DNA of 64,000 nt from an uncultured Gammaproteobacteria bacterium (GTDB lineage Bacteria > Pseudomonadota > Gammaproteobacteria > DRJJ01). The DNA lies in assembly GCA_947258795.1 (NCBI GenBank), contig CAMYJU010000007.1, positions 129,392-193,391 of the forward strand, in the 5' to 3' direction. Within the stretch, counting starts at the first letter, position 1. Each line of letters begins with the position of its first letter. The notes under the pieces are model-generated. The model was not told the DNA's origin and ran no database searches. It was given only the letters and a program-made list of their open reading frames with translations. The position numbers and the translations under genes were made by a program. Shown piece by piece: positions 1-64,000 of this stretch.

Positions 1-1069
1 CCAGACCACCGATATAACTCATCAACAGCGGTGGTGCATGGGCTTGTCCATACAATGATGCGGCCAATTCTGAATGCAGTACGCCTCCCATGCCCATCGA
101 CAGGTTCTGGTCGATTACCGCGACACCTTTTTTGCACGCCAGGAGCTGCTGAAATATCTGTGCCGGGAACGGACGCATCAGGCGAGGACGCAACAAACCG
201 ATGGCGAAGCCTGTATCGCGTAATTGATCGACCGCCTCTTTAGCCTTGGTGGCAAACGAACCCATCATCACAAAAACATAATCGGCATCATCAGACCGGT
301 AGCAGTCTATGGCATCGTATTGTCTGCCAAACAACTGATTAAATTCTTCCGTCACTTCATGGTAGATCTCCAGGCTGTCCTGTGCGGCCAGATGGCTTTC
401 GTAGCGAAAATACGAATACGGTGAGCCGCCAAGTACAGCGACGGCCTGACTCAGGGGTGCGCTGGCGCGGAAACGGATATTTTCAGCATCGTAATCACCG
501 ACATATTGTCTGGCCAGCTTGCTATCGGGTATATCAACCGGTTCTCGCGTGAATGACAGGTAAAAGCCGTCGAGATTGACAATCACCGGCAGACGTACGC
601 GTGTATGTTCGGCAAGCCGGAATGCGATCAATGTACTGTCCAGAACCTCCTGGCAGGTGGCGCAATGGATTTGCAGAAAACCGGAATCCCGCGCGGCCAT
701 GATGTCGTTATGATCGGGTCCCAGGGTGATCGGTGAGGCCAGCCCGCGTGAAACATTGACCAGTACAAACGGTGATCGCCAGCCGGCTACAGTATATAAC
801 ATCTCCATGCCATACAGGAGTCCCTGGCTGGAGGTGGCGCTGAACACCCGCACCCCGGTACTGGCGGCGGCAGCGGCTGCAGTAATCATGGAATGTTCCG
901 ATTCCAGTGTTACCAGGCGTGCATCAAGGTCGCTATTGTCTATCCAGCCTGCGAGGGTTTCGATAATCTCGGTCTGCGGTGTAATCGGAAACGCCGGGAT
1001 GTAATCGCTTGCTGACAGGCGTGCGCCCCAGGCAGCGGCTCCGTTTCCTGTCAACAGTTTACGAGTCAT
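1..1069 (-). CDS. 2-oxoacid:ferredoxin oxidoreductase alpha subunit (PorA/VorA-like), 5' partial. The gene starts at 1069 and runs off the window start.
   Basis: Translating the minus strand from the ATG at 1069 gives MTRKLLTGNGAAAWGARLSASDYIPAFPITPQTEIIETLA...TGVRVFSATSSQGLLYGMEML, a typical PFOR/VOR alpha-subunit N-terminus. Its start overlaps the stop of the upstream gamma/delta gene as ATGA. Confidence 0.75.
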   Translation of the reverse strand, partial: MTRKLLTGNGAAAWGARLSASDYIPAFPITPQTEIIETLAGWIDNSDLDARLVTLESEHSMITAAAAAASTGVRVFSATSSQGLLYGMEMLYTVAGWRSPFVLVNVSRGLASPITLGPDHNDIMAARDSGFLQIHCATCQEVLDSTLIAFRLAEHTRVRLPVIVNLDGFYLSFTREPVDIPDSKLARQYVGDYDAENIRFRASAPLSQAVAVLGGSPYSYFRYESHLAAQDSLEIYHEVTEEFNQLFGRQYDAIDCYRSDDADYVFVMMGSFATKAKEAVDQLRDTGFAIGLLRPRLMRPFPAQIFQQLLACKKGVAVIDQNLSMGMGGVLHSELAASLYGQAHAPPLLMSYIGGL

Positions 1070-1998
1070 GCCCGTGCCTCTTCATTGTCTGCAGCCTGGG
1101 CGTCCTGTTCGGGGATGGATGCAATCGCATGCGGTGGGCACTGTGCGACACAGACCATGCAACCCTTGCAATGGTCATAATCGATATGCGGATAACCCTC
1201 GTCGTCAACATTGATCGCGCCATCGGGACAGAAGGTGCTGCACACCCACCAGCAGCGATTACAGTGCTCGTAGTCGATGAGCGGTCGCATGGTCCGCCAC
1301 AGGCCGGTCTTGACAGCGATACTGGTTGCGGCCGCATGTATGGCCGGTGCCGAGATGCGCGCCTGGTCAAACGGCAGGTCGACCCATTGCGGGCGCTGAT
1401 AGTCATGTGCCGAGACCACACTGCCTGCGTTAACGGTACCGGCATGAGCTTCCATTAAACCAAAAGCCGACAGGGCCCTGCTTAGGTTTTCTTCCACGAT
1501 GGCGTCACCCAGCTCAGCCAGTTCCTGTCTGATCGCCTGGGTCAGGGCATCACGTGAGATCACACCAAGCAAACGCGCTGCTGCGCCGGTACAGGTAGCG
1601 CCAATAAAACGTAACTCGGCACGTGCCTCGGTCTCGACCGGCAGGGTGAACAGACTACCGTTGAAGTTCAGGCGTTGTTTCCAGGTATCGGGGTCTTCGT
1701 CACTGTTAATCAGCAATACCGTGTGCGCGTCAATACCGCTTATAACACCCGCCCCTGGTACCGGTACCAGGCTGTCGTCGGCCACAATCACCAGGTCGGG
1801 TTGGCTGATAATCCCGCGTTCATTGATCGGGTCTTTTGACGCACGGACATAGGCAAATATCGGTGCGCCCCGGCGTTCGGCGCCATAGCGAGGCGCATCC
1901 TGCACCTCATAGCCCTGCAGAAAAAAGGCGGTGCCAAGAATGCGGCTGGCTGTTTTCATGCCCTGGCCACCGCGACCGTGGAATCGTATCCGATACAT
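1066..1998 (-). CDS. 2-oxoacid:ferredoxin oxidoreductase gamma subunit fused to a delta (2x[4Fe-4S] ferredoxin) subunit
   Basis: 310 aa. The N-terminus MYRIRFHGRGGQGMKTASRILGTAFF...YEVQDAPRYGAERRGAPIF is the gamma-subunit signature. The C-terminus carries two Cys clusters, CNRCWWVCSTFCPDGAI and CKGCMVCVAQCP, typical of the delta ferredoxin. Confidence 0.8.
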   Translation of the reverse strand: MYRIRFHGRGGQGMKTASRILGTAFFLQGYEVQDAPRYGAERRGAPIFAYVRASKDPINERGIISQPDLVIVADDSLVPVPGAGVISGIDAHTVLLINSDEDPDTWKQRLNFNGSLFTLPVETEARAELRFIGATCTGAAARLLGVISRDALTQAIRQELAELGDAIVEENLSRALSAFGLMEAHAGTVNAGSVVSAHDYQRPQWVDLPFDQARISAPAIHAAATSIAVKTGLWRTMRPLIDYEHCNRCWWVCSTFCPDGAINVDDEGYPHIDYDHCKGCMVCVAQCPPHAIASIPEQDAQAADNEEARA

Positions 1999-2067
1999 GG
2001 CGAATCCTGTTGAACAAACCCTATATAGAGTTTAGGTCTAGTTCACGATTCTGCCGAGCGGCGCGGG

Positions 2068-3201
2068 CTATATAAAATCCGGTGCCGACGAAAATAACGA
2101 AAATCGTCGGAAACTCATGGCCTTGTGAATACGTTCCAGGGCCAGCTCCATGGATGCCTCGCGAGGTAAAATGCCTTCCTGTTTAACCGCTTGCAGAACC
2201 AGGGCGGTATTGCGACGCAGTTTCTCTTCGATGGTCTGCATCGCCGCAGCCTGGCTGGCGCCCTGGTATTCCATGGCTGCGCAAATCACACCACCGGCGT
2301 TGGCGATAAAGTCGGGAATACATAGCACACCCTTGTCATGCAGGATTTTTTCAGCACCATGTGTAAACGGAATATTCGCACCTTCTACCACCAGTTTGGT
2401 ATTCAGACGATCGACATTCCCTTCATTGACCACATCCGGTCGGGCGGCAGGGATCCAGATATCGCATTCCACATCGATCACGTCATCGCGGTCCATTTTG
2501 GTCGCGTCCTCGTAATCGGTGACACAGCTACCTTCTGCTTTAATCGCGAGCAGGGTGTCGATATCGAGTCCCTGTGGATTATAAATGGCGCCACGTGAAT
2601 CCGCTACGGCTACCAGAACCGCGCCTTTGGCGGTCAGGAAGCGACTGGTATTTTTTCCAACCGCGCCAAAGCCCTGTACCACCACGCGAGCCCCCTGCAA
2701 TTCAAAGTCGCAGTATTCCAGGGCCACATCGACCACGTGGCTGATGCCCCAGCCGGTAGCGCCGATCTCATCCAGCGGGATACCGCCGATTTCACGCGGC
2801 AGGCCGACGACACGGCCAATTTCATCCCGGACCCAGGCCATACATTCCTCATTGGTGCCCATATCGGGGGCAAAGATATAGGTTTCTTCATTACGCAGTG
2901 CCCTGGCCAGTCCCCGGATCAGGATCTCCTTGTTCTTCATCGGCATCTGCGGGTCGCCGAATAAAACCGCTTTGCCACCACCATAGGGCAGGCCGGCTGC
3001 CGCATTCTTGTAGGTCATCGCCCTGGCGAGGCGCATACACTCTTCGGTGCTGACATCCGGTGCCATGCGCACACCACCGATAGAAGGTCCCTTGGCAACG
3101 TTATCGACAACCAGGATGGCCTTCAGGTTAACCGACGGCTCATGGACATGAATGACCTTCAATGGCCCCAGTTCGTCGGCGTATTTGAATATATCTTCCA
3201 T
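2068..3201 (-). CDS. Glu/Leu/Phe/Val dehydrogenase family protein (leucine/glutamate dehydrogenase-like)
   Basis: 377 aa. KGPSIGGVRM...AAAGLPYGGGKAV is the catalytic Lys/Gly-rich motif of the family, and GFGAVGKNTSRFL is the Rossmann NAD(P)-binding region. Same strand as, and 70 nt upstream of, the OFOR genes. Confidence 0.75.
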   Translation of the reverse strand: MEDIFKYADELGPLKVIHVHEPSVNLKAILVVDNVAKGPSIGGVRMAPDVSTEECMRLARAMTYKNAAAGLPYGGGKAVLFGDPQMPMKNKEILIRGLARALRNEETYIFAPDMGTNEECMAWVRDEIGRVVGLPREIGGIPLDEIGATGWGISHVVDVALEYCDFELQGARVVVQGFGAVGKNTSRFLTAKGAVLVAVADSRGAIYNPQGLDIDTLLAIKAEGSCVTDYEDATKMDRDDVIDVECDIWIPAARPDVVNEGNVDRLNTKLVVEGANIPFTHGAEKILHDKGVLCIPDFIANAGGVICAAMEYQGASQAAAMQTIEEKLRRNTALVLQAVKQEGILPREASMELALERIHKAMSFRRFSLFSSAPDFI

Positions 3202-3400
3202 TCATGTCCTCCAAATAATCGTGTTATCCAGTACAGACACTACGGAATACAGGGCACAGTGACACTATGGATCCGATCGATCAACTTTCAGAGTTTTCTT
3301 AATAAATAATATAGTATAGAAGCCGTGCCGACTTCTTGATTTAAGTCATATAACAGGCGTTCCTGCAGCTGAGTGGCGGTCTTTACCGGGCTGCTTCCGG

Positions 3401-4597
3401 TTATTCAACTGGTAACTTTATCGAAAGCAACAAGGCAAACAGGACAAAGATACTTGACCAGACCAGGCAGCCGGTCAGTCCCTGGATCTGATAAACCAGG
3501 CCGGACAGGATAGTGCCAACAAGACGCCCGCCAGCATTGGCCATATAGTAAAAGCCTACATTCATGGAGACCTTGTCATGATCAGACCAGGCAATTATCA
3601 GGTAGGAATGCACCGCCGAGTTGATCGCAAACACGATGCCGAATATCACCAGGCCGGTGACCAGTATCATGCGGGGCTGGACGTCGAAGTACAATGCGAT
3701 CGCAATACTGACCGGTATCAGCGACAGAACCAGTGCCCATTGTCTTGCGGTACCGCCATCCGCTCCTTTACCGTGGTGGCTATGGCGAACAAGGGCCGGT
3801 GCGCTGGCCTGTACGATGCCATAGCCAATAATCCACAAGGCCAGAAATCCACCGACCTGCATGAAGCTCCATTGGAATACCGAGTACAGATAGACCGGCA
3901 GAGCAACGACAAACCAGACGTCACGGGAACCGAACAGGAAAAAGCGTGCCGCAGACAGCCAGTTGATTTCAGCCGATTTGGAAAACACGTGGGTAAATTT
4001 CGGTTTCGCTTTCGATTTGCCTAGACCCGACGGTAATAGCCTAATCGAGACCAATAGTACCAGCAGTAGGCCACCTGACAGGACCGCGAGCGCGCCTCTG
4101 AAATCCAGTAACTGCAATAGCAGGGCGCCAACAAAAAAACCGGCACCTTTCAGTGCGTTCTTGGAGCCGGTCAGTATCGCAATCCATTTGAATAATCTGG
4201 ATCCACTGTCCTGATCGGGTACCAGGGTCTTGATGCTGGCCTTGGCCGACATCTTGTTCAGATCCTTGGCTATGCCGGATAGTGCCTGTGCAAACATCAC
4301 ATACGCGACTGATAACAAGGGCTCGGGCACCATCAGCATGGCCAGGGCGAGCACCTGCAGGGCCATGCCGATATGCATGGTCAGGTTCAGGCCGATGCGT
4401 GCGCCCAGCCAGCCACCGACCAGATTGGTCACGATGCCAAAGAACTCATAAAACAGAAACAGCATGGCAACTTCGAACGGTGTATAGCCGAGCAGATGAA
4501 AATACAACACCACCAGCATGCGGATAGCGCCATCCGTGACAGTGAAGGCCCAGTATCCAGTTGTGATAATCAGATAATTGCGTAAGCCGCTGTCCAT
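3401..4597 (-). CDS. MFS-type membrane transporter
   Basis: About 12 predicted hydrophobic segments. Internal start MDSGLRNYL at 4597 has a GGAG RBS. The longer ORF running to 4702 has an implausible Cys-rich leader. Confidence 0.6.
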   Translation of the reverse strand: MDSGLRNYLIITTGYWAFTVTDGAIRMLVVLYFHLLGYTPFEVAMLFLFYEFFGIVTNLVGGWLGARIGLNLTMHIGMALQVLALAMLMVPEPLLSVAYVMFAQALSGIAKDLNKMSAKASIKTLVPDQDSGSRLFKWIAILTGSKNALKGAGFFVGALLLQLLDFRGALAVLSGGLLLVLLVSIRLLPSGLGKSKAKPKFTHVFSKSAEINWLSAARFFLFGSRDVWFVVALPVYLYSVFQWSFMQVGGFLALWIIGYGIVQASAPALVRHSHHGKGADGGTARQWALVLSLIPVSIAIALYFDVQPRMILVTGLVIFGIVFAINSAVHSYLIIAWSDHDKVSMNVGFYYMANAGGRLVGTILSGLVYQIQGLTGCLVWSSIFVLFALLLSIKLPVE

Positions 4598-4852
4598 ATT
4601 TTTCTCCCGCCCGTTACCTTTCAGGTAAGCAATAACGTTGATTTCTGCTAAAAGATCGGCTGGTCGGGGTCGTTCACACTCATGGCATATACATACAAAC
4701 AAATCATATTATGAATCATTTGTTACACTTTTATGAATCATGACAGGAAAGTGTGTGTCTACAGGTGATGCAGATGCCGATTTACTAATAAAATGTAATA
4801 AATATTTCACCTGGCTGGCGTATAGTGAAATTTAAAACCAGCATTCAAAGCC

Positions 4853-6394
4853 ATGACGACCAGCACCTATAGCCAATCCACCCGCCAGATCCAGCTCAGA
4901 GATTTGCTCAATGATCTGATCAGTCTGAAGGAACGTGTACAGAGTAGCACAGAGGAAGAGATGGCATCACTGATGCTGGACTGGACCAACCGGGACGGGG
5001 TATCCAGTATCCAGAACCTGTTCAACTATATTGTCATGCGTCGTGAGGATCTTCGTCCCTTGCAGCTTCGCCTGGCAGACCATGGTTTATCTTCATTGGG
5101 GCGGGGTGAGCAACAGGTATTGGGTAATATCGACAGGGTCATTGATATATTGTCACGCGCAGTACTGCATCAGCCGTACCAGGACAAGATAAGCAGTATC
5201 CCGGTCGCCAACGATTTCGGCCACAGGTTGATAAGGCAGCGGGCAGCAAAACTGTTTGGTAATCCACCCGCCACCCGGTCGGAATACATTATGGTTACTA
5301 TGCCTGCAGACGCAGCCAGTAACATGAGCTTGCTGGAAAATCTGGTAGCAGGAGGTATGGATACTGCGCGTATCAATTGTGCCCATGACAATAAGAAGGT
5401 ATGGCACAGCATGATTGAAAATATCAGGCACGTGTCCAGATGCCAGAATAAGGAAATCCGCATACTGATGGACCTGAAAGGTCATAAAATTCGTATAAAT
5501 CGTGTTGTAAGCAATGAGGACAAGTCCATCGGGTCGGACAAGAAGCCACCAAGGGTATTCCTATACGATCACCTGGTGCTGAGTCAGGAATGTGACGATA
5601 TCGACTGGTATCAGGAGCGATTTAATGTACCGATCAAACTGGTCGTGGGATGTACCTTCCCGGATGTTCTTGATCGGCTCAACAGGGATGAAACGGTCTG
5701 GATCGATGATGGCAAGATAGGTACTGTGATAAAGGGCAGGGATGAAAATGCCTTGTTGTTGCAAGTTAACCGCGTTGGCCCCAAAGGGGCAAGAGTCAAA
5801 AAGGAGAAAGGGCTTAATTTTCCTCAAGCCACGCTTGATCTGCCGCCTCTAAGCCGGAGCGGCCTGGATGATTTGAAGTTTATTTGCAAGTATGCTGATA
5901 TGGTGGGATTGTCATTTACTGAACGGCCTGAAGATGTTTTGTATTTAAAAGACCGGTTAAGGCGAATTGGTAAGGAGAACTTGCCAATTATTGCCAAGAT
6001 CGAATCACGTCATGCCGTACAGAGGTTGCCGGATATAATAGCGGTATCCATGGCCAACAATATTGATCTGGGTATCATGCTGGCAAGAGGTGATCTGGCA
6101 ATTGAACTTGGCAGCGTCAGGATGGCGGAAATACAGGAAGAGATTTTATGGGTTTGTGAAGCTGCACATGTCCCGGTAATCTGGGCAACCCAGGTATTTG
6201 AATCACTGTCAAAAAAGGGAGTGGCATCTCGACCGGAGATTACCGATGCTGCGATGTCGGTCAGGGCGGACTGTGTTATGTTAAACAAGGGCCCGTATAT
6301 TCATTATGCTGTTTCAGTTCTGGGTGATATCCTGAAAAGGATGGAGGCTCATCAGGACAAGAAGTTTTCCCGCTTGAGGGCATTACATTGGTAG
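4853..6394 (+). CDS. Pyruvate kinase family protein with an N-terminal extension of about 130 aa
   Basis: 513 aa. MDTARINCAHD matches the PK active-site motif MDxARxNxSHG. IMVTMPADAAS and KIESRHAVQRLPDI are PK barrel-like. The N-terminal 130 aa have no PK counterpart. Confidence 0.6.
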   Translation: MTTSTYSQSTRQIQLRDLLNDLISLKERVQSSTEEEMASLMLDWTNRDGVSSIQNLFNYIVMRREDLRPLQLRLADHGLSSLGRGEQQVLGNIDRVIDILSRAVLHQPYQDKISSIPVANDFGHRLIRQRAAKLFGNPPATRSEYIMVTMPADAASNMSLLENLVAGGMDTARINCAHDNKKVWHSMIENIRHVSRCQNKEIRILMDLKGHKIRINRVVSNEDKSIGSDKKPPRVFLYDHLVLSQECDDIDWYQERFNVPIKLVVGCTFPDVLDRLNRDETVWIDDGKIGTVIKGRDENALLLQVNRVGPKGARVKKEKGLNFPQATLDLPPLSRSGLDDLKFICKYADMVGLSFTERPEDVLYLKDRLRRIGKENLPIIAKIESRHAVQRLPDIIAVSMANNIDLGIMLARGDLAIELGSVRMAEIQEEILWVCEAAHVPVIWATQVFESLSKKGVASRPEITDAAMSVRADCVMLNKGPYIHYAVSVLGDILKRMEAHQDKKFSRLRALHW

Positions 6395-6476
6395 CCAGGC
6401 TTTACAATAACAAATCACGTTTATGTAAAATAATATAACGGACTTTAATCCGATGTGGGAAAAGTAGTACCACCCA

Positions 6477-8066
6477 ATGAATAAAGTAGTTGAATTAAGT
6501 CTACCTCAGAATATTCGTATCGATGAGCTAGGAAACGAGCTGGCGAGCCATTTTTCGCTGGAACATGACGGGATAACAAGCGTCAGCCGTACATATCTTG
6601 ATTCATTCGACTGGCGATTATACAGGAAGCGATTACTGTTGTTTGCCGAGACAAGTTCGGAAGGTGTCAGACTGATACTACGCTCACAAGGGCAACCGGA
6701 CACGCAGCGTGTTCTGAATATTGACAGCATCCCTGTTTTTACGTCAGACATTTCGTCATTTGTATTTCGCAACAGACTGGAGCCCGTCCTGCGTATACGT
6801 GCACTGATCCCGCAATTAGTCATACAGTCCCGGGTTAAATGCTTGCTAGCTGTCGACGCCGATAACAAGACGCTTCTTTATATACAATTTGAAAATCCCA
6901 GACTGGCTCTTTCGAACGGTCAGTATCGTATGCTCGGCAAGCGGATTCGGCTGATTCCTGTCAAAGGTTACACAAGGCCTGCTGAGCAGATTCTCCGTTA
7001 TCTGAAAAAAAATTATAAATTTTCACTGATAGGCAAAGACGAATTAGATCAAGGACTGGAATTACTGAATGTTGAGCCTGCTAAATACAGTGCAAAATTG
7101 AAATACAGGCTCAAACCAGATATGACTGCCAGTGAAGCATTGAGGACGATCTTGCTCAAGTTACTGGAGGCCATGAAGTTAAATGAGCCAGGGGTCATTG
7201 ATGATATCGATACAGAATTTTTACATGATTTCAGGGTTGCGGTCCGAAAAACCCGGTCAGCGCTCAGCCAGTCCAGGCATATATTGCCCGATTCTGAAGT
7301 TGAAGCCTTCATGCGTGAGTTTGGATGGATGGGTACAGTTACAGGGCCAGCCCGTGATATGCATGTGTATCTGCTCAAGTTTAACGGATATCAGGCAGCA
7401 TTGCCTGAAGACATCCGGCCTGCACTTGTGCCCTTGAGGGAATTTCTTGTCAGAAAAAAAGGCAAGGAACACGAACGACTGGTCAAAGGTCTGCAATCCA
7501 GTCGATACAAAAAATTGACAGGGGCATGGCGACAATTCCTGGATACGCCTCAAACAGAAACCAAATCGTCTGCAATATCAAAAAAGCCAATCAAGGAGCT
7601 GGCTGATAAACAGATCTGGAAGGTATATCGTCGTGTAATACACGAGGGCAGGAATATTCGTGCAGATTCGCCTGATACAGAGTTGCACCGTTTGCGTATA
7701 AGCTGCAAGAAGCTTCGCTATCTGATTGAGTTCTTTGAAGACCTGTATCCTCGCTCCAGAATCAGGTCTTTGCTGGAATCGTTAAAACAGCTGCAGGATG
7801 TGCTGGGTGATTACCATGACTACTACATACAAATCATTGCGCTTGATCATATCAAGAAACAAATGTCTGATGCAGCGGAATTGTCGATTGAGACTGGTGA
7901 GGCTATTGACATGCTCATGGATGTTCTGCGGACAGAGCAGCAAGATTTACGCAAGCAGTTCAAGGGAAGCTTCAGGGCTTTTGCCCTGAAAAAGAATCAG
8001 GCGAATATTGAAAGCATTTTCGGGCAGCCTGGAAAAGGTAAAAAAGGTGGTAAAGGTGCTGCATAA
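6477..8066 (+). CDS. CYTH-CHAD domain protein (triphosphate tunnel metalloenzyme domain plus polyphosphate-binding CHAD domain)
   Basis: 529 aa. N-terminal CYTH-like region. HDFRVAVRKTRSALSQ, LHRLRISCKKLRYLIEFFEDLYP and LQDVLGDYHD are CHAD helical motifs. Confidence 0.65.
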   Translation: MNKVVELSLPQNIRIDELGNELASHFSLEHDGITSVSRTYLDSFDWRLYRKRLLLFAETSSEGVRLILRSQGQPDTQRVLNIDSIPVFTSDISSFVFRNRLEPVLRIRALIPQLVIQSRVKCLLAVDADNKTLLYIQFENPRLALSNGQYRMLGKRIRLIPVKGYTRPAEQILRYLKKNYKFSLIGKDELDQGLELLNVEPAKYSAKLKYRLKPDMTASEALRTILLKLLEAMKLNEPGVIDDIDTEFLHDFRVAVRKTRSALSQSRHILPDSEVEAFMREFGWMGTVTGPARDMHVYLLKFNGYQAALPEDIRPALVPLREFLVRKKGKEHERLVKGLQSSRYKKLTGAWRQFLDTPQTETKSSAISKKPIKELADKQIWKVYRRVIHEGRNIRADSPDTELHRLRISCKKLRYLIEFFEDLYPRSRIRSLLESLKQLQDVLGDYHDYYIQIIALDHIKKQMSDAAELSIETGEAIDMLMDVLRTEQQDLRKQFKGSFRAFALKKNQANIESIFGQPGKGKKGGKGAA

Positions 8067-8107
8067 GCCTGTGAGGGGATTTCGGTACGTGATTAAAGGC
8101 AGATAAA

Positions 8108-8857
8108 ATGATTGTATATGCCTGCTATAACATAAAGGGTGGTGTTGGAAAGACTGCGACCTCGGTCAATATGGCTTACCTGGCGGCGCAGGGTGGGGCG
8201 CGTGTACTGATATGGGATCTCGACCCCCAGGGTGCTGCAAGTTTCTATTTCAGAATCAAGCCGAAAATAAAAGGGAAGGCCGCCGGGTTGCTGGATAATA
8301 AAACACGCCTGGAAACTTATATCAGGGGCACGGATTATGACAATCTTGATTTGTTGCCCGCAGATTTTTCCTACCGGAATCTGGATTTGCTGCTTGAAGA
8401 GGCCGGAAAGCCACGTGGCAGGTTCAAAAAACTGCTCAAACCTCTGGCACAGGATTATGATGTTGTTGTTCTTGACTGTGCGCCGGGCATTTCCCTGCTC
8501 TCGGAGAGCATATTTAATGCTGCGGACGTCTTGTTGATACCAACCATACCGACCATTTTGTCATTGCGTACATTAAAACAGATTATCAGCTATCGGGAAA
8601 AGCACAGTCTGAAGCATCTTATGTTGGTGCCATTTTTCTCAATGGTAGACAAACGTAAACAACTGCATCGTCAGATTGTCGAGCAACCACCATCACTGGG
8701 GGCACCGATACTTGGTACCTATATTCCGTATGCCAGCGAAATTGAACGTATGGGGATTGAGCGTCGTCCCGTCAATACCTATGCCGGTTCATGTATTGCT
8801 GGCAGGGCGTATATCAGAATGTGGCAGGAAATACTGAGGCTGTCCATGACGCGTTAA
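8108..8857 (+). CDS. ParA/MinD-family P-loop ATPase
   Basis: NIKGGVGKTATSVNMAYLAA deviant Walker A and WDLDPQGAAS. Confidence 0.8.
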   Translation: MIVYACYNIKGGVGKTATSVNMAYLAAQGGARVLIWDLDPQGAASFYFRIKPKIKGKAAGLLDNKTRLETYIRGTDYDNLDLLPADFSYRNLDLLLEEAGKPRGRFKKLLKPLAQDYDVVVLDCAPGISLLSESIFNAADVLLIPTIPTILSLRTLKQIISYREKHSLKHLMLVPFFSMVDKRKQLHRQIVEQPPSLGAPILGTYIPYASEIERMGIERRPVNTYAGSCIAGRAYIRMWQEILRLSMTR

Positions 8858-9010
8858 TACCCGATGTCTCATGTCTGCCTGATATTAAAAAGACGCCGGT
8901 TAAGGTGGTATACTTAATATAAACTAGACTTACATATTGTTCATCCTTGACAGCCTTGATGATGGCTGCATTGTCTACAGGTTTATACCTGAAAGCAGAA
9001 TGAGTCGCCT

Positions 9011-10282
9011 ATGACCGAACTACAGGTCATGCCCTTTGCTCCAGGTGTTGCACGTGGCATGCTGTGTCGCAACCACGATGTCGCGCACGACAGCATTGTC
9101 ATCCTGACCCAAAAGGAACTGGCCGCGTTCAATTTCCGACCGGCCGGTATCGTGGTCGTCGATGGTGCGCCATTGTCCCATCCTATGATCCGGCTGCTGG
9201 GACTGGCTGTCCCTACCGTGATTATCTCCACTGAAGCGGCCTGTAGACTGGAAGAAGGTAGCGAGGTACTGCTCGATGGTACACAGGGACGAATAGCCTG
9301 GCCTGCCGATTCCGATACTGAGCCGGTGCAGGCACCTGAACCACCACCAGCAGGTGAACCAGTCTATAGCGCAGATGGTGTGGCAATTGCGTTACGCGCC
9401 AGTATTGCTGGTGTTGATGCTTCTGCGCGTGCATTGACGCTAGGCGCCTCGGCAATCGGCCTGGTACGTTCCGAGTTCCTGATGCCGGAGACCGGTCGCA
9501 TACCGGATGCAGCATACTTTGATGAAGTCCTGGAAACCATATGTGACCGAGTACGGCCATTGTCAGTGACCGTACGCCTGCCGGACATTGCCGCAGACAA
9601 GCCAGTACCCTGGCTGCCAATGCAGGCTGGTATGACCGGCCCGCTGGGCCTGCAGGGGATACGGCTTTATGACCAGGAGCCGGTTCGTGGCGTTGTCTAC
9701 GCGATGCTGGATGCTGTTACACATCTTTCTGATCGCTATCAGTTCAGGCTGTTACTGCCTTATATAGTTCGGCCTGAGGAGTTTCGTTACTGGCGCGGTG
9801 AAATAATACAACGAACAGGCAAGTCCTTGCCGATCGGGATTATGGCCGAGACACCGGCAGCAGTGCTGGAGATACGGAACTGGTTTGATATTGCCGACTT
9901 TGTTGCGATTGGCTGTAATGACCTGATGCAATGCCTGTTCGCGGTCGATCGTGACCTGCCTGAGTTGCGAGATTACCTTGATCCCTATGCGCCCGTATTG
10001 TATCGCTTCTTGCTGCAGGCGGCTGACGCAGCAGGCAATCATCTGGATAGGGTGCAGTTGTGTGGTCTGTTGGCGCAGATGCCAGGCGTGTTGCCCGTGT
10101 TACTGGGTATGGGCTTCAGTGCCTTTTCGGTCGAGCCGGAAATGATTCCCTATCTGGCAAACACCGTCAGAGAGACTTCCCTATCTGAGGCCCGGTTGCT
10201 CGCCGGGCAGGTCAGTGCCGCCAGGGAGAGTCATCAGGTGCGTGAACTACTGGGAGTACCCGCCTGTGATTCTGGCAGTTGA
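9011..10282 (+). CDS. PEP-utilising enzyme: phospho-histidine mobile domain plus PEP-binding TIM barrel, lacking a nucleotide-binding domain
   Basis: 423 aa. VDGAPLSHPMIRLLGLAVPTVI matches the GGRTSHAAIIAREL phospho-His motif of enzyme I/PpsA. C-terminal IGCNDLMQ matches IGTNDLTQ of the PEP-utilising TIM barrel. Confidence 0.6.
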   Translation: MTELQVMPFAPGVARGMLCRNHDVAHDSIVILTQKELAAFNFRPAGIVVVDGAPLSHPMIRLLGLAVPTVIISTEAACRLEEGSEVLLDGTQGRIAWPADSDTEPVQAPEPPPAGEPVYSADGVAIALRASIAGVDASARALTLGASAIGLVRSEFLMPETGRIPDAAYFDEVLETICDRVRPLSVTVRLPDIAADKPVPWLPMQAGMTGPLGLQGIRLYDQEPVRGVVYAMLDAVTHLSDRYQFRLLLPYIVRPEEFRYWRGEIIQRTGKSLPIGIMAETPAAVLEIRNWFDIADFVAIGCNDLMQCLFAVDRDLPELRDYLDPYAPVLYRFLLQAADAAGNHLDRVQLCGLLAQMPGVLPVLLGMGFSAFSVEPEMIPYLANTVRETSLSEARLLAGQVSAARESHQVRELLGVPACDSGS

Positions 10283-10389
10283 TGTCGATTATACAGGTGA
10301 AAGTGCATCTGTCGCAGGTGTTGCTTTTGACGACTGGACAGATGCAAACGAGACAGGCATCTATACCAGAAATACCGGGATGGGATGGC

Positions 10390-11427
10390 ATGGCATCGCA
10401 AAAACATACGGAAATCAGTATTGACGGCAGTACCGGCGAGGGTGGTGGCCAGATCCTGCGTACATCACTGTCCCTGTCGGTTTGTATTGGCCGGTCTTTC
10501 CGTATTTTCAATATCCGGGCAGCCAGGGCCAGACCCGGCTTACAGCCCCAGCATCTGGCGGCCGTCAAGGCCGCGATGCAGATTTCAAACGCCGTAGTCA
10601 GTGGGGACCAGAAAGGCTCACAGGAACTGGTGTTCAGGCCCGGCAGCCTGGTGGCCGGGGACTATCATTTCTCAATCGGCACCGCGGGCAGTACGACACT
10701 CGTGCTGCAAACCATCCTGCCAGCACTGATACTGGCCGATGCGCCTACAAGCCTGGTACTGGAAGGTGGCACACACAATCCCCTTGCACCCAGCTTTGAC
10801 TTCCTGCAACACAGCTTTTTGCCAATTCTGAATCGCATGGGACCCAGGGTCACCGCGACACTGGAACAACCCGGTTTTGCCCCCCGGGGTGGCGGTCGCA
10901 TGCAGGTGGATGTTCAACCCGTGTCCAGCCTGAATGCGCTAGACATTCCGGAGCGTGGATCTGTTCAGAATCAATATGCCGAGGTGCTGCTGGCGCATTT
11001 ACCCAGGCATATCGCCGAACGCGAATTGGCCACGTTAAAACACAGCCTGGGTTATACGGATGCGCAACTCAGGTTTCAGGACGTGACCCAGGCTTATGGA
11101 CCGGGTAACGCTGTCTCTGTCGTGGTGAGCAGTGAAAACATTACTGAATTTTTTACTGCGTTCGGACAGCGTGGCCTGCCCGCCGAGCAGGTTGCGATCC
11201 GGGTCGTGAAAGAGGTACGTCGTTATCTGGCTGCCGGTGTACCGGTTGGCTCTCATCTCGCGGATCAATTGCTGATACCGTTCGTGCTGGCCGGCGGAGG
11301 CATGTTCAAGACCTTGAAGCCGAGTAGTCATACCTTGACGAACATCGATGTCATTCGCGCTTTTAGTCATAGATGCATCCATACTGAAGAGACAGGTCCT
11401 GATCAATGGATCGTGAGCATAGACTGA
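10390..11427 (+). CDS. rtcA: RNA 3'-terminal phosphate cyclase
   Basis: 346 aa from the internal ATG at 10390. IDGSTGEGGGQILRTSLSLS is the RtcA P-loop-like signature, and LQTILPAL is also conserved. The ORF-track start at 10279 overlaps the upstream gene and adds a non-conserved leader. Confidence 0.85.
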   Translation: MASQKHTEISIDGSTGEGGGQILRTSLSLSVCIGRSFRIFNIRAARARPGLQPQHLAAVKAAMQISNAVVSGDQKGSQELVFRPGSLVAGDYHFSIGTAGSTTLVLQTILPALILADAPTSLVLEGGTHNPLAPSFDFLQHSFLPILNRMGPRVTATLEQPGFAPRGGGRMQVDVQPVSSLNALDIPERGSVQNQYAEVLLAHLPRHIAERELATLKHSLGYTDAQLRFQDVTQAYGPGNAVSVVVSSENITEFFTAFGQRGLPAEQVAIRVVKEVRRYLAAGVPVGSHLADQLLIPFVLAGGGMFKTLKPSSHTLTNIDVIRAFSHRCIHTEETGPDQWIVSID

Positions 11428-11461
11428 AAACCATGTTAATCAGAGGTTCCTTTTGTAGATA

Positions 11462-13480
11462 TTGAAGATGACTAGCCGGAGACATGAACTGCGTGTATTA
11501 AACGCTGACGCGTCTGGGATCATCAGAACCGTGCTGGATACTGACCGGCGCCTGCTGCTGTTCGGTGCACCCGGCACGGGCAAATCGATGCTGGCAGGTA
11601 AACTGGCCGTGGCACTGGCCCGGTCTGGCAGGATTTGCTGGTGTCTCAGTGCTGATCCGGGTTCGCCTGTATTCGGTATCCCCGGTGCGATTAGTCTGGC
11701 CGGCTGGAAAACAGACCACTGGCAAGTCGAGCGTTTTGAGTCTATCTGCAGCCTGGATGGAGGGCGTTTTCGACTGCCGCTGGTCAGCGCGGTACGATAC
11801 CTGCTGCAGCCGCAGCCGGAAGGTGTTTTATTGGTAGACGGGCCGGGTGTGGTGCGGGGAGTGGCCGGGCGAGAGTTGCTGCAGGGGCTGGTCGAAGCTG
11901 CAGGTATCGAAGTGGTCCTGGCGCTGACCCGGCCAGATCGACCGCCACCGCTACTGTCCGAACTACGCGCACTGGTCAGGGAGATTGTTGTCATCCATGC
12001 GGCTGATGAAGCAAAACGACCCGGTAAACGCACGCGCGCCCGCCTGAGAACGACGCAGTGGCAGGCCTATCTCAACTCGGCAGTCGAACAGCAGATTGAT
12101 TTGTCCAGCTTGAACCTGATCGGTACACCACCTCCGCTTGATGAGTCTGCCTGCTGGACGGGTCGCATGCTTGCCCTGTTGCAAGCCAACAGGACGATTA
12201 CTATGGGTGAGGTCCTGCGCCTGGATGGAGAGCAATTAAGCATCAGCGCACCGCCCGTCAATGAAGCATTCGATACAGTGCTGATTCGCGATGCGCAACG
12301 CAATATGAATGGCCAGATTGAAACCGCGGCCCCGTTTGTCAGGGAGGGCTTTGAATTTGTCCCTCCGCCGGAGGTGTTGTCCCTGCCCGAGGATAATGGT
12401 GGGCCACGGGTGCTTGGACGGGTGGGTCCGCTGGACCTGGCATTGGTGAATGGCGTGTTCGGTGATCCCTTGCTGCATCTGCGTATACGTCACCTCGGGC
12501 GCAGCCTGTTATTTGATCTGGGTGAAGGCGGGCGTCTGCCGGCACGTATTGCGCACCAGGTCACCGATGTCTTTATCAGCCATGCCCATATGGACCATAT
12601 CAGTGGTATGCAGTGGTTGTTACGATCGAGACTGGGTGAGTTTCCGGATTGCCGGCTATATGGTCCACCGGGACTGGCCAGGCATATCGCAGGATTCGTG
12701 CACAGTTTTTTATGGGACCGGATTGGTGATCGAGGCCCGGCTTTCATCGTAGCCGAGTTGCATCAAGAGCGCTTGCAACGTTACCGCATACAGGCGGGCA
12801 AAACCGCCAGCGAGCGGCTGGATGATATTGAGCTTGTCGATGGTATCCTGCTGAACGAAAAGGGGTTCCGGGTGCGTGGCATCATGCTGGACCATATGAC
12901 ACCGGTGATGGCCTATGCGTTTGAGCCGGACAATGAAATCAATATCCGTAAGGATCGCCTGCAGGAACAGGGCTTGGAGCCGGGCCCCTGGCTGACGGAT
13001 CTGAAGCGGCAACTACATGCGAATCATGATTCTGCCCTGATCCAGTTACCCAATGGACAGGAAAAACCGGTCAAGGCGCTGGCTGCGGAGCTGGCCTTGA
13101 TCCGGCCAGGCAAACGTCTGGTCTATGCGACTGATCTGGCCGATACCGCCGACAACAGGGAACGTTTGATACGTTTTGCGCATAACGCCCATACCCTGTT
13201 TTGTGAATCCCCGTTTATTAACAGGGATATATTGCATGCAAAACGCAATGGTCATCTGACCACCAGTGCCTGCGGCGAAATTGCATCGGCTGCCGGAGTT
13301 GGACGCCTGGTGACCTTTCATTTCTCACGGCGTTATCAGTATGAACCCCAATTGGTATACGAAGAATTGTATGAGTCGTGCTCCCGTGTGGTGATGCCAA
13401 AGTCCATGTCGGTATTCGACACAGCAGACTCAGGCACATCGATCAGTCTTGAATCAGACAATGATCGGCACAAGACATGA
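11462..13480 (+). CDS. Fusion protein: Clp1/Grc3-type polynucleotide 5'-kinase P-loop domain plus metallo-beta-lactamase (RNase Z-like) nuclease domain
   Basis: 672 aa. N-terminal LLLFGAPGTGKSMLAGKLA...LSADPGSPVFGIPGAISL...GVLLVDGPGVVRG...GIEVVLAL is collinear with the Clp1 motifs GPxxSGKST, DLDxGQ and ViNTxGWv...vvVLd. C-terminal VFISHAHMDHISG is the HxHxDH MBL motif, with downstream His/Asp residues. Confidence 0.7.
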   Translation: MKMTSRRHELRVLNADASGIIRTVLDTDRRLLLFGAPGTGKSMLAGKLAVALARSGRICWCLSADPGSPVFGIPGAISLAGWKTDHWQVERFESICSLDGGRFRLPLVSAVRYLLQPQPEGVLLVDGPGVVRGVAGRELLQGLVEAAGIEVVLALTRPDRPPPLLSELRALVREIVVIHAADEAKRPGKRTRARLRTTQWQAYLNSAVEQQIDLSSLNLIGTPPPLDESACWTGRMLALLQANRTITMGEVLRLDGEQLSISAPPVNEAFDTVLIRDAQRNMNGQIETAAPFVREGFEFVPPPEVLSLPEDNGGPRVLGRVGPLDLALVNGVFGDPLLHLRIRHLGRSLLFDLGEGGRLPARIAHQVTDVFISHAHMDHISGMQWLLRSRLGEFPDCRLYGPPGLARHIAGFVHSFLWDRIGDRGPAFIVAELHQERLQRYRIQAGKTASERLDDIELVDGILLNEKGFRVRGIMLDHMTPVMAYAFEPDNEINIRKDRLQEQGLEPGPWLTDLKRQLHANHDSALIQLPNGQEKPVKALAAELALIRPGKRLVYATDLADTADNRERLIRFAHNAHTLFCESPFINRDILHAKRNGHLTTSACGEIASAAGVGRLVTFHFSRRYQYEPQLVYEELYESCSRVVMPKSMSVFDTADSGTSISLESDNDRHKT

Positions 13481-13562
13481 AGCCTGAGGTAGTGCCAAGC
13501 TGCCGAAACCGGCATGCCAAAACCGCTCTGTGCTAAGGAAGCGGCTGGGTTTAAGCACGGTT

Positions 13563-13582
13563 TTTCTGTAATATTCGTCATA
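13563..13582 (+). promoter_or_regulatory. Putative Pho-box-like PhoB site (CTGTAAT ATTC GTCATAT). A second copy of CTGTAATATT lies at 13858-13867.
   Basis: Matches the direct-repeat Pho box consensus CTGTCAT-N4-CTGTCAT imperfectly. It lies in the 560-nt intergenic region upstream of pstS. Confidence 0.3.
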
Positions 13583-14041
13583 TTAATCTGGAAATCGGTT
13601 GATCCCGGTTTGATTCAGCCACAAATAGATTCAGTTAAGTCAGGTCACATTAACTATTTGAATTAAAAGAGAAATAGTTGTTGTAAAGCGTGATGGGGCT
13701 GTGCAGGGCTATTCATTTGTTTGCCTGTAGACTTGCCTGACCCAGGCACCATGATCATCGGACTGGTCACGGATATATATCTCTAAGTAATTAAAAAAAC
13801 AGGATATTTTCAAAAATATTACGATATGGGGGTGCTGGTCAGTTGTTTGTCGTAAATCTGTAATATTTCTCGTTCACTATGGTTGCCTGAGTAGTGGGGC
13901 GTTATCCCGGGTACGCGGGAATGTACCGAATAAACAACCAGGGACTGATGGCACTGCGTCATCAAGGGAAAACGTTAAGCGAACACAAGCTTAAACTTGT
14001 TACAGACAACAATTTACTTATCAGAAAAATTGGAGGCAACT

Positions 14042-15196
14042 ATGTCAACGCGCCAGTTTCTTGCATCTGCAGGATTAGCGGGAGTACTCTCAGCAGCTGT
14101 GTTTTCAGGGGCTTATGCAGCATCAGCTCGTGATCACATCACTATCGTCGGTTCTTCGACCGTATATCCATTTGCCACTGTTGTAGTAGAGCAGTTCGGT
14201 AAAACAACCAGTTTTAAAACCCCGAAGGTTGAATCAACCGGCTCCGGTGGTGGTCTGAAACTGTTCTGCTCCGGTGTTGGCGTTCAGCATCCGGATGTCA
14301 CCAATGCATCCCGTCGCATCAAGTCTTCAGAAGTGAATAAATGCAAAAAGAACGGTGTCAAGGATATCATCGAGGTCAAAATCGGTTACGACGGTATCGC
14401 AATTGCCAACTCCAAGAAGGCCGGTCAGTTCAAGCTGAGCCGTAAGGACATCTTCCTGGCGCTGGCTCACAAGATCCCGGGCCCTGACGGCAAGCTGGTC
14501 AGTAATCCAAACAAGACCTGGAAAGACGTCAATGCCAGCCTGCCTAACACCAAGATCGAAGTACTGGGTCCGCCTCCAACATCCGGTACCCGCGATGCAT
14601 TCAACGAACTGGCTATGGGTGGCGGTGCCAAGAAGATCGATGATCTGAAAAAACTGCGTAAAATGAAGCGTGGCGCACCGGAAATCAAGGATATGATGAA
14701 AAAGCTGGGTATCCCGATGAGTGTCTGGACGGCCTATGAAAAGAAAAAGGGCAAGGCGCCAAAGGGTAAAGACATCTTCAAGCAGGTTGCCTATGCGATC
14801 CGTGAAGACGGGGCATTCATCGAGGCGGGTGAAAATGACAACCTGATCGTTCAGAAACTCGAAGCCAATTCCAATGCACTGGGTGTATTCGGCTTCAGCT
14901 TCCTGGATCAGAACCTCGACAAGGTACAGGGTTCTCTCGTGGATGGTGTAGCGCCTTCATTTGAGACCATCGCTGATAACAGCTACCCGATCTCCCGTCC
15001 CCTGTACTTCTACGTCAAGAAGGCCCACGTTGGCGTGATTCCGGGTATCCGTGAATTCCTGTCAGAATTCACCAGCGACAAGGCCTGGGGTGACGAAGGA
15101 TATCTGTCAGAACGTGGTCTGATTCCGATGCCTACTGCTGAGCGTGCCAAGTTTGCAGCGGATGCGAAGAATCTGACACCTTTAAACATGAAGTAG
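14042..15196 (+). CDS. pstS: Phosphate ABC transporter substrate-binding protein
   Basis: Start MSTRQFLASAGLAGVLSAAVFSGAYAASA (signal peptide) after a GGAGG RBS. TIVGSSTVYPFA...ESTGSGGG is the PstS phosphate-binding motif. Confidence 0.9.
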   Translation: MSTRQFLASAGLAGVLSAAVFSGAYAASARDHITIVGSSTVYPFATVVVEQFGKTTSFKTPKVESTGSGGGLKLFCSGVGVQHPDVTNASRRIKSSEVNKCKKNGVKDIIEVKIGYDGIAIANSKKAGQFKLSRKDIFLALAHKIPGPDGKLVSNPNKTWKDVNASLPNTKIEVLGPPPTSGTRDAFNELAMGGGAKKIDDLKKLRKMKRGAPEIKDMMKKLGIPMSVWTAYEKKKGKAPKGKDIFKQVAYAIREDGAFIEAGENDNLIVQKLEANSNALGVFGFSFLDQNLDKVQGSLVDGVAPSFETIADNSYPISRPLYFYVKKAHVGVIPGIREFLSEFTSDKAWGDEGYLSERGLIPMPTAERAKFAADAKNLTPLNMK

Positions 15197-15210
15197 TATC
15201 GAGTAAAGTT

Positions 15211-15250
15211 ACAGCGGCCGGGGTTCCGGCCGCTGTACTTTAATTTTTCA
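15211..15250 (+). terminator. Rho-independent terminator or attenuator between pstS and pstC
   Basis: ACAGCGGCCGG-GGTT-CCGGCCGCTGT perfect 11-bp stem followed by ACTTTAATTTTTC. Confidence 0.7.
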
Positions 15251-15265
15251 AAATTCGGTGTAGGT

Positions 15266-16648
15266 ATGCAACTTTCATTTCTACTGGTTGTGCTGCTGGT
15301 CTTGTCTTCCCTGGCTTTTTATCTGGGCAAGAAGCGGGCCTTTCAGGTCTCCCAGGGCCAAATCAGGAATCTACACTCACTACCAGCCTACTATGGGCTA
15401 TATACAGCTATCTGGTGCGGCATACCCGCGCTGATCATATTTTCGGTCTGGATCGCATTTGAACCAGCCATTATTACCAACCTGGTGGTTGCCGGCCTGC
15501 CTGATGAGGTCCGCAGTATCGGACCAGATCGCCTGAACCTGATCATTAATGACATCAAAAACCTGGTCGAGGGCAATATCACCAGCAGGGATGTGGATGA
15601 GAACTTGCAGGCTGCGGCTGATCACTATCAAAGCCTGGTCACCACCAGTCATGCCGCACTGGCAGTTGTTGTTTTATGTCTGACTATTGTAACCGGCGCG
15701 ATTACGCTTAGTCGGATCAAGGTTAAACAGCGTGCACGTAACACCGTTGAGAAGGTAATGACCGGGATTCTGATCTTCTGTTCCAGTATTGCGATACTGA
15801 CTACCCTCGGGATCGTGCTTTCTGTACTATTTGAATCGATAAGATTTTTCCGGGAAATCCCGCTTACCGATTTCCTGTTTGGCCTGGAGTGGAGCCCGCA
15901 GACAGCGATTCGTGAAGACCAGGTCGGCTCTTCCGGTGCCTTTGGTGCAGTACCGCTGTTTGCCGGTACCATGCTGATCTCCCTGATTGCAATGCTGGTC
16001 GCGGTGCCGATCGGGCTATTGTCCGCGATTTATTTGTCTGAATATGCCAATCCCCGGTTCAGGGCCACTGCAAAACCCTTACTGGAGATCCTGGCTGGTA
16101 TTCCGACTGTCGTCTACGGTTTTTTTGCTGTCCTGATCGTAGCTCCGGCGATACGCGATGCCGGCGGTTATATCGGACTGGATGTGGCATCAGAGAGTGC
16201 ACTCGCGGCAGGGCTGGTCATGGGAATCATGATCATCCCGTTTGTCTCGTCCCTGTCTGATGATGTGATTAATGCGGTACCCCAGGCGATGCGGGACGGT
16301 GCCTATGGTCTGGGTGCAACCCAGTCTGAAACAATCCGCAAGGTGATCTTTCCGGCTGCTCTCCCGGGTATCGTAGGCGGTGTTCTGCTGGCCGTTTCAC
16401 GAGCCATCGGTGAAACCATGATTGTGGTCATGGCCGCAGGTCTGTCTGCAAACCTGACCGCCAATCCGCTCGAGGCGGTGACCACGGTGACCGTGCAGAT
16501 TGTGACCCTGTTAACCGGTGACCAGGAATTCGATAGTGCCAAGACGTTAGCGGCATTTGCACTGGGGCTGATGCTGTTTGTTGTGACCCTGACACTAAAC
16601 GTAATTGCGCTGCATGTTGTACGCAAGTATAGGGAACAATATGAGTAA
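15266..16648 (+). CDS. pstC: Phosphate ABC transporter permease
   Basis: 460 aa polytopic protein. GTMLISLIAMLVAVPIGLLSAIYLSEYA is the EAA-type permease region. Position between pstS and pstA. Confidence 0.85.
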   Translation: MQLSFLLVVLLVLSSLAFYLGKKRAFQVSQGQIRNLHSLPAYYGLYTAIWCGIPALIIFSVWIAFEPAIITNLVVAGLPDEVRSIGPDRLNLIINDIKNLVEGNITSRDVDENLQAAADHYQSLVTTSHAALAVVVLCLTIVTGAITLSRIKVKQRARNTVEKVMTGILIFCSSIAILTTLGIVLSVLFESIRFFREIPLTDFLFGLEWSPQTAIREDQVGSSGAFGAVPLFAGTMLISLIAMLVAVPIGLLSAIYLSEYANPRFRATAKPLLEILAGIPTVVYGFFAVLIVAPAIRDAGGYIGLDVASESALAAGLVMGIMIIPFVSSLSDDVINAVPQAMRDGAYGLGATQSETIRKVIFPAALPGIVGGVLLAVSRAIGETMIVVMAAGLSANLTANPLEAVTTVTVQIVTLLTGDQEFDSAKTLAAFALGLMLFVVTLTLNVIALHVVRKYREQYE

Positions 16649-17927
16649 AAAGTCCAGAACGATCGATATTGTTCGCGCCGGAATGAAAAAGCGCAAGGCC
16701 GCTGAGACCCGTTTCAGGCTTTACGGTCTTGCAGCAATCGCGCTTGGTCTAATCTTTCTGTCATTACTGTTTGTCAGTATTGTCGCCAATGGATATACAG
16801 CCTTTGCACAGTCTTATGTGGAAATCGAGGTTTATATTGATCCGGACAGGATAGACCCGGAAGGTAAACGGGAGGATTCCGTGCTATCCAGGGCCGATTA
16901 TGGCGGTTTGGTCAAGGCCACACTGCGCGAAATGTTTCCGGAGGTCAGGTCGCGCAGGGATAAAAGACAGCTTTACCGGCTGGTCAGTACCGGGGCCAGT
17001 TACGAGATCAGGGAAATGGTATTGGAAGATCCTGAACTAATCGGTCAGAAGATCTCAGTCTGGGTGCCGGTCGATGATGAGATCGATATGTTACTGAAAG
17101 GGCATATTGACCGGAATTCACCGGAGGCAGATCGCCGGGTCAAGGACAAGCAGATTGCCTGGGTCGATAAACTGATCAGTGAAGAAAAGATCGAGAAGCG
17201 CTTTAATACCATCTTTTTTACCGCAGGAGATTCCCGTGACCCGGAATTGGCAGGTATCTGGGGTGCCGCGGCCGGATCGTTCTTTACACTCATTGTGACC
17301 CTGATTCTGTCATTCCCGATTGGTGTCGCGGCCGCTGTGTACCTGGAAGAGTTTGCACCACAGAACCGGTTTACCGACTTTATTGAAGTCAATATCAACA
17401 ACCTGGCTGCTGTTCCCTCTATTGTTTTTGGTTTGCTGGGTCTGGCGGTATTTATCAACTTCTTTGGAATGCCGCGCTCGGCACCGATCGTGGGCGGCCT
17501 GGTGCTGACCTTAATGACCCTGCCCACCATTATTATCGCCAGCCGGGCGGCGCTGAAATCGGTTCCCCCGTCAATAAGAGAGGCGGCTTTGGGTATTGGC
17601 GCATCACCGATGCAGACCATGGTTTACCATGTTTTACCACTGGCGATGCCCGGCATGCTGACCGGTACCATCATTGGTATGGCACAGGCGCTGGGGGAAA
17701 GTGCGCCATTGCTGATGATCGGTATGGTGGCGTTTATCGTCGATATACCCCAGGGTGCCTTTGATCCGTCTACGGTATTGCCGGTGCAGATCTATCTGTG
17801 GGCGGATAGTCCCGAGCGCGCCTTTGTGGAGCGAACATCGGCAGCAATTATGGTATTGTTAGCCTTTCTGATCACCATGAATGCCCTGGCAGTCATGTTG
17901 CGCAAACGCTTTGAGCGGCGCTGGTGA
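16641..17927 (+). CDS. pstA: Phosphate ABC transporter permease
   Basis: Start MSKKSRT at 16641 overlaps the pstC end. C-terminal permease domain with [23 protein letters not shown]. Confidence 0.85.
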
Positions 17928-17958
17928 GAACGGTTTTTATCCTGGCACTGACAGAAAA

Positions 17959-18858
17959 ATGAGTATTCCAATGGACACAATTGAGAAGTCTAAAGTTGAT
18001 GAAATCGAAGACACTGGGGTGAAAGAGCCGGTCTTCATGCCTGAAGATTCAGCCACGATAGACCGTGAAAACCGCGCGACGGTTGGCGAAGTGTTTGTCG
18101 ACAACCCACGCATGAGTTGTCGTGACGTCAACGTGCACTATGGTGAGAATCACGCCATTCACGATGTCAATCTGGATATCGGCTGTAATGAAGTGATCGC
18201 GATGATCGGCCCGTCCGGCTGCGGTAAATCCACTTTCCTGCGCTGCCTGAATCGTATGAATGATACCATCGAAGGCTGCAAGGTAAGCGGCAGCATTATC
18301 ATGGATGGGGAGGAGATCAATAGCAAGAAGATCGATGTCGTACCGCTTCGTGCCCAGGTGAGCATGGTTTTCCAGAAGCCGAACCCGTTTCCGAAATCCA
18401 TCTATGAAAATGTCGCCTTTGGTCCACGCATACACGGGCTCGCAAACAACAAGGTGGAACTGGACGAGATCGTTGTCACCAGCCTGGAAAAGGCAGGTTT
18501 ATGGAATGAGGTCAAGGATCGTCTGGACAAGCCGGGCACCGGACTGTCGGGTGGACAGCAACAGCGTCTCTGCATCGCCCGCACGATTGCGGTAGGCCCT
18601 GAAGTGATCCTGATGGATGAGCCCTGTTCAGCACTGGACCCGATTGCAACGGCCAGAATCGAGGACCTGATTGATGAGCTGCGCACGCAATTTACCATCT
18701 GCATCGTGACGCATTCCATGCAACAAGCGGCGCGTGTCTCCCAGCGTACTGCATACTTCCACCTCGGTGATCTGATCGAGGTGGGTGATACTACCAAGAT
18801 ATTCACCAATCCGAAACACCAGCTCACGGAAGACTATATTACCGGTCGTTTTGGTTAG
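17959..18858 (+). CDS. pstB: Phosphate import ATP-binding protein
   Basis: Walker [10 protein letters not shown], signature [13 protein letters not shown], Walker B ILMDEP. Start MSIPMD at 17959. Carries an N-terminal extension of about 40 aa. Confidence 0.9.
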
Positions 18859-18955
18859 GTTTTCAACAAAGACCAGGGGAATACACCTGATTACTCATCG
18901 GTAGTTTCTATACAGAGACCGCTCATACATATCCCGTACCTGACAGGATTCCAAT

Positions 18956-19711
18956 ATGCAGCAACCAACGGAAGGACATACAGTCATACGCTATGATGGA
19001 GAGTTGAACCGTCTTCATCTGATGATGCTGGAGATGGGTAGCCTGGTGCTGGACCAGGTGCACACTTCCCTGAAAGCACTGAAGACTGAAGACCTGGTTG
19101 CCACTCGTCTGGTTCTGGACAGGGAGCATAAGGTGGACGAGCTGGAAATCAGGGCAGATGATGAAATCGTGTCGCTGATTGCCCGGCGAGGGCCGGTTGC
19201 GAGGGATCTGCGCGTGATCATGGCCTTTTCCAAGTCCATTACCGACCTGGAGCGGATAGGGGATGAGGCAGCGCGTATTGCCAGAATCATCGAAGAGATG
19301 TATGAGACCGAACGTAGCCATCCGAGTGGGCAGCTCATGCGTGATGTGCACTCCATGGGTACCTTGGTGACCAATATGCTGCGCAGGGCACTCGGTATTA
19401 TCGATGGGCTTGATGCCGATGATGCAGTGGAAATGGCAAGGGAACAGGGAATCCTGGACGCCGAGTTCCGTTCCAGTATGCGCAGACTGACGACCTTTGT
19501 GCTGGAAGATGCCCGTAATGTCGGGCATGCTATTTATATCACTCTGATTATCAAGGCGCTGGAACGTATCGGCGATCATTCCAGAAATCTGGCCGAATAT
19601 GTCGTTTACCTGATGAGCGGAGAGGATATTCGCCATAGCCTGAATACGCCAGATCCAACGGATTCCCCGTATTACAACGATGGCCCTGACAGCCAGGGCA
19701 AGCAAATGTAA
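18956..19711 (+). CDS. phoU: Phosphate signalling complex protein PhoU
   Basis: 251 aa, two repeated PhoU helical domains (DxxIDxxE-type repeats), immediately after pstB. Confidence 0.85.
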   Translation: MQQPTEGHTVIRYDGELNRLHLMMLEMGSLVLDQVHTSLKALKTEDLVATRLVLDREHKVDELEIRADDEIVSLIARRGPVARDLRVIMAFSKSITDLERIGDEAARIARIIEEMYETERSHPSGQLMRDVHSMGTLVTNMLRRALGIIDGLDADDAVEMAREQGILDAEFRSSMRRLTTFVLEDARNVGHAIYITLIIKALERIGDHSRNLAEYVVYLMSGEDIRHSLNTPDPTDSPYYNDGPDSQGKQM

Positions 19712-19715
19712 CGCT

Positions 19716-19916
19716 GTGGCTGACCAAGACGGTGGGTCAGATAAGCGCACCGAACTGATTCAGTGGGATGATCTGGATCAGGAACAGCAGACCGGCTTAC
19801 TGGTCGAGTTTGGTCATTATCTGGATACACTTCCGCCTACCTGTTCAATGCAGACCAAAAACGAGCGTTTTACTGCCTGGCTGGCAGACAGAAACATCAT
19901 CTACCAGGGCAGTTAG
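19716..19916 (+). CDS. Hypothetical small protein (possible GTG start right after the phoU stop)
   Basis: 66-codon ORF VADQDGGSDKRTELIQWDDLDQEQQTGLLVEFGHYLDTLPP... with no recognisable motif. The longer ATG-initiated version overlaps the phoU end. Confidence 0.25.
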   Translation: MADQDGGSDKRTELIQWDDLDQEQQTGLLVEFGHYLDTLPPTCSMQTKNERFTAWLADRNIIYQGS

Positions 19917-19933
19917 TGCCAGCAGGACCGGTG

Positions 19934-20110
19934 TTAAGCCTTCTTTCTGCGTTGCTTGATAAACTCCTGGATAAAGCTGCGGATCTCCCTGGCCGCACTG
20001 GTATCCAGGTCTTCGCATAGTTCGATGAAGGTGTCTCGTTGTTTCCTGTTGATACGAATAACCAGTTGACTGTCTTTCTTGTTTGGTTTTTTTCGTTTTT
20101 TTTCTGACAT
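19934..20110 (-). CDS. Small ribbon-helix-helix (CopG/Arc-like) DNA-binding protein with a Lys-rich N-terminal tail
   Basis: 58 aa, MSEKKRKKPNKKDSQLVIRINRKQRDTFIELCEDLDTSAAREIRSFIQEFIKQRRKKA. A beta-strand (LVIRIN) followed by two helices. Not in the ORF track because it is under 60 aa. Confidence 0.4.
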   Translation of the reverse strand: MSEKKRKKPNKKDSQLVIRINRKQRDTFIELCEDLDTSAAREIRSFIQEFIKQRRKKA

Positions 20111-20202
20111 GGAAATATGTCCAGGATAGCTGTTTTGTTTAGTCTGGTGTGCCTTGGTATCAGTCTGTCATGCCAGAATTAAAGTATGGATTGCATAGAG
20201 TC

Positions 20203-21141
20203 TTAGTCATACATGTTGCGCATATCCGGTTTAAGCTGGTCATAGGCCTTTTTCCGCCAAAGACGGGTTTGCTGTTTCTGATTGGCATCCCATAGTTCCG
20301 TATCCTTGAGTATATTGCAGGCACGTAACTGGAATGACTTGTTGCTATTTTCATCTGAAATAAAATCACTGCCGCCGAAGCAACAGGCCTCATACAGGTC
20401 GACCACATCCGGGCTCATATTGGTATGTGCATGACCCAGCCAGTGGACCATTTCATGGAATACCAGCTCTTTTCGGTTTTCATAACGATGCAGGCGTTGC
20501 ATACGTTTTGGATTACCGGCCAGGTGTTCGGCAATCTGCTGCTCATCCAGCTTGAAAAAATCACGGTAGGCGCTGGGTTCATGCTTACGTGACAAAAAGC
20601 CACTCACGCGGTAGGTGTCAATCGCAACACCCGGGTAACTGATTTCACTGATATCCTGGTCATGTTCATAGTATTTGAACTGCTCGGGCGGGGCGATCGC
20701 GACCGCATAGGCAAAGGTCTTGTCCTCGACACAGCGAAACGTCTTTTGATGATTGCTTTCCAGAATATCCAGTAACAGGGATGCCTGTTGGTTGTGATAG
20801 GGGTGCAGGGGGCCGGCCGGACCGTTACCGGATATGCACTGCAGACCAATACGCAAACCCTCCCGAATATCATTGGCCAGCATCACATAGCCCTGCATCG
20901 GTGATTGCTGGTTATGATAAGGGTAGTTCTTGCAGTTTTCTATCCTGATGGCCGGACCTACGGTAATTCCCGGGGCAGGGTTTCCCTGTTGCGCAATGAA
21001 TGGTTCAAGGTCGAAGCTGGCAAGCAGTTTAGCAATTCGACTGGCAGCGGATTTGTCACTCACAGCATCAGCCAAAGCAACCGACTTCACAGCCAGTGTT
21101 ACCATGAGAATGAACGATATTTTGATCCCGACCCTTAACAT
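20203..21141 (-). CDS. Secreted hypothetical protein with an HExxH zinc-peptidase-like motif
   Basis: Signal peptide MLRVGIKISFILMVTLAVKSVALA. HEMVHWLGH motif. No further family assignment possible by eye. Confidence 0.45.
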   Translation of the reverse strand: MLRVGIKISFILMVTLAVKSVALADAVSDKSAASRIAKLLASFDLEPFIAQQGNPAPGITVGPAIRIENCKNYPYHNQQSPMQGYVMLANDIREGLRIGLQCISGNGPAGPLHPYHNQQASLLLDILESNHQKTFRCVEDKTFAYAVAIAPPEQFKYYEHDQDISEISYPGVAIDTYRVSGFLSRKHEPSAYRDFFKLDEQQIAEHLAGNPKRMQRLHRYENRKELVFHEMVHWLGHAHTNMSPDVVDLYEACCFGGSDFISDENSNKSFQLRACNILKDTELWDANQKQQTRLWRKKAYDQLKPDMRNMYD

Positions 21142-21426
21142 CACACTGAAACAGCACCTTGCTGGCATATTTCAAACACATAAATACCCATATTCGATAT
21201 GTCATCGAATATACAATGTATATACATAAAATAGACAAGGGATTTGAGGCTTGTCAAGCCGGATATTGATATTTATTAATAACCTGGCGTTGTCTAGGCT
21301 TCCACAGGGGAGGAATTAGAGGTAAATCCTGAGGTATGAGTAAGGGATATACGGCTTGGCGCTCCGATCTGAGAACAGATCTTTCGCCAGATTTGAAGTG
21401 GTGATGCTAGAGCAGGAACTGTTCGA

Positions 21427-22434
21427 TTACAGGTCTTTGGCGATATAGGCGGCCAGTTCCATCATCCGGTTCACGTAGCCCCACTCATTGTCATACCAGG
21501 TGTAGATCTTGACCTGGGTGCCATTGATGACCATTGTGGACAGGGCGTCGATAATCGAGGAATGCGGATTGTTGACATAGTCTACCGATACCAGTGGACG
21601 TTCCTCGTAACCCAGGATACCGGCCAGTTCGCCTTCTGCGGCCTGTTTGAATAAGTGGTTCACTTCTTCTGCCGTGGTTTCACGTTTGGCCTCAAATACA
21701 AAGTCCGTCAGCGATGCGTTCAGTAGTGGTACGCGTACTGCATGGCCATTTAGGCGACCCGTCAGCTCCGGGAAGATTTTTGTAATGGCTTTGGCCGAGC
21801 CGGTCGTGGTCGGGATTAATGATTCGCCACAGGCGCGTGCGCGCCGCAAGTCCTTGTGACCCTTGTCTACAATGGTCTGGGTATTGGTAATATCGTGGAT
21901 AGTGGTCATGCAGCCATGCTGAATACCTATCTGTTCATTCATTACCTTGACCACTGGTGCGAGGCAATTGGTGGTGCATGATGCCGCGGTGACAATCTGA
22001 TGCTTGTCAGGCTCATATTCGTGATGGTTAATACCATAGACAATGTTGATGGCCGGTTCCGGAACCGGCGCGGATACCAGCACCTTGCTAACGCCCTGGT
22101 CCAGATAGCATTGCAGGTCATCTTCGGTCTTGAACTTGCCGGTGCATTCGATGACCATCTCTACGCCGAGCCCGGCCCAGTCTATGTCATCGGGTTTGGG
22201 CAGGCTTGAAAAGCCGATCTGCTGGCCATCGATGTAAATGGCATTTTTATCGCTGTTGAACTCCCTTTCCCAACGGCCATGGACTGAATCAAATTCGAGC
22301 AGATGTGCCATCGCTGCACTATCGCCCGCAATCTCATTGACATGCACGATGTCATAGGCAGGGTTATCCAGGCCTGCACGTAGACTGAGTCTACCCATGC
22401 GGCCCAGGCCATTGATACCGACTTTAACTGGCAT
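21427..22434 (-). CDS. gap: Type I glyceraldehyde-3-phosphate dehydrogenase
   Basis: [13 protein letters not shown]-binding motif, [10 protein letters not shown] active site, WYDNEWGY. Confidence 0.9.
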
Positions 22435-22769
22435 TGCTGTACCCCGAGTGAACTTGTTAGTGAAGGTTTCCGTTTATCGGGAAACGTGCAGACTGGTTCT
22501 GACGCAGGTTTCAGGATCAAAACCATATCCAAAAAGTTGTTATGAAAGCATAATGGCTGAATATGACCATTTTATGACAGGGGCCTGACTGCTTGCCGGT
22601 GCCGGTGCTTGTTTTTTTAAAGACCGGGTGCAACGCTTGTCATGAAAATCCTGCTTTATGATGAGTAAACAAGACCGCTCCATACCGGCTTGATCTGGCG
22701 CAATGGAACTCATCGCTGAATGGGCTATGCTTGTAATACAGCTGAGAAAAGGTGGGGAGGTGCTATCAT

Positions 22770-22991
22770 ATGGCAGTCTTTTTGTCCTATCGTGCTGTTG
22801 TAGCAGGGGACCCTGAAATTCCATCTGAACCACCTCCGGAAGCACCTCAACAAGAACCGGCAGAGGTGCCCTCGGAACCGGTGCCCGAATCAGAACCGGC
22901 ACCCTCTGAGCAGCCATCTTATGCGCCACCAGAGATACCTGAAGGGATACCCCCTGAAGTACGGGCAGAAATGGTATCCCGAGGAGTATGA
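22770..22991 (+). CDS. Small Pro/Glu-rich low-complexity protein
   Basis: GGAGG RBS 8 nt upstream of the ATG. PEIPSEPPPEAPQQEPAEVPSEPVPESEPAPSEQP repeats. Stop overlaps the start of the next gene as ATGA. Confidence 0.35.
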   Translation: MAVFLSYRAVVAGDPEIPSEPPPEAPQQEPAEVPSEPVPESEPAPSEQPSYAPPEIPEGIPPEVRAEMVSRGV

Positions 22992-23458
22992 CTATGACCC
23001 TGGCAACAACCCAGGAACAATACCTGGCGAAACAAAATGCGGAATACGACCTGCTGCAGCACCATCACACAGGTTCCAGCCATCAGACGGCAGAAGCGGC
23101 ACATATACCGGAAGACCTTATCGCCAAGGCCGTACTGGTACAGGATACAGCCGGCTATATGCTGGTCGTTATTCCGGCCAATAGCCGATTGAGACTGGAC
23201 GATATTTGTCACGAATTCAATCGTAGTCTGGATCTGGCAACAGAGGAAGAAATTTCTGAAGTATTCGAGGATTGCGAACCAGGAGCCGTGCCACCACTCG
23301 GCCCTGCCTATGGCATTGAGACCTTGCTGGATGAATCACTGACCCTTCTGGACGAGGTGTATTTCGAGGCAGGTGATCACAAGCAACTGGTCCACCTGCG
23401 CGGCGAGGAATTCCAGGATTTACTCAGAGATGCCCATCGTGGGTACTATAGCCACTAG
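22988..23458 (+). CDS. YbaK/ProX-like aminoacyl-tRNA deacylase domain protein
   Basis: 156 aa. KAVLVQDTAGYMLVVIPANSRL...GAVPPLG resembles the YbaK/ProRS-editing fold. Confidence 0.5.
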   Translation: MTMTLATTQEQYLAKQNAEYDLLQHHHTGSSHQTAEAAHIPEDLIAKAVLVQDTAGYMLVVIPANSRLRLDDICHEFNRSLDLATEEEISEVFEDCEPGAVPPLGPAYGIETLLDESLTLLDEVYFEAGDHKQLVHLRGEEFQDLLRDAHRGYYSH

Positions 23459-23483
23459 TGTCGAACGGAACAGACCGACAGCG

Positions 23484-24095
23484 ATGCGTTGTGAGTTGGT
23501 GACCTGGCAAAGGTTCTGCGAGTTGTCACGGCGATTGTCACAGATGATTCGTGCCTCGGCGTTCAGACCGGACATGATAGTCGCTATCGGGCGCGGTGGT
23601 TACATGCCGGCACGCCTGTTATCCGACTCCCTGGATGTCTACAACATGACGGGTTTCAAGATCGAACATTATCATGCGGCAAACCGGAAACCGCAGGCAA
23701 TACTGCGTTATCCGCTTTCAGCAAAAGTGGAAGGGCTGAAACTGTTACTCGTTGATGACGTAAGTGATGCTGGCGATACATTTGAACTGGCGGTGTCTCA
23801 TCTGCACGAGTCAGGACCGCCTGCGGAATTAAAAACGGCTGTTTTGCATCACAAGACCGTGTCAAGCTTCATACCGGATTACTACGCAGAAGAACAGACC
23901 GAGTGGCGCTGGTTGATCTATCCCTGGTCGATACTCGAGGACGTCAGCGGCTTCATCAGGGAACTGGATCTGATTGACGCAGGAACAGAAAAAACGCAGG
24001 CAGGTATTGAATCCGCCTATGGTGTCAGAATACCTATCGATGTGCTTGATGATGCCAGGATCCTGTCCAGGCAGTACAGTGAAAATCAGGCATAG
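23484..24095 (+). CDS. Phosphoribosyltransferase (purine PRTase-like)
   Basis: LLLVDDVSDAGDTF matches the PRPP-binding motif. Confidence 0.65.
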   Translation: MRCELVTWQRFCELSRRLSQMIRASAFRPDMIVAIGRGGYMPARLLSDSLDVYNMTGFKIEHYHAANRKPQAILRYPLSAKVEGLKLLLVDDVSDAGDTFELAVSHLHESGPPAELKTAVLHHKTVSSFIPDYYAEEQTEWRWLIYPWSILEDVSGFIRELDLIDAGTEKTQAGIESAYGVRIPIDVLDDARILSRQYSENQA

Positions 24096-24170
24096 ACCGG
24101 GCTGGTCAGGGCCGGGCCGTTGTACAGGAATTACTGGAATATACAATTGATCAGTTACAGGAGGTGTAAT

Positions 24171-24671
24171 ATGGCCAAGAAAGAAACTAAGCAAGGCAAT
24201 GGCGGCGACATACTGAAATCCACCCCCATGCATGCGTTGAGTCCATTCGAGGAAATGGAACGTATGTTTGGCAATATGTTTTCACCAACCCATCATCGGC
24301 CTATTTGGTCATGGCCGTCCTGGGCGGAGATGGGCCCAATGATAGAGGATAATATGCCGCGCATGGATATCATCGAGCGTGATGACGAGGTGGTGGTTCG
24401 TGCCGAAATGGCCGGTGTTGACAAAAAGGACCTCGAGGTGTTTGTGACAGATCACTCGGTCACGATCAAAGGTCAGACAAAAAAGGAGCACAAGGAAGAA
24501 AAGGGAGACTACTACCGTACCGAGATATCACAGGGTGCTTTCGCACGCACATCGACACTGCCATGCGAAGTCGATGGAGACAAGGCCAGGGCCAAATTCT
24601 CGGATGGTATACTCGAGTTGACAATTCCAAAGCTTGAAGCATCCAGACGTCATACAATCAAGGTAGAGTAA
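24171..24671 (+). CDS. Hsp20/alpha-crystallin small heat-shock protein
   Basis: AGGAGG RBS. Alpha-crystallin domain with AEMAGVDKKDLEV...GILELTIPK. Confidence 0.85.
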   Translation: MAKKETKQGNGGDILKSTPMHALSPFEEMERMFGNMFSPTHHRPIWSWPSWAEMGPMIEDNMPRMDIIERDDEVVVRAEMAGVDKKDLEVFVTDHSVTIKGQTKKEHKEEKGDYYRTEISQGAFARTSTLPCEVDGDKARAKFSDGILELTIPKLEASRRHTIKVE

Positions 24672-24716
24672 ATCCCTGTGTGCCACTGTTCTGATGGCGG
24701 TACGCGATGATCAATG

Positions 24717-24741
24717 CCGGTGCGCCTGCTGTTCGCACCGG
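24717..24741 (+). terminator. Possible terminator hairpin downstream of hsp20
   Basis: CCGGTGCG-CCTGCTGTT-CGCACCGG, an 8-bp perfect stem. No clear U-tract. Confidence 0.3.
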
Positions 24742-24895
24742 TAATGCACGACTATAACCCATTAACTGTCTGCGATGACGATAACAAAAAGATGTTCAGT
24801 GTACGCAGACAATCTGTGCCAGCTCTACCAGAAGCATGCGCATGCTGTGTCAGACATGACCAGTAGAGATAAACAACAATCCTAAGGAGAACAGA

Positions 24896-25465
24896 ATGCA
24901 GTTACCCTTACAGATTACCTTTCAGAAAATGGAACCTTCACCAGCCGTCGAGGCCAAAATTCGCGAAAAGGCTGAAAAGCTGGAGCGATTTCATGATCAC
25001 ATCATGGCATGCCGGGTCGTTGTTGAGCCGCTAGGTCAGCATCATCACCAGGGCAACCTGTACCAGATCAAGATCGATATTACCGTACCGGGTGGCGAGA
25101 TCGTGGTCAGCCGGGAAAGTGGACAGAACCACGCCCACGAAGACATCTATGTCTCCATTCGTGATGCCTTCAATGCGGCCCGCCGCCAACTGGAGGAACG
25201 TTTACGCAAGACCCGGCGCAAGGTCAAGACCCACGAAGTACCGCCACATGGCAGGGTGGTCGAATATTTACCGGATGATGGTTATGGCAAAATCCTGAGT
25301 TCCGATGGACGCGAAATCTATTTCCATGAAAATAGTGTATTAAATGGCGGTTTCCGGCAACTCGATGTTGGCAGTGAGGTACGTTTTGTTGAAAGTGAAG
25401 GGGATATGGGGCCTCAGGCCAGTACGGTCAGGCCGGTAGGCAAGCATCATCTCGCCGAGCCTTAA
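24896..25465 (+). CDS. hpf: Ribosome hibernation promoting factor (HPF/RaiA) N-terminal domain fused to a C-terminal cold-shock (CSD/OB) domain
   Basis: N-terminal MQLPLQITFQKMEPSPAVEAKIREKAEKLERF...YQIKIDITVPGGEIVV is the S30EA/HPF fold. C-terminal HGRVVEYLPDDGYGKILSSDGREIYFHENSV...GSEVRFVESEGDMGPQASTVRPV aligns with CspA-type KGxVKWFNxxKGFGFI...DVFVHxSAI...GxxVxF...GxKGPxAxNV. Confidence 0.65.
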   Translation: MQLPLQITFQKMEPSPAVEAKIREKAEKLERFHDHIMACRVVVEPLGQHHHQGNLYQIKIDITVPGGEIVVSRESGQNHAHEDIYVSIRDAFNAARRQLEERLRKTRRKVKTHEVPPHGRVVEYLPDDGYGKILSSDGREIYFHENSVLNGGFRQLDVGSEVRFVESEGDMGPQASTVRPVGKHHLAEP

Positions 25466-25568
25466 AGTCAGTCTAATTGTAACAGGGATGATTGCAGAAT
25501 CCGTGTTTTGAACTATTGTTGATTCGGGAATGTATGAAAGTTTCTGTAGTCAGCAAGGAGGAACCACC

Positions 25569-26027
25569 ATGAGAGTTTCTGATGTGATGACCACGAATAT
25601 CAGATCCTGTACTCCGCAAACCGACCTGGAAACCGTCGCGATGGAAATGTGGAACGGTGATTGCGGCTCGATTCCGGTGATGAGTGATACCGGGATGCCG
25701 ATCGGCATGATTACCGACCGTGATATTGCCATGGCCGGGGCATTGCAACACAGGGCCTTGTGCGATATTGAAACCAGTGAAGTGATCAATGGTAATGGCG
25801 TGCGTTGTTGTAACACCGAGGACTCGATCGAGTCGGCATTGCAAACCATGTCGGATGCACATATACGCCGCTTACCGGTTATTGATGACAGCGGTAGTCT
25901 GCAGGGTATGTTATCAGTGGATGATGTGGTCGCTTGTGCAGAGCGCGGCAAGAGAGGTGAGGGGAAACCGGAACTGTCTTTTGAAGATGCAATGACGACA
26001 TTGAAGTCGGTATGCAAGCACCACTAG
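25569..26027 (+). CDS. CBS-domain pair protein
   Basis: GGAGG RBS. VSDVMTTNIRSCTPQTDLETVAMEM... and IRRLPVIDDSGSLQGMLSVDDV are typical CBS repeats. Confidence 0.7.
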   Translation: MRVSDVMTTNIRSCTPQTDLETVAMEMWNGDCGSIPVMSDTGMPIGMITDRDIAMAGALQHRALCDIETSEVINGNGVRCCNTEDSIESALQTMSDAHIRRLPVIDDSGSLQGMLSVDDVVACAERGKRGEGKPELSFEDAMTTLKSVCKHH

Positions 26028-26165
26028 GGTAGAAGTCAGCCCTTCTCCCCGGATGGTGAGAAGGGCGCAACTTCTGATGCAGAGGCTCTTCCTGTTTGCG
26101 GCCAAGAGCTGGGCAGGCTTAATGCTGGTCTCCTCGATAACAACAACATGATTTAAACGGTCATT

Positions 26166-26591
26166 TTGACATCTCACTTATTTCTGTATCAAAGTAGCGA
26201 TGACAGCTCTATGGCAACAGAAGTCGACCCTGTATTAGGAAACTGGTATCAGCACCTTGGTAAAGGTCAGAAATTCTGCGTGGTAGCGCGGGATGATAGC
26301 GAGGGTAGTATTGAAATCCAGTATTTCGATGGTGGCGTGGAAGAAGTCAGCCAGGATGGCTGGTTTGAACTCGATGTCGAGATGGTGGAGGCACCGGAAG
26401 ACTGGTCCGGTCCGATTGATATTGCCGAAACTGATGATCTGGGTACCCAGATCACCGATACCTCTGCCGAGGACTGGTGTGCTGCGCAGCAGGAAATCAG
26501 GGTGGAGGTGGCGGACGCAGGCCGGTCGGCAGTGGAGGATGTGTGGGAAGAGGATCGTTCCAGCGAAGAGCCATGGGATGACGAGCTATGA
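26166..26591 (+). CDS. Hypothetical highly acidic protein
   Basis: 141 aa, very Asp/Glu/Trp-rich (WEEDRSSEEPWDDEL). No identifiable domain. Confidence 0.3.
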   Translation: MTSHLFLYQSSDDSSMATEVDPVLGNWYQHLGKGQKFCVVARDDSEGSIEIQYFDGGVEEVSQDGWFELDVEMVEAPEDWSGPIDIAETDDLGTQITDTSAEDWCAAQQEIRVEVADAGRSAVEDVWEEDRSSEEPWDDEL

Positions 26592-26625
26592 CGATTGCAA
26601 GCAATCCAGTGCCATCTGTATGCAG

Positions 26626-26901
26626 TCAGCTGGAAGACAAACGTGTTGTCTCATTGGCACCGGAATCATACATAATCAATTTCCAGCAGTCTGATGCGGG
26701 CTGGTATTGCAGAATATAGATGCCGCCATCATCTCCACGTAGTTTGAAATAGCTGTAGTTCGGGTCCAGCCATCGATCGATAATCTCATCAACTTCAATC
26801 CTGCGCTGGCCGATATAAAAATGCTGTGGATACTCCTCGGTACGATAGCCGGTATGGCATGCAACCCGGGCTGCGGGTGTTTGATGTTGTTCGTGTTCCA
26901 T
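26626..26901 (-). CDS. Hypothetical small protein
   Basis: 91 aa ORF convergent with the acidic protein. No identifiable motif. Confidence 0.3.
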   Translation of the reverse strand: MEHEQHQTPAARVACHTGYRTEEYPQHFYIGQRRIEVDEIIDRWLDPNYSYFKLRGDDGGIYILQYQPASDCWKLIMYDSGANETTRLSSS

Positions 26902-26987
26902 TGTTATCCCGCTGCTGCCTGTCCCCGCGGAGGCGGGGAGCGGGAATCCAGTATTTAATTAAATGACATAGTTGGCGGCTCACGGAG

Positions 26988-28241
26988 ATGTTGATGTCGA
27001 AGGCGAGAGTTACTACAGCAGTCTTACTCGGCGCCGCGTTTTGCGTACTGGCGGCCTGCAACGAGCAGGTGGAGAAAATACCGCGTCTGCACTGGTACGT
27101 GTTTGACGAACAGTCTGGCGCGTTCAGGCAGGCCGCCGAGCATTGTAGCCAGGCATCGCAGGGCCGCTATCAGATTCAATTGACGCCACTACCGACAGAT
27201 GCAGATCAGCAGCGCGAACAACTCGTGCGCCGTCTCGCCGCTGGCGACCCGGATATCGATCTGGTCGGTATGGATGTAATCTGGACCGCCGAGTTCGCAG
27301 AAGCCGGCTGGGTGTTACCCTGGCAGCAACAACATGCACGCAGTCTAAAACAGGGTCGCCTGGCGAGCGCGATCGAAAGCGCGACTTATAAAAACAGACT
27401 TTGGGCCGCGCCGTTCACAACCAATACCCAGTTGCTCTGGTATCGTACGGATCGCATCGAGACGCCACCAGCAAGCTGGCAGGAAATGATCGACATGGCA
27501 GAGCGACTGGGTGAGCACGGTACGATCCAGGCTCAGGGCGAGCGCTACGAGGGTCTGACTGTGTTTTTCGTCTCGTTGCTCGCTTCGGCAGGTGGTTCGG
27601 TACTGGATGTCGATAAGCAGACGGTGTTGCTGGAGCAGCAGCCTGTCCGGCAGGCGCTGGCAGTCATGCAGCGGCTGGCAAACTCCGCCGCAGCCGCCCC
27701 CAATCTGGCGACTGCGCGTGAGGATCATGCGCGCCTCGCATTTGAGACCGGCAGATCCAGCTTCATGGTCAACTATACCTACGTCTGGCCGAGCGCCCAG
27801 GCCAATGTACCAGGTCTTGCAAAGCATATCGGCTGGGCACGTTGGCCAGCGGTGGTAGCAGGTCTGCCCAGCCGTGTGACCATTGGCGGTATCAATATCG
27901 GCATTGCTGCGTACAGTCGTTATCCGGACCTGGCTTTCGAGGCGGCATCTTGTATCGTGTCTGAGCCGAACCAGCGACGGGCGGCGACCATCGGCGGCTT
28001 GCCGCCGACGCTCGCTGCGCTCTATGATGACCAACAGGTACGCCAGACCTTCCCGTTTGCGGACCTGCTGCGTGAAACCCTGCGTGATGCGGTACAACGG
28101 CCGCAATCACCGCTGTATGCGGACATCTCGCAGGCGCTCTGTCATAGCCTGCACCCGATGAACGGACTCGACCCGGACAGGGATGCTGCGCGCCTGCGCA
28201 AGGCAGTGACTCGAGCACTGCTCTCAGAGGGTCTGTTATGA
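26988..28241 (+). CDS. Carbohydrate ABC transporter substrate-binding lipoprotein (CUT1 family)
   Basis: Lipobox VLAAC. Family-1 extracellular solute-binding architecture. Confidence 0.7.
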   Translation: MLMSKARVTTAVLLGAAFCVLAACNEQVEKIPRLHWYVFDEQSGAFRQAAEHCSQASQGRYQIQLTPLPTDADQQREQLVRRLAAGDPDIDLVGMDVIWTAEFAEAGWVLPWQQQHARSLKQGRLASAIESATYKNRLWAAPFTTNTQLLWYRTDRIETPPASWQEMIDMAERLGEHGTIQAQGERYEGLTVFFVSLLASAGGSVLDVDKQTVLLEQQPVRQALAVMQRLANSAAAAPNLATAREDHARLAFETGRSSFMVNYTYVWPSAQANVPGLAKHIGWARWPAVVAGLPSRVTIGGINIGIAAYSRYPDLAFEAASCIVSEPNQRRAATIGGLPPTLAALYDDQQVRQTFPFADLLRETLRDAVQRPQSPLYADISQALCHSLHPMNGLDPDRDAARLRKAVTRALLSEGLL

Positions 28242-29113
28242 GTCGGCTTAAGCATAGCGAGCATCGTCTGGCATGGTTGCTGTGCGCACCGGCGGTGATC
28301 GCAATGCTGCTGGTCACTGCCTGGCCAATGCTGTATGCGTTCTGGTTGTCATTGTTTCGTTACGACCTGCGTTTTCCGGATAAATACGAATTCATCGGGA
28401 TCGACAATTACCTGAGTGTACTGGGTTCCGAGGCATGGTGGCAGGCCCTGAGCAATACCCTGGTGATTACAGTCGCATCGGTGTCGGTAGAGCTGGTACT
28501 TGGGTTTGTGTTTGCGTTGATCATGCACCATGCACTGATCGGTCGGCGCCTGGTGCGTACCTCATTGCTGATTCCGTACGGGATTATCACCGTGGTCGCG
28601 GCAATGGCCTGGCGTTTTGCATTCGACCCGACCACCGGGTTTGTCAATGCCCTGTCGGGGATGCAAGGGGCCTGGCTGGCAGAACGTTGGTCGGCCTTCT
28701 TCGTGATTATTCAGACCGAGATCTGGAAGACCACACCATTCATGGCATTGTTGCTGCTGGCTGGTCTGACCCTGGTGCCGGTCGACCTGATACGCGCAGC
28801 CCGTGTGGATGGAGCGAATGCGGTGCAGCGGTTTTTCAGGATTACCTTGCCGCTGATGCGACCGGTGATCATGGTCGCCTTACTGTTTCGTACGCTGGAT
28901 GCGTTTCGTATATTTGATACAGTGTTTGTGCAGACGCGTGGTGCGCAGGGCACCGAGTCGGTATCGATCACCGGTTATAACGCACTGATTACCCGGCTCA
29001 ACCTCGGTCTGGGTTCGGCCGTCTCGGTGCTGATCTTCCTGTGTGTGATCATCATCGCGATCATTTACATCAAGGGCTTTGCTATCGATCTGTCCCGGCG
29101 GGAGCACTCATGA
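28238..29113 (+). CDS. Carbohydrate ABC transporter permease (MalF/UgpA-like)
   Basis: Six TM segments. EAA-loop region [29 protein letters not shown]. Confidence 0.8.
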
Positions 29114-29952
29114 CTACGACCAAGGATCATGGTCTTAGCGAACGGCTGTTCTGGGGACTGGGTAGTGTGCTGGTCGTGGTCTATGCACTCATCCCTGTGT
29201 TCTGGATAATTTCGTTGTCGCTGAAACGTAGCGCCGATCTTGGAGATGGCCGTTTTATATCGGCTACTGTCAGCCTGGAACACTATCAAGCGGTGTTCAG
29301 TGACCCGCAGTTCCCAGCGGCGTTATGGAACTCGATTGGTATCGCCGGGATCTCGACCCTGGCCGCTGTGATGCTGGGCATGTTTGCGGCCTATGCAATC
29401 GTACGTCTGGAATTCCCGGGCAGGCGCCTGATCCTCGCTACCGCACTGGCCATAGCGATGTTTCCGCCAATCTCGATTATTGGACCGTTATTTAATATGT
29501 GGCGTGTGCTGGGACTGTACGATACCTGGTTCGGGCTGATACTCACGTATATGACCTTCACCTTGCCATTGGCGATCTGGATCTTGTCCGCGTTCTTTCG
29601 ATCCATCCCGTGGGACCTGGAAAAGGCAGCACGGATAGATGGCGCAACGCCGTTACAGGCATTCATAAAAGTAATTGTGCCGTTGGCAGCGCCGGGTGTA
29701 TTCACCGCCGCGATCCTGGTGTTCATGTTCGCCTGGAATGACTTTGTGTTTGCGATATCGCTGACCTCGACCAATGACGCACGTACCGTACCGGCCGCGA
29801 TTGCGTTCTTTACCGGCAGCTCGCGTTTTGAGCAGCCCACCGGCTCGATCGCGGCCGCATCAGTGGTGGTGACACTGCCGATCATTATCGTTGTATTGCT
29901 GTTCCAGCGACGTATCGTGGCGGGCCTGACGACCGGTGCGGTCAAGGAGTAA
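29110..29952 (+). CDS. Carbohydrate ABC transporter permease (MalG/UgpE-like)
   Basis: Start MTTTKDH overlaps the previous stop. EAA loop [25 protein letters not shown]. Confidence 0.8.
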
Positions 29953-29969
29953 CGGAGACGATTGGTGTT

Positions 29970-31154
29970 ATGGCTGAAATAAAACTAAGCAATATCAGCA
30001 AACATTTCGCCGCTACGATTGCGGTCGAGGAGGCTAGTTTTACGATCAGCGATGGTGAGTTTTTCATCCTGGTCGGCCCCTCAGGCTGTGGCAAATCCAC
30101 CCTGTTGAATATGATCGTGGGTCTGGAGCAGCCCACGACCGGGGAAATCAGTGTAGATGGCCAGGTGGTCAATGAACTGGACCCGAAGGATCGGAATATG
30201 GCTATGGTGTTTCAGAGCTATGCCCTGTATCCGCATATGAGTGTGCGTGAGAACATGGCTTTTCCGCTCAGGCTTGCGAAATTGTCACAGCAAGAGATCG
30301 ACAAGCGTGTTACCAGGGCAGCCGTAGTCCTCGAACTGGAAGACCTGCTTAACCGTAAGCCACGCGCGCTGTCCGGCGGGCAGCGCCAGCGTGTAGCGAT
30401 GGGCCGGGCGATTGTGCGTGAGCCCAAAGCATTTTTACTGGACGAGCCGCTCTCGAACCTGGATGCGAAACTGCGTGTACAGATGCGTACCGAGATTGCG
30501 CGACTGCAGCGTCGACTCGGCACCACTACGGTCTATGTTACCCATGACCAGACCGAGGCGATGACCCTGGGTGATCGTATTGCGGTGTTATATAAGGGCA
30601 GGTTGTTGCAAATCGGTACACCGCGTGAACTCTATGAATGTCCCGCGAATCTGTTCGTCGCCGGTTTTATCGGCTCGCCGACCATGAACTTCCTGCCGGC
30701 CCGGTGCAAGGATTCAAATCTTGAGTTACCGCTCGGTTCAATGAGGCTTTCTGAAACCATGAGTCAGCAGGTAGAACTTTCGGAAGGCCCGGTTATCGCG
30801 GCATTTCGGCCTGAGCATCTACGGATTGTTGGAGAAAAAAACAGTCCTTGCGATGGTGTGCAATTCGAGGCGCAGGTAGAGCTGGTCGAATGGCTTGGGG
30901 CGGATCTGTTTATCTACTTTTATGCTACAACCGAAGGATTCGAGGCGATGGAGCTTCCGGAAAATCTGGATATCACCACCCGTGACAAGGACCGACAACT
31001 ACTGGTCGCACGTATTGATCCGGCAACCGGAATTGGTGAAGGGGGTACGGTGAACTTGTGCATGGATGTAAGGCGTTTATTGTTCTTCGATTCCAGTACT
31101 GGTGAGAGATTTCGACAGGATAAGAGTAATGTAATAAGTATAAGACACCAATAA
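29970..31154 (+). CDS. Carbohydrate ABC transporter ATP-binding protein (MalK/UgpC-like) with a C-terminal TOBE-like domain
   Basis: [35 protein letters not shown]. Confidence 0.85.
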   Translation: MAEIKLSNISKHFAATIAVEEASFTISDGEFFILVGPSGCGKSTLLNMIVGLEQPTTGEISVDGQVVNELDPKDRNMAMVFQSYALYPHMSVRENMAFPLRLAKLSQQEIDKRVTRAAVVLELEDLLNRKPRALSGGQRQRVAMGRAIVREPKAFLLDEPLSNLDAKLRVQMRTEIARLQRRLGTTTVYVTHDQTEAMTLGDRIAVLYKGRLLQIGTPRELYECPANLFVAGFIGSPTMNFLPARCKDSNLELPLGSMRLSETMSQQVELSEGPVIAAFRPEHLRIVGEKNSPCDGVQFEAQVELVEWLGADLFIYFYATTEGFEAMELPENLDITTRDKDRQLLVARIDPATGIGEGGTVNLCMDVRRLLFFDSSTGERFRQDKSNVISIRHQ

Positions 31155-31312
31155 ACAAGTTGCTTGTCTCATCTGCTTACTGCTTATTTAATGATGCAGA
31201 AACTGATGTCTGGAAAAAGACCGGTTACTTAACCATACTTCACTACTATGAGATAGCAATATAACTCTTCATATTAATAATGACATCTGGTACTGCTTGT
31301 GACACACAGCCA

Positions 31313-31572
31313 GAGTTTTGATGTCGCTGATCCGGCATTAGCCGAGCAGGGCCAACAACGCATTGAATGGGCCCTGCAGGAAATGCCGGTACTGCGTGAG
31401 CTTTCAGCGCGATTTAGTGACGAGCGGCGGCTGGACAACGCTGTACATATAATGTCCCGGTAGATATTGATCGGGAAGTAGCGAGCCTGAAGCTGGCAGC
31501 GATGAATATCGGCATCGACGATCTGACTGAAGAGCAACATAAATATCTTTCTTCCTGGCGGGAGGGGACCTG
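31313..31572 (+). pseudogene. ahcY: Relic of adenosylhomocysteinase with a large internal deletion
   Basis: Frame 1 reads SFDVADPALAEQGQQRIEWALQEMPVLRELSARFSDERRLDNA, the AhcY N-terminus (compare DYKVADIxLAxWGRxEIxIAExEMPxLMxLR) and then stops. Frame 3 continues DIDREVASLKLAAMNIGIDDLTEEQHKYLSSWREGT*, a plausible AhcY C-terminus. About 400 codons are missing between the two parts. Confidence 0.5.
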
Positions 31573-31800
31573 AGACTAGATTATTAAAAGGAATAGAAGT
31601 CTTTTAGTAGTTATTTAGGGGTCTCTGATAAATTCTGTTATTATAGAACTAAATCGCATCGTTCATTAAAGTGCCTGATAGTGTCTTGAGAAGCCAATAA
31701 AAATTAGTCTATTAGGAATCTGTTAATTTTTTAAATCCTTTTTTTACGTCGATCAGTACTATATTTGGACTGAGAGTCATGTTACCCGGGTAATACCTTC

Positions 31801-32265
31801 ATGTTACGTCCTTTCCTGGTACTGTTAGCTTTTCTGATCATGCCCGTAGCGCTGGCGGACAAGCCGGTTGGCTATGAATTTTATACCTTCGACAAAGCCA
31901 TGCTGCAGGCAAAGACGCAGGGAAAACCGCTATTTGTCTACTTTGGTCGTTATGGCTGTGGCTATTGTGACAAAACCAATAAGGAAGCCTTTAGCGATGA
32001 GCAGGTACGCAAAATTTATAACAGTCACTATGTGCTCGCTTATGTCGATTCTGAAAGCGGCAAGCGCCTGCGTCTGCCCAGTGGTGAACGCATTGCCGAG
32101 CGTGAAGTCGGCACCCGGTACAACGCCTTCGTGACGCCTGTATTTACCTTTATGACTGAGACAGGTGAAGTCTTTCACAGGATGGTTGGTGTACAACGAA
32201 TCGAGGATTTACTATCAGCCCACAAAATCGTGCAACAGAAACTGGCCAATACCGTCAAACCATGA
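31801..32265 (+). CDS. Periplasmic thioredoxin-fold protein (CxxC)
   Basis: Signal peptide plus FVYFGRYGCGYCDK thioredoxin-like active site. Confidence 0.6.
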   Translation: MLRPFLVLLAFLIMPVALADKPVGYEFYTFDKAMLQAKTQGKPLFVYFGRYGCGYCDKTNKEAFSDEQVRKIYNSHYVLAYVDSESGKRLRLPSGERIAEREVGTRYNAFVTPVFTFMTETGEVFHRMVGVQRIEDLLSAHKIVQQKLANTVKP

Positions 32266-33485
32266 GTCTGAATACTGTTCTCAGTGGCATCGTCATGCTT
32301 GCCATCACACCACTTGTGCATGCGCAACCATGGGAATTCAAGGAGCCGGTCCAGGTAAGTGTAACATCAGGCCCCGGCATCTTTCATCATCTGGAATCTT
32401 CCGGCAGAAGAAATATTGCTGTATCGGGTGATGTCGTGGCTGTGGTCTGGGAAGACAATCGTAACGGCACACCACAAATCTATCTGGCGCGTAAGCCATT
32501 GAGCGCCAGCGAGTTTGAATCCGAAACCAGGATTAGCGCTCAGGGCGAGGCGTTTGAGCCATCACTGGTGTCACTCGGCAACGGTGACTTTGCCGTCGCC
32601 TGGGAGGAAGATGCGCGTATTTTTGTGCGATTGATTGGCGCTGAAAGGGTTGGTAAAGCATTGATGGTCGGTAGAGCTGAAGCATACCAGGCGAGTCTGG
32701 TTCGTCATCATCAACAGTTACTGCTGGTCTATGCGGCGGCAGGCGGGAAATATCCCAGAATATGGCTGCAACAACTGGCGATCGTACAAGGACTGTTGCG
32801 CAAATTGCCGGAATGCCCGGTGGATAAGGAGTCAGCCAGGGATGAACAGCTTTACCCGGTCGCATTAAGCCTGGGCGATCGGCTGATAGTCGCCTGGGAG
32901 GATCGCCGGCCAGGTCATACTATTATCATGGCTGCGCACAGCAATACGAAATCACTTTGTAACTTTAGTACACCACAGCGTATTAGTGAGGGTCCCGAAA
33001 AGTCCCGTGCCCCCTACGGGAAAGGGCATGGTGTGGCGCGGGTGGCGCTGGCTGGCTATGGTAACAGCCAGGGTATGGCGGTCTGGGCCGATAAACGCGA
33101 TTTTCGTGAAGGCTATGATGTCTATGCGGCGCGTTACCTGACGGATGGTAAAAGCCTGTTTGGAAAAAACGCCAAGGTCCAGGACAGTTTTGGCGGTGTT
33201 GCCCAGCAGTGGCATACGGCAATTGCCGGTAACGATGCCGGCAGCCTGGTGGTGGCCTGGGATGACAACCGTGATGGCGATGCCGACATTGTGCTGAGCT
33301 GGATCGAGGGCGGGGACTGGAGTGACGATCTCACGGTAGAGGCTGCCTCTGGAGTCGGCATCCAGTCGCACCCGTCAGTGTTTCTGGATAACGACACCAA
33401 CCTGCACCTGGTATGGAGCGAGCGTGAAAAAGTCGGTGGTCCGACGCGGCTGCGTTACCTGTTTGGCAAGGCGATCAGGCCGTAA
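32262..33485 (+). CDS. Secreted 7-repeat beta-propeller-like protein
   Basis: Signal peptide. Seven repeats of a [VAL][AV][VW][WA]xDxRxGxxxI[YV] motif (VAVVWEDNRNGTPQIY, LIVAWEDRRPGHTII, LVVAWDDNRDGDADIV and others). Confidence 0.45.
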   Translation: MSLNTVLSGIVMLAITPLVHAQPWEFKEPVQVSVTSGPGIFHHLESSGRRNIAVSGDVVAVVWEDNRNGTPQIYLARKPLSASEFESETRISAQGEAFEPSLVSLGNGDFAVAWEEDARIFVRLIGAERVGKALMVGRAEAYQASLVRHHQQLLLVYAAAGGKYPRIWLQQLAIVQGLLRKLPECPVDKESARDEQLYPVALSLGDRLIVAWEDRRPGHTIIMAAHSNTKSLCNFSTPQRISEGPEKSRAPYGKGHGVARVALAGYGNSQGMAVWADKRDFREGYDVYAARYLTDGKSLFGKNAKVQDSFGGVAQQWHTAIAGNDAGSLVVAWDDNRDGDADIVLSWIEGGDWSDDLTVEAASGVGIQSHPSVFLDNDTNLHLVWSEREKVGGPTRLRYLFGKAIRP

Positions 33486-33498
33486 CGATGAGCAAGTG

Positions 33499-34224
33499 CT
33501 ATTCAACCGTAATGCTGGAATCCTCCAGCAGTACCTCATAGATATAGCCGAAACCAAAATCCTTGTTCAGTGACAGCTTGCCGCTGACCAGGATCACATC
33601 ACCTGTTTTCGCGGTACCGGCCGTGGTGAGCGTAAGGTCCTTGGCCGTGCTGCTGTCACGGATATGGATCCAGTTCGTACCCATCACCTGTGGGGTATAT
33701 TTCACTACTTTGCCGCGTATGTGTATGGTTTTGCCAGCCAGTTGCTGTTTCTGGCCCAGAACCTCGCTGATGGTGTTGCCGTTGGCCGCCTTTTTGATGC
33801 CAGCGACGGGCTGTGCGGGAGCCTTATTGGCCGACTTGTGCGGAGCTGGCGTTGTCGCGGGGTCGCCGGCCTTGTCGGTGTAGATCTGGCCGACAAAATA
33901 CACTACATCAAATTCGCGCTTCAGGGTCTTGCTGTAAAACTTCTGCATCGGCATATTGGGTACAAACGAGACCATGCTGCCCGGAGCCAGGCTCACCGGC
34001 GGGGCGGCGGCCCAGTGCTTCGACTTGCCGGTGTCTACGTGTACGTAGGTATAGTTATCGGTGTTGATGGTCTCGATTACCTTGCCGTATATCTTGCCGG
34101 TGGTATTTCCCTGCATCGGCATGCCCTGATGCGGGTCCTGGTCGGGACTGGCCTGGCACAGGCTGCTGATAGTCAGTAACAATAGCGAAAGCGGTAAGCT
34201 GATCATTTTGAAAGGGTTATTCAC
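33499..34224 (-). CDS. Secreted tandem OB-fold (BOF/YgiW-like) protein
   Basis: Signal peptide. Two internal repeats, GKIYGKVIETINTDNYTYVHVDTGKSKHW and GKTIHIRGKVVKYTPQVMGTNWIHIRDSS. Confidence 0.4.
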   Translation of the reverse strand: MNNPFKMISLPLSLLLLTISSLCQASPDQDPHQGMPMQGNTTGKIYGKVIETINTDNYTYVHVDTGKSKHWAAAPPVSLAPGSMVSFVPNMPMQKFYSKTLKREFDVVYFVGQIYTDKAGDPATTPAPHKSANKAPAQPVAGIKKAANGNTISEVLGQKQQLAGKTIHIRGKVVKYTPQVMGTNWIHIRDSSTAKDLTLTTAGTAKTGDVILVSGKLSLNKDFGFGYIYEVLLEDSSITVE

Positions 34225-34444
34225 AAGCGTCTCCAGAAACTGTTGCTATACGGCTGTTAACCGCCTCATCGATAATATGCCACGTATGCTAACAGTACAA
34301 CCGCCTGATAATGTTGATCCAGGTCAGCATAACATCACAGCGGCTCAGGGGGCGCTAAATTATTAACTTCTACTATCAACAACATACGGGTAGAATAACG
34401 GTAAGTCAGAAGTAAAGGCAGAGAACCCAATGGGGTCCCAGGGC

Positions 34445-35017
34445 ATGTACAAAATTTTCGGTCTGATAGTCTCGCTGGTCGTATTAACGGCATGCAGTAC
34501 GGTTGCAGTCGAGCCTGGAAAAGACGGCCGTTATGCCGATATCAAGCTGTTCAGCCCGATCCCGGACAAAGCCGTGGTCTACGTTTATCGCGAAGACGCC
34601 ATAGCCGATGGCTACTATCCCACCAGGCTGATCGTCAACGGCCACACCGTATCCACCAGTGCCCGTAATAGCTATAATATCCTGGTGTTGCCGCCGGGTG
34701 AGTATGATATTGGCGTGACCTCTTCGTTCCAGGAGGGGGACTACCTGCCGATGGATGTCAACTTCAATGCCGGAGAGGTTCATTATCTGAATGTCTATTG
34801 GGAAAAAACCGCCCACTGGGAGAAGGATGAAGGATTCCGACTCAAGGCTGTCACCGAAAACCGGGCCAGGAAACACATCAGCAGTGCACGCCTGATCGCG
34901 TTCAAGGAGCTCTGCCCGGATTACCAGATCGATCCCGAAGAGAAAAATAAACTGGGCAACTCACAGGTCTTTTTCCGCTCCTATCGTGCAGGGATCTGCA
35001 ACGCCCCACCGCCATAG
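34445..35017 (+). CDS. Lipoprotein of unknown function
   Basis: Lipobox LTAC. No recognisable domain beyond that. Confidence 0.45.
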   Translation: MYKIFGLIVSLVVLTACSTVAVEPGKDGRYADIKLFSPIPDKAVVYVYREDAIADGYYPTRLIVNGHTVSTSARNSYNILVLPPGEYDIGVTSSFQEGDYLPMDVNFNAGEVHYLNVYWEKTAHWEKDEGFRLKAVTENRARKHISSARLIAFKELCPDYQIDPEEKNKLGNSQVFFRSYRAGICNAPPP

Positions 35018-35406
35018 CCGATGAAGCGCTGGCAGATATCCAATTAAAAACAATAACTTGAGATTTTCCGTATAAAAATTGACCAGCTGGAGCTGTTATC
35101 TGGAGTTGCTAGATAGTGCAGTACCAGCGTCGGAAACGCTAACTACAAAAAAAATTCCTCATTTTTCTAAAAGTATTTTTCCTGCCGCCGTTATAGTAAA
35201 TAACGTTTCGTGACAATGGCTACCTGTTGTGAAAACAGCGGGGCGCAAAGTTACCTGCCTGGGACCGATTGGTTATGGTAGAGGGGCTACCGGAGAAACG
35301 ATAAATATCTGCAATTGCCATCAGCAATCCTGCTTTGGGCGGGTAGTGGCCATAGCGGATATCTCCGGCTTCTGTCTTCCTTGCCAGGCCTGACTGAGGA
35401 AGATTT

Positions 35407-35940
35407 ATGAAGCTTTTTGGCAAGTCGTTTGTTGCAGTGCTGCTGATTGTATGTGTTGTGCCATCCGTGTCTGCGGGCAACTTCAAGGAATGGCTACTCG
35501 GTTCAGGGGCCAAAGCCCCCGAGCCTGTGCAACTGGATGTTTCGTCGGCGCAATGCATGAAATGCCACAATAGCAAGGACTCAGGTCATATCACTGTCAA
35601 ACATGCGGACTCACCAATGCAGTTCACGGCTTCAGGTCTGCAGACCAATCATCCGGTGGGTATGCATTATGGAAACTATGCGCTCAATCAACCGGCCAGT
35701 TTTCGTTCTCGCGCCACGCTCAATCCGAAAATCATGCTTGCCGGCGGCCGGGTGACCTGTATCAGCTGTCATGAGCAGAAAGAAAAGGATGTCAGTACAG
35801 CAAATGCAGCCAGGACCTATGGCAATGTACTTGCCGCCAGTGGTGGTTCGCTGTCCGGACTGGACATGTGTACTTCGAAAAAGACCTTGACGGTCGGCCC
35901 GAAAACATCGGACCTGTGCATGTCCTGTCATACGATGTAA
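35407..35940 (+). CDS. Secreted triheme c-type cytochrome
   Basis: Signal peptide. CMKCH, CISCH and CMSCH motifs. Confidence 0.75.
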   Translation: MKLFGKSFVAVLLIVCVVPSVSAGNFKEWLLGSGAKAPEPVQLDVSSAQCMKCHNSKDSGHITVKHADSPMQFTASGLQTNHPVGMHYGNYALNQPASFRSRATLNPKIMLAGGRVTCISCHEQKEKDVSTANAARTYGNVLAASGGSLSGLDMCTSKKTLTVGPKTSDLCMSCHTM

Positions 35941-36003
35941 AACACAAATATCAGATATCAGTCAGCTACCCTGATATATCCATGCGTATTTAATCCAGAC
36001 GAT

Positions 36004-36741
36004 TCATTTTTCCTGTGACATACAGGCCTTGAATATCCCGTACTTGTCGCCACGAGGGTCTCTTGGCATTTTTCCGGCCGGGATGCTGTAGGCGTTTTGC
36101 ACCATTTCACCGGTGACACTGTCCAGTTTTTCGATGCCGGTTTTCGGTAAGGACTCCAGTGTTTTTTTGTATGTGCCATTTGCCAGCCGATCCATTAATG
36201 CCTTGACATAGACATTGGCTGCGTAATAGCACAGCAGTTCGTGGTCCCTGTGGTTTTCCAGCAGCCATTCATAGTCCAGCCTGCCAATTTCACGGGCAAT
36301 CAGAAAATCATTCAGGCGGGCAGTAAACCCGACCAGTGAGAAACTGGTCTTCAGACGGTTTTTGTTTTTATCGACAATACGGACATCGATCTCCAGGCCA
36401 CTGATCATCTTGTTCATCAGTGTGGTCTGCTGTTTTTTATCCAGGCCCAGTATGTAGGTTTTGCGGTCGGCATAGTTGTCGATCAGTTGCAGCTTGCCGG
36501 TTTTAAGGCCCAGTTCACCGATCTGGAGATCGGTTATATCCGGCTGGATGATTTCTCTGGCCTTGTATAATGAAAGAAAGAAATCAACACCGTTGTTGTT
36601 TTCTACAATACTCAACTGGTGTTTGTTACTATTAGTGACAAATATGCCTTTTTTACCAGCGGTATTGATTTCCCATGCTGCGAGCTGGCTGGTGTTGAAC
36701 ATGAGCAGGCCAATAGCGATTATTATTCTTTGGATGATCAT
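36004..36741 (-). CDS. Secreted hypothetical protein (paralog A of the protein at 48356-49090)
   Basis: Signal peptide. SFSLVGFTARLNDFLIAREIGRLDYEWLLENHRDHELLCYYAANVYVKAL aligns with TFSIIGFTDAYTDLQISNELGRLDPDWLIEQGKDRGLACYYSAILTVQAL in the paralog. The C-termini YGIFKACMSQEK and YKLFKSCMRDQ also match. Confidence 0.6.
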   Translation of the reverse strand: MIIQRIIIAIGLLMFNTSQLAAWEINTAGKKGIFVTNSNKHQLSIVENNNGVDFFLSLYKAREIIQPDITDLQIGELGLKTGKLQLIDNYADRKTYILGLDKKQQTTLMNKMISGLEIDVRIVDKNKNRLKTSFSLVGFTARLNDFLIAREIGRLDYEWLLENHRDHELLCYYAANVYVKALMDRLANGTYKKTLESLPKTGIEKLDSVTGEMVQNAYSIPAGKMPRDPRGDKYGIFKACMSQEK

Positions 36742-37010
36742 AAAGTCATCATATCAGCTCGTCTGGTTTTATACAGTACCCGTATAAACAGGGCCGGCAG
36801 TATCTATTGAATAAGTATACTCAGGGCTGGTGTTTTTTTACTATTAAATGCAGGGAATATTGATACTGGTCAATTTTGGTATACGTTTATTGTTGTAGGG
36901 TAGAAACGCATTGTATAAAAGACCCTGAACGATGACGTATCCTGGTGCGGGCGATACGCACAAAACAGGGGGGAGAGAGGGTGTTGAGAAGATGGCGGTA
37001 TCGCAACAGC

Positions 37011-37982
37011 ATGGTATATCTGCTCCATTCAGCTGTTATGGCCTGCATGCTGGCACCTGTTGCATATGCGGACAGACCGGACCCCGGAGACGTCCAGCAG
37101 CTGATCAGAAAGGCTGAAGCGATACCGGGCATGATAGAGGAAAACCGGCTGGAGACATCGCAAATCCCCGATCCACACTGGCGTAAGCAGGCCTGTCTGG
37201 CCTGTCATACCAGTGAGCCGGCAAAAGGTGCGCCGCTACTGAAAACCGGCGGGGATGGTAGCTGTTTTTACTGTCATCGCCCGGAGGATCACACCGTGAT
37301 TCATCCTGCCCGTCTTGAGCCTGGTAAAAGAATGCGAGCGCAAATGTCGCCGGAATTCAGACAGCGGCTGATCAAGGGCAGGAAAACAGACTGCCTGACC
37401 TGTCATGACATTTTATTGCAGTGTAAAAAACGACCAGCGGCGATGCGTGTGCGTAACAGTGCCTTTCTGCGTGGCGGCTATTACAAACATCGTACTGGTG
37501 TGTGCTACCAGTGCCATAACCGGGAAAGCTATCAAAAACTGAATCCGCATGACCAGGTCAGTGATCAGGGTGTGCTCAACAAGGACAAATGCCTGATCTG
37601 CCATCGCAAGCTGCCGAGGCAGGATGGTGGTCGGGTCGGTGCAGGGGCTGCGATGCATACCGATCCGGACTGGTCGGCGATCTGCCTGAACTGCCATCGT
37701 TGGCAGCCACATCCTGGAGGCAATATGGCCATGTTTTCGGGGGGTAAGGCGCCGGACCATCTGGTGGTACCGGATGACGGGATACGCGACAGGCTTGCGA
37801 CCAGGACGCGGGAACTGAATCTGGATATGCCGCTGGAGCCTGACACCGGCAAGGTCTACTGCGCAACCTGTCATAATCCGCATGAGCGTGGCGTGATCAA
37901 GAAGGCAGGTCTGGCTAAGGGGGCGGATGAAAAAAATCGATTGCGGGCGCAACGAATCTGTATCAATTGTCATGAAAAATGA
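37011..37982 (+). CDS. Periplasmic octaheme c-type cytochrome
   Basis: Signal peptide MVYLLHSAVMACMLAPVAYA. Eight CxxCH motifs: CLACH, CFYCH, CLTCH, CYQCH, CLICH, CLNCH, CATCH, CINCH. Confidence 0.8.
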   Translation: MVYLLHSAVMACMLAPVAYADRPDPGDVQQLIRKAEAIPGMIEENRLETSQIPDPHWRKQACLACHTSEPAKGAPLLKTGGDGSCFYCHRPEDHTVIHPARLEPGKRMRAQMSPEFRQRLIKGRKTDCLTCHDILLQCKKRPAAMRVRNSAFLRGGYYKHRTGVCYQCHNRESYQKLNPHDQVSDQGVLNKDKCLICHRKLPRQDGGRVGAGAAMHTDPDWSAICLNCHRWQPHPGGNMAMFSGGKAPDHLVVPDDGIRDRLATRTRELNLDMPLEPDTGKVYCATCHNPHERGVIKKAGLAKGADEKNRLRAQRICINCHEK

Positions 37983-38029
37983 GTATATTGTTGGCAGCTC
38001 GCTGACATCATCATAACAGGAATAATAGA

Positions 38030-39151
38030 ATGACGATCAGGCAATCCGGGTTTCTTCTGTTCTGTTTCATACTGCTGGGCGTATTGTACTCGGGGGGGCT
38101 GCAGGCCTTTGTCGACGAAGAGGGTTGTCTGCTTTGTCATAAGTACCCGAAGATGGGTCGTGTAACGGAAGAGGGTACGCGGCGCTCCTACTATGTCATT
38201 CCACACGTGTTTGGCAAGACCGTACATCGCAATGTCCCTTGTCGTGACTGCCATACCAATATCAAGGAACTGCCGCACCGTGAAGTGAAGACCGGTGTCA
38301 CCTGTGATGCCGAGTGTCATTCAGTCAAGAACCCGGCGACCGGCAAGAACTTCAGTCACAAGCCGATTTACGAGGTCTACCGCAAGAGTGTGCACGGTCG
38401 TGACAAGATAGAAGAAGGTCTGGAGGCCGACAAGCCCTATTGCATTAGCTGTCACACCAATCCGTTGTACAACCCGGGTGAAAAGAGCATACCAAAAAGA
38501 ATTGCCGATCGTTGCGTGGTCTGCCATGAAGACCGAACCTTCGTCGAGGCCTGGTACAACCATACCAGCAGGCGTATCCGTGACATCAAGCGTTCGTCTG
38601 CAGAGATCGTTACACTCTGCTCATCCTGCCATGGCGACAAGAAACTGATTGAACGTCATATGAAAGCGGCTACTGAAGGCGACAAGGAGCTGGGCAGGAA
38701 GTTTGCGGTTGCATCAGAATCATACGACAACAGTTTCCACGGCAAGGTAACCCGTTATGGCTTTAGTGAAGCGGCCAATTGTCTGGATTGTCATGCTGAT
38801 TACGACAACTATTACCTGTCGGTTCACGATATAAGGCCCTCGCGTGATCCCTTGTCCCCAGTGCATGATGAAAGGCGATACAAGACCTGTCAGCGTTGTC
38901 ATACCTATGCGAACGAAAACTATGCGACCATCGATCCGCACCCGACCAAGGATCGAGAAAGTAACCCCTTTGTTTTCTGGGCAGAAGCGATTTATAACTG
39001 GGTCGCCTATGTCGTCATTGCCGGTCTGATCAGTCTGGCAATGTTCGAGACCCTGGGGCGCAGACGCGATGGCGCCGGCTGGAGACTGCGTCATGGTTCG
39101 TCCTGGTGGCGCAGAAGCCGCAGGGGCAAGAACAGGGATCGTGTGATCTGA
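38030..39151 (+). CDS. Multiheme c-type cytochrome (about 8 haems) with a C-terminal TM anchor. Module A; paralog of 45464-46561.
   Basis: CLLCH, CRDCH, CDAECH (Cx3CH), CISCH, CVVCH, CSSCH, CLDCH, CQRCH. C-terminal hydrophobic VAYVVIAGLISLAMFETL. Collinear with the 45464 protein. Confidence 0.8.
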   Translation: MTIRQSGFLLFCFILLGVLYSGGLQAFVDEEGCLLCHKYPKMGRVTEEGTRRSYYVIPHVFGKTVHRNVPCRDCHTNIKELPHREVKTGVTCDAECHSVKNPATGKNFSHKPIYEVYRKSVHGRDKIEEGLEADKPYCISCHTNPLYNPGEKSIPKRIADRCVVCHEDRTFVEAWYNHTSRRIRDIKRSSAEIVTLCSSCHGDKKLIERHMKAATEGDKELGRKFAVASESYDNSFHGKVTRYGFSEAANCLDCHADYDNYYLSVHDIRPSRDPLSPVHDERRYKTCQRCHTYANENYATIDPHPTKDRESNPFVFWAEAIYNWVAYVVIAGLISLAMFETLGRRRDGAGWRLRHGSSWWRRSRRGKNRDRVI

Positions 39152-39207
39152 GCGGTTCAGGTTATTCAAAACAACATGCAGCAGAGTAAAAACCGGGTAG
39201 GAAACAA

Positions 39208-40170
39208 ATGAAATTATCTGATGAAGCGCAAAAGATTCTGGAAACATCCATGCGTATCAACAAGACCAGCGATGCTGATCGCAAGGAGATCGAGGAACTG
39301 ATTCATCTCATGCCGAACGACAGGGTGCTGTTGTACAAGAATGTTGTATCGAACCCGATTGGCGATTTACCCAGGTACTCGGTGCATATCCGTATCCAGC
39401 ATATGCTCACCTTTGTTACCTTCCTGGCGCTGGCCTTTACCGGTTTGCCGGTTGCCTTCTATGACCATGTCTGGGCCGAGCCACTGAACACCATAGTCGG
39501 CGGGGTGGATGTGTCGCGTGTTATCCATCGTACCCTGGCTGTGGTCATGATCATGAGTATGATCTATCACATCTTTACCATTTCACTCGGACCACTGATG
39601 CAGGTGCTTAAAGGCCGGTTTGAAATAAGGCGTACGATTATTCCGTTAATGAAAGACCTGCGTGATTTCAAGAATGACATTCTGTATTTTGCCGGCCGGC
39701 ACGACCAGCGTCCTGAAATGGACAAGTTCATGTACAAGCAGAAGCTGCATTATTTTGCCGCTGCCTTCGGTAATATCGTGATGGTGGTGTCGGGTTCATC
39801 ATTCCTGTTTCCCGATATCTGGGCCAGTATCCTGCCGGCCAGTATGGCATCCAACTTTCAGGAGCTGATGCGTCTTTCTCATCCGCATGAAGCCCTGCTG
39901 GCATTGCTGGTTATCGCGTTCTGGCACTGGTACAACGTGCACCTGGCGCCAGGCCGGTTTCCGATGCAATGGACCTTCCTGACCGGCAAGATTACGCGTG
40001 AACACCAGATCGAGGAGCATTTTCTCGAATACCTGCGTAACCTGGTTGAATTGCCGGAAGAACGTTCCTATCTGCACGACATGCTGACGGCGCGTGAACT
40101 GCGCGAGGAAGGTCATGTGCATGAAATGCCCGAGGAGCCGCCGCTGGCCAGCGAGGAATCGTCATCATGA
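39208..40170 (+). CDS. Membrane b-type cytochrome subunit (Ni/Fe-hydrogenase/FdnI-type di-haem cytochrome b family). Module A.
   Basis: 4-5 TM helices with conserved His (HIRIQHMLTF, RVIHRTLAVV...YHIF, HPHEALLALLVIAFWHWYNVH). Paralog of 46575-47390. Confidence 0.6.
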   Translation: MKLSDEAQKILETSMRINKTSDADRKEIEELIHLMPNDRVLLYKNVVSNPIGDLPRYSVHIRIQHMLTFVTFLALAFTGLPVAFYDHVWAEPLNTIVGGVDVSRVIHRTLAVVMIMSMIYHIFTISLGPLMQVLKGRFEIRRTIIPLMKDLRDFKNDILYFAGRHDQRPEMDKFMYKQKLHYFAAAFGNIVMVVSGSSFLFPDIWASILPASMASNFQELMRLSHPHEALLALLVIAFWHWYNVHLAPGRFPMQWTFLTGKITREHQIEEHFLEYLRNLVELPEERSYLHDMLTARELREEGHVHEMPEEPPLASEESSS

Positions 40171-40301
40171 TGAAGCCATTGAAACCATACCAGAAGGTCA
40201 TCGCCTATGCGTCACTGGCGTTCGTTCTGGCATGGACCGCATTTGGCATATTTACCATATGGGTAATACTGACTAACGTATAACGTACAGAAGGTAGAAC
40301 A

Positions 40302-41369
40302 ATGCACGGAATTGAAAATGACAGCATGATCTTCATTATCCTGACAGTGCTGCTGTTCATGTTCCTGGGTATTGCCATCCTGGTCGTGATCGACCACAAG
40401 GCCAAGATCCCGGATCATTTTCACAGTGATCCGTTCTCGATCAAGGGCCTGCGCCGCGATCATCCGGGTATTTCATTCCTGACTACCATGATACTGTTTG
40501 CGATCATTGCCAGCCTGATCTTTGAGCTGACCATTACATTGGGGGAGCACTTTGGGATGTTTGCTGAAAAGGAACAACCCAAGTTGCTACAGGAACTCAA
40601 GGAGCAGCGCTTCAGCGAAAAGAACAGGCATTTTCATAACGAGCCTGAGGAAGATCTGGTAAACCTGGGCAAGAAACCGGTCTGTTTCTCCTGTCATGGC
40701 GATTATCCGCATTCCAAGGAGCGTATGATCAGGACCCTGCTTAACATGCACACCCAGTTTGTCGGTTGTATGACCTGCCATAATGACCCACGCAAGTTTG
40801 AAGAGGAGTCACTCAGTTTCGCCTGGCTGAATTACTCGGGGATAGAAGTAACCGGCAAGCCCTATGGTACCGGTATTGACCCGAAAACCGGCTATCTGCA
40901 GGAAACAGACGATTATTATTCCAAGATTGTTGCCTATAACAAGACCGGTAACGGAAATGTCTTGCTGGAAATCACCGAGGATGACGAGAAGGCACAGGAA
41001 TACCTGGAGATCAAGGACAAGCTGTCTGACAAGGATCGCGAGGCCGTGAAAAAGCAGTTTCACAGGACCGTCAGTCCCAAGGGGCGGTTCTGCTCGCGTT
41101 GTCACACCGCCGAGAATGATAGCTATCTGCCATTTCGTAAACTGGGATTCTCGGAAGACCGTATCTCGGATGTGACCAATCTGAATATTATCGGTATCGT
41201 GCAGAAATACAGAAAATTCTATTTGCCCAACCTGTTTCAGCAGGACATCTCTCTGCCCAAGGTGGAGTCCCTGATTGGCTCTGAAAAGTCCGACAAGGTC
41301 AAGGAGGCGGTGGAAGATCCGAAGGCATGGTGGCGGCGTACGTTTGATTCACCCAGCGGGAACGAATAA
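40302..41369 (+). CDS. N-terminally membrane-anchored triheme c-type cytochrome. Module A; paralog of 47384-48277.
   Basis: TM anchor MIFIILTVLLFMFLGIAILVVI. CFSCH, CMTCH, CSRCH. Collinear with the 47384 protein. Confidence 0.75.
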   Translation: MHGIENDSMIFIILTVLLFMFLGIAILVVIDHKAKIPDHFHSDPFSIKGLRRDHPGISFLTTMILFAIIASLIFELTITLGEHFGMFAEKEQPKLLQELKEQRFSEKNRHFHNEPEEDLVNLGKKPVCFSCHGDYPHSKERMIRTLLNMHTQFVGCMTCHNDPRKFEEESLSFAWLNYSGIEVTGKPYGTGIDPKTGYLQETDDYYSKIVAYNKTGNGNVLLEITEDDEKAQEYLEIKDKLSDKDREAVKKQFHRTVSPKGRFCSRCHTAENDSYLPFRKLGFSEDRISDVTNLNIIGIVQKYRKFYLPNLFQQDISLPKVESLIGSEKSDKVKEAVEDPKAWWRRTFDSPSGNE

Positions 41370-42301
41370 TGTGCTTGCGACTGCGCACCCTGTGTTCAGC
41401 ATCGCTGATTGTGCTGTCCTGTCTTTATGTGCCGCTAGTCGAGGCAGCGGCACAGGCCAGCCGGACAATCACGTATCTGCATGAAATAACCCGTAGCCAG
41501 GTGGGTGAGCTGGAACTGCCTACAGATGTCGCGGTGCATGAATCACGTCTTTACATAGTCGATAGCGGTAATAATCGCGTGGTCGTGCTGGGCCGTAATG
41601 GTGAAACGCAGTTCGCTTTTGGCAGTAAGGGAACGGCGAACGGTGAATTCAATGGTCCTGTCGGCATAGGTGTCGGTCATGATGGCAGGATATACGTCGC
41701 AGACACCGGAAATCATCGTATCCAGATATTTTCGGCAACGGGTAAGTTTCAGACTGCTATTGCCACTACCACCGGCGAGGTAAGGGTGCGGCCTATCGAT
41801 GTCGCGGTCGAACCAAAATCCGGACATATTTTTATTACCGGCAATAATAATCACCGGGTTATGGTGTATAACCATAGCGGACGCCTGTTGCGCGAATGGG
41901 GCGGGAATGGGGCTGCAATCGGAAAGTTTCGTTACCCGGCCACCATTACTGTGATGCCCGATGCCAATATAGGTGTTATTGATGTATTTAATACACGTGC
42001 ACAACTGTTTCAGCCTGATGGTCGTTTTGTTGTCAAAATAGGTGAATGGGGGGTCCTGCCCGGTCAGCTCTTTCGTCCCAAAGGGATTGCGATAGACCGG
42101 AAAGGTCATATCTATATATCGGACAGCTACCTGAACGTGATACAGGTATTCAATGACAGTGGCAAATTTCTGCATGTACTCACACAGAAGGATACTGCCC
42201 ACACCATGATGACACCTACAGGGATAGCGGTCGCGGCAGACAATCGCCTGTATGTAGCAGAGATGCTCAGGCACCGGGTTGCCGTTTACCAGATGGATTG
42301 A
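41369..42301 (+). CDS. Secreted NHL-repeat beta-propeller protein
   Basis: Signal peptide. Repeated LYIVDSGNNRVVVL, IYVADTGNHRIQIF and IYISDSYLNVIQVF NHL blades. TAATG overlap with the upstream gene. Confidence 0.75.
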   Translation: MCLRLRTLCSASLIVLSCLYVPLVEAAAQASRTITYLHEITRSQVGELELPTDVAVHESRLYIVDSGNNRVVVLGRNGETQFAFGSKGTANGEFNGPVGIGVGHDGRIYVADTGNHRIQIFSATGKFQTAIATTTGEVRVRPIDVAVEPKSGHIFITGNNNHRVMVYNHSGRLLREWGGNGAAIGKFRYPATITVMPDANIGVIDVFNTRAQLFQPDGRFVVKIGEWGVLPGQLFRPKGIAIDRKGHIYISDSYLNVIQVFNDSGKFLHVLTQKDTAHTMMTPTGIAVAADNRLYVAEMLRHRVAVYQMD

Positions 42302-42307
42302 TGGTCC

Positions 42308-44665
42308 ATGTCAGCACGCAGTCAGACACATAACTGGAAAAAGGAACTGTTTATTGGCTTTATCCTTTTTGCAGGCTTATGCAGCTGGCTGTTTCCGGAG
42401 GACGCCTCGGCCTTACGGCGCAAGACCTCAACCAATCGTGAGTGTGCAATTTGCCATATCATGTGGCTGGAAGAGTTCAAGCGCCAGGATGTCAAACCTC
42501 TGGTCCCCTATGATCCGCTACCCAGGGAAAAAACCGGTAAGCAGGATGTGGCCAGTACCGAACAGATGTGTTTTTCATGTCATGACGGATTTGTACTGGA
42601 CTCGCGATTCAAGTGGAAAAAAAACCGCTATAACCACCCGGTCGGGGTAAAACCCTCGGATGATGTGACCATACCGACCGCCGAAGGCAAGACTGTCTTC
42701 CCTATGAATGAAGATGGCAAGATATATTGCGGTACCTGTCATTCCGCGCATGGTATTGACTGGAAGGAAAAGGATACGACACTGTTTCTGCGCATCGATA
42801 ACAGAAACTCCAACATGTGTACGGCATGTCACCTGAACCGCGTTACGGGTCCCAAGGAGGGCAATCACCCGGTCAACAAGAAACTGAAAAAATTGCCGGC
42901 CGCGCTGGTCAAGGCGGGTTCACTGTTCAGTAACAAGAATGAGGTTATCTGCCAGTCCTGTCACCTTGCGCACGGCTCAGAACAGAAGAAAATGCTGGCC
43001 AGGCCGAACCATAATTCCGATCTGTGTTCCAGTTGCCACGTTCAGCAGGCACGTGTCAGGCAAACCAAGCATAATCTGACCATCCTGGCGCCATCGGCCA
43101 AAAACGAGAGAGGGGATGTCGCCAGCGAGTCTGGTCCCTGTAGCGCCTGCCATGTCCCGCACAAGGCCAACGCACCGAAACTGTGGGCGCGTCCGGTCTC
43201 AGTCAATCAGGACAGGGGTAGTGCCTATTGCCTGAGCTGTCACAAGGAAAAGGGTGTCGCACGCAAGAAATCGATCAACAAACACAGTCACCCGGTCGAT
43301 GTGCCACTCAGAAGGGCCGGGATTATTGCCAAAAGAGACGGCTGGATCAGCCAGGTAAAAAACAGGGCTGCACCCAAAAAGATAGTCAAACTGCCGCTGT
43401 TTGATAAAGCGGGTGGAAGGGTCAGTGTGGGAGGTAATGTTACCTGTATGACCTGTCATGATCCCCATCTATGGTCGCCTGATCATGGCCAAACGCCTGC
43501 CCGCGATTTGCGCAAGCTGGAAGGTGATGGTTCGAACAGTTTCTTGCGCATTGCCAATAACAGTGACAGCACCTTGTGCAAGAATTGTCATCGGGAGCAG
43601 GCGGCAGTGGCCTGGTCCAAGCATAACCTGCAGATCAGTGCGCCGGATCAGAAGAACAAAGACGGTATGACGGTTTCAGAAAGTGGAGTCTGCAGTGCCT
43701 GCCATGTGCCACATAACGGCAAGGGCGAGAATATGTGGGCACGCAAGATTGGTAAAAAGGGCAAGGGTGTGATGACGCTTTGTATTGGATGCCATGCCAA
43801 GGATAGCATGGCCGAAAACAGAACGACCGGCAAGCATAGTCACCCGGTGCATGTCAGCCTGAAAAAGTCCGGATTGACGACTGACCTGCCGTTGTTTACG
43901 AAGCATGCCCGGCGTGACGACAAGTATGGCAGGGTGGACTGTGCAAGCTGTCATAATCCTCATCAGTGGGACCCTGGCAATGCGATCGCCAGTTCGGGCA
44001 GGGATCCGGATACGGATGGTGACGCCAGCAACAGTTTCCTGCGTATCAGGGCCAGCGGCAAGGCCAGGCTGTGTGTCAATTGTCATAAGGACCAGGCAGG
44101 ACTGATCGGTACTGATCATGACTTGTCAGTGACTGCGCGCAACGGCCTGAATGCCAGGGAACAAACTGTCAGGCAGTCCGGGCCTTGCGGGCAGTGTCAT
44201 GCTGTACATCATGCAGAATTGTCACGACGACTGTGGGTGCAAAAGGCTGGTAGCAGCGGGAATAGAACGGAGAAATTATGTACTGGCTGTCATAGCAGAC
44301 AGGGCGTCGGACGTAAAAAGGTGCCGGCGGAACTCGATCATCCGCCTCGCGTCTTGTCTGTCAACAAGGGTCGCTTGAGAGAGGGCGACAGGAACAGGCA
44401 GCAGGTGCCGGTATTTACCGAGCAAGGCAAGTCAGATGATGTGGGCATGATTTCCTGCCTGACCTGCCATGATCCGCATCAATGGAACGCAAGCAGCCAG
44501 AAGGCAGGTACCGGCAAGAATCTCGAAGGCGACGTGCGCAATAGTTTCCTCCGCCATACCGGTACCGAGTACTTTCTGTGTGCAGATTGTCATGGCGAGG
44601 ACTCATTGTATCGCTACAAGTATTTCCACTGGTCCAAATCCAGGTCGGATAAGAACAAGAAATGA
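42308..44665 (+). CDS. Very large periplasmic c-type cytochrome with 18 haem-binding motifs
   Basis: 785 aa. Signal/anchor helix. I counted 18 CxxCH motifs, many in the Cx2CHxxH doubled style (CGTCHSAH, CQSCHLAH, CSACHVPH x2, CMTCHDPH, CASCHNPH, CLTCHDPH). Confidence 0.85.
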   Translation: MSARSQTHNWKKELFIGFILFAGLCSWLFPEDASALRRKTSTNRECAICHIMWLEEFKRQDVKPLVPYDPLPREKTGKQDVASTEQMCFSCHDGFVLDSRFKWKKNRYNHPVGVKPSDDVTIPTAEGKTVFPMNEDGKIYCGTCHSAHGIDWKEKDTTLFLRIDNRNSNMCTACHLNRVTGPKEGNHPVNKKLKKLPAALVKAGSLFSNKNEVICQSCHLAHGSEQKKMLARPNHNSDLCSSCHVQQARVRQTKHNLTILAPSAKNERGDVASESGPCSACHVPHKANAPKLWARPVSVNQDRGSAYCLSCHKEKGVARKKSINKHSHPVDVPLRRAGIIAKRDGWISQVKNRAAPKKIVKLPLFDKAGGRVSVGGNVTCMTCHDPHLWSPDHGQTPARDLRKLEGDGSNSFLRIANNSDSTLCKNCHREQAAVAWSKHNLQISAPDQKNKDGMTVSESGVCSACHVPHNGKGENMWARKIGKKGKGVMTLCIGCHAKDSMAENRTTGKHSHPVHVSLKKSGLTTDLPLFTKHARRDDKYGRVDCASCHNPHQWDPGNAIASSGRDPDTDGDASNSFLRIRASGKARLCVNCHKDQAGLIGTDHDLSVTARNGLNAREQTVRQSGPCGQCHAVHHAELSRRLWVQKAGSSGNRTEKLCTGCHSRQGVGRKKVPAELDHPPRVLSVNKGRLREGDRNRQQVPVFTEQGKSDDVGMISCLTCHDPHQWNASSQKAGTGKNLEGDVRNSFLRHTGTEYFLCADCHGEDSLYRYKYFHWSKSRSDKNKK

Positions 44666-45463
44666 TGTCGCACATCCTGAATACACGGGTAGCAGCGGGC
44701 TGGTGGTATGGAGGACGTTAATCGGGTTGCCTGGGGTGTGGTTTTTATGCTCGGAGCTGCGGTATTTGCGTGGCTGGAGTGGCGTGATGATGACTGGTCG
44801 GCCATGGGCTGGTTTATTCTGACCAGTTTGTGGTCGGCTGTATGTGGTATCGGTTATACTGTCGCGCATTGGTTTCTGGAAAGAAAAGACCGGCCTAAGA
44901 CTGATTGAATCTGTACAGATGAAGATAGTTATTCAGTGTTGAAAAGGAAGCGGGTTGTTCTATATTTAAAACAGATTTAAATGGAATTAGTGTTCAGGGA
45001 ATACAATCAGTTTGCTGCCAGATAAGAGATCACAAGCAACTCCAGAGGAGAGTTGGGATGAGCAAACAAGACAATCAACTAAAAAAATCCTGTGTGTGGT
45101 GTATCAGTGCTGCGATAGCACTGATTCCGATAGCGATAATCGTCTGGTATTTGTTTTTTCGCTAACAGACCGGTGTAAACGTAAACGAACGTTACGGGTG
45201 TTTATGGATCGATCTGGCTTGATCTGAATCAAGAATATGATCGTATTGATCCTATATAATCTTTTTATAGTCTAGTTAAGTATATAATCAGATACTGAGT
45301 AGATTGTAACAATAATAAGGGATCATGGAATTGTTGGTTGCGTTGAAACAAGCCCCTGTTAACAGTGATGCCCATCCAGCGGCATCATGGGCTCGTTTTA
45401 CGTCCTGTTACCCTTTCAGCTTCCCGTACGATTATTCATCTTGCCTGCGAGGGCTCGTGTGCC

Positions 45464-46561
45464 ATGCATGAATACAGATTCCACCAGGTGCTCCTGATAT
45501 TAATCGTGTTATTTGTTGCTACTATACCGCCCGGGGAAGTCCAGGCAGGTGAGGAGCTCAATTGCCTGATCTGTCACAAGCACAGGGGGTTGAGCCGGAT
45601 TGATGAAAACGGCAAGTTCAGACTGTTTTATATCAATAACGAATTGTTCGAGTCCGGTCCGCACCGTCGTAACAATTGCCAGGACTGTCACACAGATATT
45701 GTTCGCATCCCGCATGACCCGGCAAAAAAAGTGGATTGCACCCAGCAATGCCATGTTGTCGAGCCTTCCGGCAAGGCAAGGTTTTCACACAAGCCAATAG
45801 CCGAAACGCTTGCAATGAGTGTACATGGCAAGCTTGATGCAGAGGGCAAGCCAAAAAAATACCAGGAGGACTATCCCGGTTGCAAAGACTGTCATGATCA
45901 ACCATTGTATCGTCCGCTATCGGTTTTCAAGGGGGAGCCCAGGTCCGGTATTTCCGAACGGAGTATCAGCCGCTGCAAAAGCTGTCACCGTACCGGTAAC
46001 TTTGCCGAGGATTTCTATGAGCATGTTACCTCACGTCTGCGCAAGGGCCGTTTCCCGCTGGAAACCATAGAGGTGTGTGCCAAGTGTCACCAGAACCCGG
46101 GCTTCCTGGAGCGACATGAGCTCGATGATGCGGTAACGACCTACGAGGAGACCTTCCACGGTAAACTGATCAAACTGGGTTCTGAGCGCACACCGGACTG
46201 CCTGGACTGTCATGTGGTCGAAGGTGAAAATACGCATCTGATCGAGGCGAAAACAGTGCCCACATCAGCCACCAACAAGGCCAATGTTGGCAATACCTGC
46301 AGGGCCTCTGATTGTCACAAGAAGGCCAGTGCACAATTGGCCAGTTTCCAGACTCATGTGACCTATGAACGGGAAAAATACCCGATGCAGTTCTACATGC
46401 TGATGTTCTTCAAGGCATTGATGGCGGTTATCCTGTATTTCTTCCTGACCATGATCTTCTTCGAGCTAATGCGGCGTCTGTTCCCGGCATTTGCATTCTT
46501 TAAAGAGAGCAAGGCTGATGACACGGATACCAGGCCGGCATTAAAAGATAGGGAACAATAG
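45464..46561 (+). CDS. Multiheme c-type cytochrome (about 8 haems) with a C-terminal TM anchor. Module B.
   Basis: Start MHEYRFHQVLLILIVLFVA. CLICH, CQDCH, CTQQCH (Cx3CH), CKDCH, CKSCH, CAKCH, CLDCH, CRASDCH (Cx4CH). C-terminal TM MLMFFKALMAVILYFFLTMIFF. Confidence 0.8.
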   Translation: MHEYRFHQVLLILIVLFVATIPPGEVQAGEELNCLICHKHRGLSRIDENGKFRLFYINNELFESGPHRRNNCQDCHTDIVRIPHDPAKKVDCTQQCHVVEPSGKARFSHKPIAETLAMSVHGKLDAEGKPKKYQEDYPGCKDCHDQPLYRPLSVFKGEPRSGISERSISRCKSCHRTGNFAEDFYEHVTSRLRKGRFPLETIEVCAKCHQNPGFLERHELDDAVTTYEETFHGKLIKLGSERTPDCLDCHVVEGENTHLIEAKTVPTSATNKANVGNTCRASDCHKKASAQLASFQTHVTYEREKYPMQFYMLMFFKALMAVILYFFLTMIFFELMRRLFPAFAFFKESKADDTDTRPALKDREQ

Positions 46562-46574
46562 CGAGGGTAGGAGC

Positions 46575-47390
46575 ATGTCAAAATATGATCCGATTGTATA
46601 TAAAGACGGCAAGCGCTATTTCTACCGATTTTCGGCCCATCAACGTATTCAGCACGTGGTCCTGTTCAGCTCTGTGCTGTTGCTGGCATTGACAGGCTTT
46701 CCATTGCGTCATGCTGATGAGGCCTGGGCAAAACCGCTGTATGCCGCCCTGGGTGGACCCGAGGTTGCACCAACGATACACAGGGTTGCAGGTTCGGTAC
46801 TGCTGGTACTGTTTGTCTACCATACGATTTACTGGATAGTGAAATTTATCAAGAATGACCTGGGCAAGTTGAAAAAGGAAAACCGCCTGACCCTGGGTAC
46901 TGGTATCAAGGCCTTTTTTACCCAGGAAATGGTGCCCAACAAGAAGGACTGGTACGACATTATCCATCTATGGAAATACCTGCTGTATTTCACCAATCGC
47001 CCGCCCCGGCATGAACGCATGTCATGGCGTGAAAAATTCGATTATTTTGCTCCGTACTGGGGTGTACCGATCCTGGGGCCTGCCGGGGCGGTCCTGTGGT
47101 GGCGGGATGAGGTCTCGCATATACTGCCGGGCTGGGTATTGAACGCGGCGTATATCATGCATACGGACGAGGCCTTGCTGGCGATTCTGTTCCTGTTCTT
47201 TGTGCACTGGTATAACGTGCACTATGCGCCGGAGAAATTCCCGGCAGCCAAGGTCTGGCTAACGGGTTATTTGTCAGAAGATGAAATGATCCATGAGCAC
47301 TATGCCCACTATGTACAGGTCATGATCGAGGCCGGGTTGGAGGAAGAGATCCAGCAGCAACACTTCGGTGGGGAGCATTACGAATGGTAA
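46575..47390 (+). CDS. Membrane b-type cytochrome subunit. Module B.
   Basis: HQRIQHVVLFSSVLLLALTGFP...IHRVAGSVLLVLFVYHTIYWI is collinear with the 39208 protein. Confidence 0.6.
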   Translation: MSKYDPIVYKDGKRYFYRFSAHQRIQHVVLFSSVLLLALTGFPLRHADEAWAKPLYAALGGPEVAPTIHRVAGSVLLVLFVYHTIYWIVKFIKNDLGKLKKENRLTLGTGIKAFFTQEMVPNKKDWYDIIHLWKYLLYFTNRPPRHERMSWREKFDYFAPYWGVPILGPAGAVLWWRDEVSHILPGWVLNAAYIMHTDEALLAILFLFFVHWYNVHYAPEKFPAAKVWLTGYLSEDEMIHEHYAHYVQVMIEAGLEEEIQQQHFGGEHYEW

Positions 47391-48277
47391 AGCTGCTTAA
47401 AAAGATTATTTTCAAGCTCTATGTGCTGTGCCTGATGGCCTTTACTGTCTGGTACGGTTATTTCATGTATCCGCTGATATTCGGTTTTGAGGGCAAGGAA
47501 AAGGCGGCTGAATCATTGTTGGAAATGGGTGCGGCCGGCACAGAAGAGGAAAAGATGTTTGTCCGGCTGATTGCCGAACAGACCAAGACCAAAAAGACTG
47601 ACCTGGGTTACAGGGTGATCGACCAACCCTACATAGAGGGTCGCTTCCATCATATCGGCTTTACCATACAGCAGGACAATGCCAGTATCTGTGTACGCTG
47701 TCATGGCAATGTGCCGCATGATGAATCCAAGGAGGTGCGTAGCTTCCTGAACATGCATGCCTTTTATCTGGCTTGCGAGACCTGCCATTCCAGACCGGAT
47801 GAAGGGGTAAAGGAGTGGGCATTCCGCTGGTATGACAAGGATACCGGCACGATTACCAATAATCCGCAGGCACTGAAAGATATCGAGAAACTGTATCATA
47901 CCGAGCAGGAGATCAGTCAGTATCCAATCTATGGCAATTACGGTGCTAAAGTGGCGCCGACCCTGAATGACTTTGGTGAGACCCGATTGCTGCATGGTGT
48001 AAAGGAAATGATCTTTGTTGACCGCTTTGTTACCGAGCAGGCCCGCTTGCAGCCCGAGCAGAAATCGCAGATGAAAAAGGTCATTCATCGCAAGGTTACC
48101 AAGGATCCGGTGCCATGCAAGGACTGTCATCAGGAAGTGGGCCCGTATCTTCCGTTTGCAGAGCTGGGCTACCCACCATCACGTGTGCGTGAGTTGACCA
48201 ATGTCGCGGTCGTGAATATGATTCAGCGGTACAAGGAGTTTTATATTCCGAGTTTGCTTAAACCCGGTGGTGGTTAG
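47384..48277 (+). CDS. N-terminally membrane-anchored triheme c-type cytochrome. Module B.
   Basis: CVRCH, CETCH, CKDCH. ATGGTAA overlap with the upstream gene. Confidence 0.75.
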   Translation: MVKLLKKIIFKLYVLCLMAFTVWYGYFMYPLIFGFEGKEKAAESLLEMGAAGTEEEKMFVRLIAEQTKTKKTDLGYRVIDQPYIEGRFHHIGFTIQQDNASICVRCHGNVPHDESKEVRSFLNMHAFYLACETCHSRPDEGVKEWAFRWYDKDTGTITNNPQALKDIEKLYHTEQEISQYPIYGNYGAKVAPTLNDFGETRLLHGVKEMIFVDRFVTEQARLQPEQKSQMKKVIHRKVTKDPVPCKDCHQEVGPYLPFAELGYPPSRVRELTNVAVVNMIQRYKEFYIPSLLKPGGG

Positions 48278-48355
48278 CAAGACTTGCAGCAGCCCTGTGT
48301 AAGGAGCTGAGGGTCCGTCCATTGTGGCCGGGTGGGTTTAATACAGGTGATGACA

Positions 48356-49090
48356 ATGAGCAGGATATGTATGCTTGTGTTGTTATTGTTGCCCCGTCTG
48401 CTCTGGGCAGAATGGCTGCTGGAACAGTCCGGTGATGGCCACTGGATCAGCAGCAGGGCGGCGGATTTTCCCCATCAACTGGTGGTTGCCAGTCATCAGA
48501 ATGATGTCCAGTTCCTGCTGATTCTGGCGACCGATCAGCGTACACCGGCCTCGCAGCTGCCAGCTGAAATCCGGGTAGATATGGATCCGTGGTTAAGTAC
48601 ACAACTGACTCCGCTGCAACAACGTCCGTATGGTATGGCGTTTCGTATCGAATTGCGCCCTGAAGCCAGACAAAAAATGGTTCAGCGCATGATCGAGGGA
48701 CTGCAAATGCAACTCAGTCTGGGTAGTGAAAAGCAGCCAAAACAAACCCTGACGTTTTCTATTATCGGTTTTACCGATGCCTATACCGACCTGCAGATTT
48801 CGAACGAGCTTGGCCGGCTGGACCCGGACTGGCTGATCGAACAGGGCAAGGACAGGGGACTGGCCTGTTACTATAGTGCCATCCTGACCGTACAGGCCCT
48901 GAACGGGCGCAGAAGGGGTCTTTCTGCTCGTCAGATGGTCGAACAACTACCGCGAACCGGCCTTGCCAGCGTGGACGACAGGCGTGCTGACATCGTTTCC
49001 GGGGCTTATCGGATGCCCCCGGCAAGGCTTCCCCGACACCTGACCACCTTGAAGTATAAACTGTTTAAAAGTTGTATGCGGGATCAGTAA
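48356..49090 (+). CDS. Secreted hypothetical protein (paralog B of 36004-36741)
   Basis: Signal peptide MSRICMLVLLLLPRLLWA. See the paralog alignment under 36004-36741. Confidence 0.6.
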   Translation: MSRICMLVLLLLPRLLWAEWLLEQSGDGHWISSRAADFPHQLVVASHQNDVQFLLILATDQRTPASQLPAEIRVDMDPWLSTQLTPLQQRPYGMAFRIELRPEARQKMVQRMIEGLQMQLSLGSEKQPKQTLTFSIIGFTDAYTDLQISNELGRLDPDWLIEQGKDRGLACYYSAILTVQALNGRRRGLSARQMVEQLPRTGLASVDDRRADIVSGAYRMPPARLPRHLTTLKYKLFKSCMRDQ

Positions 49091-49176
49091 ATAGCGACGC
49101 GATATCGATCATCATTGGCAAGTGGACGCGTGAGTTGGGAGATGTTTTTCCCATGGTAACGGGCTGCAGGATCGGC

Positions 49177-50910
49177 TTACATGCCACCGCCACCGCCACC
49201 GCCACCGCCACCGCCACCCATGCACATGCCGCCACCAGGCATACCACCACCACCTCCCCCATAGGTACAGGGGTCATGGTTTCTGCCATGGCAGGTCAGG
49301 TAGCAGCCACCGGCCTCGGTGCCGGGGCCATCACTGAAAAACTCCAGTCGGCCAGAGCCGCTCTGTGACACCACATCCGTATCAAAGTTGATCAATCGGG
49401 GCTGCTGGCTGCCATGAGGGTCATGACAGACATTACAGGGCGTACTTAGGGTGCCACCGCCCATATGCTGTCCAGCACCGGTAATATGGCGGTTGTGCAG
49501 CGGGAAAGTCTGGTTGCCAAGAATGCTGGTGCGATTGTGACACTTGTAACACAAGGCATACGCAGAGGCGCTCTCCGTGGTCGGGTCCTGGGTCAGGAAC
49601 TGGCGCTCCAGGATTTGCGGGTAGGCGGAGCCATGTGGTCCATTCGGGCCGCCAGTATTGTTGTTGTTATGGCAGTCCGTGCATTCGATGATACTGCCGG
49701 ACGGGAACGGCATCCCGGTCAGGCTGGGTGTATTGGTATCAGCCGCGGTACCGACCACCGGATGGTAGGACGGGTTGCTGGTACTGAACTCGTTGCGCAC
49801 ATTGGTTGTGTTGAACTGCCTGGTCGTCGGTGGTGCCGGTTTATTGGTGCTATCGGCATGACAGCGATAGCAAAGTTCGTATTGCAGATTGATCGTGGTG
49901 ACCTCATTGCCGGCGTTGTTCACACCTCGCACCAGTGACAGCGGCCCGGACGGGGTGCCGCTTGCGCTGGCCGCATGTGGATTATGACAGTCGACACATT
50001 CCACATGACGGTTGCTGACGATAGCCGCTTCGGTCGGATCATGTATACCGGTGGTATTCATGATTGGATGACGTGAGAACTTGTTGAACTCGTTCTGGAT
50101 GTTCTGTGACGCGACCGAGCCGTCATGGCAGGTGTAGCAGACATTTTCTTCCGTTGCGCTGCGTAACAGACGCTGTTTGCCATTGGCCGAGTGGGGTAGG
50201 TGGCAGCTCTGACAGGCGTGATTGGCAACACTGTCACCGTTCCAGTTCTGGCTGGAGGTGCTATGTGAGCTGGCCGACCAGCCTTGCTTGATATGGCAGG
50301 TCAGGCACAGGGCCCCGGCGGTATTGGACTTGACCAGGAACATACCGAACTTGTCTTCGTGGGCATTGTGACAACTGGTACATTGTAATTGACCGCTGTT
50401 ATCCAGCTTGACGTCAGGGCCCAGGCTGCCCGCCGGGACCAGCTCGGTCGGTTTGGCGCCCTGGCTGTTGGAGTAGTCGAATGACACTGGGTGATCGTCG
50501 GACAGGTCCTTGCTCAGGTTGGCCGGACCGGCCGGCATGGTCGGACCACCGCTAACATTGACATCGGTGACACGCGAATTCAGCTCACCGAGTGCGATGG
50601 TGCCGTCATGACAGCTCAGGCACAGGATCGACGCGCCGGTCGGGTTGCCCGGTGTGGTCGCGATACTGGAGCTGGTATAAGGTGTGTAGGTGCCGCCCGG
50701 ATCACGCCGGTTCCATAATGGGCCCGATGGGGACGAGTTATGCGGCGTATGGCAGAACAGGCATATCTCGGATTCGCTGGTGGCCTTGATACTACCGGGG
50801 CCGCTGACAGACAGGTTATGCTTGGTGTTGGCGATCTGACCCGTCACCGTGCCCCAGTAAAGGCCGCTCAGGACCAGTAACAGCAATGTTGTATTTTTGA
50901 TATTTCTCAT
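49177..50910 (-). CDS. Secreted c-type cytochrome with about 12 haems (doubled-CxxCH style) and a poly-Gly/Met C-terminal tail
   Basis: Signal peptide. CLFCHTPH, CLSCH, CTSCHNAH, CLTCH, CQSCHLPH, CYTCH, CVDCHNPH, CYRCH, CTDCH, CYKCH, CNVCHDPH, CYLTCH. Tail YGGGGGGMPGGGMCMGGGGGGGGGGGGM. Confidence 0.8.
   Translation of the reverse strand: MRNIKNTTLLLLVLSGLYWGTVTGQIANTKHNLSVSGPGSIKATSESEICLFCHTPHNSSPSGPLWNRRDPGGTYTPYTSSSIATTPGNPTGASILCLSCHDGTIALGELNSRVTDVNVSGGPTMPAGPANLSKDLSDDHPVSFDYSNSQGAKPTELVPAGSLGPDVKLDNSGQLQCTSCHNAHEDKFGMFLVKSNTAGALCLTCHIKQGWSASSHSTSSQNWNGDSVANHACQSCHLPHSANGKQRLLRSATEENVCYTCHDGSVASQNIQNEFNKFSRHPIMNTTGIHDPTEAAIVSNRHVECVDCHNPHAASASGTPSGPLSLVRGVNNAGNEVTTINLQYELCYRCHADSTNKPAPPTTRQFNTTNVRNEFSTSNPSYHPVVGTAADTNTPSLTGMPFPSGSIIECTDCHNNNNTGGPNGPHGSAYPQILERQFLTQDPTTESASAYALCYKCHNRTSILGNQTFPLHNRHITGAGQHMGGGTLSTPCNVCHDPHGSQQPRLINFDTDVVSQSGSGRLEFFSDGPGTEAGGCYLTCHGRNHDPCTYGGGGGGMPGGGMCMGGGGGGGGGGGGM
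49184..49219. repeat. Hexanucleotide tandem repeat (CCACCG)x5 plus CCACCC. It encodes the poly-Gly C-terminal tail of the cytochrome at 49177-50910.
   Basis: Direct reading: ccaccgccaccgccaccgccaccgccaccgccaccc. Confidence 0.9.
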
Positions 50911-51959
50911 GGCTGATCACCAATATACCGAAATACCTGAATTCGACTATTGTGCGAATCAGCGATATAGATCATATTATCATGGCTGATATAGATTCCG
51001 GTAGGTAACAGGAACTCACCGGCAGCCTCTCCGCGATGACCGACACTCAACAGGAATTCTCCTGATTTATCAAAAACCTGAAAGCTGTGAAACAAGGCGT
51101 CGACGACATAAATATGACCATTTTTATCTGTGGCGACACCCTTGGGCCGGGACATATCGCCCGTTCCATCCCCATGTCGCCCGAATTTTCTTATAAAACG
51201 TCCTTCCAGATCGAAGGTCTGTACCCGGAAGTTCAGTGCATCACTGACCAGTAACTGATCATTGCGGTCTAGCCAGATCATACTCGGGAAGTTAAATTCA
51301 CCATTCCCGATGCCGCGTCGACCGATGGTGTTGACCAGTGTCCCGTCGAGATCATATACCTTTATATGATGACGACCAGCATCGACCACATACAGGCGCC
51401 GGCTTTTCTGGTCTACGAATAAGTTTGTCGGCTGATCCGGGGTAATCTTGAGGTCCAGTTTCTCAGCGGTATCGCTTCCGGGTTTGATGACATAGATACG
51501 GGCCTGTGCAGAATCCGTGATGTAGACCTCTCCCTGGGCGCCCAGGGCCAGTCCGGTCGGAGAAGGGATGGCCTGTTCGTCCTGGGTCAGGATCACCTTA
51601 TGCCTGCCATTTTTGGTGTCAAAGCGGTGTACGGCCTTGCTGCCCGGATCGGCAACAAAAATTTTACCCTCTTCGGTAGACAACACGGCCATCGGGCGTA
51701 CCAGCTGCCAGTCGGCCGCGCCGGTAAAAAAGTCCATGATCTGTTCGAAGAAGCCCTTGCTGATACCGAGATCACGCGGTGAGGTGAATGACCTGACATA
51801 GGCTATGCGCGCTTTAGCGGGTGACTCTGGCCAGACCCTGTCGATTTTAGCTGTAGCCTGCTCTGCTTTCCTGTCTGTTGTCGTGGTACATCCGGGCAAA
51901 ACCGTTGTGAGAATCAGCAGGTATGCTGTCAAACCGGGTTTTACTTGCCATGACATCAT
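50907..51959 (-). CDS. NHL-repeat lipoprotein
   Basis: Start MMSWQVKPGLTAYLLILTTVLPGC (lipobox) 3 nt after the porin stop. NHL blades LYVVDAGRHHIKVY, LLVSDALNFRVQTF, IYVVDALFHSFQVF and IYIADSHNSRIQVF. Confidence 0.75.
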   Translation of the reverse strand: MMSWQVKPGLTAYLLILTTVLPGCTTTTDRKAEQATAKIDRVWPESPAKARIAYVRSFTSPRDLGISKGFFEQIMDFFTGAADWQLVRPMAVLSTEEGKIFVADPGSKAVHRFDTKNGRHKVILTQDEQAIPSPTGLALGAQGEVYITDSAQARIYVIKPGSDTAEKLDLKITPDQPTNLFVDQKSRRLYVVDAGRHHIKVYDLDGTLVNTIGRRGIGNGEFNFPSMIWLDRNDQLLVSDALNFRVQTFDLEGRFIRKFGRHGDGTGDMSRPKGVATDKNGHIYVVDALFHSFQVFDKSGEFLLSVGHRGEAAGEFLLPTGIYISHDNMIYIADSHNSRIQVFRYIGDQP

Positions 51960-51961
51960 TT

Positions 51962-54064
51962 TCAGAAATCCCGCCTGATGGTTGCCAGGAACTGGGTGCG
52001 CTCGGTTTCGGCAGGACCGGTTTGCTCCTTGCGCAGGATGGCCTGTGCATCCACACGTAACCGATAGAGCTGCCACTGTGCCGAGAGTCTGAACGTATCG
52101 CGTTTACGGAACTGGGTACCACCCACATCCTCTTCGGTATAGGCCTCTGCGCTGACGATCATACGGTTGATCGGGCGCGAACGCAGGATCACGCTGTAGC
52201 CGGTCAGATCGATGTCTTCATCGGTATTATCGTTGTCGACAGTCAACCTGTTGGCTGAAACCCTGAGCGTGGACGCGAGTGGTAACAGAAACTGGCTGTA
52301 GGCATCATAACGCTGGCTGCTAAAAGAGGAAATGTCCTCGTCCTGTTGGGTAATGTCGACACTGGCACCGACCTCGAGCCAGTCATTGACCGGATAATCG
52401 ACGCTGGCGCCATAGGACAGCCCACGTTGATTATTCAGCGGCGTTGTTGGGGCACCGGAAGTGACTTCCTGATCAGCCAGGCGGTATTGCACATAGAAGT
52501 TATAGTAGCGGAAATATTCCAGTGCGGCACGATAGGTCTGGTCCAGGTTGGTATAGCCCGCGCTGCCACCCGTTTTGTAAGAATAATTAACGCGTACGGT
52601 TTCGGGATCACCGATGTTACTGCCGCCCAGACGCTGGATTTCAGTGCGGGCGCCGACCACGATAACCCGGTAGTCCGTGTTTTCTACATAGGTCTGGGTC
52701 TGGGCAAGGTTCTCAACCTCAATAGTGGTAATATCGATAAAATCATTTGCCAACGCAACCGGTGTCAGGCCGGTCAGAGTGACACGTTCACCAATAACTC
52801 TGGCCAGGGTATCGTCCGCTTCTGATTCGCGGTCGATTTGCTGATAGCCTGCTACCGCTGTCAGGGTCAGTTTGCCATTCGGTACCGGGCGTTTGTGCTG
52901 CACCCGGCCATCAATACCATACAGACGGTTGGTCACCCCGGTGGTCTGATTGTCTTCTGCCGTGACACCGGCATTGAATTCGGTCTGGTCGCTGTAGAGA
53001 TAATCCAGGTTTGCGCTGGCGTTGTGATTGGTTGTGTCAACATCGTTGATGCTACTGTCCAGGAAACCATAACGGTACGATGAATGCAGTTTGTCAGAGT
53101 ACCTCCACAGCAGCGTGGGATAAAAATTGATTTCCTCACGCATCAGCACCCCTTCTTCCTGCGTATAGGTGGCGCGATCGAAATATCTGAACTGGTCTGC
53201 TTGACCAAAAACCCAGTCTGAATTGTAGGTCACCACATCGGTGGTGCGTGAGGTCGGCGTAATACCCCCCGGCACTAGCAGGCTGCCGGTACTGGAGTCC
53301 TCTTCGGTATGGTCATAACCGAGTGAATGCGAATAGTTTCCATCGTAGGATTTGCTTGCGCGTATACCGAAGCGGTCGATGGTTTCATCGACGACCTGGG
53401 TCAGGCTATCGCCTGTGCGCTCGTTATGCGAAGCAAACATGTTGACCTTTAGCGGGATCAGTGGCTCCAGTAAGGCGAAATCAAACCCGTAAAGTGTATT
53501 GGTTTGTTGCACACGCTCGGCCCTGCCCGGAAAAGAGGCCGGGTTGTCACGATTATAGTACAGCGCCAGCGGATAGGGTTTTTTCTCCAGAAAACTGGCG
53601 CGGGCATACAGACTGTAAAGACCGTCTTCTCCATCAGATTCGCCGCTGGCTGTTTCAAAGCTATCCTGTACAAAGGTAAACCCGGCACCCAGATCCAGTT
53701 TCAGCAAATTCGGATGGTAGACATAATTGTGTGTCAGGAACGAGAGTTCCTGTTCGGTAGTGGTTTGCTGCTGGCTAAGGGTTTCGACACCGGCGTTCGT
53801 ATCCATGCGTTCATCAAACAGGTAACGCAACTCAAGATAACTTTCGATACCGGTATTGCGAAATACATTGATATCTTCCGCGTAAGCACTGGTATAACTG
53901 ATGATAGTTGCAATCAGGCATGTGCCCAGACGCGCCAGGTGATGATTCAGGCCGAAAATCCTGCTTAATCGTGTCCCTGACGCATCAGTCAAGATGCGTG
54001 AAAAATGTCTCCCTGACCACGACGTAGAATATCCTTTCTTTTGAATGCTTATTGTTGTTTGCAT
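51962..54064 (-). CDS. Large outer-membrane beta-barrel protein (porin-like, a candidate sheath for a porin-cytochrome conduit). Start uncertain.
   Basis: About 700 aa, rich in alternating hydrophobic/polar beta-strand patterns and Y/N/D/T/G. Terminal ...ATIRRDF with a C-terminal Phe typical of OMPs. Candidate signal peptide ...RLGTCLIATIISYTSAYA-ED. The true start could be the ATG at 54064 or a downstream TTG. Confidence 0.6.
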   Translation of the reverse strand: MQTTISIQKKGYSTSWSGRHFSRILTDASGTRLSRIFGLNHHLARLGTCLIATIISYTSAYAEDINVFRNTGIESYLELRYLFDERMDTNAGVETLSQQQTTTEQELSFLTHNYVYHPNLLKLDLGAGFTFVQDSFETASGESDGEDGLYSLYARASFLEKKPYPLALYYNRDNPASFPGRAERVQQTNTLYGFDFALLEPLIPLKVNMFASHNERTGDSLTQVVDETIDRFGIRASKSYDGNYSHSLGYDHTEEDSSTGSLLVPGGITPTSRTTDVVTYNSDWVFGQADQFRYFDRATYTQEEGVLMREEINFYPTLLWRYSDKLHSSYRYGFLDSSINDVDTTNHNASANLDYLYSDQTEFNAGVTAEDNQTTGVTNRLYGIDGRVQHKRPVPNGKLTLTAVAGYQQIDRESEADDTLARVIGERVTLTGLTPVALANDFIDITTIEVENLAQTQTYVENTDYRVIVVGARTEIQRLGGSNIGDPETVRVNYSYKTGGSAGYTNLDQTYRAALEYFRYYNFYVQYRLADQEVTSGAPTTPLNNQRGLSYGASVDYPVNDWLEVGASVDITQQDEDISSFSSQRYDAYSQFLLPLASTLRVSANRLTVDNDNTDEDIDLTGYSVILRSRPINRMIVSAEAYTEEDVGGTQFRKRDTFRLSAQWQLYRLRVDAQAILRKEQTGPAETERTQFLATIRRDF

Positions 54065-54128
54065 CTGATCTGCTGGCTTGATCGCTACCCGTCCCGTAAG
54101 ACCGACGAGGGACAAGACGTGTCATTGG

Positions 54129-55271
54129 TTAAGGCTTGCCTGTTGCAATATCATCAACATATTCCATGTCTTTCATTTTGCCGAAGCCATAGACATTGAC
54201 CTTGTTGAGACCAAACTGGCTGGTAACCAGAATAAGGTATTCCAGCTTGAAATCAGGGTGTGCGAACTGCTGGAAGTGCTGGACATTGTCATAGTCGATT
54301 TCGACATCGGTAGGCAGGTTAATATCACCCTGTTTGGAACCAGGACGACCGAAATACAACAACAGTTTGCCTTCAGGACCCATGATTTGGACATTTTCGA
54401 ATGCAGCGTCCACTACATATAGTCGACCCTCCCGATCCAGCGCGATTCCCTTTGGGCGGGCAAATTTACCCAGACCGGTGCCGAGAGAGCCATAGGTACT
54501 CACATAACGGCCATCCTGGGTAAACTTCTGCACACGGAAGTTGCTGGTATCACTGACGTACAGGTGATTATCCGGTCCAATCTTGATATTGGTCGGATGA
54601 AATATTTCACCGTCCTTGCTGCCACCGCGGGAAACCTTGTATAGCAGCACACCGCTGTTCTTGTCGAGTACTTCTATTTCGTGATCCTGTATATCAACCA
54701 CGAACAACTTGTCACCGGAGATTGCGCTATCAACAGGCTTGAACTGCTTTTCGACACCATAGGCGCGTACAAACTTGTCATTGCTGTCAAACTTCAACAC
54801 CTTGTTACGCAGGGAGTCAGTGATGTATTTACTGCCGTCAGCATCAATGGTGATATTGATGGGCTTGGCCATACGTCCGCCACCTGTACCGGTGACCGTC
54901 TTGAAATTGTTATTGATCACATCCATCACGGCATAACCACCACCACGTGTGTCAACGACATGAATCTTGCCATCACGTATTTGTACGCCATAAGGTTTGA
55001 TCAATGGAATGGCATCCTTGTCCTTGTCTTTGCCCAACACAAAGGTAGCAAACTCGGAATCGGGCTTGCTAATGTCCCTGGATGATGAATAGGTCTTCAG
55101 AAACTGGATGCGGGGGGCATCCGGCAAGCTGGGGTAAAACAGGCGGCCGTCATCATCAACCTCCTTTTTCGGGGCGGTTTCACAACCAGTCATCGATAAT
55201 GCAACCACAATACAGGCCAACAAGAGGGTTCTTGTTGAGGTCATTATGTCAATAATTTTTTTCCGGATCAT
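54129..55271 (-). CDS. NHL-repeat lipoprotein
   Basis: Start MIRKKIIDIMTSTRTLLLACIVVALSMTGC (lipobox). NHL blades IHVVDTRGGGYAVM, YVSDTSNFRVQKF and LYVVDAAFENVQIM. Confidence 0.7.
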   Translation of the reverse strand: MIRKKIIDIMTSTRTLLLACIVVALSMTGCETAPKKEVDDDGRLFYPSLPDAPRIQFLKTYSSSRDISKPDSEFATFVLGKDKDKDAIPLIKPYGVQIRDGKIHVVDTRGGGYAVMDVINNNFKTVTGTGGGRMAKPINITIDADGSKYITDSLRNKVLKFDSNDKFVRAYGVEKQFKPVDSAISGDKLFVVDIQDHEIEVLDKNSGVLLYKVSRGGSKDGEIFHPTNIKIGPDNHLYVSDTSNFRVQKFTQDGRYVSTYGSLGTGLGKFARPKGIALDREGRLYVVDAAFENVQIMGPEGKLLLYFGRPGSKQGDINLPTDVEIDYDNVQHFQQFAHPDFKLEYLILVTSQFGLNKVNVYGFGKMKDMEYVDDIATGKP

Positions 55272-55428
55272 GCCAATATTCCACCAATGTGCCAGCCACA
55301 AATATATCATGACTCGGTTTGAATACAGAGAGTCGAACGTATAGCAGACAAACAAAAACCCCGTCACCCAGGTATCAGGTGACGGGGTGTTTTGTTACAA
55401 TATTTCCTGCCTTGCTAGTAAGACGTGC

Positions 55429-56136
55429 CTACTTGTTATGGCAGGTCAGGCACAATGCACTGGCGGCATCAGTGATACGCAGCAGCGGTGTGCCGGGAAT
55501 GGCATACTTGTTGTGTACGTCGTGGCATGAAGCACACTGTACCTTGTTTGCAAGCAGCATGACATCATCAATGGTGCCTGTTTTGGAATCGCCGCCCTGA
55601 CCAATAGTGACTGAGCCAACAGTCGGGTCAAACAGACTGGTGTCGGTTCCGGCCAGTGCAGCATCATAGGTGATAGAGATCGGATGGTCGTTACTCAGAT
55701 CACCGGTCGTGCCACCAGGTGTGCCTTCACCAATGTTTGCGGTACCGCTTATGTAGGTGCTACCGATTACACCACCGAAGCTGTCCAGTGCAACGGTACC
55801 GTCATGGCAGGACAGACACAGTTTGGACGAACCGTCTGGCTGTCCAACGGTGGCATCCAGTGACGGGCTGCTATACAGCGTATAGGTCGCTGCGGTCAGT
55901 GCATGGTTCCATAACGGAGCATCTGTAGTTGTGGTGTCCGCGTTATGCGGAGTGTGGCAAGCAATACAGATTTCACCGCCGGACCAGGTTGATGTTGAAA
56001 AATCATGATCAGTACCAACGATGGTACCTGCCCACGCCAGACTGCCTGTCAAGCTGAATACAACACTGCAGCAGCCAGCTAACAGTATCCGGCTCAAGCT
56101 TGTTCTTTTTTGTGTACCCATTTGTTTTACTCCCAC
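55429..56136 (-). CDS. Secreted tetraheme c-type cytochrome. First gene of the minus-strand operon; N-terminal paralog of the 12-haem cytochrome.
   Basis: Signal peptide. CIACHTPH, CLSCHDG, CASCHDVH, CLTCHNK. Collinear with residues 1-220 of the 49177 protein. Preceded by a roughly 380-nt AT-rich promoter region. Confidence 0.8.
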   Translation of the reverse strand: MGVKQMGTQKRTSLSRILLAGCCSVVFSLTGSLAWAGTIVGTDHDFSTSTWSGGEICIACHTPHNADTTTTDAPLWNHALTAATYTLYSSPSLDATVGQPDGSSKLCLSCHDGTVALDSFGGVIGSTYISGTANIGEGTPGGTTGDLSNDHPISITYDAALAGTDTSLFDPTVGSVTIGQGGDSKTGTIDDVMLLANKVQCASCHDVHNKYAIPGTPLLRITDAASALCLTCHNK

Positions 56137-56585
56137 AGTTACAATATTTACTAAGCTTAGTTTGATTTGTGTCCTACTTTACTATTAAGCAAGTTCAATA
56201 CCAGCTTTAAAATATATTTAAAAAACAGCGCCTTAATTTAATATCATTATAAAAAGTAAATAAATTTGTAAAAAATATCGACATTTTTTGTATGTCTTTA
56301 GCCGAAAACAATCATCCTTTGATTGCAGACTATACCCTATAACAAAATAGTCTAATGATCTAGATCAAATCTATAGTAATTTATAAGCATAAACGCATAT
56401 ATTTGCGTGTCAGCTCACACCAATATTAGTCAAATTATTCGTTTCAAAGTATAGAACAGTTAACACTACGGATATATGACAATTAAAGTATTAATATAGG
56501 TGTAAAATATATCGACAGTTGTTTGGCTTATTTGCGGCGGTTTACCTATATTGCACCCTCTGACGGGATGTGTGAAAGTCAAAAA

Positions 56586-56996
56586 ATGAAAGTACTGGTT
56601 GTTTTGTTATCCGTAGTAGCGCTGCTGGTCAGCCTGCCTTTGTTACATGCCTGGGTTGCCTTTTTGAGTATTGATGGTTTGTCGCAGGACCCGACTATCA
56701 AATCCTTTTTTTACCTGTTTACAATCCCAGCCTGGGCGCTGGCGATTATGGTGTTTGCGGTCGAGACCTACCGCAGGGGCTTCATACCGAGCACCAGCAG
56801 GGTCAGCAATACCCTGATGTTGGGACTGTTGGGTATGTTCGCTCCGGCTATCGGGCTGGCCCTGAGTCCGGTCGCGGGCAATCTCGGTTTGATGGCATTC
56901 GTGATGATTGCACTATGCGGTTTTTTCGTCGGTCTGTTGGGTGCGGTGTTGTTTAACAGTACGACCGCTCTGCTGGGAAGATCAGGTGGTACCTGA
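56586..56996 (+). CDS. Hypothetical integral membrane protein
   Basis: Four hydrophobic helices. Start MKVLVVLLSV. Confidence 0.4.
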   Translation: MKVLVVLLSVVALLVSLPLLHAWVAFLSIDGLSQDPTIKSFFYLFTIPAWALAIMVFAVETYRRGFIPSTSRVSNTLMLGLLGMFAPAIGLALSPVAGNLGLMAFVMIALCGFFVGLLGAVLFNSTTALLGRSGGT

Positions 56997-57056
56997 TAAA
57001 GATTCTACTCCCATAGTCGCAATGGGTATATCGGAATCTGTGCTATGGCCATGAGA

Positions 57057-57448
57057 ATGCATGTGGATATTGTCAGTACCGAGGGTTCAATCTTCTCGGG
57101 CAGGCCGTACAGTTGTTTGCCAATGCGGAAATGGGAGAACTGGGTATATGGCCACGCCATGCGCCCTTGATTTCCAGACTCAAACCGGGGCTTTTGCGAC
57201 TCGTAATCAATCAGGAAACCGAGCAGCATTTTTTTATTCCTTCCGGTGTTATCGAAGTGCAACCGCATATCGTCACGGTGTTGGCCGATACGGTCATGCG
57301 TAGCGCGGAGCTGGATGAGGCGGCAGCCAGGGCCGCACAGGTTGTTGAAAAGAAGCGTAAGGGTGTGGATTACACAGACGCCGAGTTACGACTAAGCCTG
57401 GCACTGTTGCGGGCCATGGAACATCTACGTAAATCCAGCAAGCGCTAA
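57057..57448 (+). pseudogene. atpC: Orphan F-type ATP synthase epsilon subunit, frameshifted about codon 17
   Basis: Frame 0 from the ATG at 57057 reads MHVDIVSTEGSIFSGR, the epsilon N-terminus. After a 1-nt loss in GCAGG-CCG the frame moves to that of the 57113-57448 ORF. That ORF reads AVQLFANAEMGELGIWPRHAPLISRLKPGLLRLV...GVIEVQPHIVTVLADT, collinear with E. coli AtpC ...[39 protein letters not shown]...GGILEVQPGNVTVLADT. There is no atpD upstream. Confidence 0.6.
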
Positions 57449-57749
57449 ACTAATATATATTAAATATATTCAGTCATAGCGGTCTTTACTCTCAACTTCC
57501 TGACGTTTGATCTCTTTATCATCGTGTATATGACTACTTGAATTGACATTATAATGTTATGGAATATTTCTCCTTAACATTGTTCGCCTGCACCCAGATA
57601 GTGCGCAGCAGTCCCATATGCTCCATATTAGTTCCATCTCGATGCGAATTGGCCCATATATTCGGCCATTTGCTGATGGCATAGTATTTGCTGAATATAA
57701 ATACAACATGGTTGCTTAATTTGCTCAGATTTATCGGGGTAATCAGCTT

Positions 57750-58868
57750 ATGTCTATCGCAATTGATGAAGCTTATTTTCATACGACAAAATATATTATT
57801 AACCACGATATCATGCACTGCACGGCTGAGGGAGTGGTTGGTAATCACTTATACTCGGGGCGTTCACTCGGATTCTCAGAGCCCTGGGATATTATACAAC
57901 TGCATCCTGATCTCGCGTCATTATGGGACGATATAAATGCTCACTACAGGCGAATAGGGTTGACCCATACCGAGAATGTTATCTGGAACCTCGACTTGAA
58001 TGAACTGGGCTCGCATATAGGTTACCAACCCTCTGTATTTTTTTATGGGCGGGATGAATTTAAATACTGGGGTGATGACCAGTGGCTGGAAACGGTTGAC
58101 TTTATAAATTCAAAAAATAATTTCATGGCCCTTGCCAATAAACTGGGTATAGATGTACCCAAGACCTTATGTTTTGATAGTATTCACTCGATTGATCCAT
58201 GGGTAGTCAGGGAGATTGTTTTCCCATGCTATATTAAGGCCGCCATATCGGTATCAGGCGTCGGCATATATCGTTGTCAGAATGAAGATGAGTTACATGA
58301 GGCAATCGGTAAATTTAACCATGATGTCCCAGTACAGGTTCAGGAAGAAGTATTATCAGAAACTTTTCTTAATATGCAGTACATGGTTACTGGCAACGAA
58401 CTGGTCAGGCTTGAAGCCAGTGAACAGATACTCGATGGTTTTGTGCATCAGGGTAACCGGGTGCCGTCCAGTCACGCGCCCTGGGATATGATCGAACCGA
58501 TGGCCCTCTGGCTTAAGCAGCACGGGTTGAAAGGTATATTTGCGCTGGATGTGGCCGTGGTTGAAACTGACAAAGGTTTCCGATATCCAGCCATCGAGTG
58601 TAATCCGCGCTTTAATGGAGCTTCCTACCCAACGATGATTGCCAGGAAACTGGGAATACAGAAATGGATTGCGATAAACATGTCAACCAGGCATCGGGCA
58701 CTTTCAGATATTAATCTGGATGGAATTGAATATAATCCTGAGACAGGCAGCGGGGTGATTATCGTAAACTGGGGTACTGTCCTTGCCGGAAAAATTATGA
58801 TGCTTTTGGCTGGATCCAGGGCGTATCAGGATGAGTTGTTGCTGGAACTCAAGGCACGCCTCTGCTAG
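57750..58868 (+). CDS. ATP-grasp domain protein
   Basis: 372 aa. CYIKAAISVSGVGIYRC...GIFALDVAVVETDKGFRYPAIECNPRFNGASY is the characteristic ATP-grasp C-terminal subdomain. Confidence 0.5.
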   Translation: MSIAIDEAYFHTTKYIINHDIMHCTAEGVVGNHLYSGRSLGFSEPWDIIQLHPDLASLWDDINAHYRRIGLTHTENVIWNLDLNELGSHIGYQPSVFFYGRDEFKYWGDDQWLETVDFINSKNNFMALANKLGIDVPKTLCFDSIHSIDPWVVREIVFPCYIKAAISVSGVGIYRCQNEDELHEAIGKFNHDVPVQVQEEVLSETFLNMQYMVTGNELVRLEASEQILDGFVHQGNRVPSSHAPWDMIEPMALWLKQHGLKGIFALDVAVVETDKGFRYPAIECNPRFNGASYPTMIARKLGIQKWIAINMSTRHRALSDINLDGIEYNPETGSGVIIVNWGTVLAGKIMMLLAGSRAYQDELLLELKARLC

Positions 58869-58913
58869 CATCAAGGCTCATTCAGGTCACTAACAAAAAA
58901 TACAACTTCAATT

Positions 58914-59858
58914 ATGATGTCTGAAAAGGCCGGCTACTCACTCATGATCCACGGTGGCGCAGGAGCGCTCGATAATATCCGGGATAGTGACACGGCCGTC
59001 CGCTACCTGGAAAGTCTGCGTGGTATCCTGGAACATGGTCGCGATATTCTGGGGCTGGGTGGATCTGCGCTGGAAGCAGTAGAGGCCTGCGCATCCCTGC
59101 TGGAAGACGATCCCGTTTTTAATGCGGGATGTGGCTCGGTTCTGAATGAAGACGGAAAAGTGGAAATGGATGCAGCGATCATGGATGGCCGTGATTTGTC
59201 CGCCGGCGCCGTTGCTGCAGTTGATAATATCGCCAACCCGATTCAGCTCGCACGTCTGGTGATGACCATGAGCGAGCATGTCCTGCTGATAGCCGAAGGT
59301 GCAGAGCGCTTTGCCGAGCATTGTGGAATGGAGCGAGCACCGGAAAACTATTTTTACACGCCAGATCGCATAGAGCAGTTAAAACTGGCCCGCCTCAAGC
59401 ACAAGGTTATGCTGGATCATGACAGTACTGAAGAAGACAGCGAAGACCAGAAGTATGGCACCATTGGTGCTGTTGCTTATGATATGCAGGGTAATCTCGC
59501 TGCGGCAACCTCGACCGGGGGTATAGTCAATAAACGCATGGGAAGGGTGGGTGATTCACCGATTATCGGTGCCGGGGTCTATGCCGATAATGAAACCTGT
59601 GCTGTATCGGCTACCGGATATGGCGAGGATTTCATGCGTACGGTAATAGCCAAGACCATATCGGATTTTGTTTACCTAAAGGACATGGATGCCGAGGAAG
59701 CAACCCGGGCGGGTATCGAGTATTTACGACGCAGGGTAAAGGGGCGTGGCGGTGTGATCGTCATCGACCGGAACGGAAACTGCTCCAGTGGTTTTACAAC
59801 CAAAAAAATGATACATGGCTGGATTGAGAAAGGCGGCGAGGCCGTGGTTCGTTTCTAG
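58914..59858 (+). CDS. Isoaspartyl peptidase / L-asparaginase (Ntn-hydrolase, plant-type asparaginase family)
   Basis: YGTIGAVAYDMQGNLAAATSTGG contains the autoproteolytic Thr nucleophile context. HGGAG is at the N-terminus. Confidence 0.75.
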   Translation: MMSEKAGYSLMIHGGAGALDNIRDSDTAVRYLESLRGILEHGRDILGLGGSALEAVEACASLLEDDPVFNAGCGSVLNEDGKVEMDAAIMDGRDLSAGAVAAVDNIANPIQLARLVMTMSEHVLLIAEGAERFAEHCGMERAPENYFYTPDRIEQLKLARLKHKVMLDHDSTEEDSEDQKYGTIGAVAYDMQGNLAAATSTGGIVNKRMGRVGDSPIIGAGVYADNETCAVSATGYGEDFMRTVIAKTISDFVYLKDMDAEEATRAGIEYLRRRVKGRGGVIVIDRNGNCSSGFTTKKMIHGWIEKGGEAVVRF

Positions 59859-60136
59859 GTATTCCTGGCTATCACCGTCAGAGTTCTTTAATCTCCCGTT
59901 TGTTGCGATATGCCCACCAAGCGAAACAATACAATATCTGACTGTTAAAAACAGTAGTAGCTGCTCGCATTCCGTTAGTTTGGTAAATTGGCAGCTGCTA
60001 ACCAGGTGGTAGCTAGTTTGCTTTCATTTTACAAGATAAAATAGAGTCACTTGTACAGTTTATCTATTGAGGCAGGTGACATATAGATACAATTATTTCT
60101 ATCGTCCAGACTGCTGGCGGGCTCGGCCTTTTCCTG

Positions 60137-61675
60137 TTGGGCATGATCGTGATGACCGATGGCTTAAAGGAACTAGCCGGAGCTGCTCTGCGTGGTCGCT
60201 TAATCCGGTTTACACGTAGCCCTGCGACAGGTGCCCTGTCTGGTGCCGCGACCACCGCTATTCTGCAATCTTCCAGTGCTACGACAGTCGCTGCTGTGGG
60301 TTTTGTCGGTGCCGGTCTGCTCACCTTTCCCGAGGCGTTAGGTATTATATTCGGGGCCAATATAGGTACTACCATTACCGGCTGGATGGTGGCGCTGCTG
60401 GGATTCAAACTCAAACTGGGCACCTTTGTGATGCCCCTGATACTGATTGGTGCGATTTTGCGTCTTTTCGCGAAGGGCCGCCTGAAATCTGTCGGCTATG
60501 CGATAGCCGGTTTTGGTCTTATTTTCGTTGGTATTTCATTCATGCAACAGGGCATGGATGGTATATCGCAGTTCATGACGCCTGATGTTTTGCCGCAGGA
60601 TACGCTGGCTGGTCGGATCAAGCTGGTATTGCTGGGAATTGTGATAACGATTATTACCCAGTCCTCCAGTGCCGGCGTGGCGGGCACACTGGCGGCACTT
60701 TATGCCGGTGCGGTCAATTTCGAACAGGCCGCGGCGATGGTCATTGGTATGGATATCGGTACCACGGTAACGGCGCTGATTGCATCCATAGGTGGATCGA
60801 TCGATTCACGACGCACTGCCATATCGCATGTTTCCTACAACCTGATTACCGGGACGGGCGCTTTGATTCTGATTACTCCCTATATGCTGCTATGGGAATT
60901 TGTTGCACCGGGGACGCTGCTGGCCCATGCGGAGGTCGCGCTGGTTGCGTTTCACACCTCGTTTAACACGATAGGTGTGATGATTGCGGTCCCGTTCGCG
61001 AAACAGTTTGCACGCCTGATGAAAAGCTTGGTGCCAGGCCAGGGACCTGCCGTTACCCGGCGTCTGGATAAGGCCCTGCTTGAGCAGCCCGAACTGGCGT
61101 TGAAGGGCTCGCAGGAGACGGTGCGCACAGAGTTGCTGGTGTTACTGAAGCATGTGAATGCGATGCTGGGGCAAACTGCAGCGGCACATCATGCTGATAT
61201 GATTGAACTGCAACATGCACTGGAACAGACACAGGAGTTTGTTGACCGGATTCATCTGAGCACGAAAGAGGATATCAACTGGAATCGCCTGGTCGCGATC
61301 ATTCACTCCCTGGATCATTTGCAAAGACTGCACGAGCGTTGCGAGGAGGAAAATCGCGCCAGTATTGCATCGACTGCGCCCGATCTGGAGGAAGGCTGTC
61401 AGTTGCTGGTCGAAACCAACACCTGGATCATTGAGCATATTGAGGCAAACCAGTGGGTCCGGGCAGCGCGGATGGCAGCGGATACGGCAGAGCGTATACA
61501 CAGACAGGTTGAGCCCCTGCGTAGTGTGATGATGAATCGTGTCGCCAGTGGTGAAATCGATGTGCCTACCGGAACCAACCTGCTCGAAGCAATACGCTGG
61601 CTGCGGCGCGTCAGTATCCATGTTGCCCGTATCACCGAACACTATGAAAAAGCCATGATTTCAGTAGGCGAATAA
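60137..61675 (+). CDS. Na+/phosphate cotransporter family protein (NptA/YjbB-like) with a C-terminal PhoU-like region. Start uncertain.
   Basis: Duplicated ...SSSATTVAAVGFVGAG and ...QSSSAGVAGTLAALYAGA motifs. The conserved N-terminal helix IISIVQTAGGLGLFLLG continues in frame upstream of 60137 back to a stop at 60077 without any ATG. Confidence 0.65.
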   Translation: MGMIVMTDGLKELAGAALRGRLIRFTRSPATGALSGAATTAILQSSSATTVAAVGFVGAGLLTFPEALGIIFGANIGTTITGWMVALLGFKLKLGTFVMPLILIGAILRLFAKGRLKSVGYAIAGFGLIFVGISFMQQGMDGISQFMTPDVLPQDTLAGRIKLVLLGIVITIITQSSSAGVAGTLAALYAGAVNFEQAAAMVIGMDIGTTVTALIASIGGSIDSRRTAISHVSYNLITGTGALILITPYMLLWEFVAPGTLLAHAEVALVAFHTSFNTIGVMIAVPFAKQFARLMKSLVPGQGPAVTRRLDKALLEQPELALKGSQETVRTELLVLLKHVNAMLGQTAAAHHADMIELQHALEQTQEFVDRIHLSTKEDINWNRLVAIIHSLDHLQRLHERCEEENRASIASTAPDLEEGCQLLVETNTWIIEHIEANQWVRAARMAADTAERIHRQVEPLRSVMMNRVASGEIDVPTGTNLLEAIRWLRRVSIHVARITEHYEKAMISVGE

Positions 61676-61893
61676 AGCGTGAGAGGGTGTTCGTCAGCGC
61701 AGATTATGAGCCGAAATATCAGGCTGTTAAACCGGCCTGTCTGGTTTGCTGTTGAACAGGGGGGTGATCACCATCGTATTAGACATCTTGCCCCGACATC
61801 CCTAAAATTAGCTGAAGTCTGATCAGCGGCATCCGGTATTCACCAGCCTGCACAAGGCCAAAACAGGGATAGCGACATGGACTGTTTAACTGT

Positions 61894-63186
61894 ATGTGGA
61901 CAACAGCATTGGAGCTGACTTTACCAGTCAGCACGATTGAGGAATCCATCGCGGATGCCTACAGTCGGACCCGTCAGGCCTCCTTGTTGCTGTGTGATCA
62001 ACTGGAAGTTGAGGACTACGGTCTACAGGCCATGCCCGAAGTGAGTCCGCCCAAGTGGCATCTCGCTCATACCAGCTGGTTTTTCGAAACCTTTATCCTC
62101 AAGCCTTTTGTTCGCGGCTATCGCCTGTTTAATCCAGACTATGAATACATGTTTAACAGTTACTACCATGGTGTGGGTGCGCAGTATCCCCGTGCGCAAC
62201 GTGGATTGTTGTCAAGACCCACCGTGGCGGAAACACGGAACTACCGGCGTCATGTAGATGATGCAATGATAGCTTTGTTGCAGCTGACCGATCATTCTGA
62301 CAGGAATACCATCCTGCAGCGTTGTGAGCTGGGTCTGCACCATGAGCAGCAGCACCAGGAACTGTTCTGTACCGATATCAAATACAGTTTTTCATTTAAC
62401 CCCTTATACCCGGCCCTGGCCTGTGCACCGATGACGGCGCAACAGAACAGACTACCGGCATTGCAATTTCGCAATTTTGATGAGGTGGATGCCACTATCG
62501 GTTATACCGGCAATGGTTTCCATTTCGATAACGAGACACCAGCGCATGATTTTCAACTACCGGCCTTCCGCTTTGCCAGTCGTCTGGTGACCAATGCCGA
62601 GTATCTGGCATTTGTACAGGATGGTGGTTACTCGGACCCGATGTTGTGGCTATCTGATGGCTGGGCCTGGAGGCAGGCTGGTGACGTACGGCATCCGCGT
62701 TACTGGGTCATGCAGGACGACGACTGGTCTGAATATACCCTGTACGGTTTGCAGACGCTCGATCCTGATCGACCGGTCTGTCATGTCAGTTATTACGAGG
62801 CCGATGCCTACGCGCGCTGGTGTGGTAAACGACTACCCTCAGAGCAGGAATGGGAACGGGTCTGCCAACAAATAGATCCTGTCTCAACCAGTGCGTCTGT
62901 GAGTCTGCATCCGGCCGCTGCAACCGATAATGAAAACCGGGATATTGTGCAAATGTTCGGCCATGTCTGGCAATGGACCCGTTCCGCTTACTCACCGTAT
63001 CCCGGTTATCGAGCGGTAGAGGGGGCAATCGGTGAATACAACGGCAAGTTTATGTGTAACCAGATGGTGTTGCGTGGAAGTTCCTGTGTCACCCAGCCCG
63101 GACATGCACGAATGAGCTACCGGAATTTCTTTTATCCAAATGACCAATGGCAGTTTAGTGGTATACGCCTGGCCGATGATCTGTGA
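61894..63186 (+). CDS. egtB: Ergothioneine biosynthesis sulfoxide synthase (DinB-like domain plus FGE-sulfatase domain)
   Basis: N-terminal DinB_2-like HxxxE...HHEQQHQEL metal-binding motifs and a C-terminal FGE/SUMF-like domain (RGSSC, GIRLA). Confidence 0.75.
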   Translation: MWTTALELTLPVSTIEESIADAYSRTRQASLLLCDQLEVEDYGLQAMPEVSPPKWHLAHTSWFFETFILKPFVRGYRLFNPDYEYMFNSYYHGVGAQYPRAQRGLLSRPTVAETRNYRRHVDDAMIALLQLTDHSDRNTILQRCELGLHHEQQHQELFCTDIKYSFSFNPLYPALACAPMTAQQNRLPALQFRNFDEVDATIGYTGNGFHFDNETPAHDFQLPAFRFASRLVTNAEYLAFVQDGGYSDPMLWLSDGWAWRQAGDVRHPRYWVMQDDDWSEYTLYGLQTLDPDRPVCHVSYYEADAYARWCGKRLPSEQEWERVCQQIDPVSTSASVSLHPAAATDNENRDIVQMFGHVWQWTRSAYSPYPGYRAVEGAIGEYNGKFMCNQMVLRGSSCVTQPGHARMSYRNFFYPNDQWQFSGIRLADDL

Positions 63187-63210
63187 ATCTGACTGCAGAG
63201 GAAGCTTGAT

Positions 63211-64000
63211 ATGACACCTGCAATGGCTGAAAAAAAGGATGCAATCTATTATCATGAATTGCATGTACATGAAGACAACATGGCTGGCGAGGTGCACGAC
63301 GGGCTGAGTCGCCAACAGAAAACACTGTCGCCAAAGTTTTTCTACGACAAGCGTGGATCTGAACTGTTCGACGAGATAACGCGTTTACCGGAATACTATC
63401 CGACCCGTACTGAAATCAGTCTGCTCAGGCGGCATGTGCAGGAAATGGCAGAGCTGCTGGGAACACACAGCTTTCTGCTGGAGATGGGCAGCGGCAGCAG
63501 TATCAAGATACGCCTTTTACTCGAGGCGGCACGACCCAGTATTTATGTGCCGATGGATATATCTCGTGAACACCTGATTGCCTCATCACAACGTTTGGCA
63601 AATGATTATCCCTGGCTAACAATTCATGCTGCCTGTGTCGATTACTCAAGGACGTGGGACGTCCCGGACTTTGGTCCGGGACGCTACAATGCGTTTTTCC
63701 CGGGCTCCAGTATTGGTAATTTCGATCCGGTATCGGCCTTGCAGTTACTGAAACAGATAAGGCGTCTGGTTGGGAAAGAAGGCGGTCTGCTGATCGGGGT
63801 GGATCTTGAAAAGGAGCCTGGTATTCTTGAGGCGGCCTATAACGATGCGCAGGGAATTACGGCCAGTTTTAACCTGAATATGCTGAGGCATATCAATCAG
63901 CGTCTGCAAGCTGACTTTGAGCCGGATAATTTCGCTCACAAGGCGGTTTACAATTCGACTCAGGGACGCATCGAGATGCACCTGGAGTGTATGAAAGATC
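63211..64000 (+). CDS. egtD: L-histidine N-alpha-methyltransferase, 3' partial (runs off the window end)
   Basis: FFYDKRGSELFDEITRLPEYYPTRTE...LLEMGSGSS... is the EgtD signature. The ORF is open to the window end. Confidence 0.75.
   Translation, partial: MTPAMAEKKDAIYYHELHVHEDNMAGEVHDGLSRQQKTLSPKFFYDKRGSELFDEITRLPEYYPTRTEISLLRRHVQEMAELLGTHSFLLEMGSGSSIKIRLLLEAARPSIYVPMDISREHLIASSQRLANDYPWLTIHAACVDYSRTWDVPDFGPGRYNAFFPGSSIGNFDPVSALQLLKQIRRLVGKEGGLLIGVDLEKEPGILEAAYNDAQGITASFNLNMLRHINQRLQADFEPDNFAHKAVYNSTQGRIEMHLECMKD

Follow-up and report, generated by a model that had tools for sequence, protein, structure and literature searches.

What kind of outer-membrane system is encoded by five adjacent genes for multihaem cytochromes, NHL proteins and a large barrel in an uncultured gammaproteobacterium? 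We analyzed a 64,000-nucleotide stretch of contig CAMYJU010000007.1 (the window), in which a preliminary description, made from the letters alone, had proposed a new porin-cytochrome conduit of the Mtr/Pcc type.

Gene content and layout

All five open reading frames were confirmed on the minus strand in the order first described: cyt4 (55429-56136), NHL1 (54129-55271), the barrel gene (51962-54064), NHL2 (50907-51959), and cyt12 (49177-50910). Pfam searches confirmed NHL repeats, which form six-bladed propellers, and Paired_CXXCH cytochromes among the products. The likely start of cyt4 is the ATG at 56121, and its product, with four CxxCH motifs, is a secreted cytochrome whose signal peptide is of Sec type I and lacks a lipobox. 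The cyt12 product is likewise secreted, its type-I signal peptide again being free of a lipobox. It had been counted as a 12-haem protein, and 11 canonical CxxCH motifs are indeed present; the twelfth site is a CxxxCH (CYLTCH) conserved across the cyt12 family, and because this motif is non-canonical, the binding of 12 haems is only plausible.

The barrel and NHL2 genes are closely spaced, with a gap of 2 nucleotides from TGA to ATG rather than the 3 given before, and the NHL2 stop overlaps the cyt12 start in a shared ATGA, as had been noted. Both junctions suggest translational coupling, as had been proposed. The operon idea needs correcting at one point, a strong hairpin between cyt4 and NHL1. 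Nor do the five genes stand alone: they belong to an island of about 19 kb (see below). The hairpin (55348-55388, minus strand) is terminator-like, with a 13-bp stem containing eight GC pairs, followed by a U-run. Its predicted RNA fold has a dG of -28.3 kcal/mol and a z score of -5.15, and none of 200 shuffled sequences was equally stable. Comparable hairpins lie 3' of cyt4 in four of the loci that we compared (L007, L010, L017, and L049) and are absent from some others. The hairpin may act as an attenuator that raises the cyt4 transcript above those of the downstream genes.

The cytochromes are related to OmcE

The four-haem protein had been described as a paralogue of the cyt12 N terminus, and the alignment bears this out: cyt4 matches residues 24 to 208 of cyt12 (50287-50841, minus strand) with 38% identity (E = 7e-34). 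What was overlooked is the identity of the shared module. OmcE is a Geobacter cytochrome that polymerizes into extracellular filaments (PDB 7TFS and 9YUQ). In phmmer searches, full-length cyt4 matched the filament proteins 9YUQ_N (E = 4.9e-25) and 7TFS_A (E = 1.4e-22), as well as OmcE taken from the Geobacter sulfurreducens genome (locus L063; E = 3.6e-26), with at most 30 to 45% identity to the solved OmcE filament proteins. cyt12 also matched G. sulfurreducens OmcE (E = 2.4e-32), and a cyt12-family profile matched 7TFS_A over profile positions 7 to 208 (E = 3.5e-46) and 9YUQ_N (E = 5.5e-34). By these matches, cyt4 is a homologue of OmcE, and so is the four-haem module at the N terminus of cyt12. 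The nearest known system is thus the nanowire cluster of OmcE and not Mtr/Pcc, where the preliminary description had placed the locus.

Eight haem ligands, namely, four CxxCH motifs and four histidines (in KH, TPH, DHP, and CHxxH), are invariant in both solved OmcE proteins, the cyt4 family, and the heads of the undecahaem (cyt12-type) cytochromes. As every ligand is kept, the distal histidine that ligates the haem of the neighboring subunit in OmcE filaments must be kept as well, no matter which of the four it is. Only two filament structures have been solved among OmcE homologues, both from Desulfuromonadia, and cyt4 is on sequence grounds a presumed filament subunit. Behind its OmcE-like head, cyt12 has seven to eight more haems and a poly-Gly tail. 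Both its N- and C-terminal parts are conserved among homologues; its AlphaFold2 model was unusable (pLDDT, 52.7). The OmcE-like head makes cyt12 a candidate socket for such a filament.

Propeller lipoproteins

NHL1 (Pfam NHL/DUF5128) and NHL2 (Pfam NHL, E = 1e-26) are predicted outer-membrane beta-propeller lipoproteins, the former six-bladed, and they are paralogues with 29% identity over their full length (E = 6e-41). The lipobox cysteine is retained in 46 of 48 homologues of NHL1 (LSMTGC) and in 36 of 42 homologues of NHL2 (LPGC). NHL1 matched the propeller lipoproteins of Geobacter-type omcE clusters with E values of 1e-42 to 1e-44, and NHL2 matched the NHL lipoprotein of the G. sulfurreducens omcE cluster with an E value of 1e-63, by which the pair are homologues of the two beta-propeller lipoproteins in these clusters. 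The preliminary description called such proteins an undescribed component, which is wrong. NHL or beta-propeller proteins are already listed for the clusters Uet (10.1101/2022.05.06.490989) and Occ (10.1101/695007) and for the outer-membrane cytochrome clusters of D. ferrophilus (PMC5815863), and two beta-propeller lipoproteins belong to the minimal omcE cluster (10.1101/2025.10.22.684050). A single OmcE-like module is probably the binding partner of each propeller. This is supported by the gene pairs cyt4-NHL1 and NHL2-cyt12 and by a third pair elsewhere in the island, NHL3 and an 18-haem cytochrome.

The barrel and its possible roles

The protein of about 700 amino acids is an outer-membrane beta-barrel, as described: its AlphaFold2 model (pLDDT, 88.7) has about 28 to 30 strands, and the chain ends in RRDF with a C-terminal Phe. 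The start codon is uncertain, and the mature N terminus follows SAYA, beginning with EDI. No Pfam family was matched, MtrB_PioB included, in line with the earlier remark that the porin does not look like MtrB; MtrB gave the longest structural alignment to the model. The protein belongs to a large unnamed family of 3,494 clusters. Similarity to the barrel of the Geobacter omcE cluster was undetectable (hhalign probability of 1 to 2%, HMM bit scores near 0), so an equal role of the two barrels is an analogy.

The best-conserved segment of the family is an insert of about 80 residues (residues 423 to 501; 52562-52798, minus strand), with the consensus VIGExxTLxGLTPVALxxxFIxxxSIVVxNxxRTQTYxEGxDYR...TEIQRL. 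It is modeled as short strands off the regular barrel pattern, has a weak, sub-threshold match to a phage tail-tube model, and is a candidate plug or docking domain. Secretion or anchoring may be the function of the barrel channel as much as sheathing a cytochrome.

One alternative is a static conduit of the Mtr/Pcc type, in which the barrel encloses cyt12 or a periplasmic partner with five to eight haems, cyt4 and cyt12 are monomeric surface cytochromes that form no filament, and the NHL lipoproteins are tethers that replace the lipid anchor of MtrC/OmcB. Conduits of this kind have been proposed in the studies of Uet and Occ, and tethering would fit the finding that both propellers have a lipobox and neither cytochrome does. 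Most metagenomic and Bacteroidota relatives, moreover, have a gene for a compact cytochrome with five to nine haems immediately upstream of the barrel gene, like mtrA beside mtrB. In most of the metagenomic relatives it is a small 5-haem gene, and its resemblance to a classical MtrA-like insert favors the conduit reading of the barrel. However, this gene is absent from the window, the barrel is outside the MtrB/PioB family, and cyt4 retains all ligand histidines of a family whose two solved members are filaments. The terminator behind cyt4 also suggests a surplus subunit, which a 1:1 complex would not need. We consider a static conduit possible, though doubtful.

A system for periplasmic redox catalysis without extracellular electron transfer, with catalytic NHL propellers and a barrel that imports the substrate, is very improbable. 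In the Pfam search, the barrel matched neither a transporter family nor the signature of a plug or TonB-box family, enzyme-family matches were all below the curated cutoffs or to generic propellers, and the constant partners are OmcE-like cytochromes.

Recurrence and the wider island

The five-gene arrangement recurs far beyond chance. The order was found in about 45 of 55 loci from species-representative genomes, its overall recurrence being put at about 50 species genomes and many metagenome contigs, and the barrel-NHL2-undecahaem triad was found in 53 of 80 metagenome loci. In the loci compared, the undecahaem gene always comes next after NHL2, and the barrel gene is invariably linked to these two.

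By gene content, the five genes are the outer-membrane part of an island of about 19 kb (36945-56136) with periplasmic and inner-membrane cytochrome modules, all encoded on the plus strand. The gene w345 (36945-37982) encodes a periplasmic cytochrome with eight CxxCH motifs, identified by these motifs, Pfam, and synteny; a counterpart lies directly downstream of the undecahaem gene in most related gammaproteobacterial loci (L001, L004-L010, L043, L059, and L061). A first inner-membrane module (38030-41369) combines a cytochrome b (Ni_hydr_CYTB) with a 7-haem cytochrome and a membrane-anchored protein with 3 haems. Many loci keep this module beside the five genes, and it is presumed to be the link to the quinone pool. 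NHL3 (41369-42301; Pfam NHL, E = 3e-31) is coupled to the gene for the 18-haem cytochrome (42308-44665; 18 CxxCH), which consists of four tandem OmcE-like modules and a dihaem part: an OmcE-like HMM matched it with a full-sequence E value of 5.7e-39 in four periodic, colinear match sets. A second inner-membrane module (45365-48277), a paralogue of the first, again combines a cytochrome b with two haem proteins, here a 6-haem cytochrome and a membrane protein with 3 haems, and this trio is also found in L035, L040, L073, and L075.

The island bears on another alternative, that the barrel and NHL proteins are a machine for secretion and assembly only, with cyt12 an extracellular terminal oxidoreductase that is free or only loosely attached, cyt4 a soluble shuttle, and the outer membrane crossed by electrons along another route. 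The conserved barrel insert could then be a gate. For undecahaem proteins, Mn(III) reduction by OccP (10.1101/695007) and cathode or Fe(II) oxidation by UetJ (10.1101/2022.05.06.490989) have been proposed, and for the osc cluster of OmcS a role in folding, secretion, and morphology, not in conduction, has been put forward (PMC13194489). We regard this reading as unlikely. A full periplasmic and inner-membrane cytochrome chain needs an outer-membrane exit, and no second porin-cytochrome module was found within the 64-kb window. The strict barrel-NHL2-undecahaem linkage and the coupled translation point to a stable complex.

A proposed electron path

We therefore keep one part of the preliminary proposal, an outer-membrane electron-transfer module with a large barrel and secreted multihaem cytochromes, and not the other, a novel Mtr-type pore. 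With a probability of roughly 0.6, the locus represents a proteobacterial form of the OmcE nanowire cluster and, within an island for extracellular electron transfer (export or uptake), supplies the outer-membrane end. Sec export and haem attachment of the cytochromes would precede assembly at the surface. The barrel and the two propeller lipoproteins would form a platform through which the cytochromes reach the cell surface and stay there. cyt4, which would be produced in surplus owing to the terminator behind its gene, would polymerize to form an insulated haem wire with subunits joined by His-to-haem cross-ligation, a filament that we infer from sequence. cyt12 could serve as the socket, its head docking onto the wire as one further subunit, a role that we propose purely by inference. 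Its remaining seven to eight haems would lead back through or along the barrel to the periplasmic partners, the 8-haem w345 product and the 18-haem tandem-OmcE protein, and these would link up with both cytochrome-b/multihaem modules at the quinone pool. What cytochrome filaments do physiologically is itself a matter of dispute (PMC11077965 and PMC13194489).

Comparison with known systems

Compared with MtrCAB, MtoAB, and PioAB, the window has no match to the MtrB_PioB family and no decahaem of the DmsE/MtrA family (cyt12 scored 59 bits against a cutoff of 192). Its surface cytochromes are not lipoproteins, and it adds propeller lipoproteins and an OmcE-family subunit. The G. sulfurreducens osc operon (Shen et al. 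2025, reviewed in PMC13194489) is similar in concept, combining a filament cytochrome with factors for folding, channel-like secretion, and beta-propeller-like morphology; OmcS, however, is of a different hexahaem family without sequence similarity to OmcE.

The Occ cluster of Ca. Dechloromonas occultata (Rhodocyclales; Szeinbaum et al. 2020) encodes the extracellular undecahaem OccP, six-bladed NHL proteins, and cytochromes with three or four haems, and its expression was seen during Mn(III) reduction (10.1101/695007). Unlike the window cluster, it has 19 genes with many trihaems, OccP is annotated with 922 amino acids, and the available part of the description does not mention a barrel. The Uet cluster is known from Ca. 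Tenderia electrophaga, Gallionella, and Leptothrix (Eddie et al. 2022; Hoover et al. 2023; 10.1101/2022.05.06.490989), and none of the three appeared in our barrel-motif scan of species genomes. Uet occurs in Gammaproteobacteria and encodes the tetrahaem UetA, the barrel UetC with about 28 strands, the NHL proteins UetH and UetI, and the undecahaem UetJ. As in the window cluster, the tetrahaem gene is first and the undecahaem gene last, preceded by an NHL gene. The window lacks the peptidyl-prolyl isomerase, c7 trihaems, and cupredoxin of Uet, and its barrel gene is separated from cyt12 by NHL2 only, whereas the Uet barrel is seven to nine genes away from UetJ. Some metagenomic relatives of the window cluster that are rich in trihaems (L115, L121, L125, L128, and L148) look like intermediates.

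The minimal omcE cluster, as defined in a preprint, combines OmcE with a large beta-barrel, a pair of beta-propeller lipoproteins, and two multihaem cytochromes, and its reported distribution includes Pseudomonadota (Petersen et al. 2025, 10.1101/2025.10.22.684050). The Desulfuromonadia cluster (the GSU0615-0618 region of G. sulfurreducens; D. soudanensis WTL) has the same parts list as the window cluster, with two or more multihaem cytochromes. Its OmcE and NHL proteins are true homologues of those in the window, and its cytochrome MHC-A is akin to the C-terminal half of cyt12 (E = 9e-17), including the terminal CxxxCH...SY motif. The window differs in its permuted gene order, in the size of the barrel (about 700 versus about 750 amino acids), and in having neither glycosyltransferase genes nor adjacent resB/ccsB. 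An N-terminal OmcE-like module is found on the large cytochrome of the window and not on the Geobacter cluster cytochromes; the omcE operons examined in the preprint encode no OmcE-like protein with extra haems (10.1101/2025.10.22.684050). The window is further distinguished by its linkage to cytochrome-b modules and the 18-haem tandem-OmcE protein. These comparisons suggest that the window cluster is a widespread proteobacterial variant, with a barrel of another family and with an OmcE-like head built into its 12-haem protein.

The five minus-strand genes

The five minus-strand open reading frames set out in a preliminary description of this region are all present. Read in the direction of that strand, they encode a tetrahaem cytochrome with four CxxCH motifs (cyt4; 55429-56136, with the likely start at the ATG at 56121), a first NHL protein (NHL1; 54129-55271), a 700-aa barrel protein (51962-54064), a second NHL protein (NHL2; 50907-51959), and a larger cytochrome (cyt12; 49177-50910). 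All five proteins have signal peptides, and only the propellers have lipid anchors. The signal peptides of cyt4 and cyt12 are of type I without a lipobox; the lack of signal peptides on the cytochromes had been named in advance as an argument against an electron conduit. NHL1 and NHL2 both match Pfam NHL repeat and six-bladed propeller models and are paralogues over their full length (E 6e-41). The lipobox cysteine is kept in 46 of 48 NHL1 homologues and 36 of 42 NHL2 homologues.

Cyt12 was first taken for a 12-haem cytochrome. It has 11 CxxCH motifs, and the twelfth motif is a non-canonical C-terminal CYLTCH, which is conserved throughout the cyt12 family. The suggestion that the tetrahaem protein is a paralogue of the N-terminus of cyt12 holds, with 38% identity between cyt4 and cyt12 residues 24-208 (E 7e-34). 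Modelled by AlphaFold2 as a haem-free monomer, cyt12 gave a poor structure (pLDDT 52.7). The C-terminus of cyt12 (49180-49266, minus strand) ends in an unusual tail, GGGGGGMPGGGMCMGGGGGGGGGGGGM. Among the related loci that we collected from species-representative genomes and metagenomes (numbered with the prefix L), poly-glycine tails with a final Met or Cys are seen in some gammaproteobacterial relatives (L001, L005, L006, L007, and L010) and in none of the beta-proteobacterial ones.

Only 2 nt, not 3 nt as first stated, separate the barrel stop from the NHL2 start, and the reported overlap between the NHL2 stop and the cyt12 start is found as ATGA. Translational coupling, also proposed earlier, is likely for the barrel, NHL2, and undecahaem genes, which are in strict genetic linkage. 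Between cyt4 and NHL1 lies a strong intrinsic-terminator-like hairpin followed by a U-run (55348-55388, minus strand; dG -28.3 kcal/mol, z -5.15), which implies separate or attenuated transcription of cyt4 relative to NHL1 and would fit a structural subunit made in excess. Comparable hairpins were found only in L007, L010, L017, and L049.

Similarity of cyt4 and the cyt12 head to OmcE

OmcE is a tetrahaem cytochrome that forms extracellular filaments in Geobacter, and two structures of it were available for comparison. 7TFS is the G. sulfurreducens OmcE filament; in support of this, a search with its chain sequence returned a 98%-identical G. sulfurreducens protein. The other structure, 9YUQ, is of a 218-aa cytochrome deposited as 16 chains, and we infer that it shows the OmcE bundle of D. 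soudanensis from Petersen et al. (10.1101/2025.10.22.684050). Cyt4 and the head of cyt12 both showed significant full-length similarity to these filament-solved proteins. For cyt4, residues 31-235 aligned with 9YUQ_N (E 4.9e-25) and 7TFS_A (E 1.4e-22), and the profile of the cyt12 family matched 7TFS_A through profile positions 7-208 (E 3.5e-46) as well as 9YUQ_N (E 5.5e-34).

Homologues of OmcE are recognized by the conservation of their CxxCH motifs and additional histidines (10.1101/2025.10.22.684050), and within the filaments of OmcE and OmcS, a haem takes a histidine ligand from the adjacent subunit (PMC9473688). We aligned both solved OmcEs with nine members of the cyt4 family and nine undecahaem heads. 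The four CxxCH motifs and the four extra histidines that complete the bis-His ligation in OmcE, one of them serving the adjacent subunit (KH near the mature N-terminus, TPH, DHP, and CHxxH) were invariant at all eight positions.

A large barrel family outside MtrB/PioB

The AlphaFold2 model of the barrel protein, built from 35 homologues, was confident (pLDDT 88.7, pTM 0.76) and showed an all-beta fold of about 28-30 long strands, interrupted at residues ~423-501 by an insert of short strands. The protein is therefore a beta-barrel, as had been supposed, rather than a soluble or otherwise non-barrel protein. The earlier view that it does not look like MtrB was also borne out: no Pfam family, MtrB/PioB included, matched at E<=0.01, no PDB sequence matched at E<=1, and the similarity to MtrB structures was that of a generic barrel fold.

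A word-indexed search returned 37 relatives and made the family appear rare, which proved to be an artefact of sensitivity; a full HMM search against 1.84 billion cluster representatives gave 3,494 clusters at E<=1e-3 and 1,669 at E<=1e-30. The insert of ~80 residues (423-501; 52562-52798, minus strand) is the best-conserved part of the family. It is a beta domain and not a membrane strand, has the consensus VIGE..TL.GLTPV...RTQTY.EG.DYR...TEIQRL, and may act as a plug or serve for docking. A phage tail-tube identity of this domain was rejected, since the match was below threshold (24.6 bits against a cut-off of 60) and served only to flag the insert.

An electron-transfer island with further OmcE-like modules

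After the five genes, related Gammaproteobacteria carry, in this order, genes for an 8-haem and a 7-haem cytochrome, a cytochrome b, a membrane protein with 3 haems, a third NHL protein, and a large cytochrome (~780 aa in relatives, ~1,025 aa in L062). The window has the counterparts on the plus strand (36945-44665), where they converge with the five genes, a layout common to the closest relatives, L064 and L069. They include a trio of a 7-haem cytochrome, a Ni_hydr_CYTB-type cytochrome b, and a 3-haem membrane protein (38030-41369, plus strand); NHL3 (41369-42301, plus strand), whose start overlaps the stop of the preceding gene; and, 6 nt after the NHL3 stop, a 785-aa cytochrome with 18 CxxCH motifs (42308-44665, plus strand). 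A second trio, paralogous to the first and with a 6-haem in place of the 7-haem cytochrome (45365-48277, plus strand), separates the convergent operons together with a 252-aa open reading frame (48332-49090), an insertion that the closest relative, L064, does not have. The two trios are probably two entry or exit points of the quinone pool. From this layout of the adjoining cytochrome genes we conclude that the five genes are the outer-membrane end of an electron-transfer island of ~19 kb.

Four tandem OmcE-like modules plus a dihaem part make up the 18-haem protein, as judged from periodic, colinear matches to an OmcE-like HMM (E 5.7e-39), and the protein is in effect a covalently fused "nanowire" stretch. 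Each of the three NHL genes of the island adjoins a gene with an OmcE-like module (cyt4-NHL1, NHL2-cyt12, and NHL3-18-haem). These three pairs, together with the four modules of the 18-haem protein, suggest that the propellers are dedicated partners of the OmcE-like module.

Adjoining the cluster is an isolated ATP-synthase epsilon-like open reading frame (57113-57448, plus strand) with no other ATP synthase genes nearby; L064 has a PF02823 gene at the same position. Elsewhere in the window are housekeeping genes, which are uninformative on lifestyle.

Distribution and gene order

Scanning species-representative genomes with a motif from the closer barrel sequences gave 55 loci, and open reading frame calling with phmmer placed the genes in the order tetrahaem-NHL1-barrel-NHL2-undecahaem in about 45 of them. 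The carriers span metal-reducing and sulfur- or iron-oxidizing lineages and include Acidiferrobacteraceae, Thiotrichaceae, Rhodocyclales, Rhodoferax, Thiobacillus, Sulfuritalea, a Rokubacteria MAG, the lucinid-clam symbiont Ca. Thiodiazotropha, and the cultured isolate Aromatoleum toluvorans Td21. The isolate Lutimonas vermicola is among the Bacteroidota and Ignavibacteria that have a rearranged version, with NHL2-undecahaem followed by tetrahaem-NHL1-(5-9-haem)-barrel-(10-14-haem).

In metagenomes, a search with the cyt12 alignment yielded at least 579 relatives. Among the best 80 of these loci, a barrel of the same family lies directly upstream of NHL2 and the undecahaem gene in 53, essentially all those with sufficient flank, and the commonest layout has an extra small 5-haem cytochrome before the barrel, which the window type does not have. 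Further loci (L016, L019, L022, L044, L048, and L085; L073, L103, and L138) have extra OmcE-like genes or a duplicated NHL2-undecahaem pair; the extra genes include 5- and 6-haem variants and resemble the "5-haem OmcE-like" proteins of Petersen et al. (10.1101/2025.10.22.684050).

A small cytochrome of 5-9 haems precedes the barrel in most relatives, and the barrel is MtrB-like in size and fold; both features are in favor of a static Mtr-like conduit, which is a possible alternative. The invariant OmcE ligands and the propeller partners point to the OmcE-nanowire class. The earlier interpretation as an outer-membrane conduit is supported in part, with the static conduit as the rival to a filament-bearing one.

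Proposed function

In the filament-bearing model, which we consider the most likely, the barrel and the propeller lipoproteins would form a platform that exports and holds the cytochromes. Cyt4, going by its OmcE-like sequence, would polymerize outside the cell, and cyt12 would dock on the filament through its OmcE-like head, while its remaining haems would carry electrons between the filament and periplasmic cytochromes. Cyt12 may be the missing socket of OmcE-type nanowires: its head would co-polymerize with the tetrahaem protein at one end of the filament, as first (or last) unit, the remaining 7-8 haems would run through the ~28-30-strand barrel, and the paralogous propellers would each clamp one OmcE-like module, making one complex both the trans-outer-membrane conduit and the filament base, with the 18-haem protein as a ready-made periplasmic stretch of the same wire. 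This joint reading is tentative, and we give it a probability of roughly three in ten.

How cytochrome nanowires are secreted, initiated, terminated, and wired to the cell has been openly stated as a gap, and none of the omcE operons examined there encodes an OmcE-like protein with extra haems (10.1101/2025.10.22.684050). The cluster family supplies a candidate of this kind. It also links the OmcE and propeller parts to a second barrel family of very large size (3,494 clusters). Its main value lies in naming specific proteins that may anchor or initiate cytochrome filaments. Besides classical metal reducers, its carriers include Proteobacteria that cycle sulfur and iron and denitrifying ones; if they form haem wires, electron exchange over long distances would be much commoner than the Geobacter model implies.

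Comparison with known systems

We compared the cluster with four Geobacter-type loci, the G. sulfurreducens omcE locus (L063) and its relatives L066, L067, and L068. L063 has the order resB-ccsB-MHC370-MHC330-NHL361-OmcE-barrel752, followed by glycosyltransferases, and L068 carries the full published set, MHC-MHC-NHL-OmcE-NHL-barrel. By phmmer, cyt4 matched the OmcE proteins of these loci with E values of 1e-26 to 1e-28, and their NHL lipoproteins were homologous to both NHL2 (1e-50 to 1e-63) and NHL1 (1e-36 to 1e-44); the single L063 NHL gave 1e-63 and 1e-42, respectively, and the two L068 NHLs gave 1e-36 to 1e-61. The C-terminal half of cyt12 matched MHC-A, a multihaem cytochrome of these clusters (E 9e-17), whose end, ...CVVGCHKPKSY, resembles ...CYLTCHG...TY of cyt12 (...SY in the family consensus). 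An OmcE-like module, in contrast, is present in cyt12 and in none of the Geobacter cluster cytochromes.

The barrels differ. Between the window barrel and the ~750-aa Geobacter-type barrel, hhalign (probability 1.2% and 2.0%) and reciprocal HMM searches (0-4 bits) detected no relationship, and the Geobacter-type barrel was found in none of the 80 best metagenome loci with an undecahaem gene (of at least 579 relatives). Petersen et al. suggested that the barrel may have a role in secretion or as an anchor, and they reported OmcE homologues with a porin gene nearby in five phyla, Pseudomonadota among them (10.1101/2025.10.22.684050). The minimal omcE set of OmcE, propeller lipoprotein, large outer-membrane barrel, and two multihaem cytochromes is present in the window. 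By its gene content, the cluster is a member of the OmcE-nanowire class, a proteobacterial variant known from genes alone. This variant is distinct and very widespread, with another barrel family, an undecahaem cytochrome with an OmcE-like head, and no glycosylation genes. In two metagenome loci, L136 and L141, an NHL-undecahaem pair occurs alongside Geobacter-like cluster cytochromes and a close homologue of OmcE; their large haem-free open reading frame fits neither of the barrel profiles and may point to a third type of barrel.

The cluster does not have the composition of MtrAB, PioAB, or MtoAB, in which a decahaem of the MtrA family adjoins the barrel: the DmsE/MtrA model TIGR03508 has a cut-off of 192 bits, and cyt12 and cyt4 reached 59 and 19 bits, respectively. 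In the Geobacter Pcc systems (OmaB-OmbB-OmcB and Ext) the outer cytochrome is a lipoprotein, unlike cyt4 and cyt12, and the only match to Pcc family models was a sub-threshold one of ExtKL to a neighboring protein. Two porin-cytochrome cluster papers of 2026 (Methylobacter; peat) concern other systems.

The claim that NHL lipoproteins are not a described component of such clusters is incorrect, because NHL proteins have been reported beside outer-surface cytochromes in D. ferrophilus (PMC5815863), in the Occ cluster (10.1101/695007), and in the Uet cluster, which is described as having a tetrahaem cytochrome, a 28-strand barrel, two NHL proteins, and an undecahaem cytochrome (10.1101/2022.05.06.490989; PMC10734462). 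All these parts have counterparts in the window, while domains of the Uet peptidyl-prolyl isomerase (UetB), three c7 trihaems (UetD/E/G), and cupredoxin (UetF) were absent from the genes at 35407-56136. OccP and UetJ have been proposed to be free extracellular undecahaem cytochromes. For the present cluster, we consider a reading of that kind, with the other parts serving purely for secretion, less likely than a static conduit, and likewise a function unrelated to electron transfer. Six metagenome loci (L115, L121, L125, L126, L128, and L148) with the same barrel family and the NHL2-undecahaem pair have two or three small trihaems before the barrel and look like intermediates towards a Uet/Occ-type cluster. 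Compared by their parts lists only, Uet and Occ are probably elaborations of the same core. If the carriers of the present family make haem wires, Uet, with its proposed role in cathode or Fe(II) oxidation, and Occ, with its proposed role in Mn(III) reduction, would belong to the same class of machinery.
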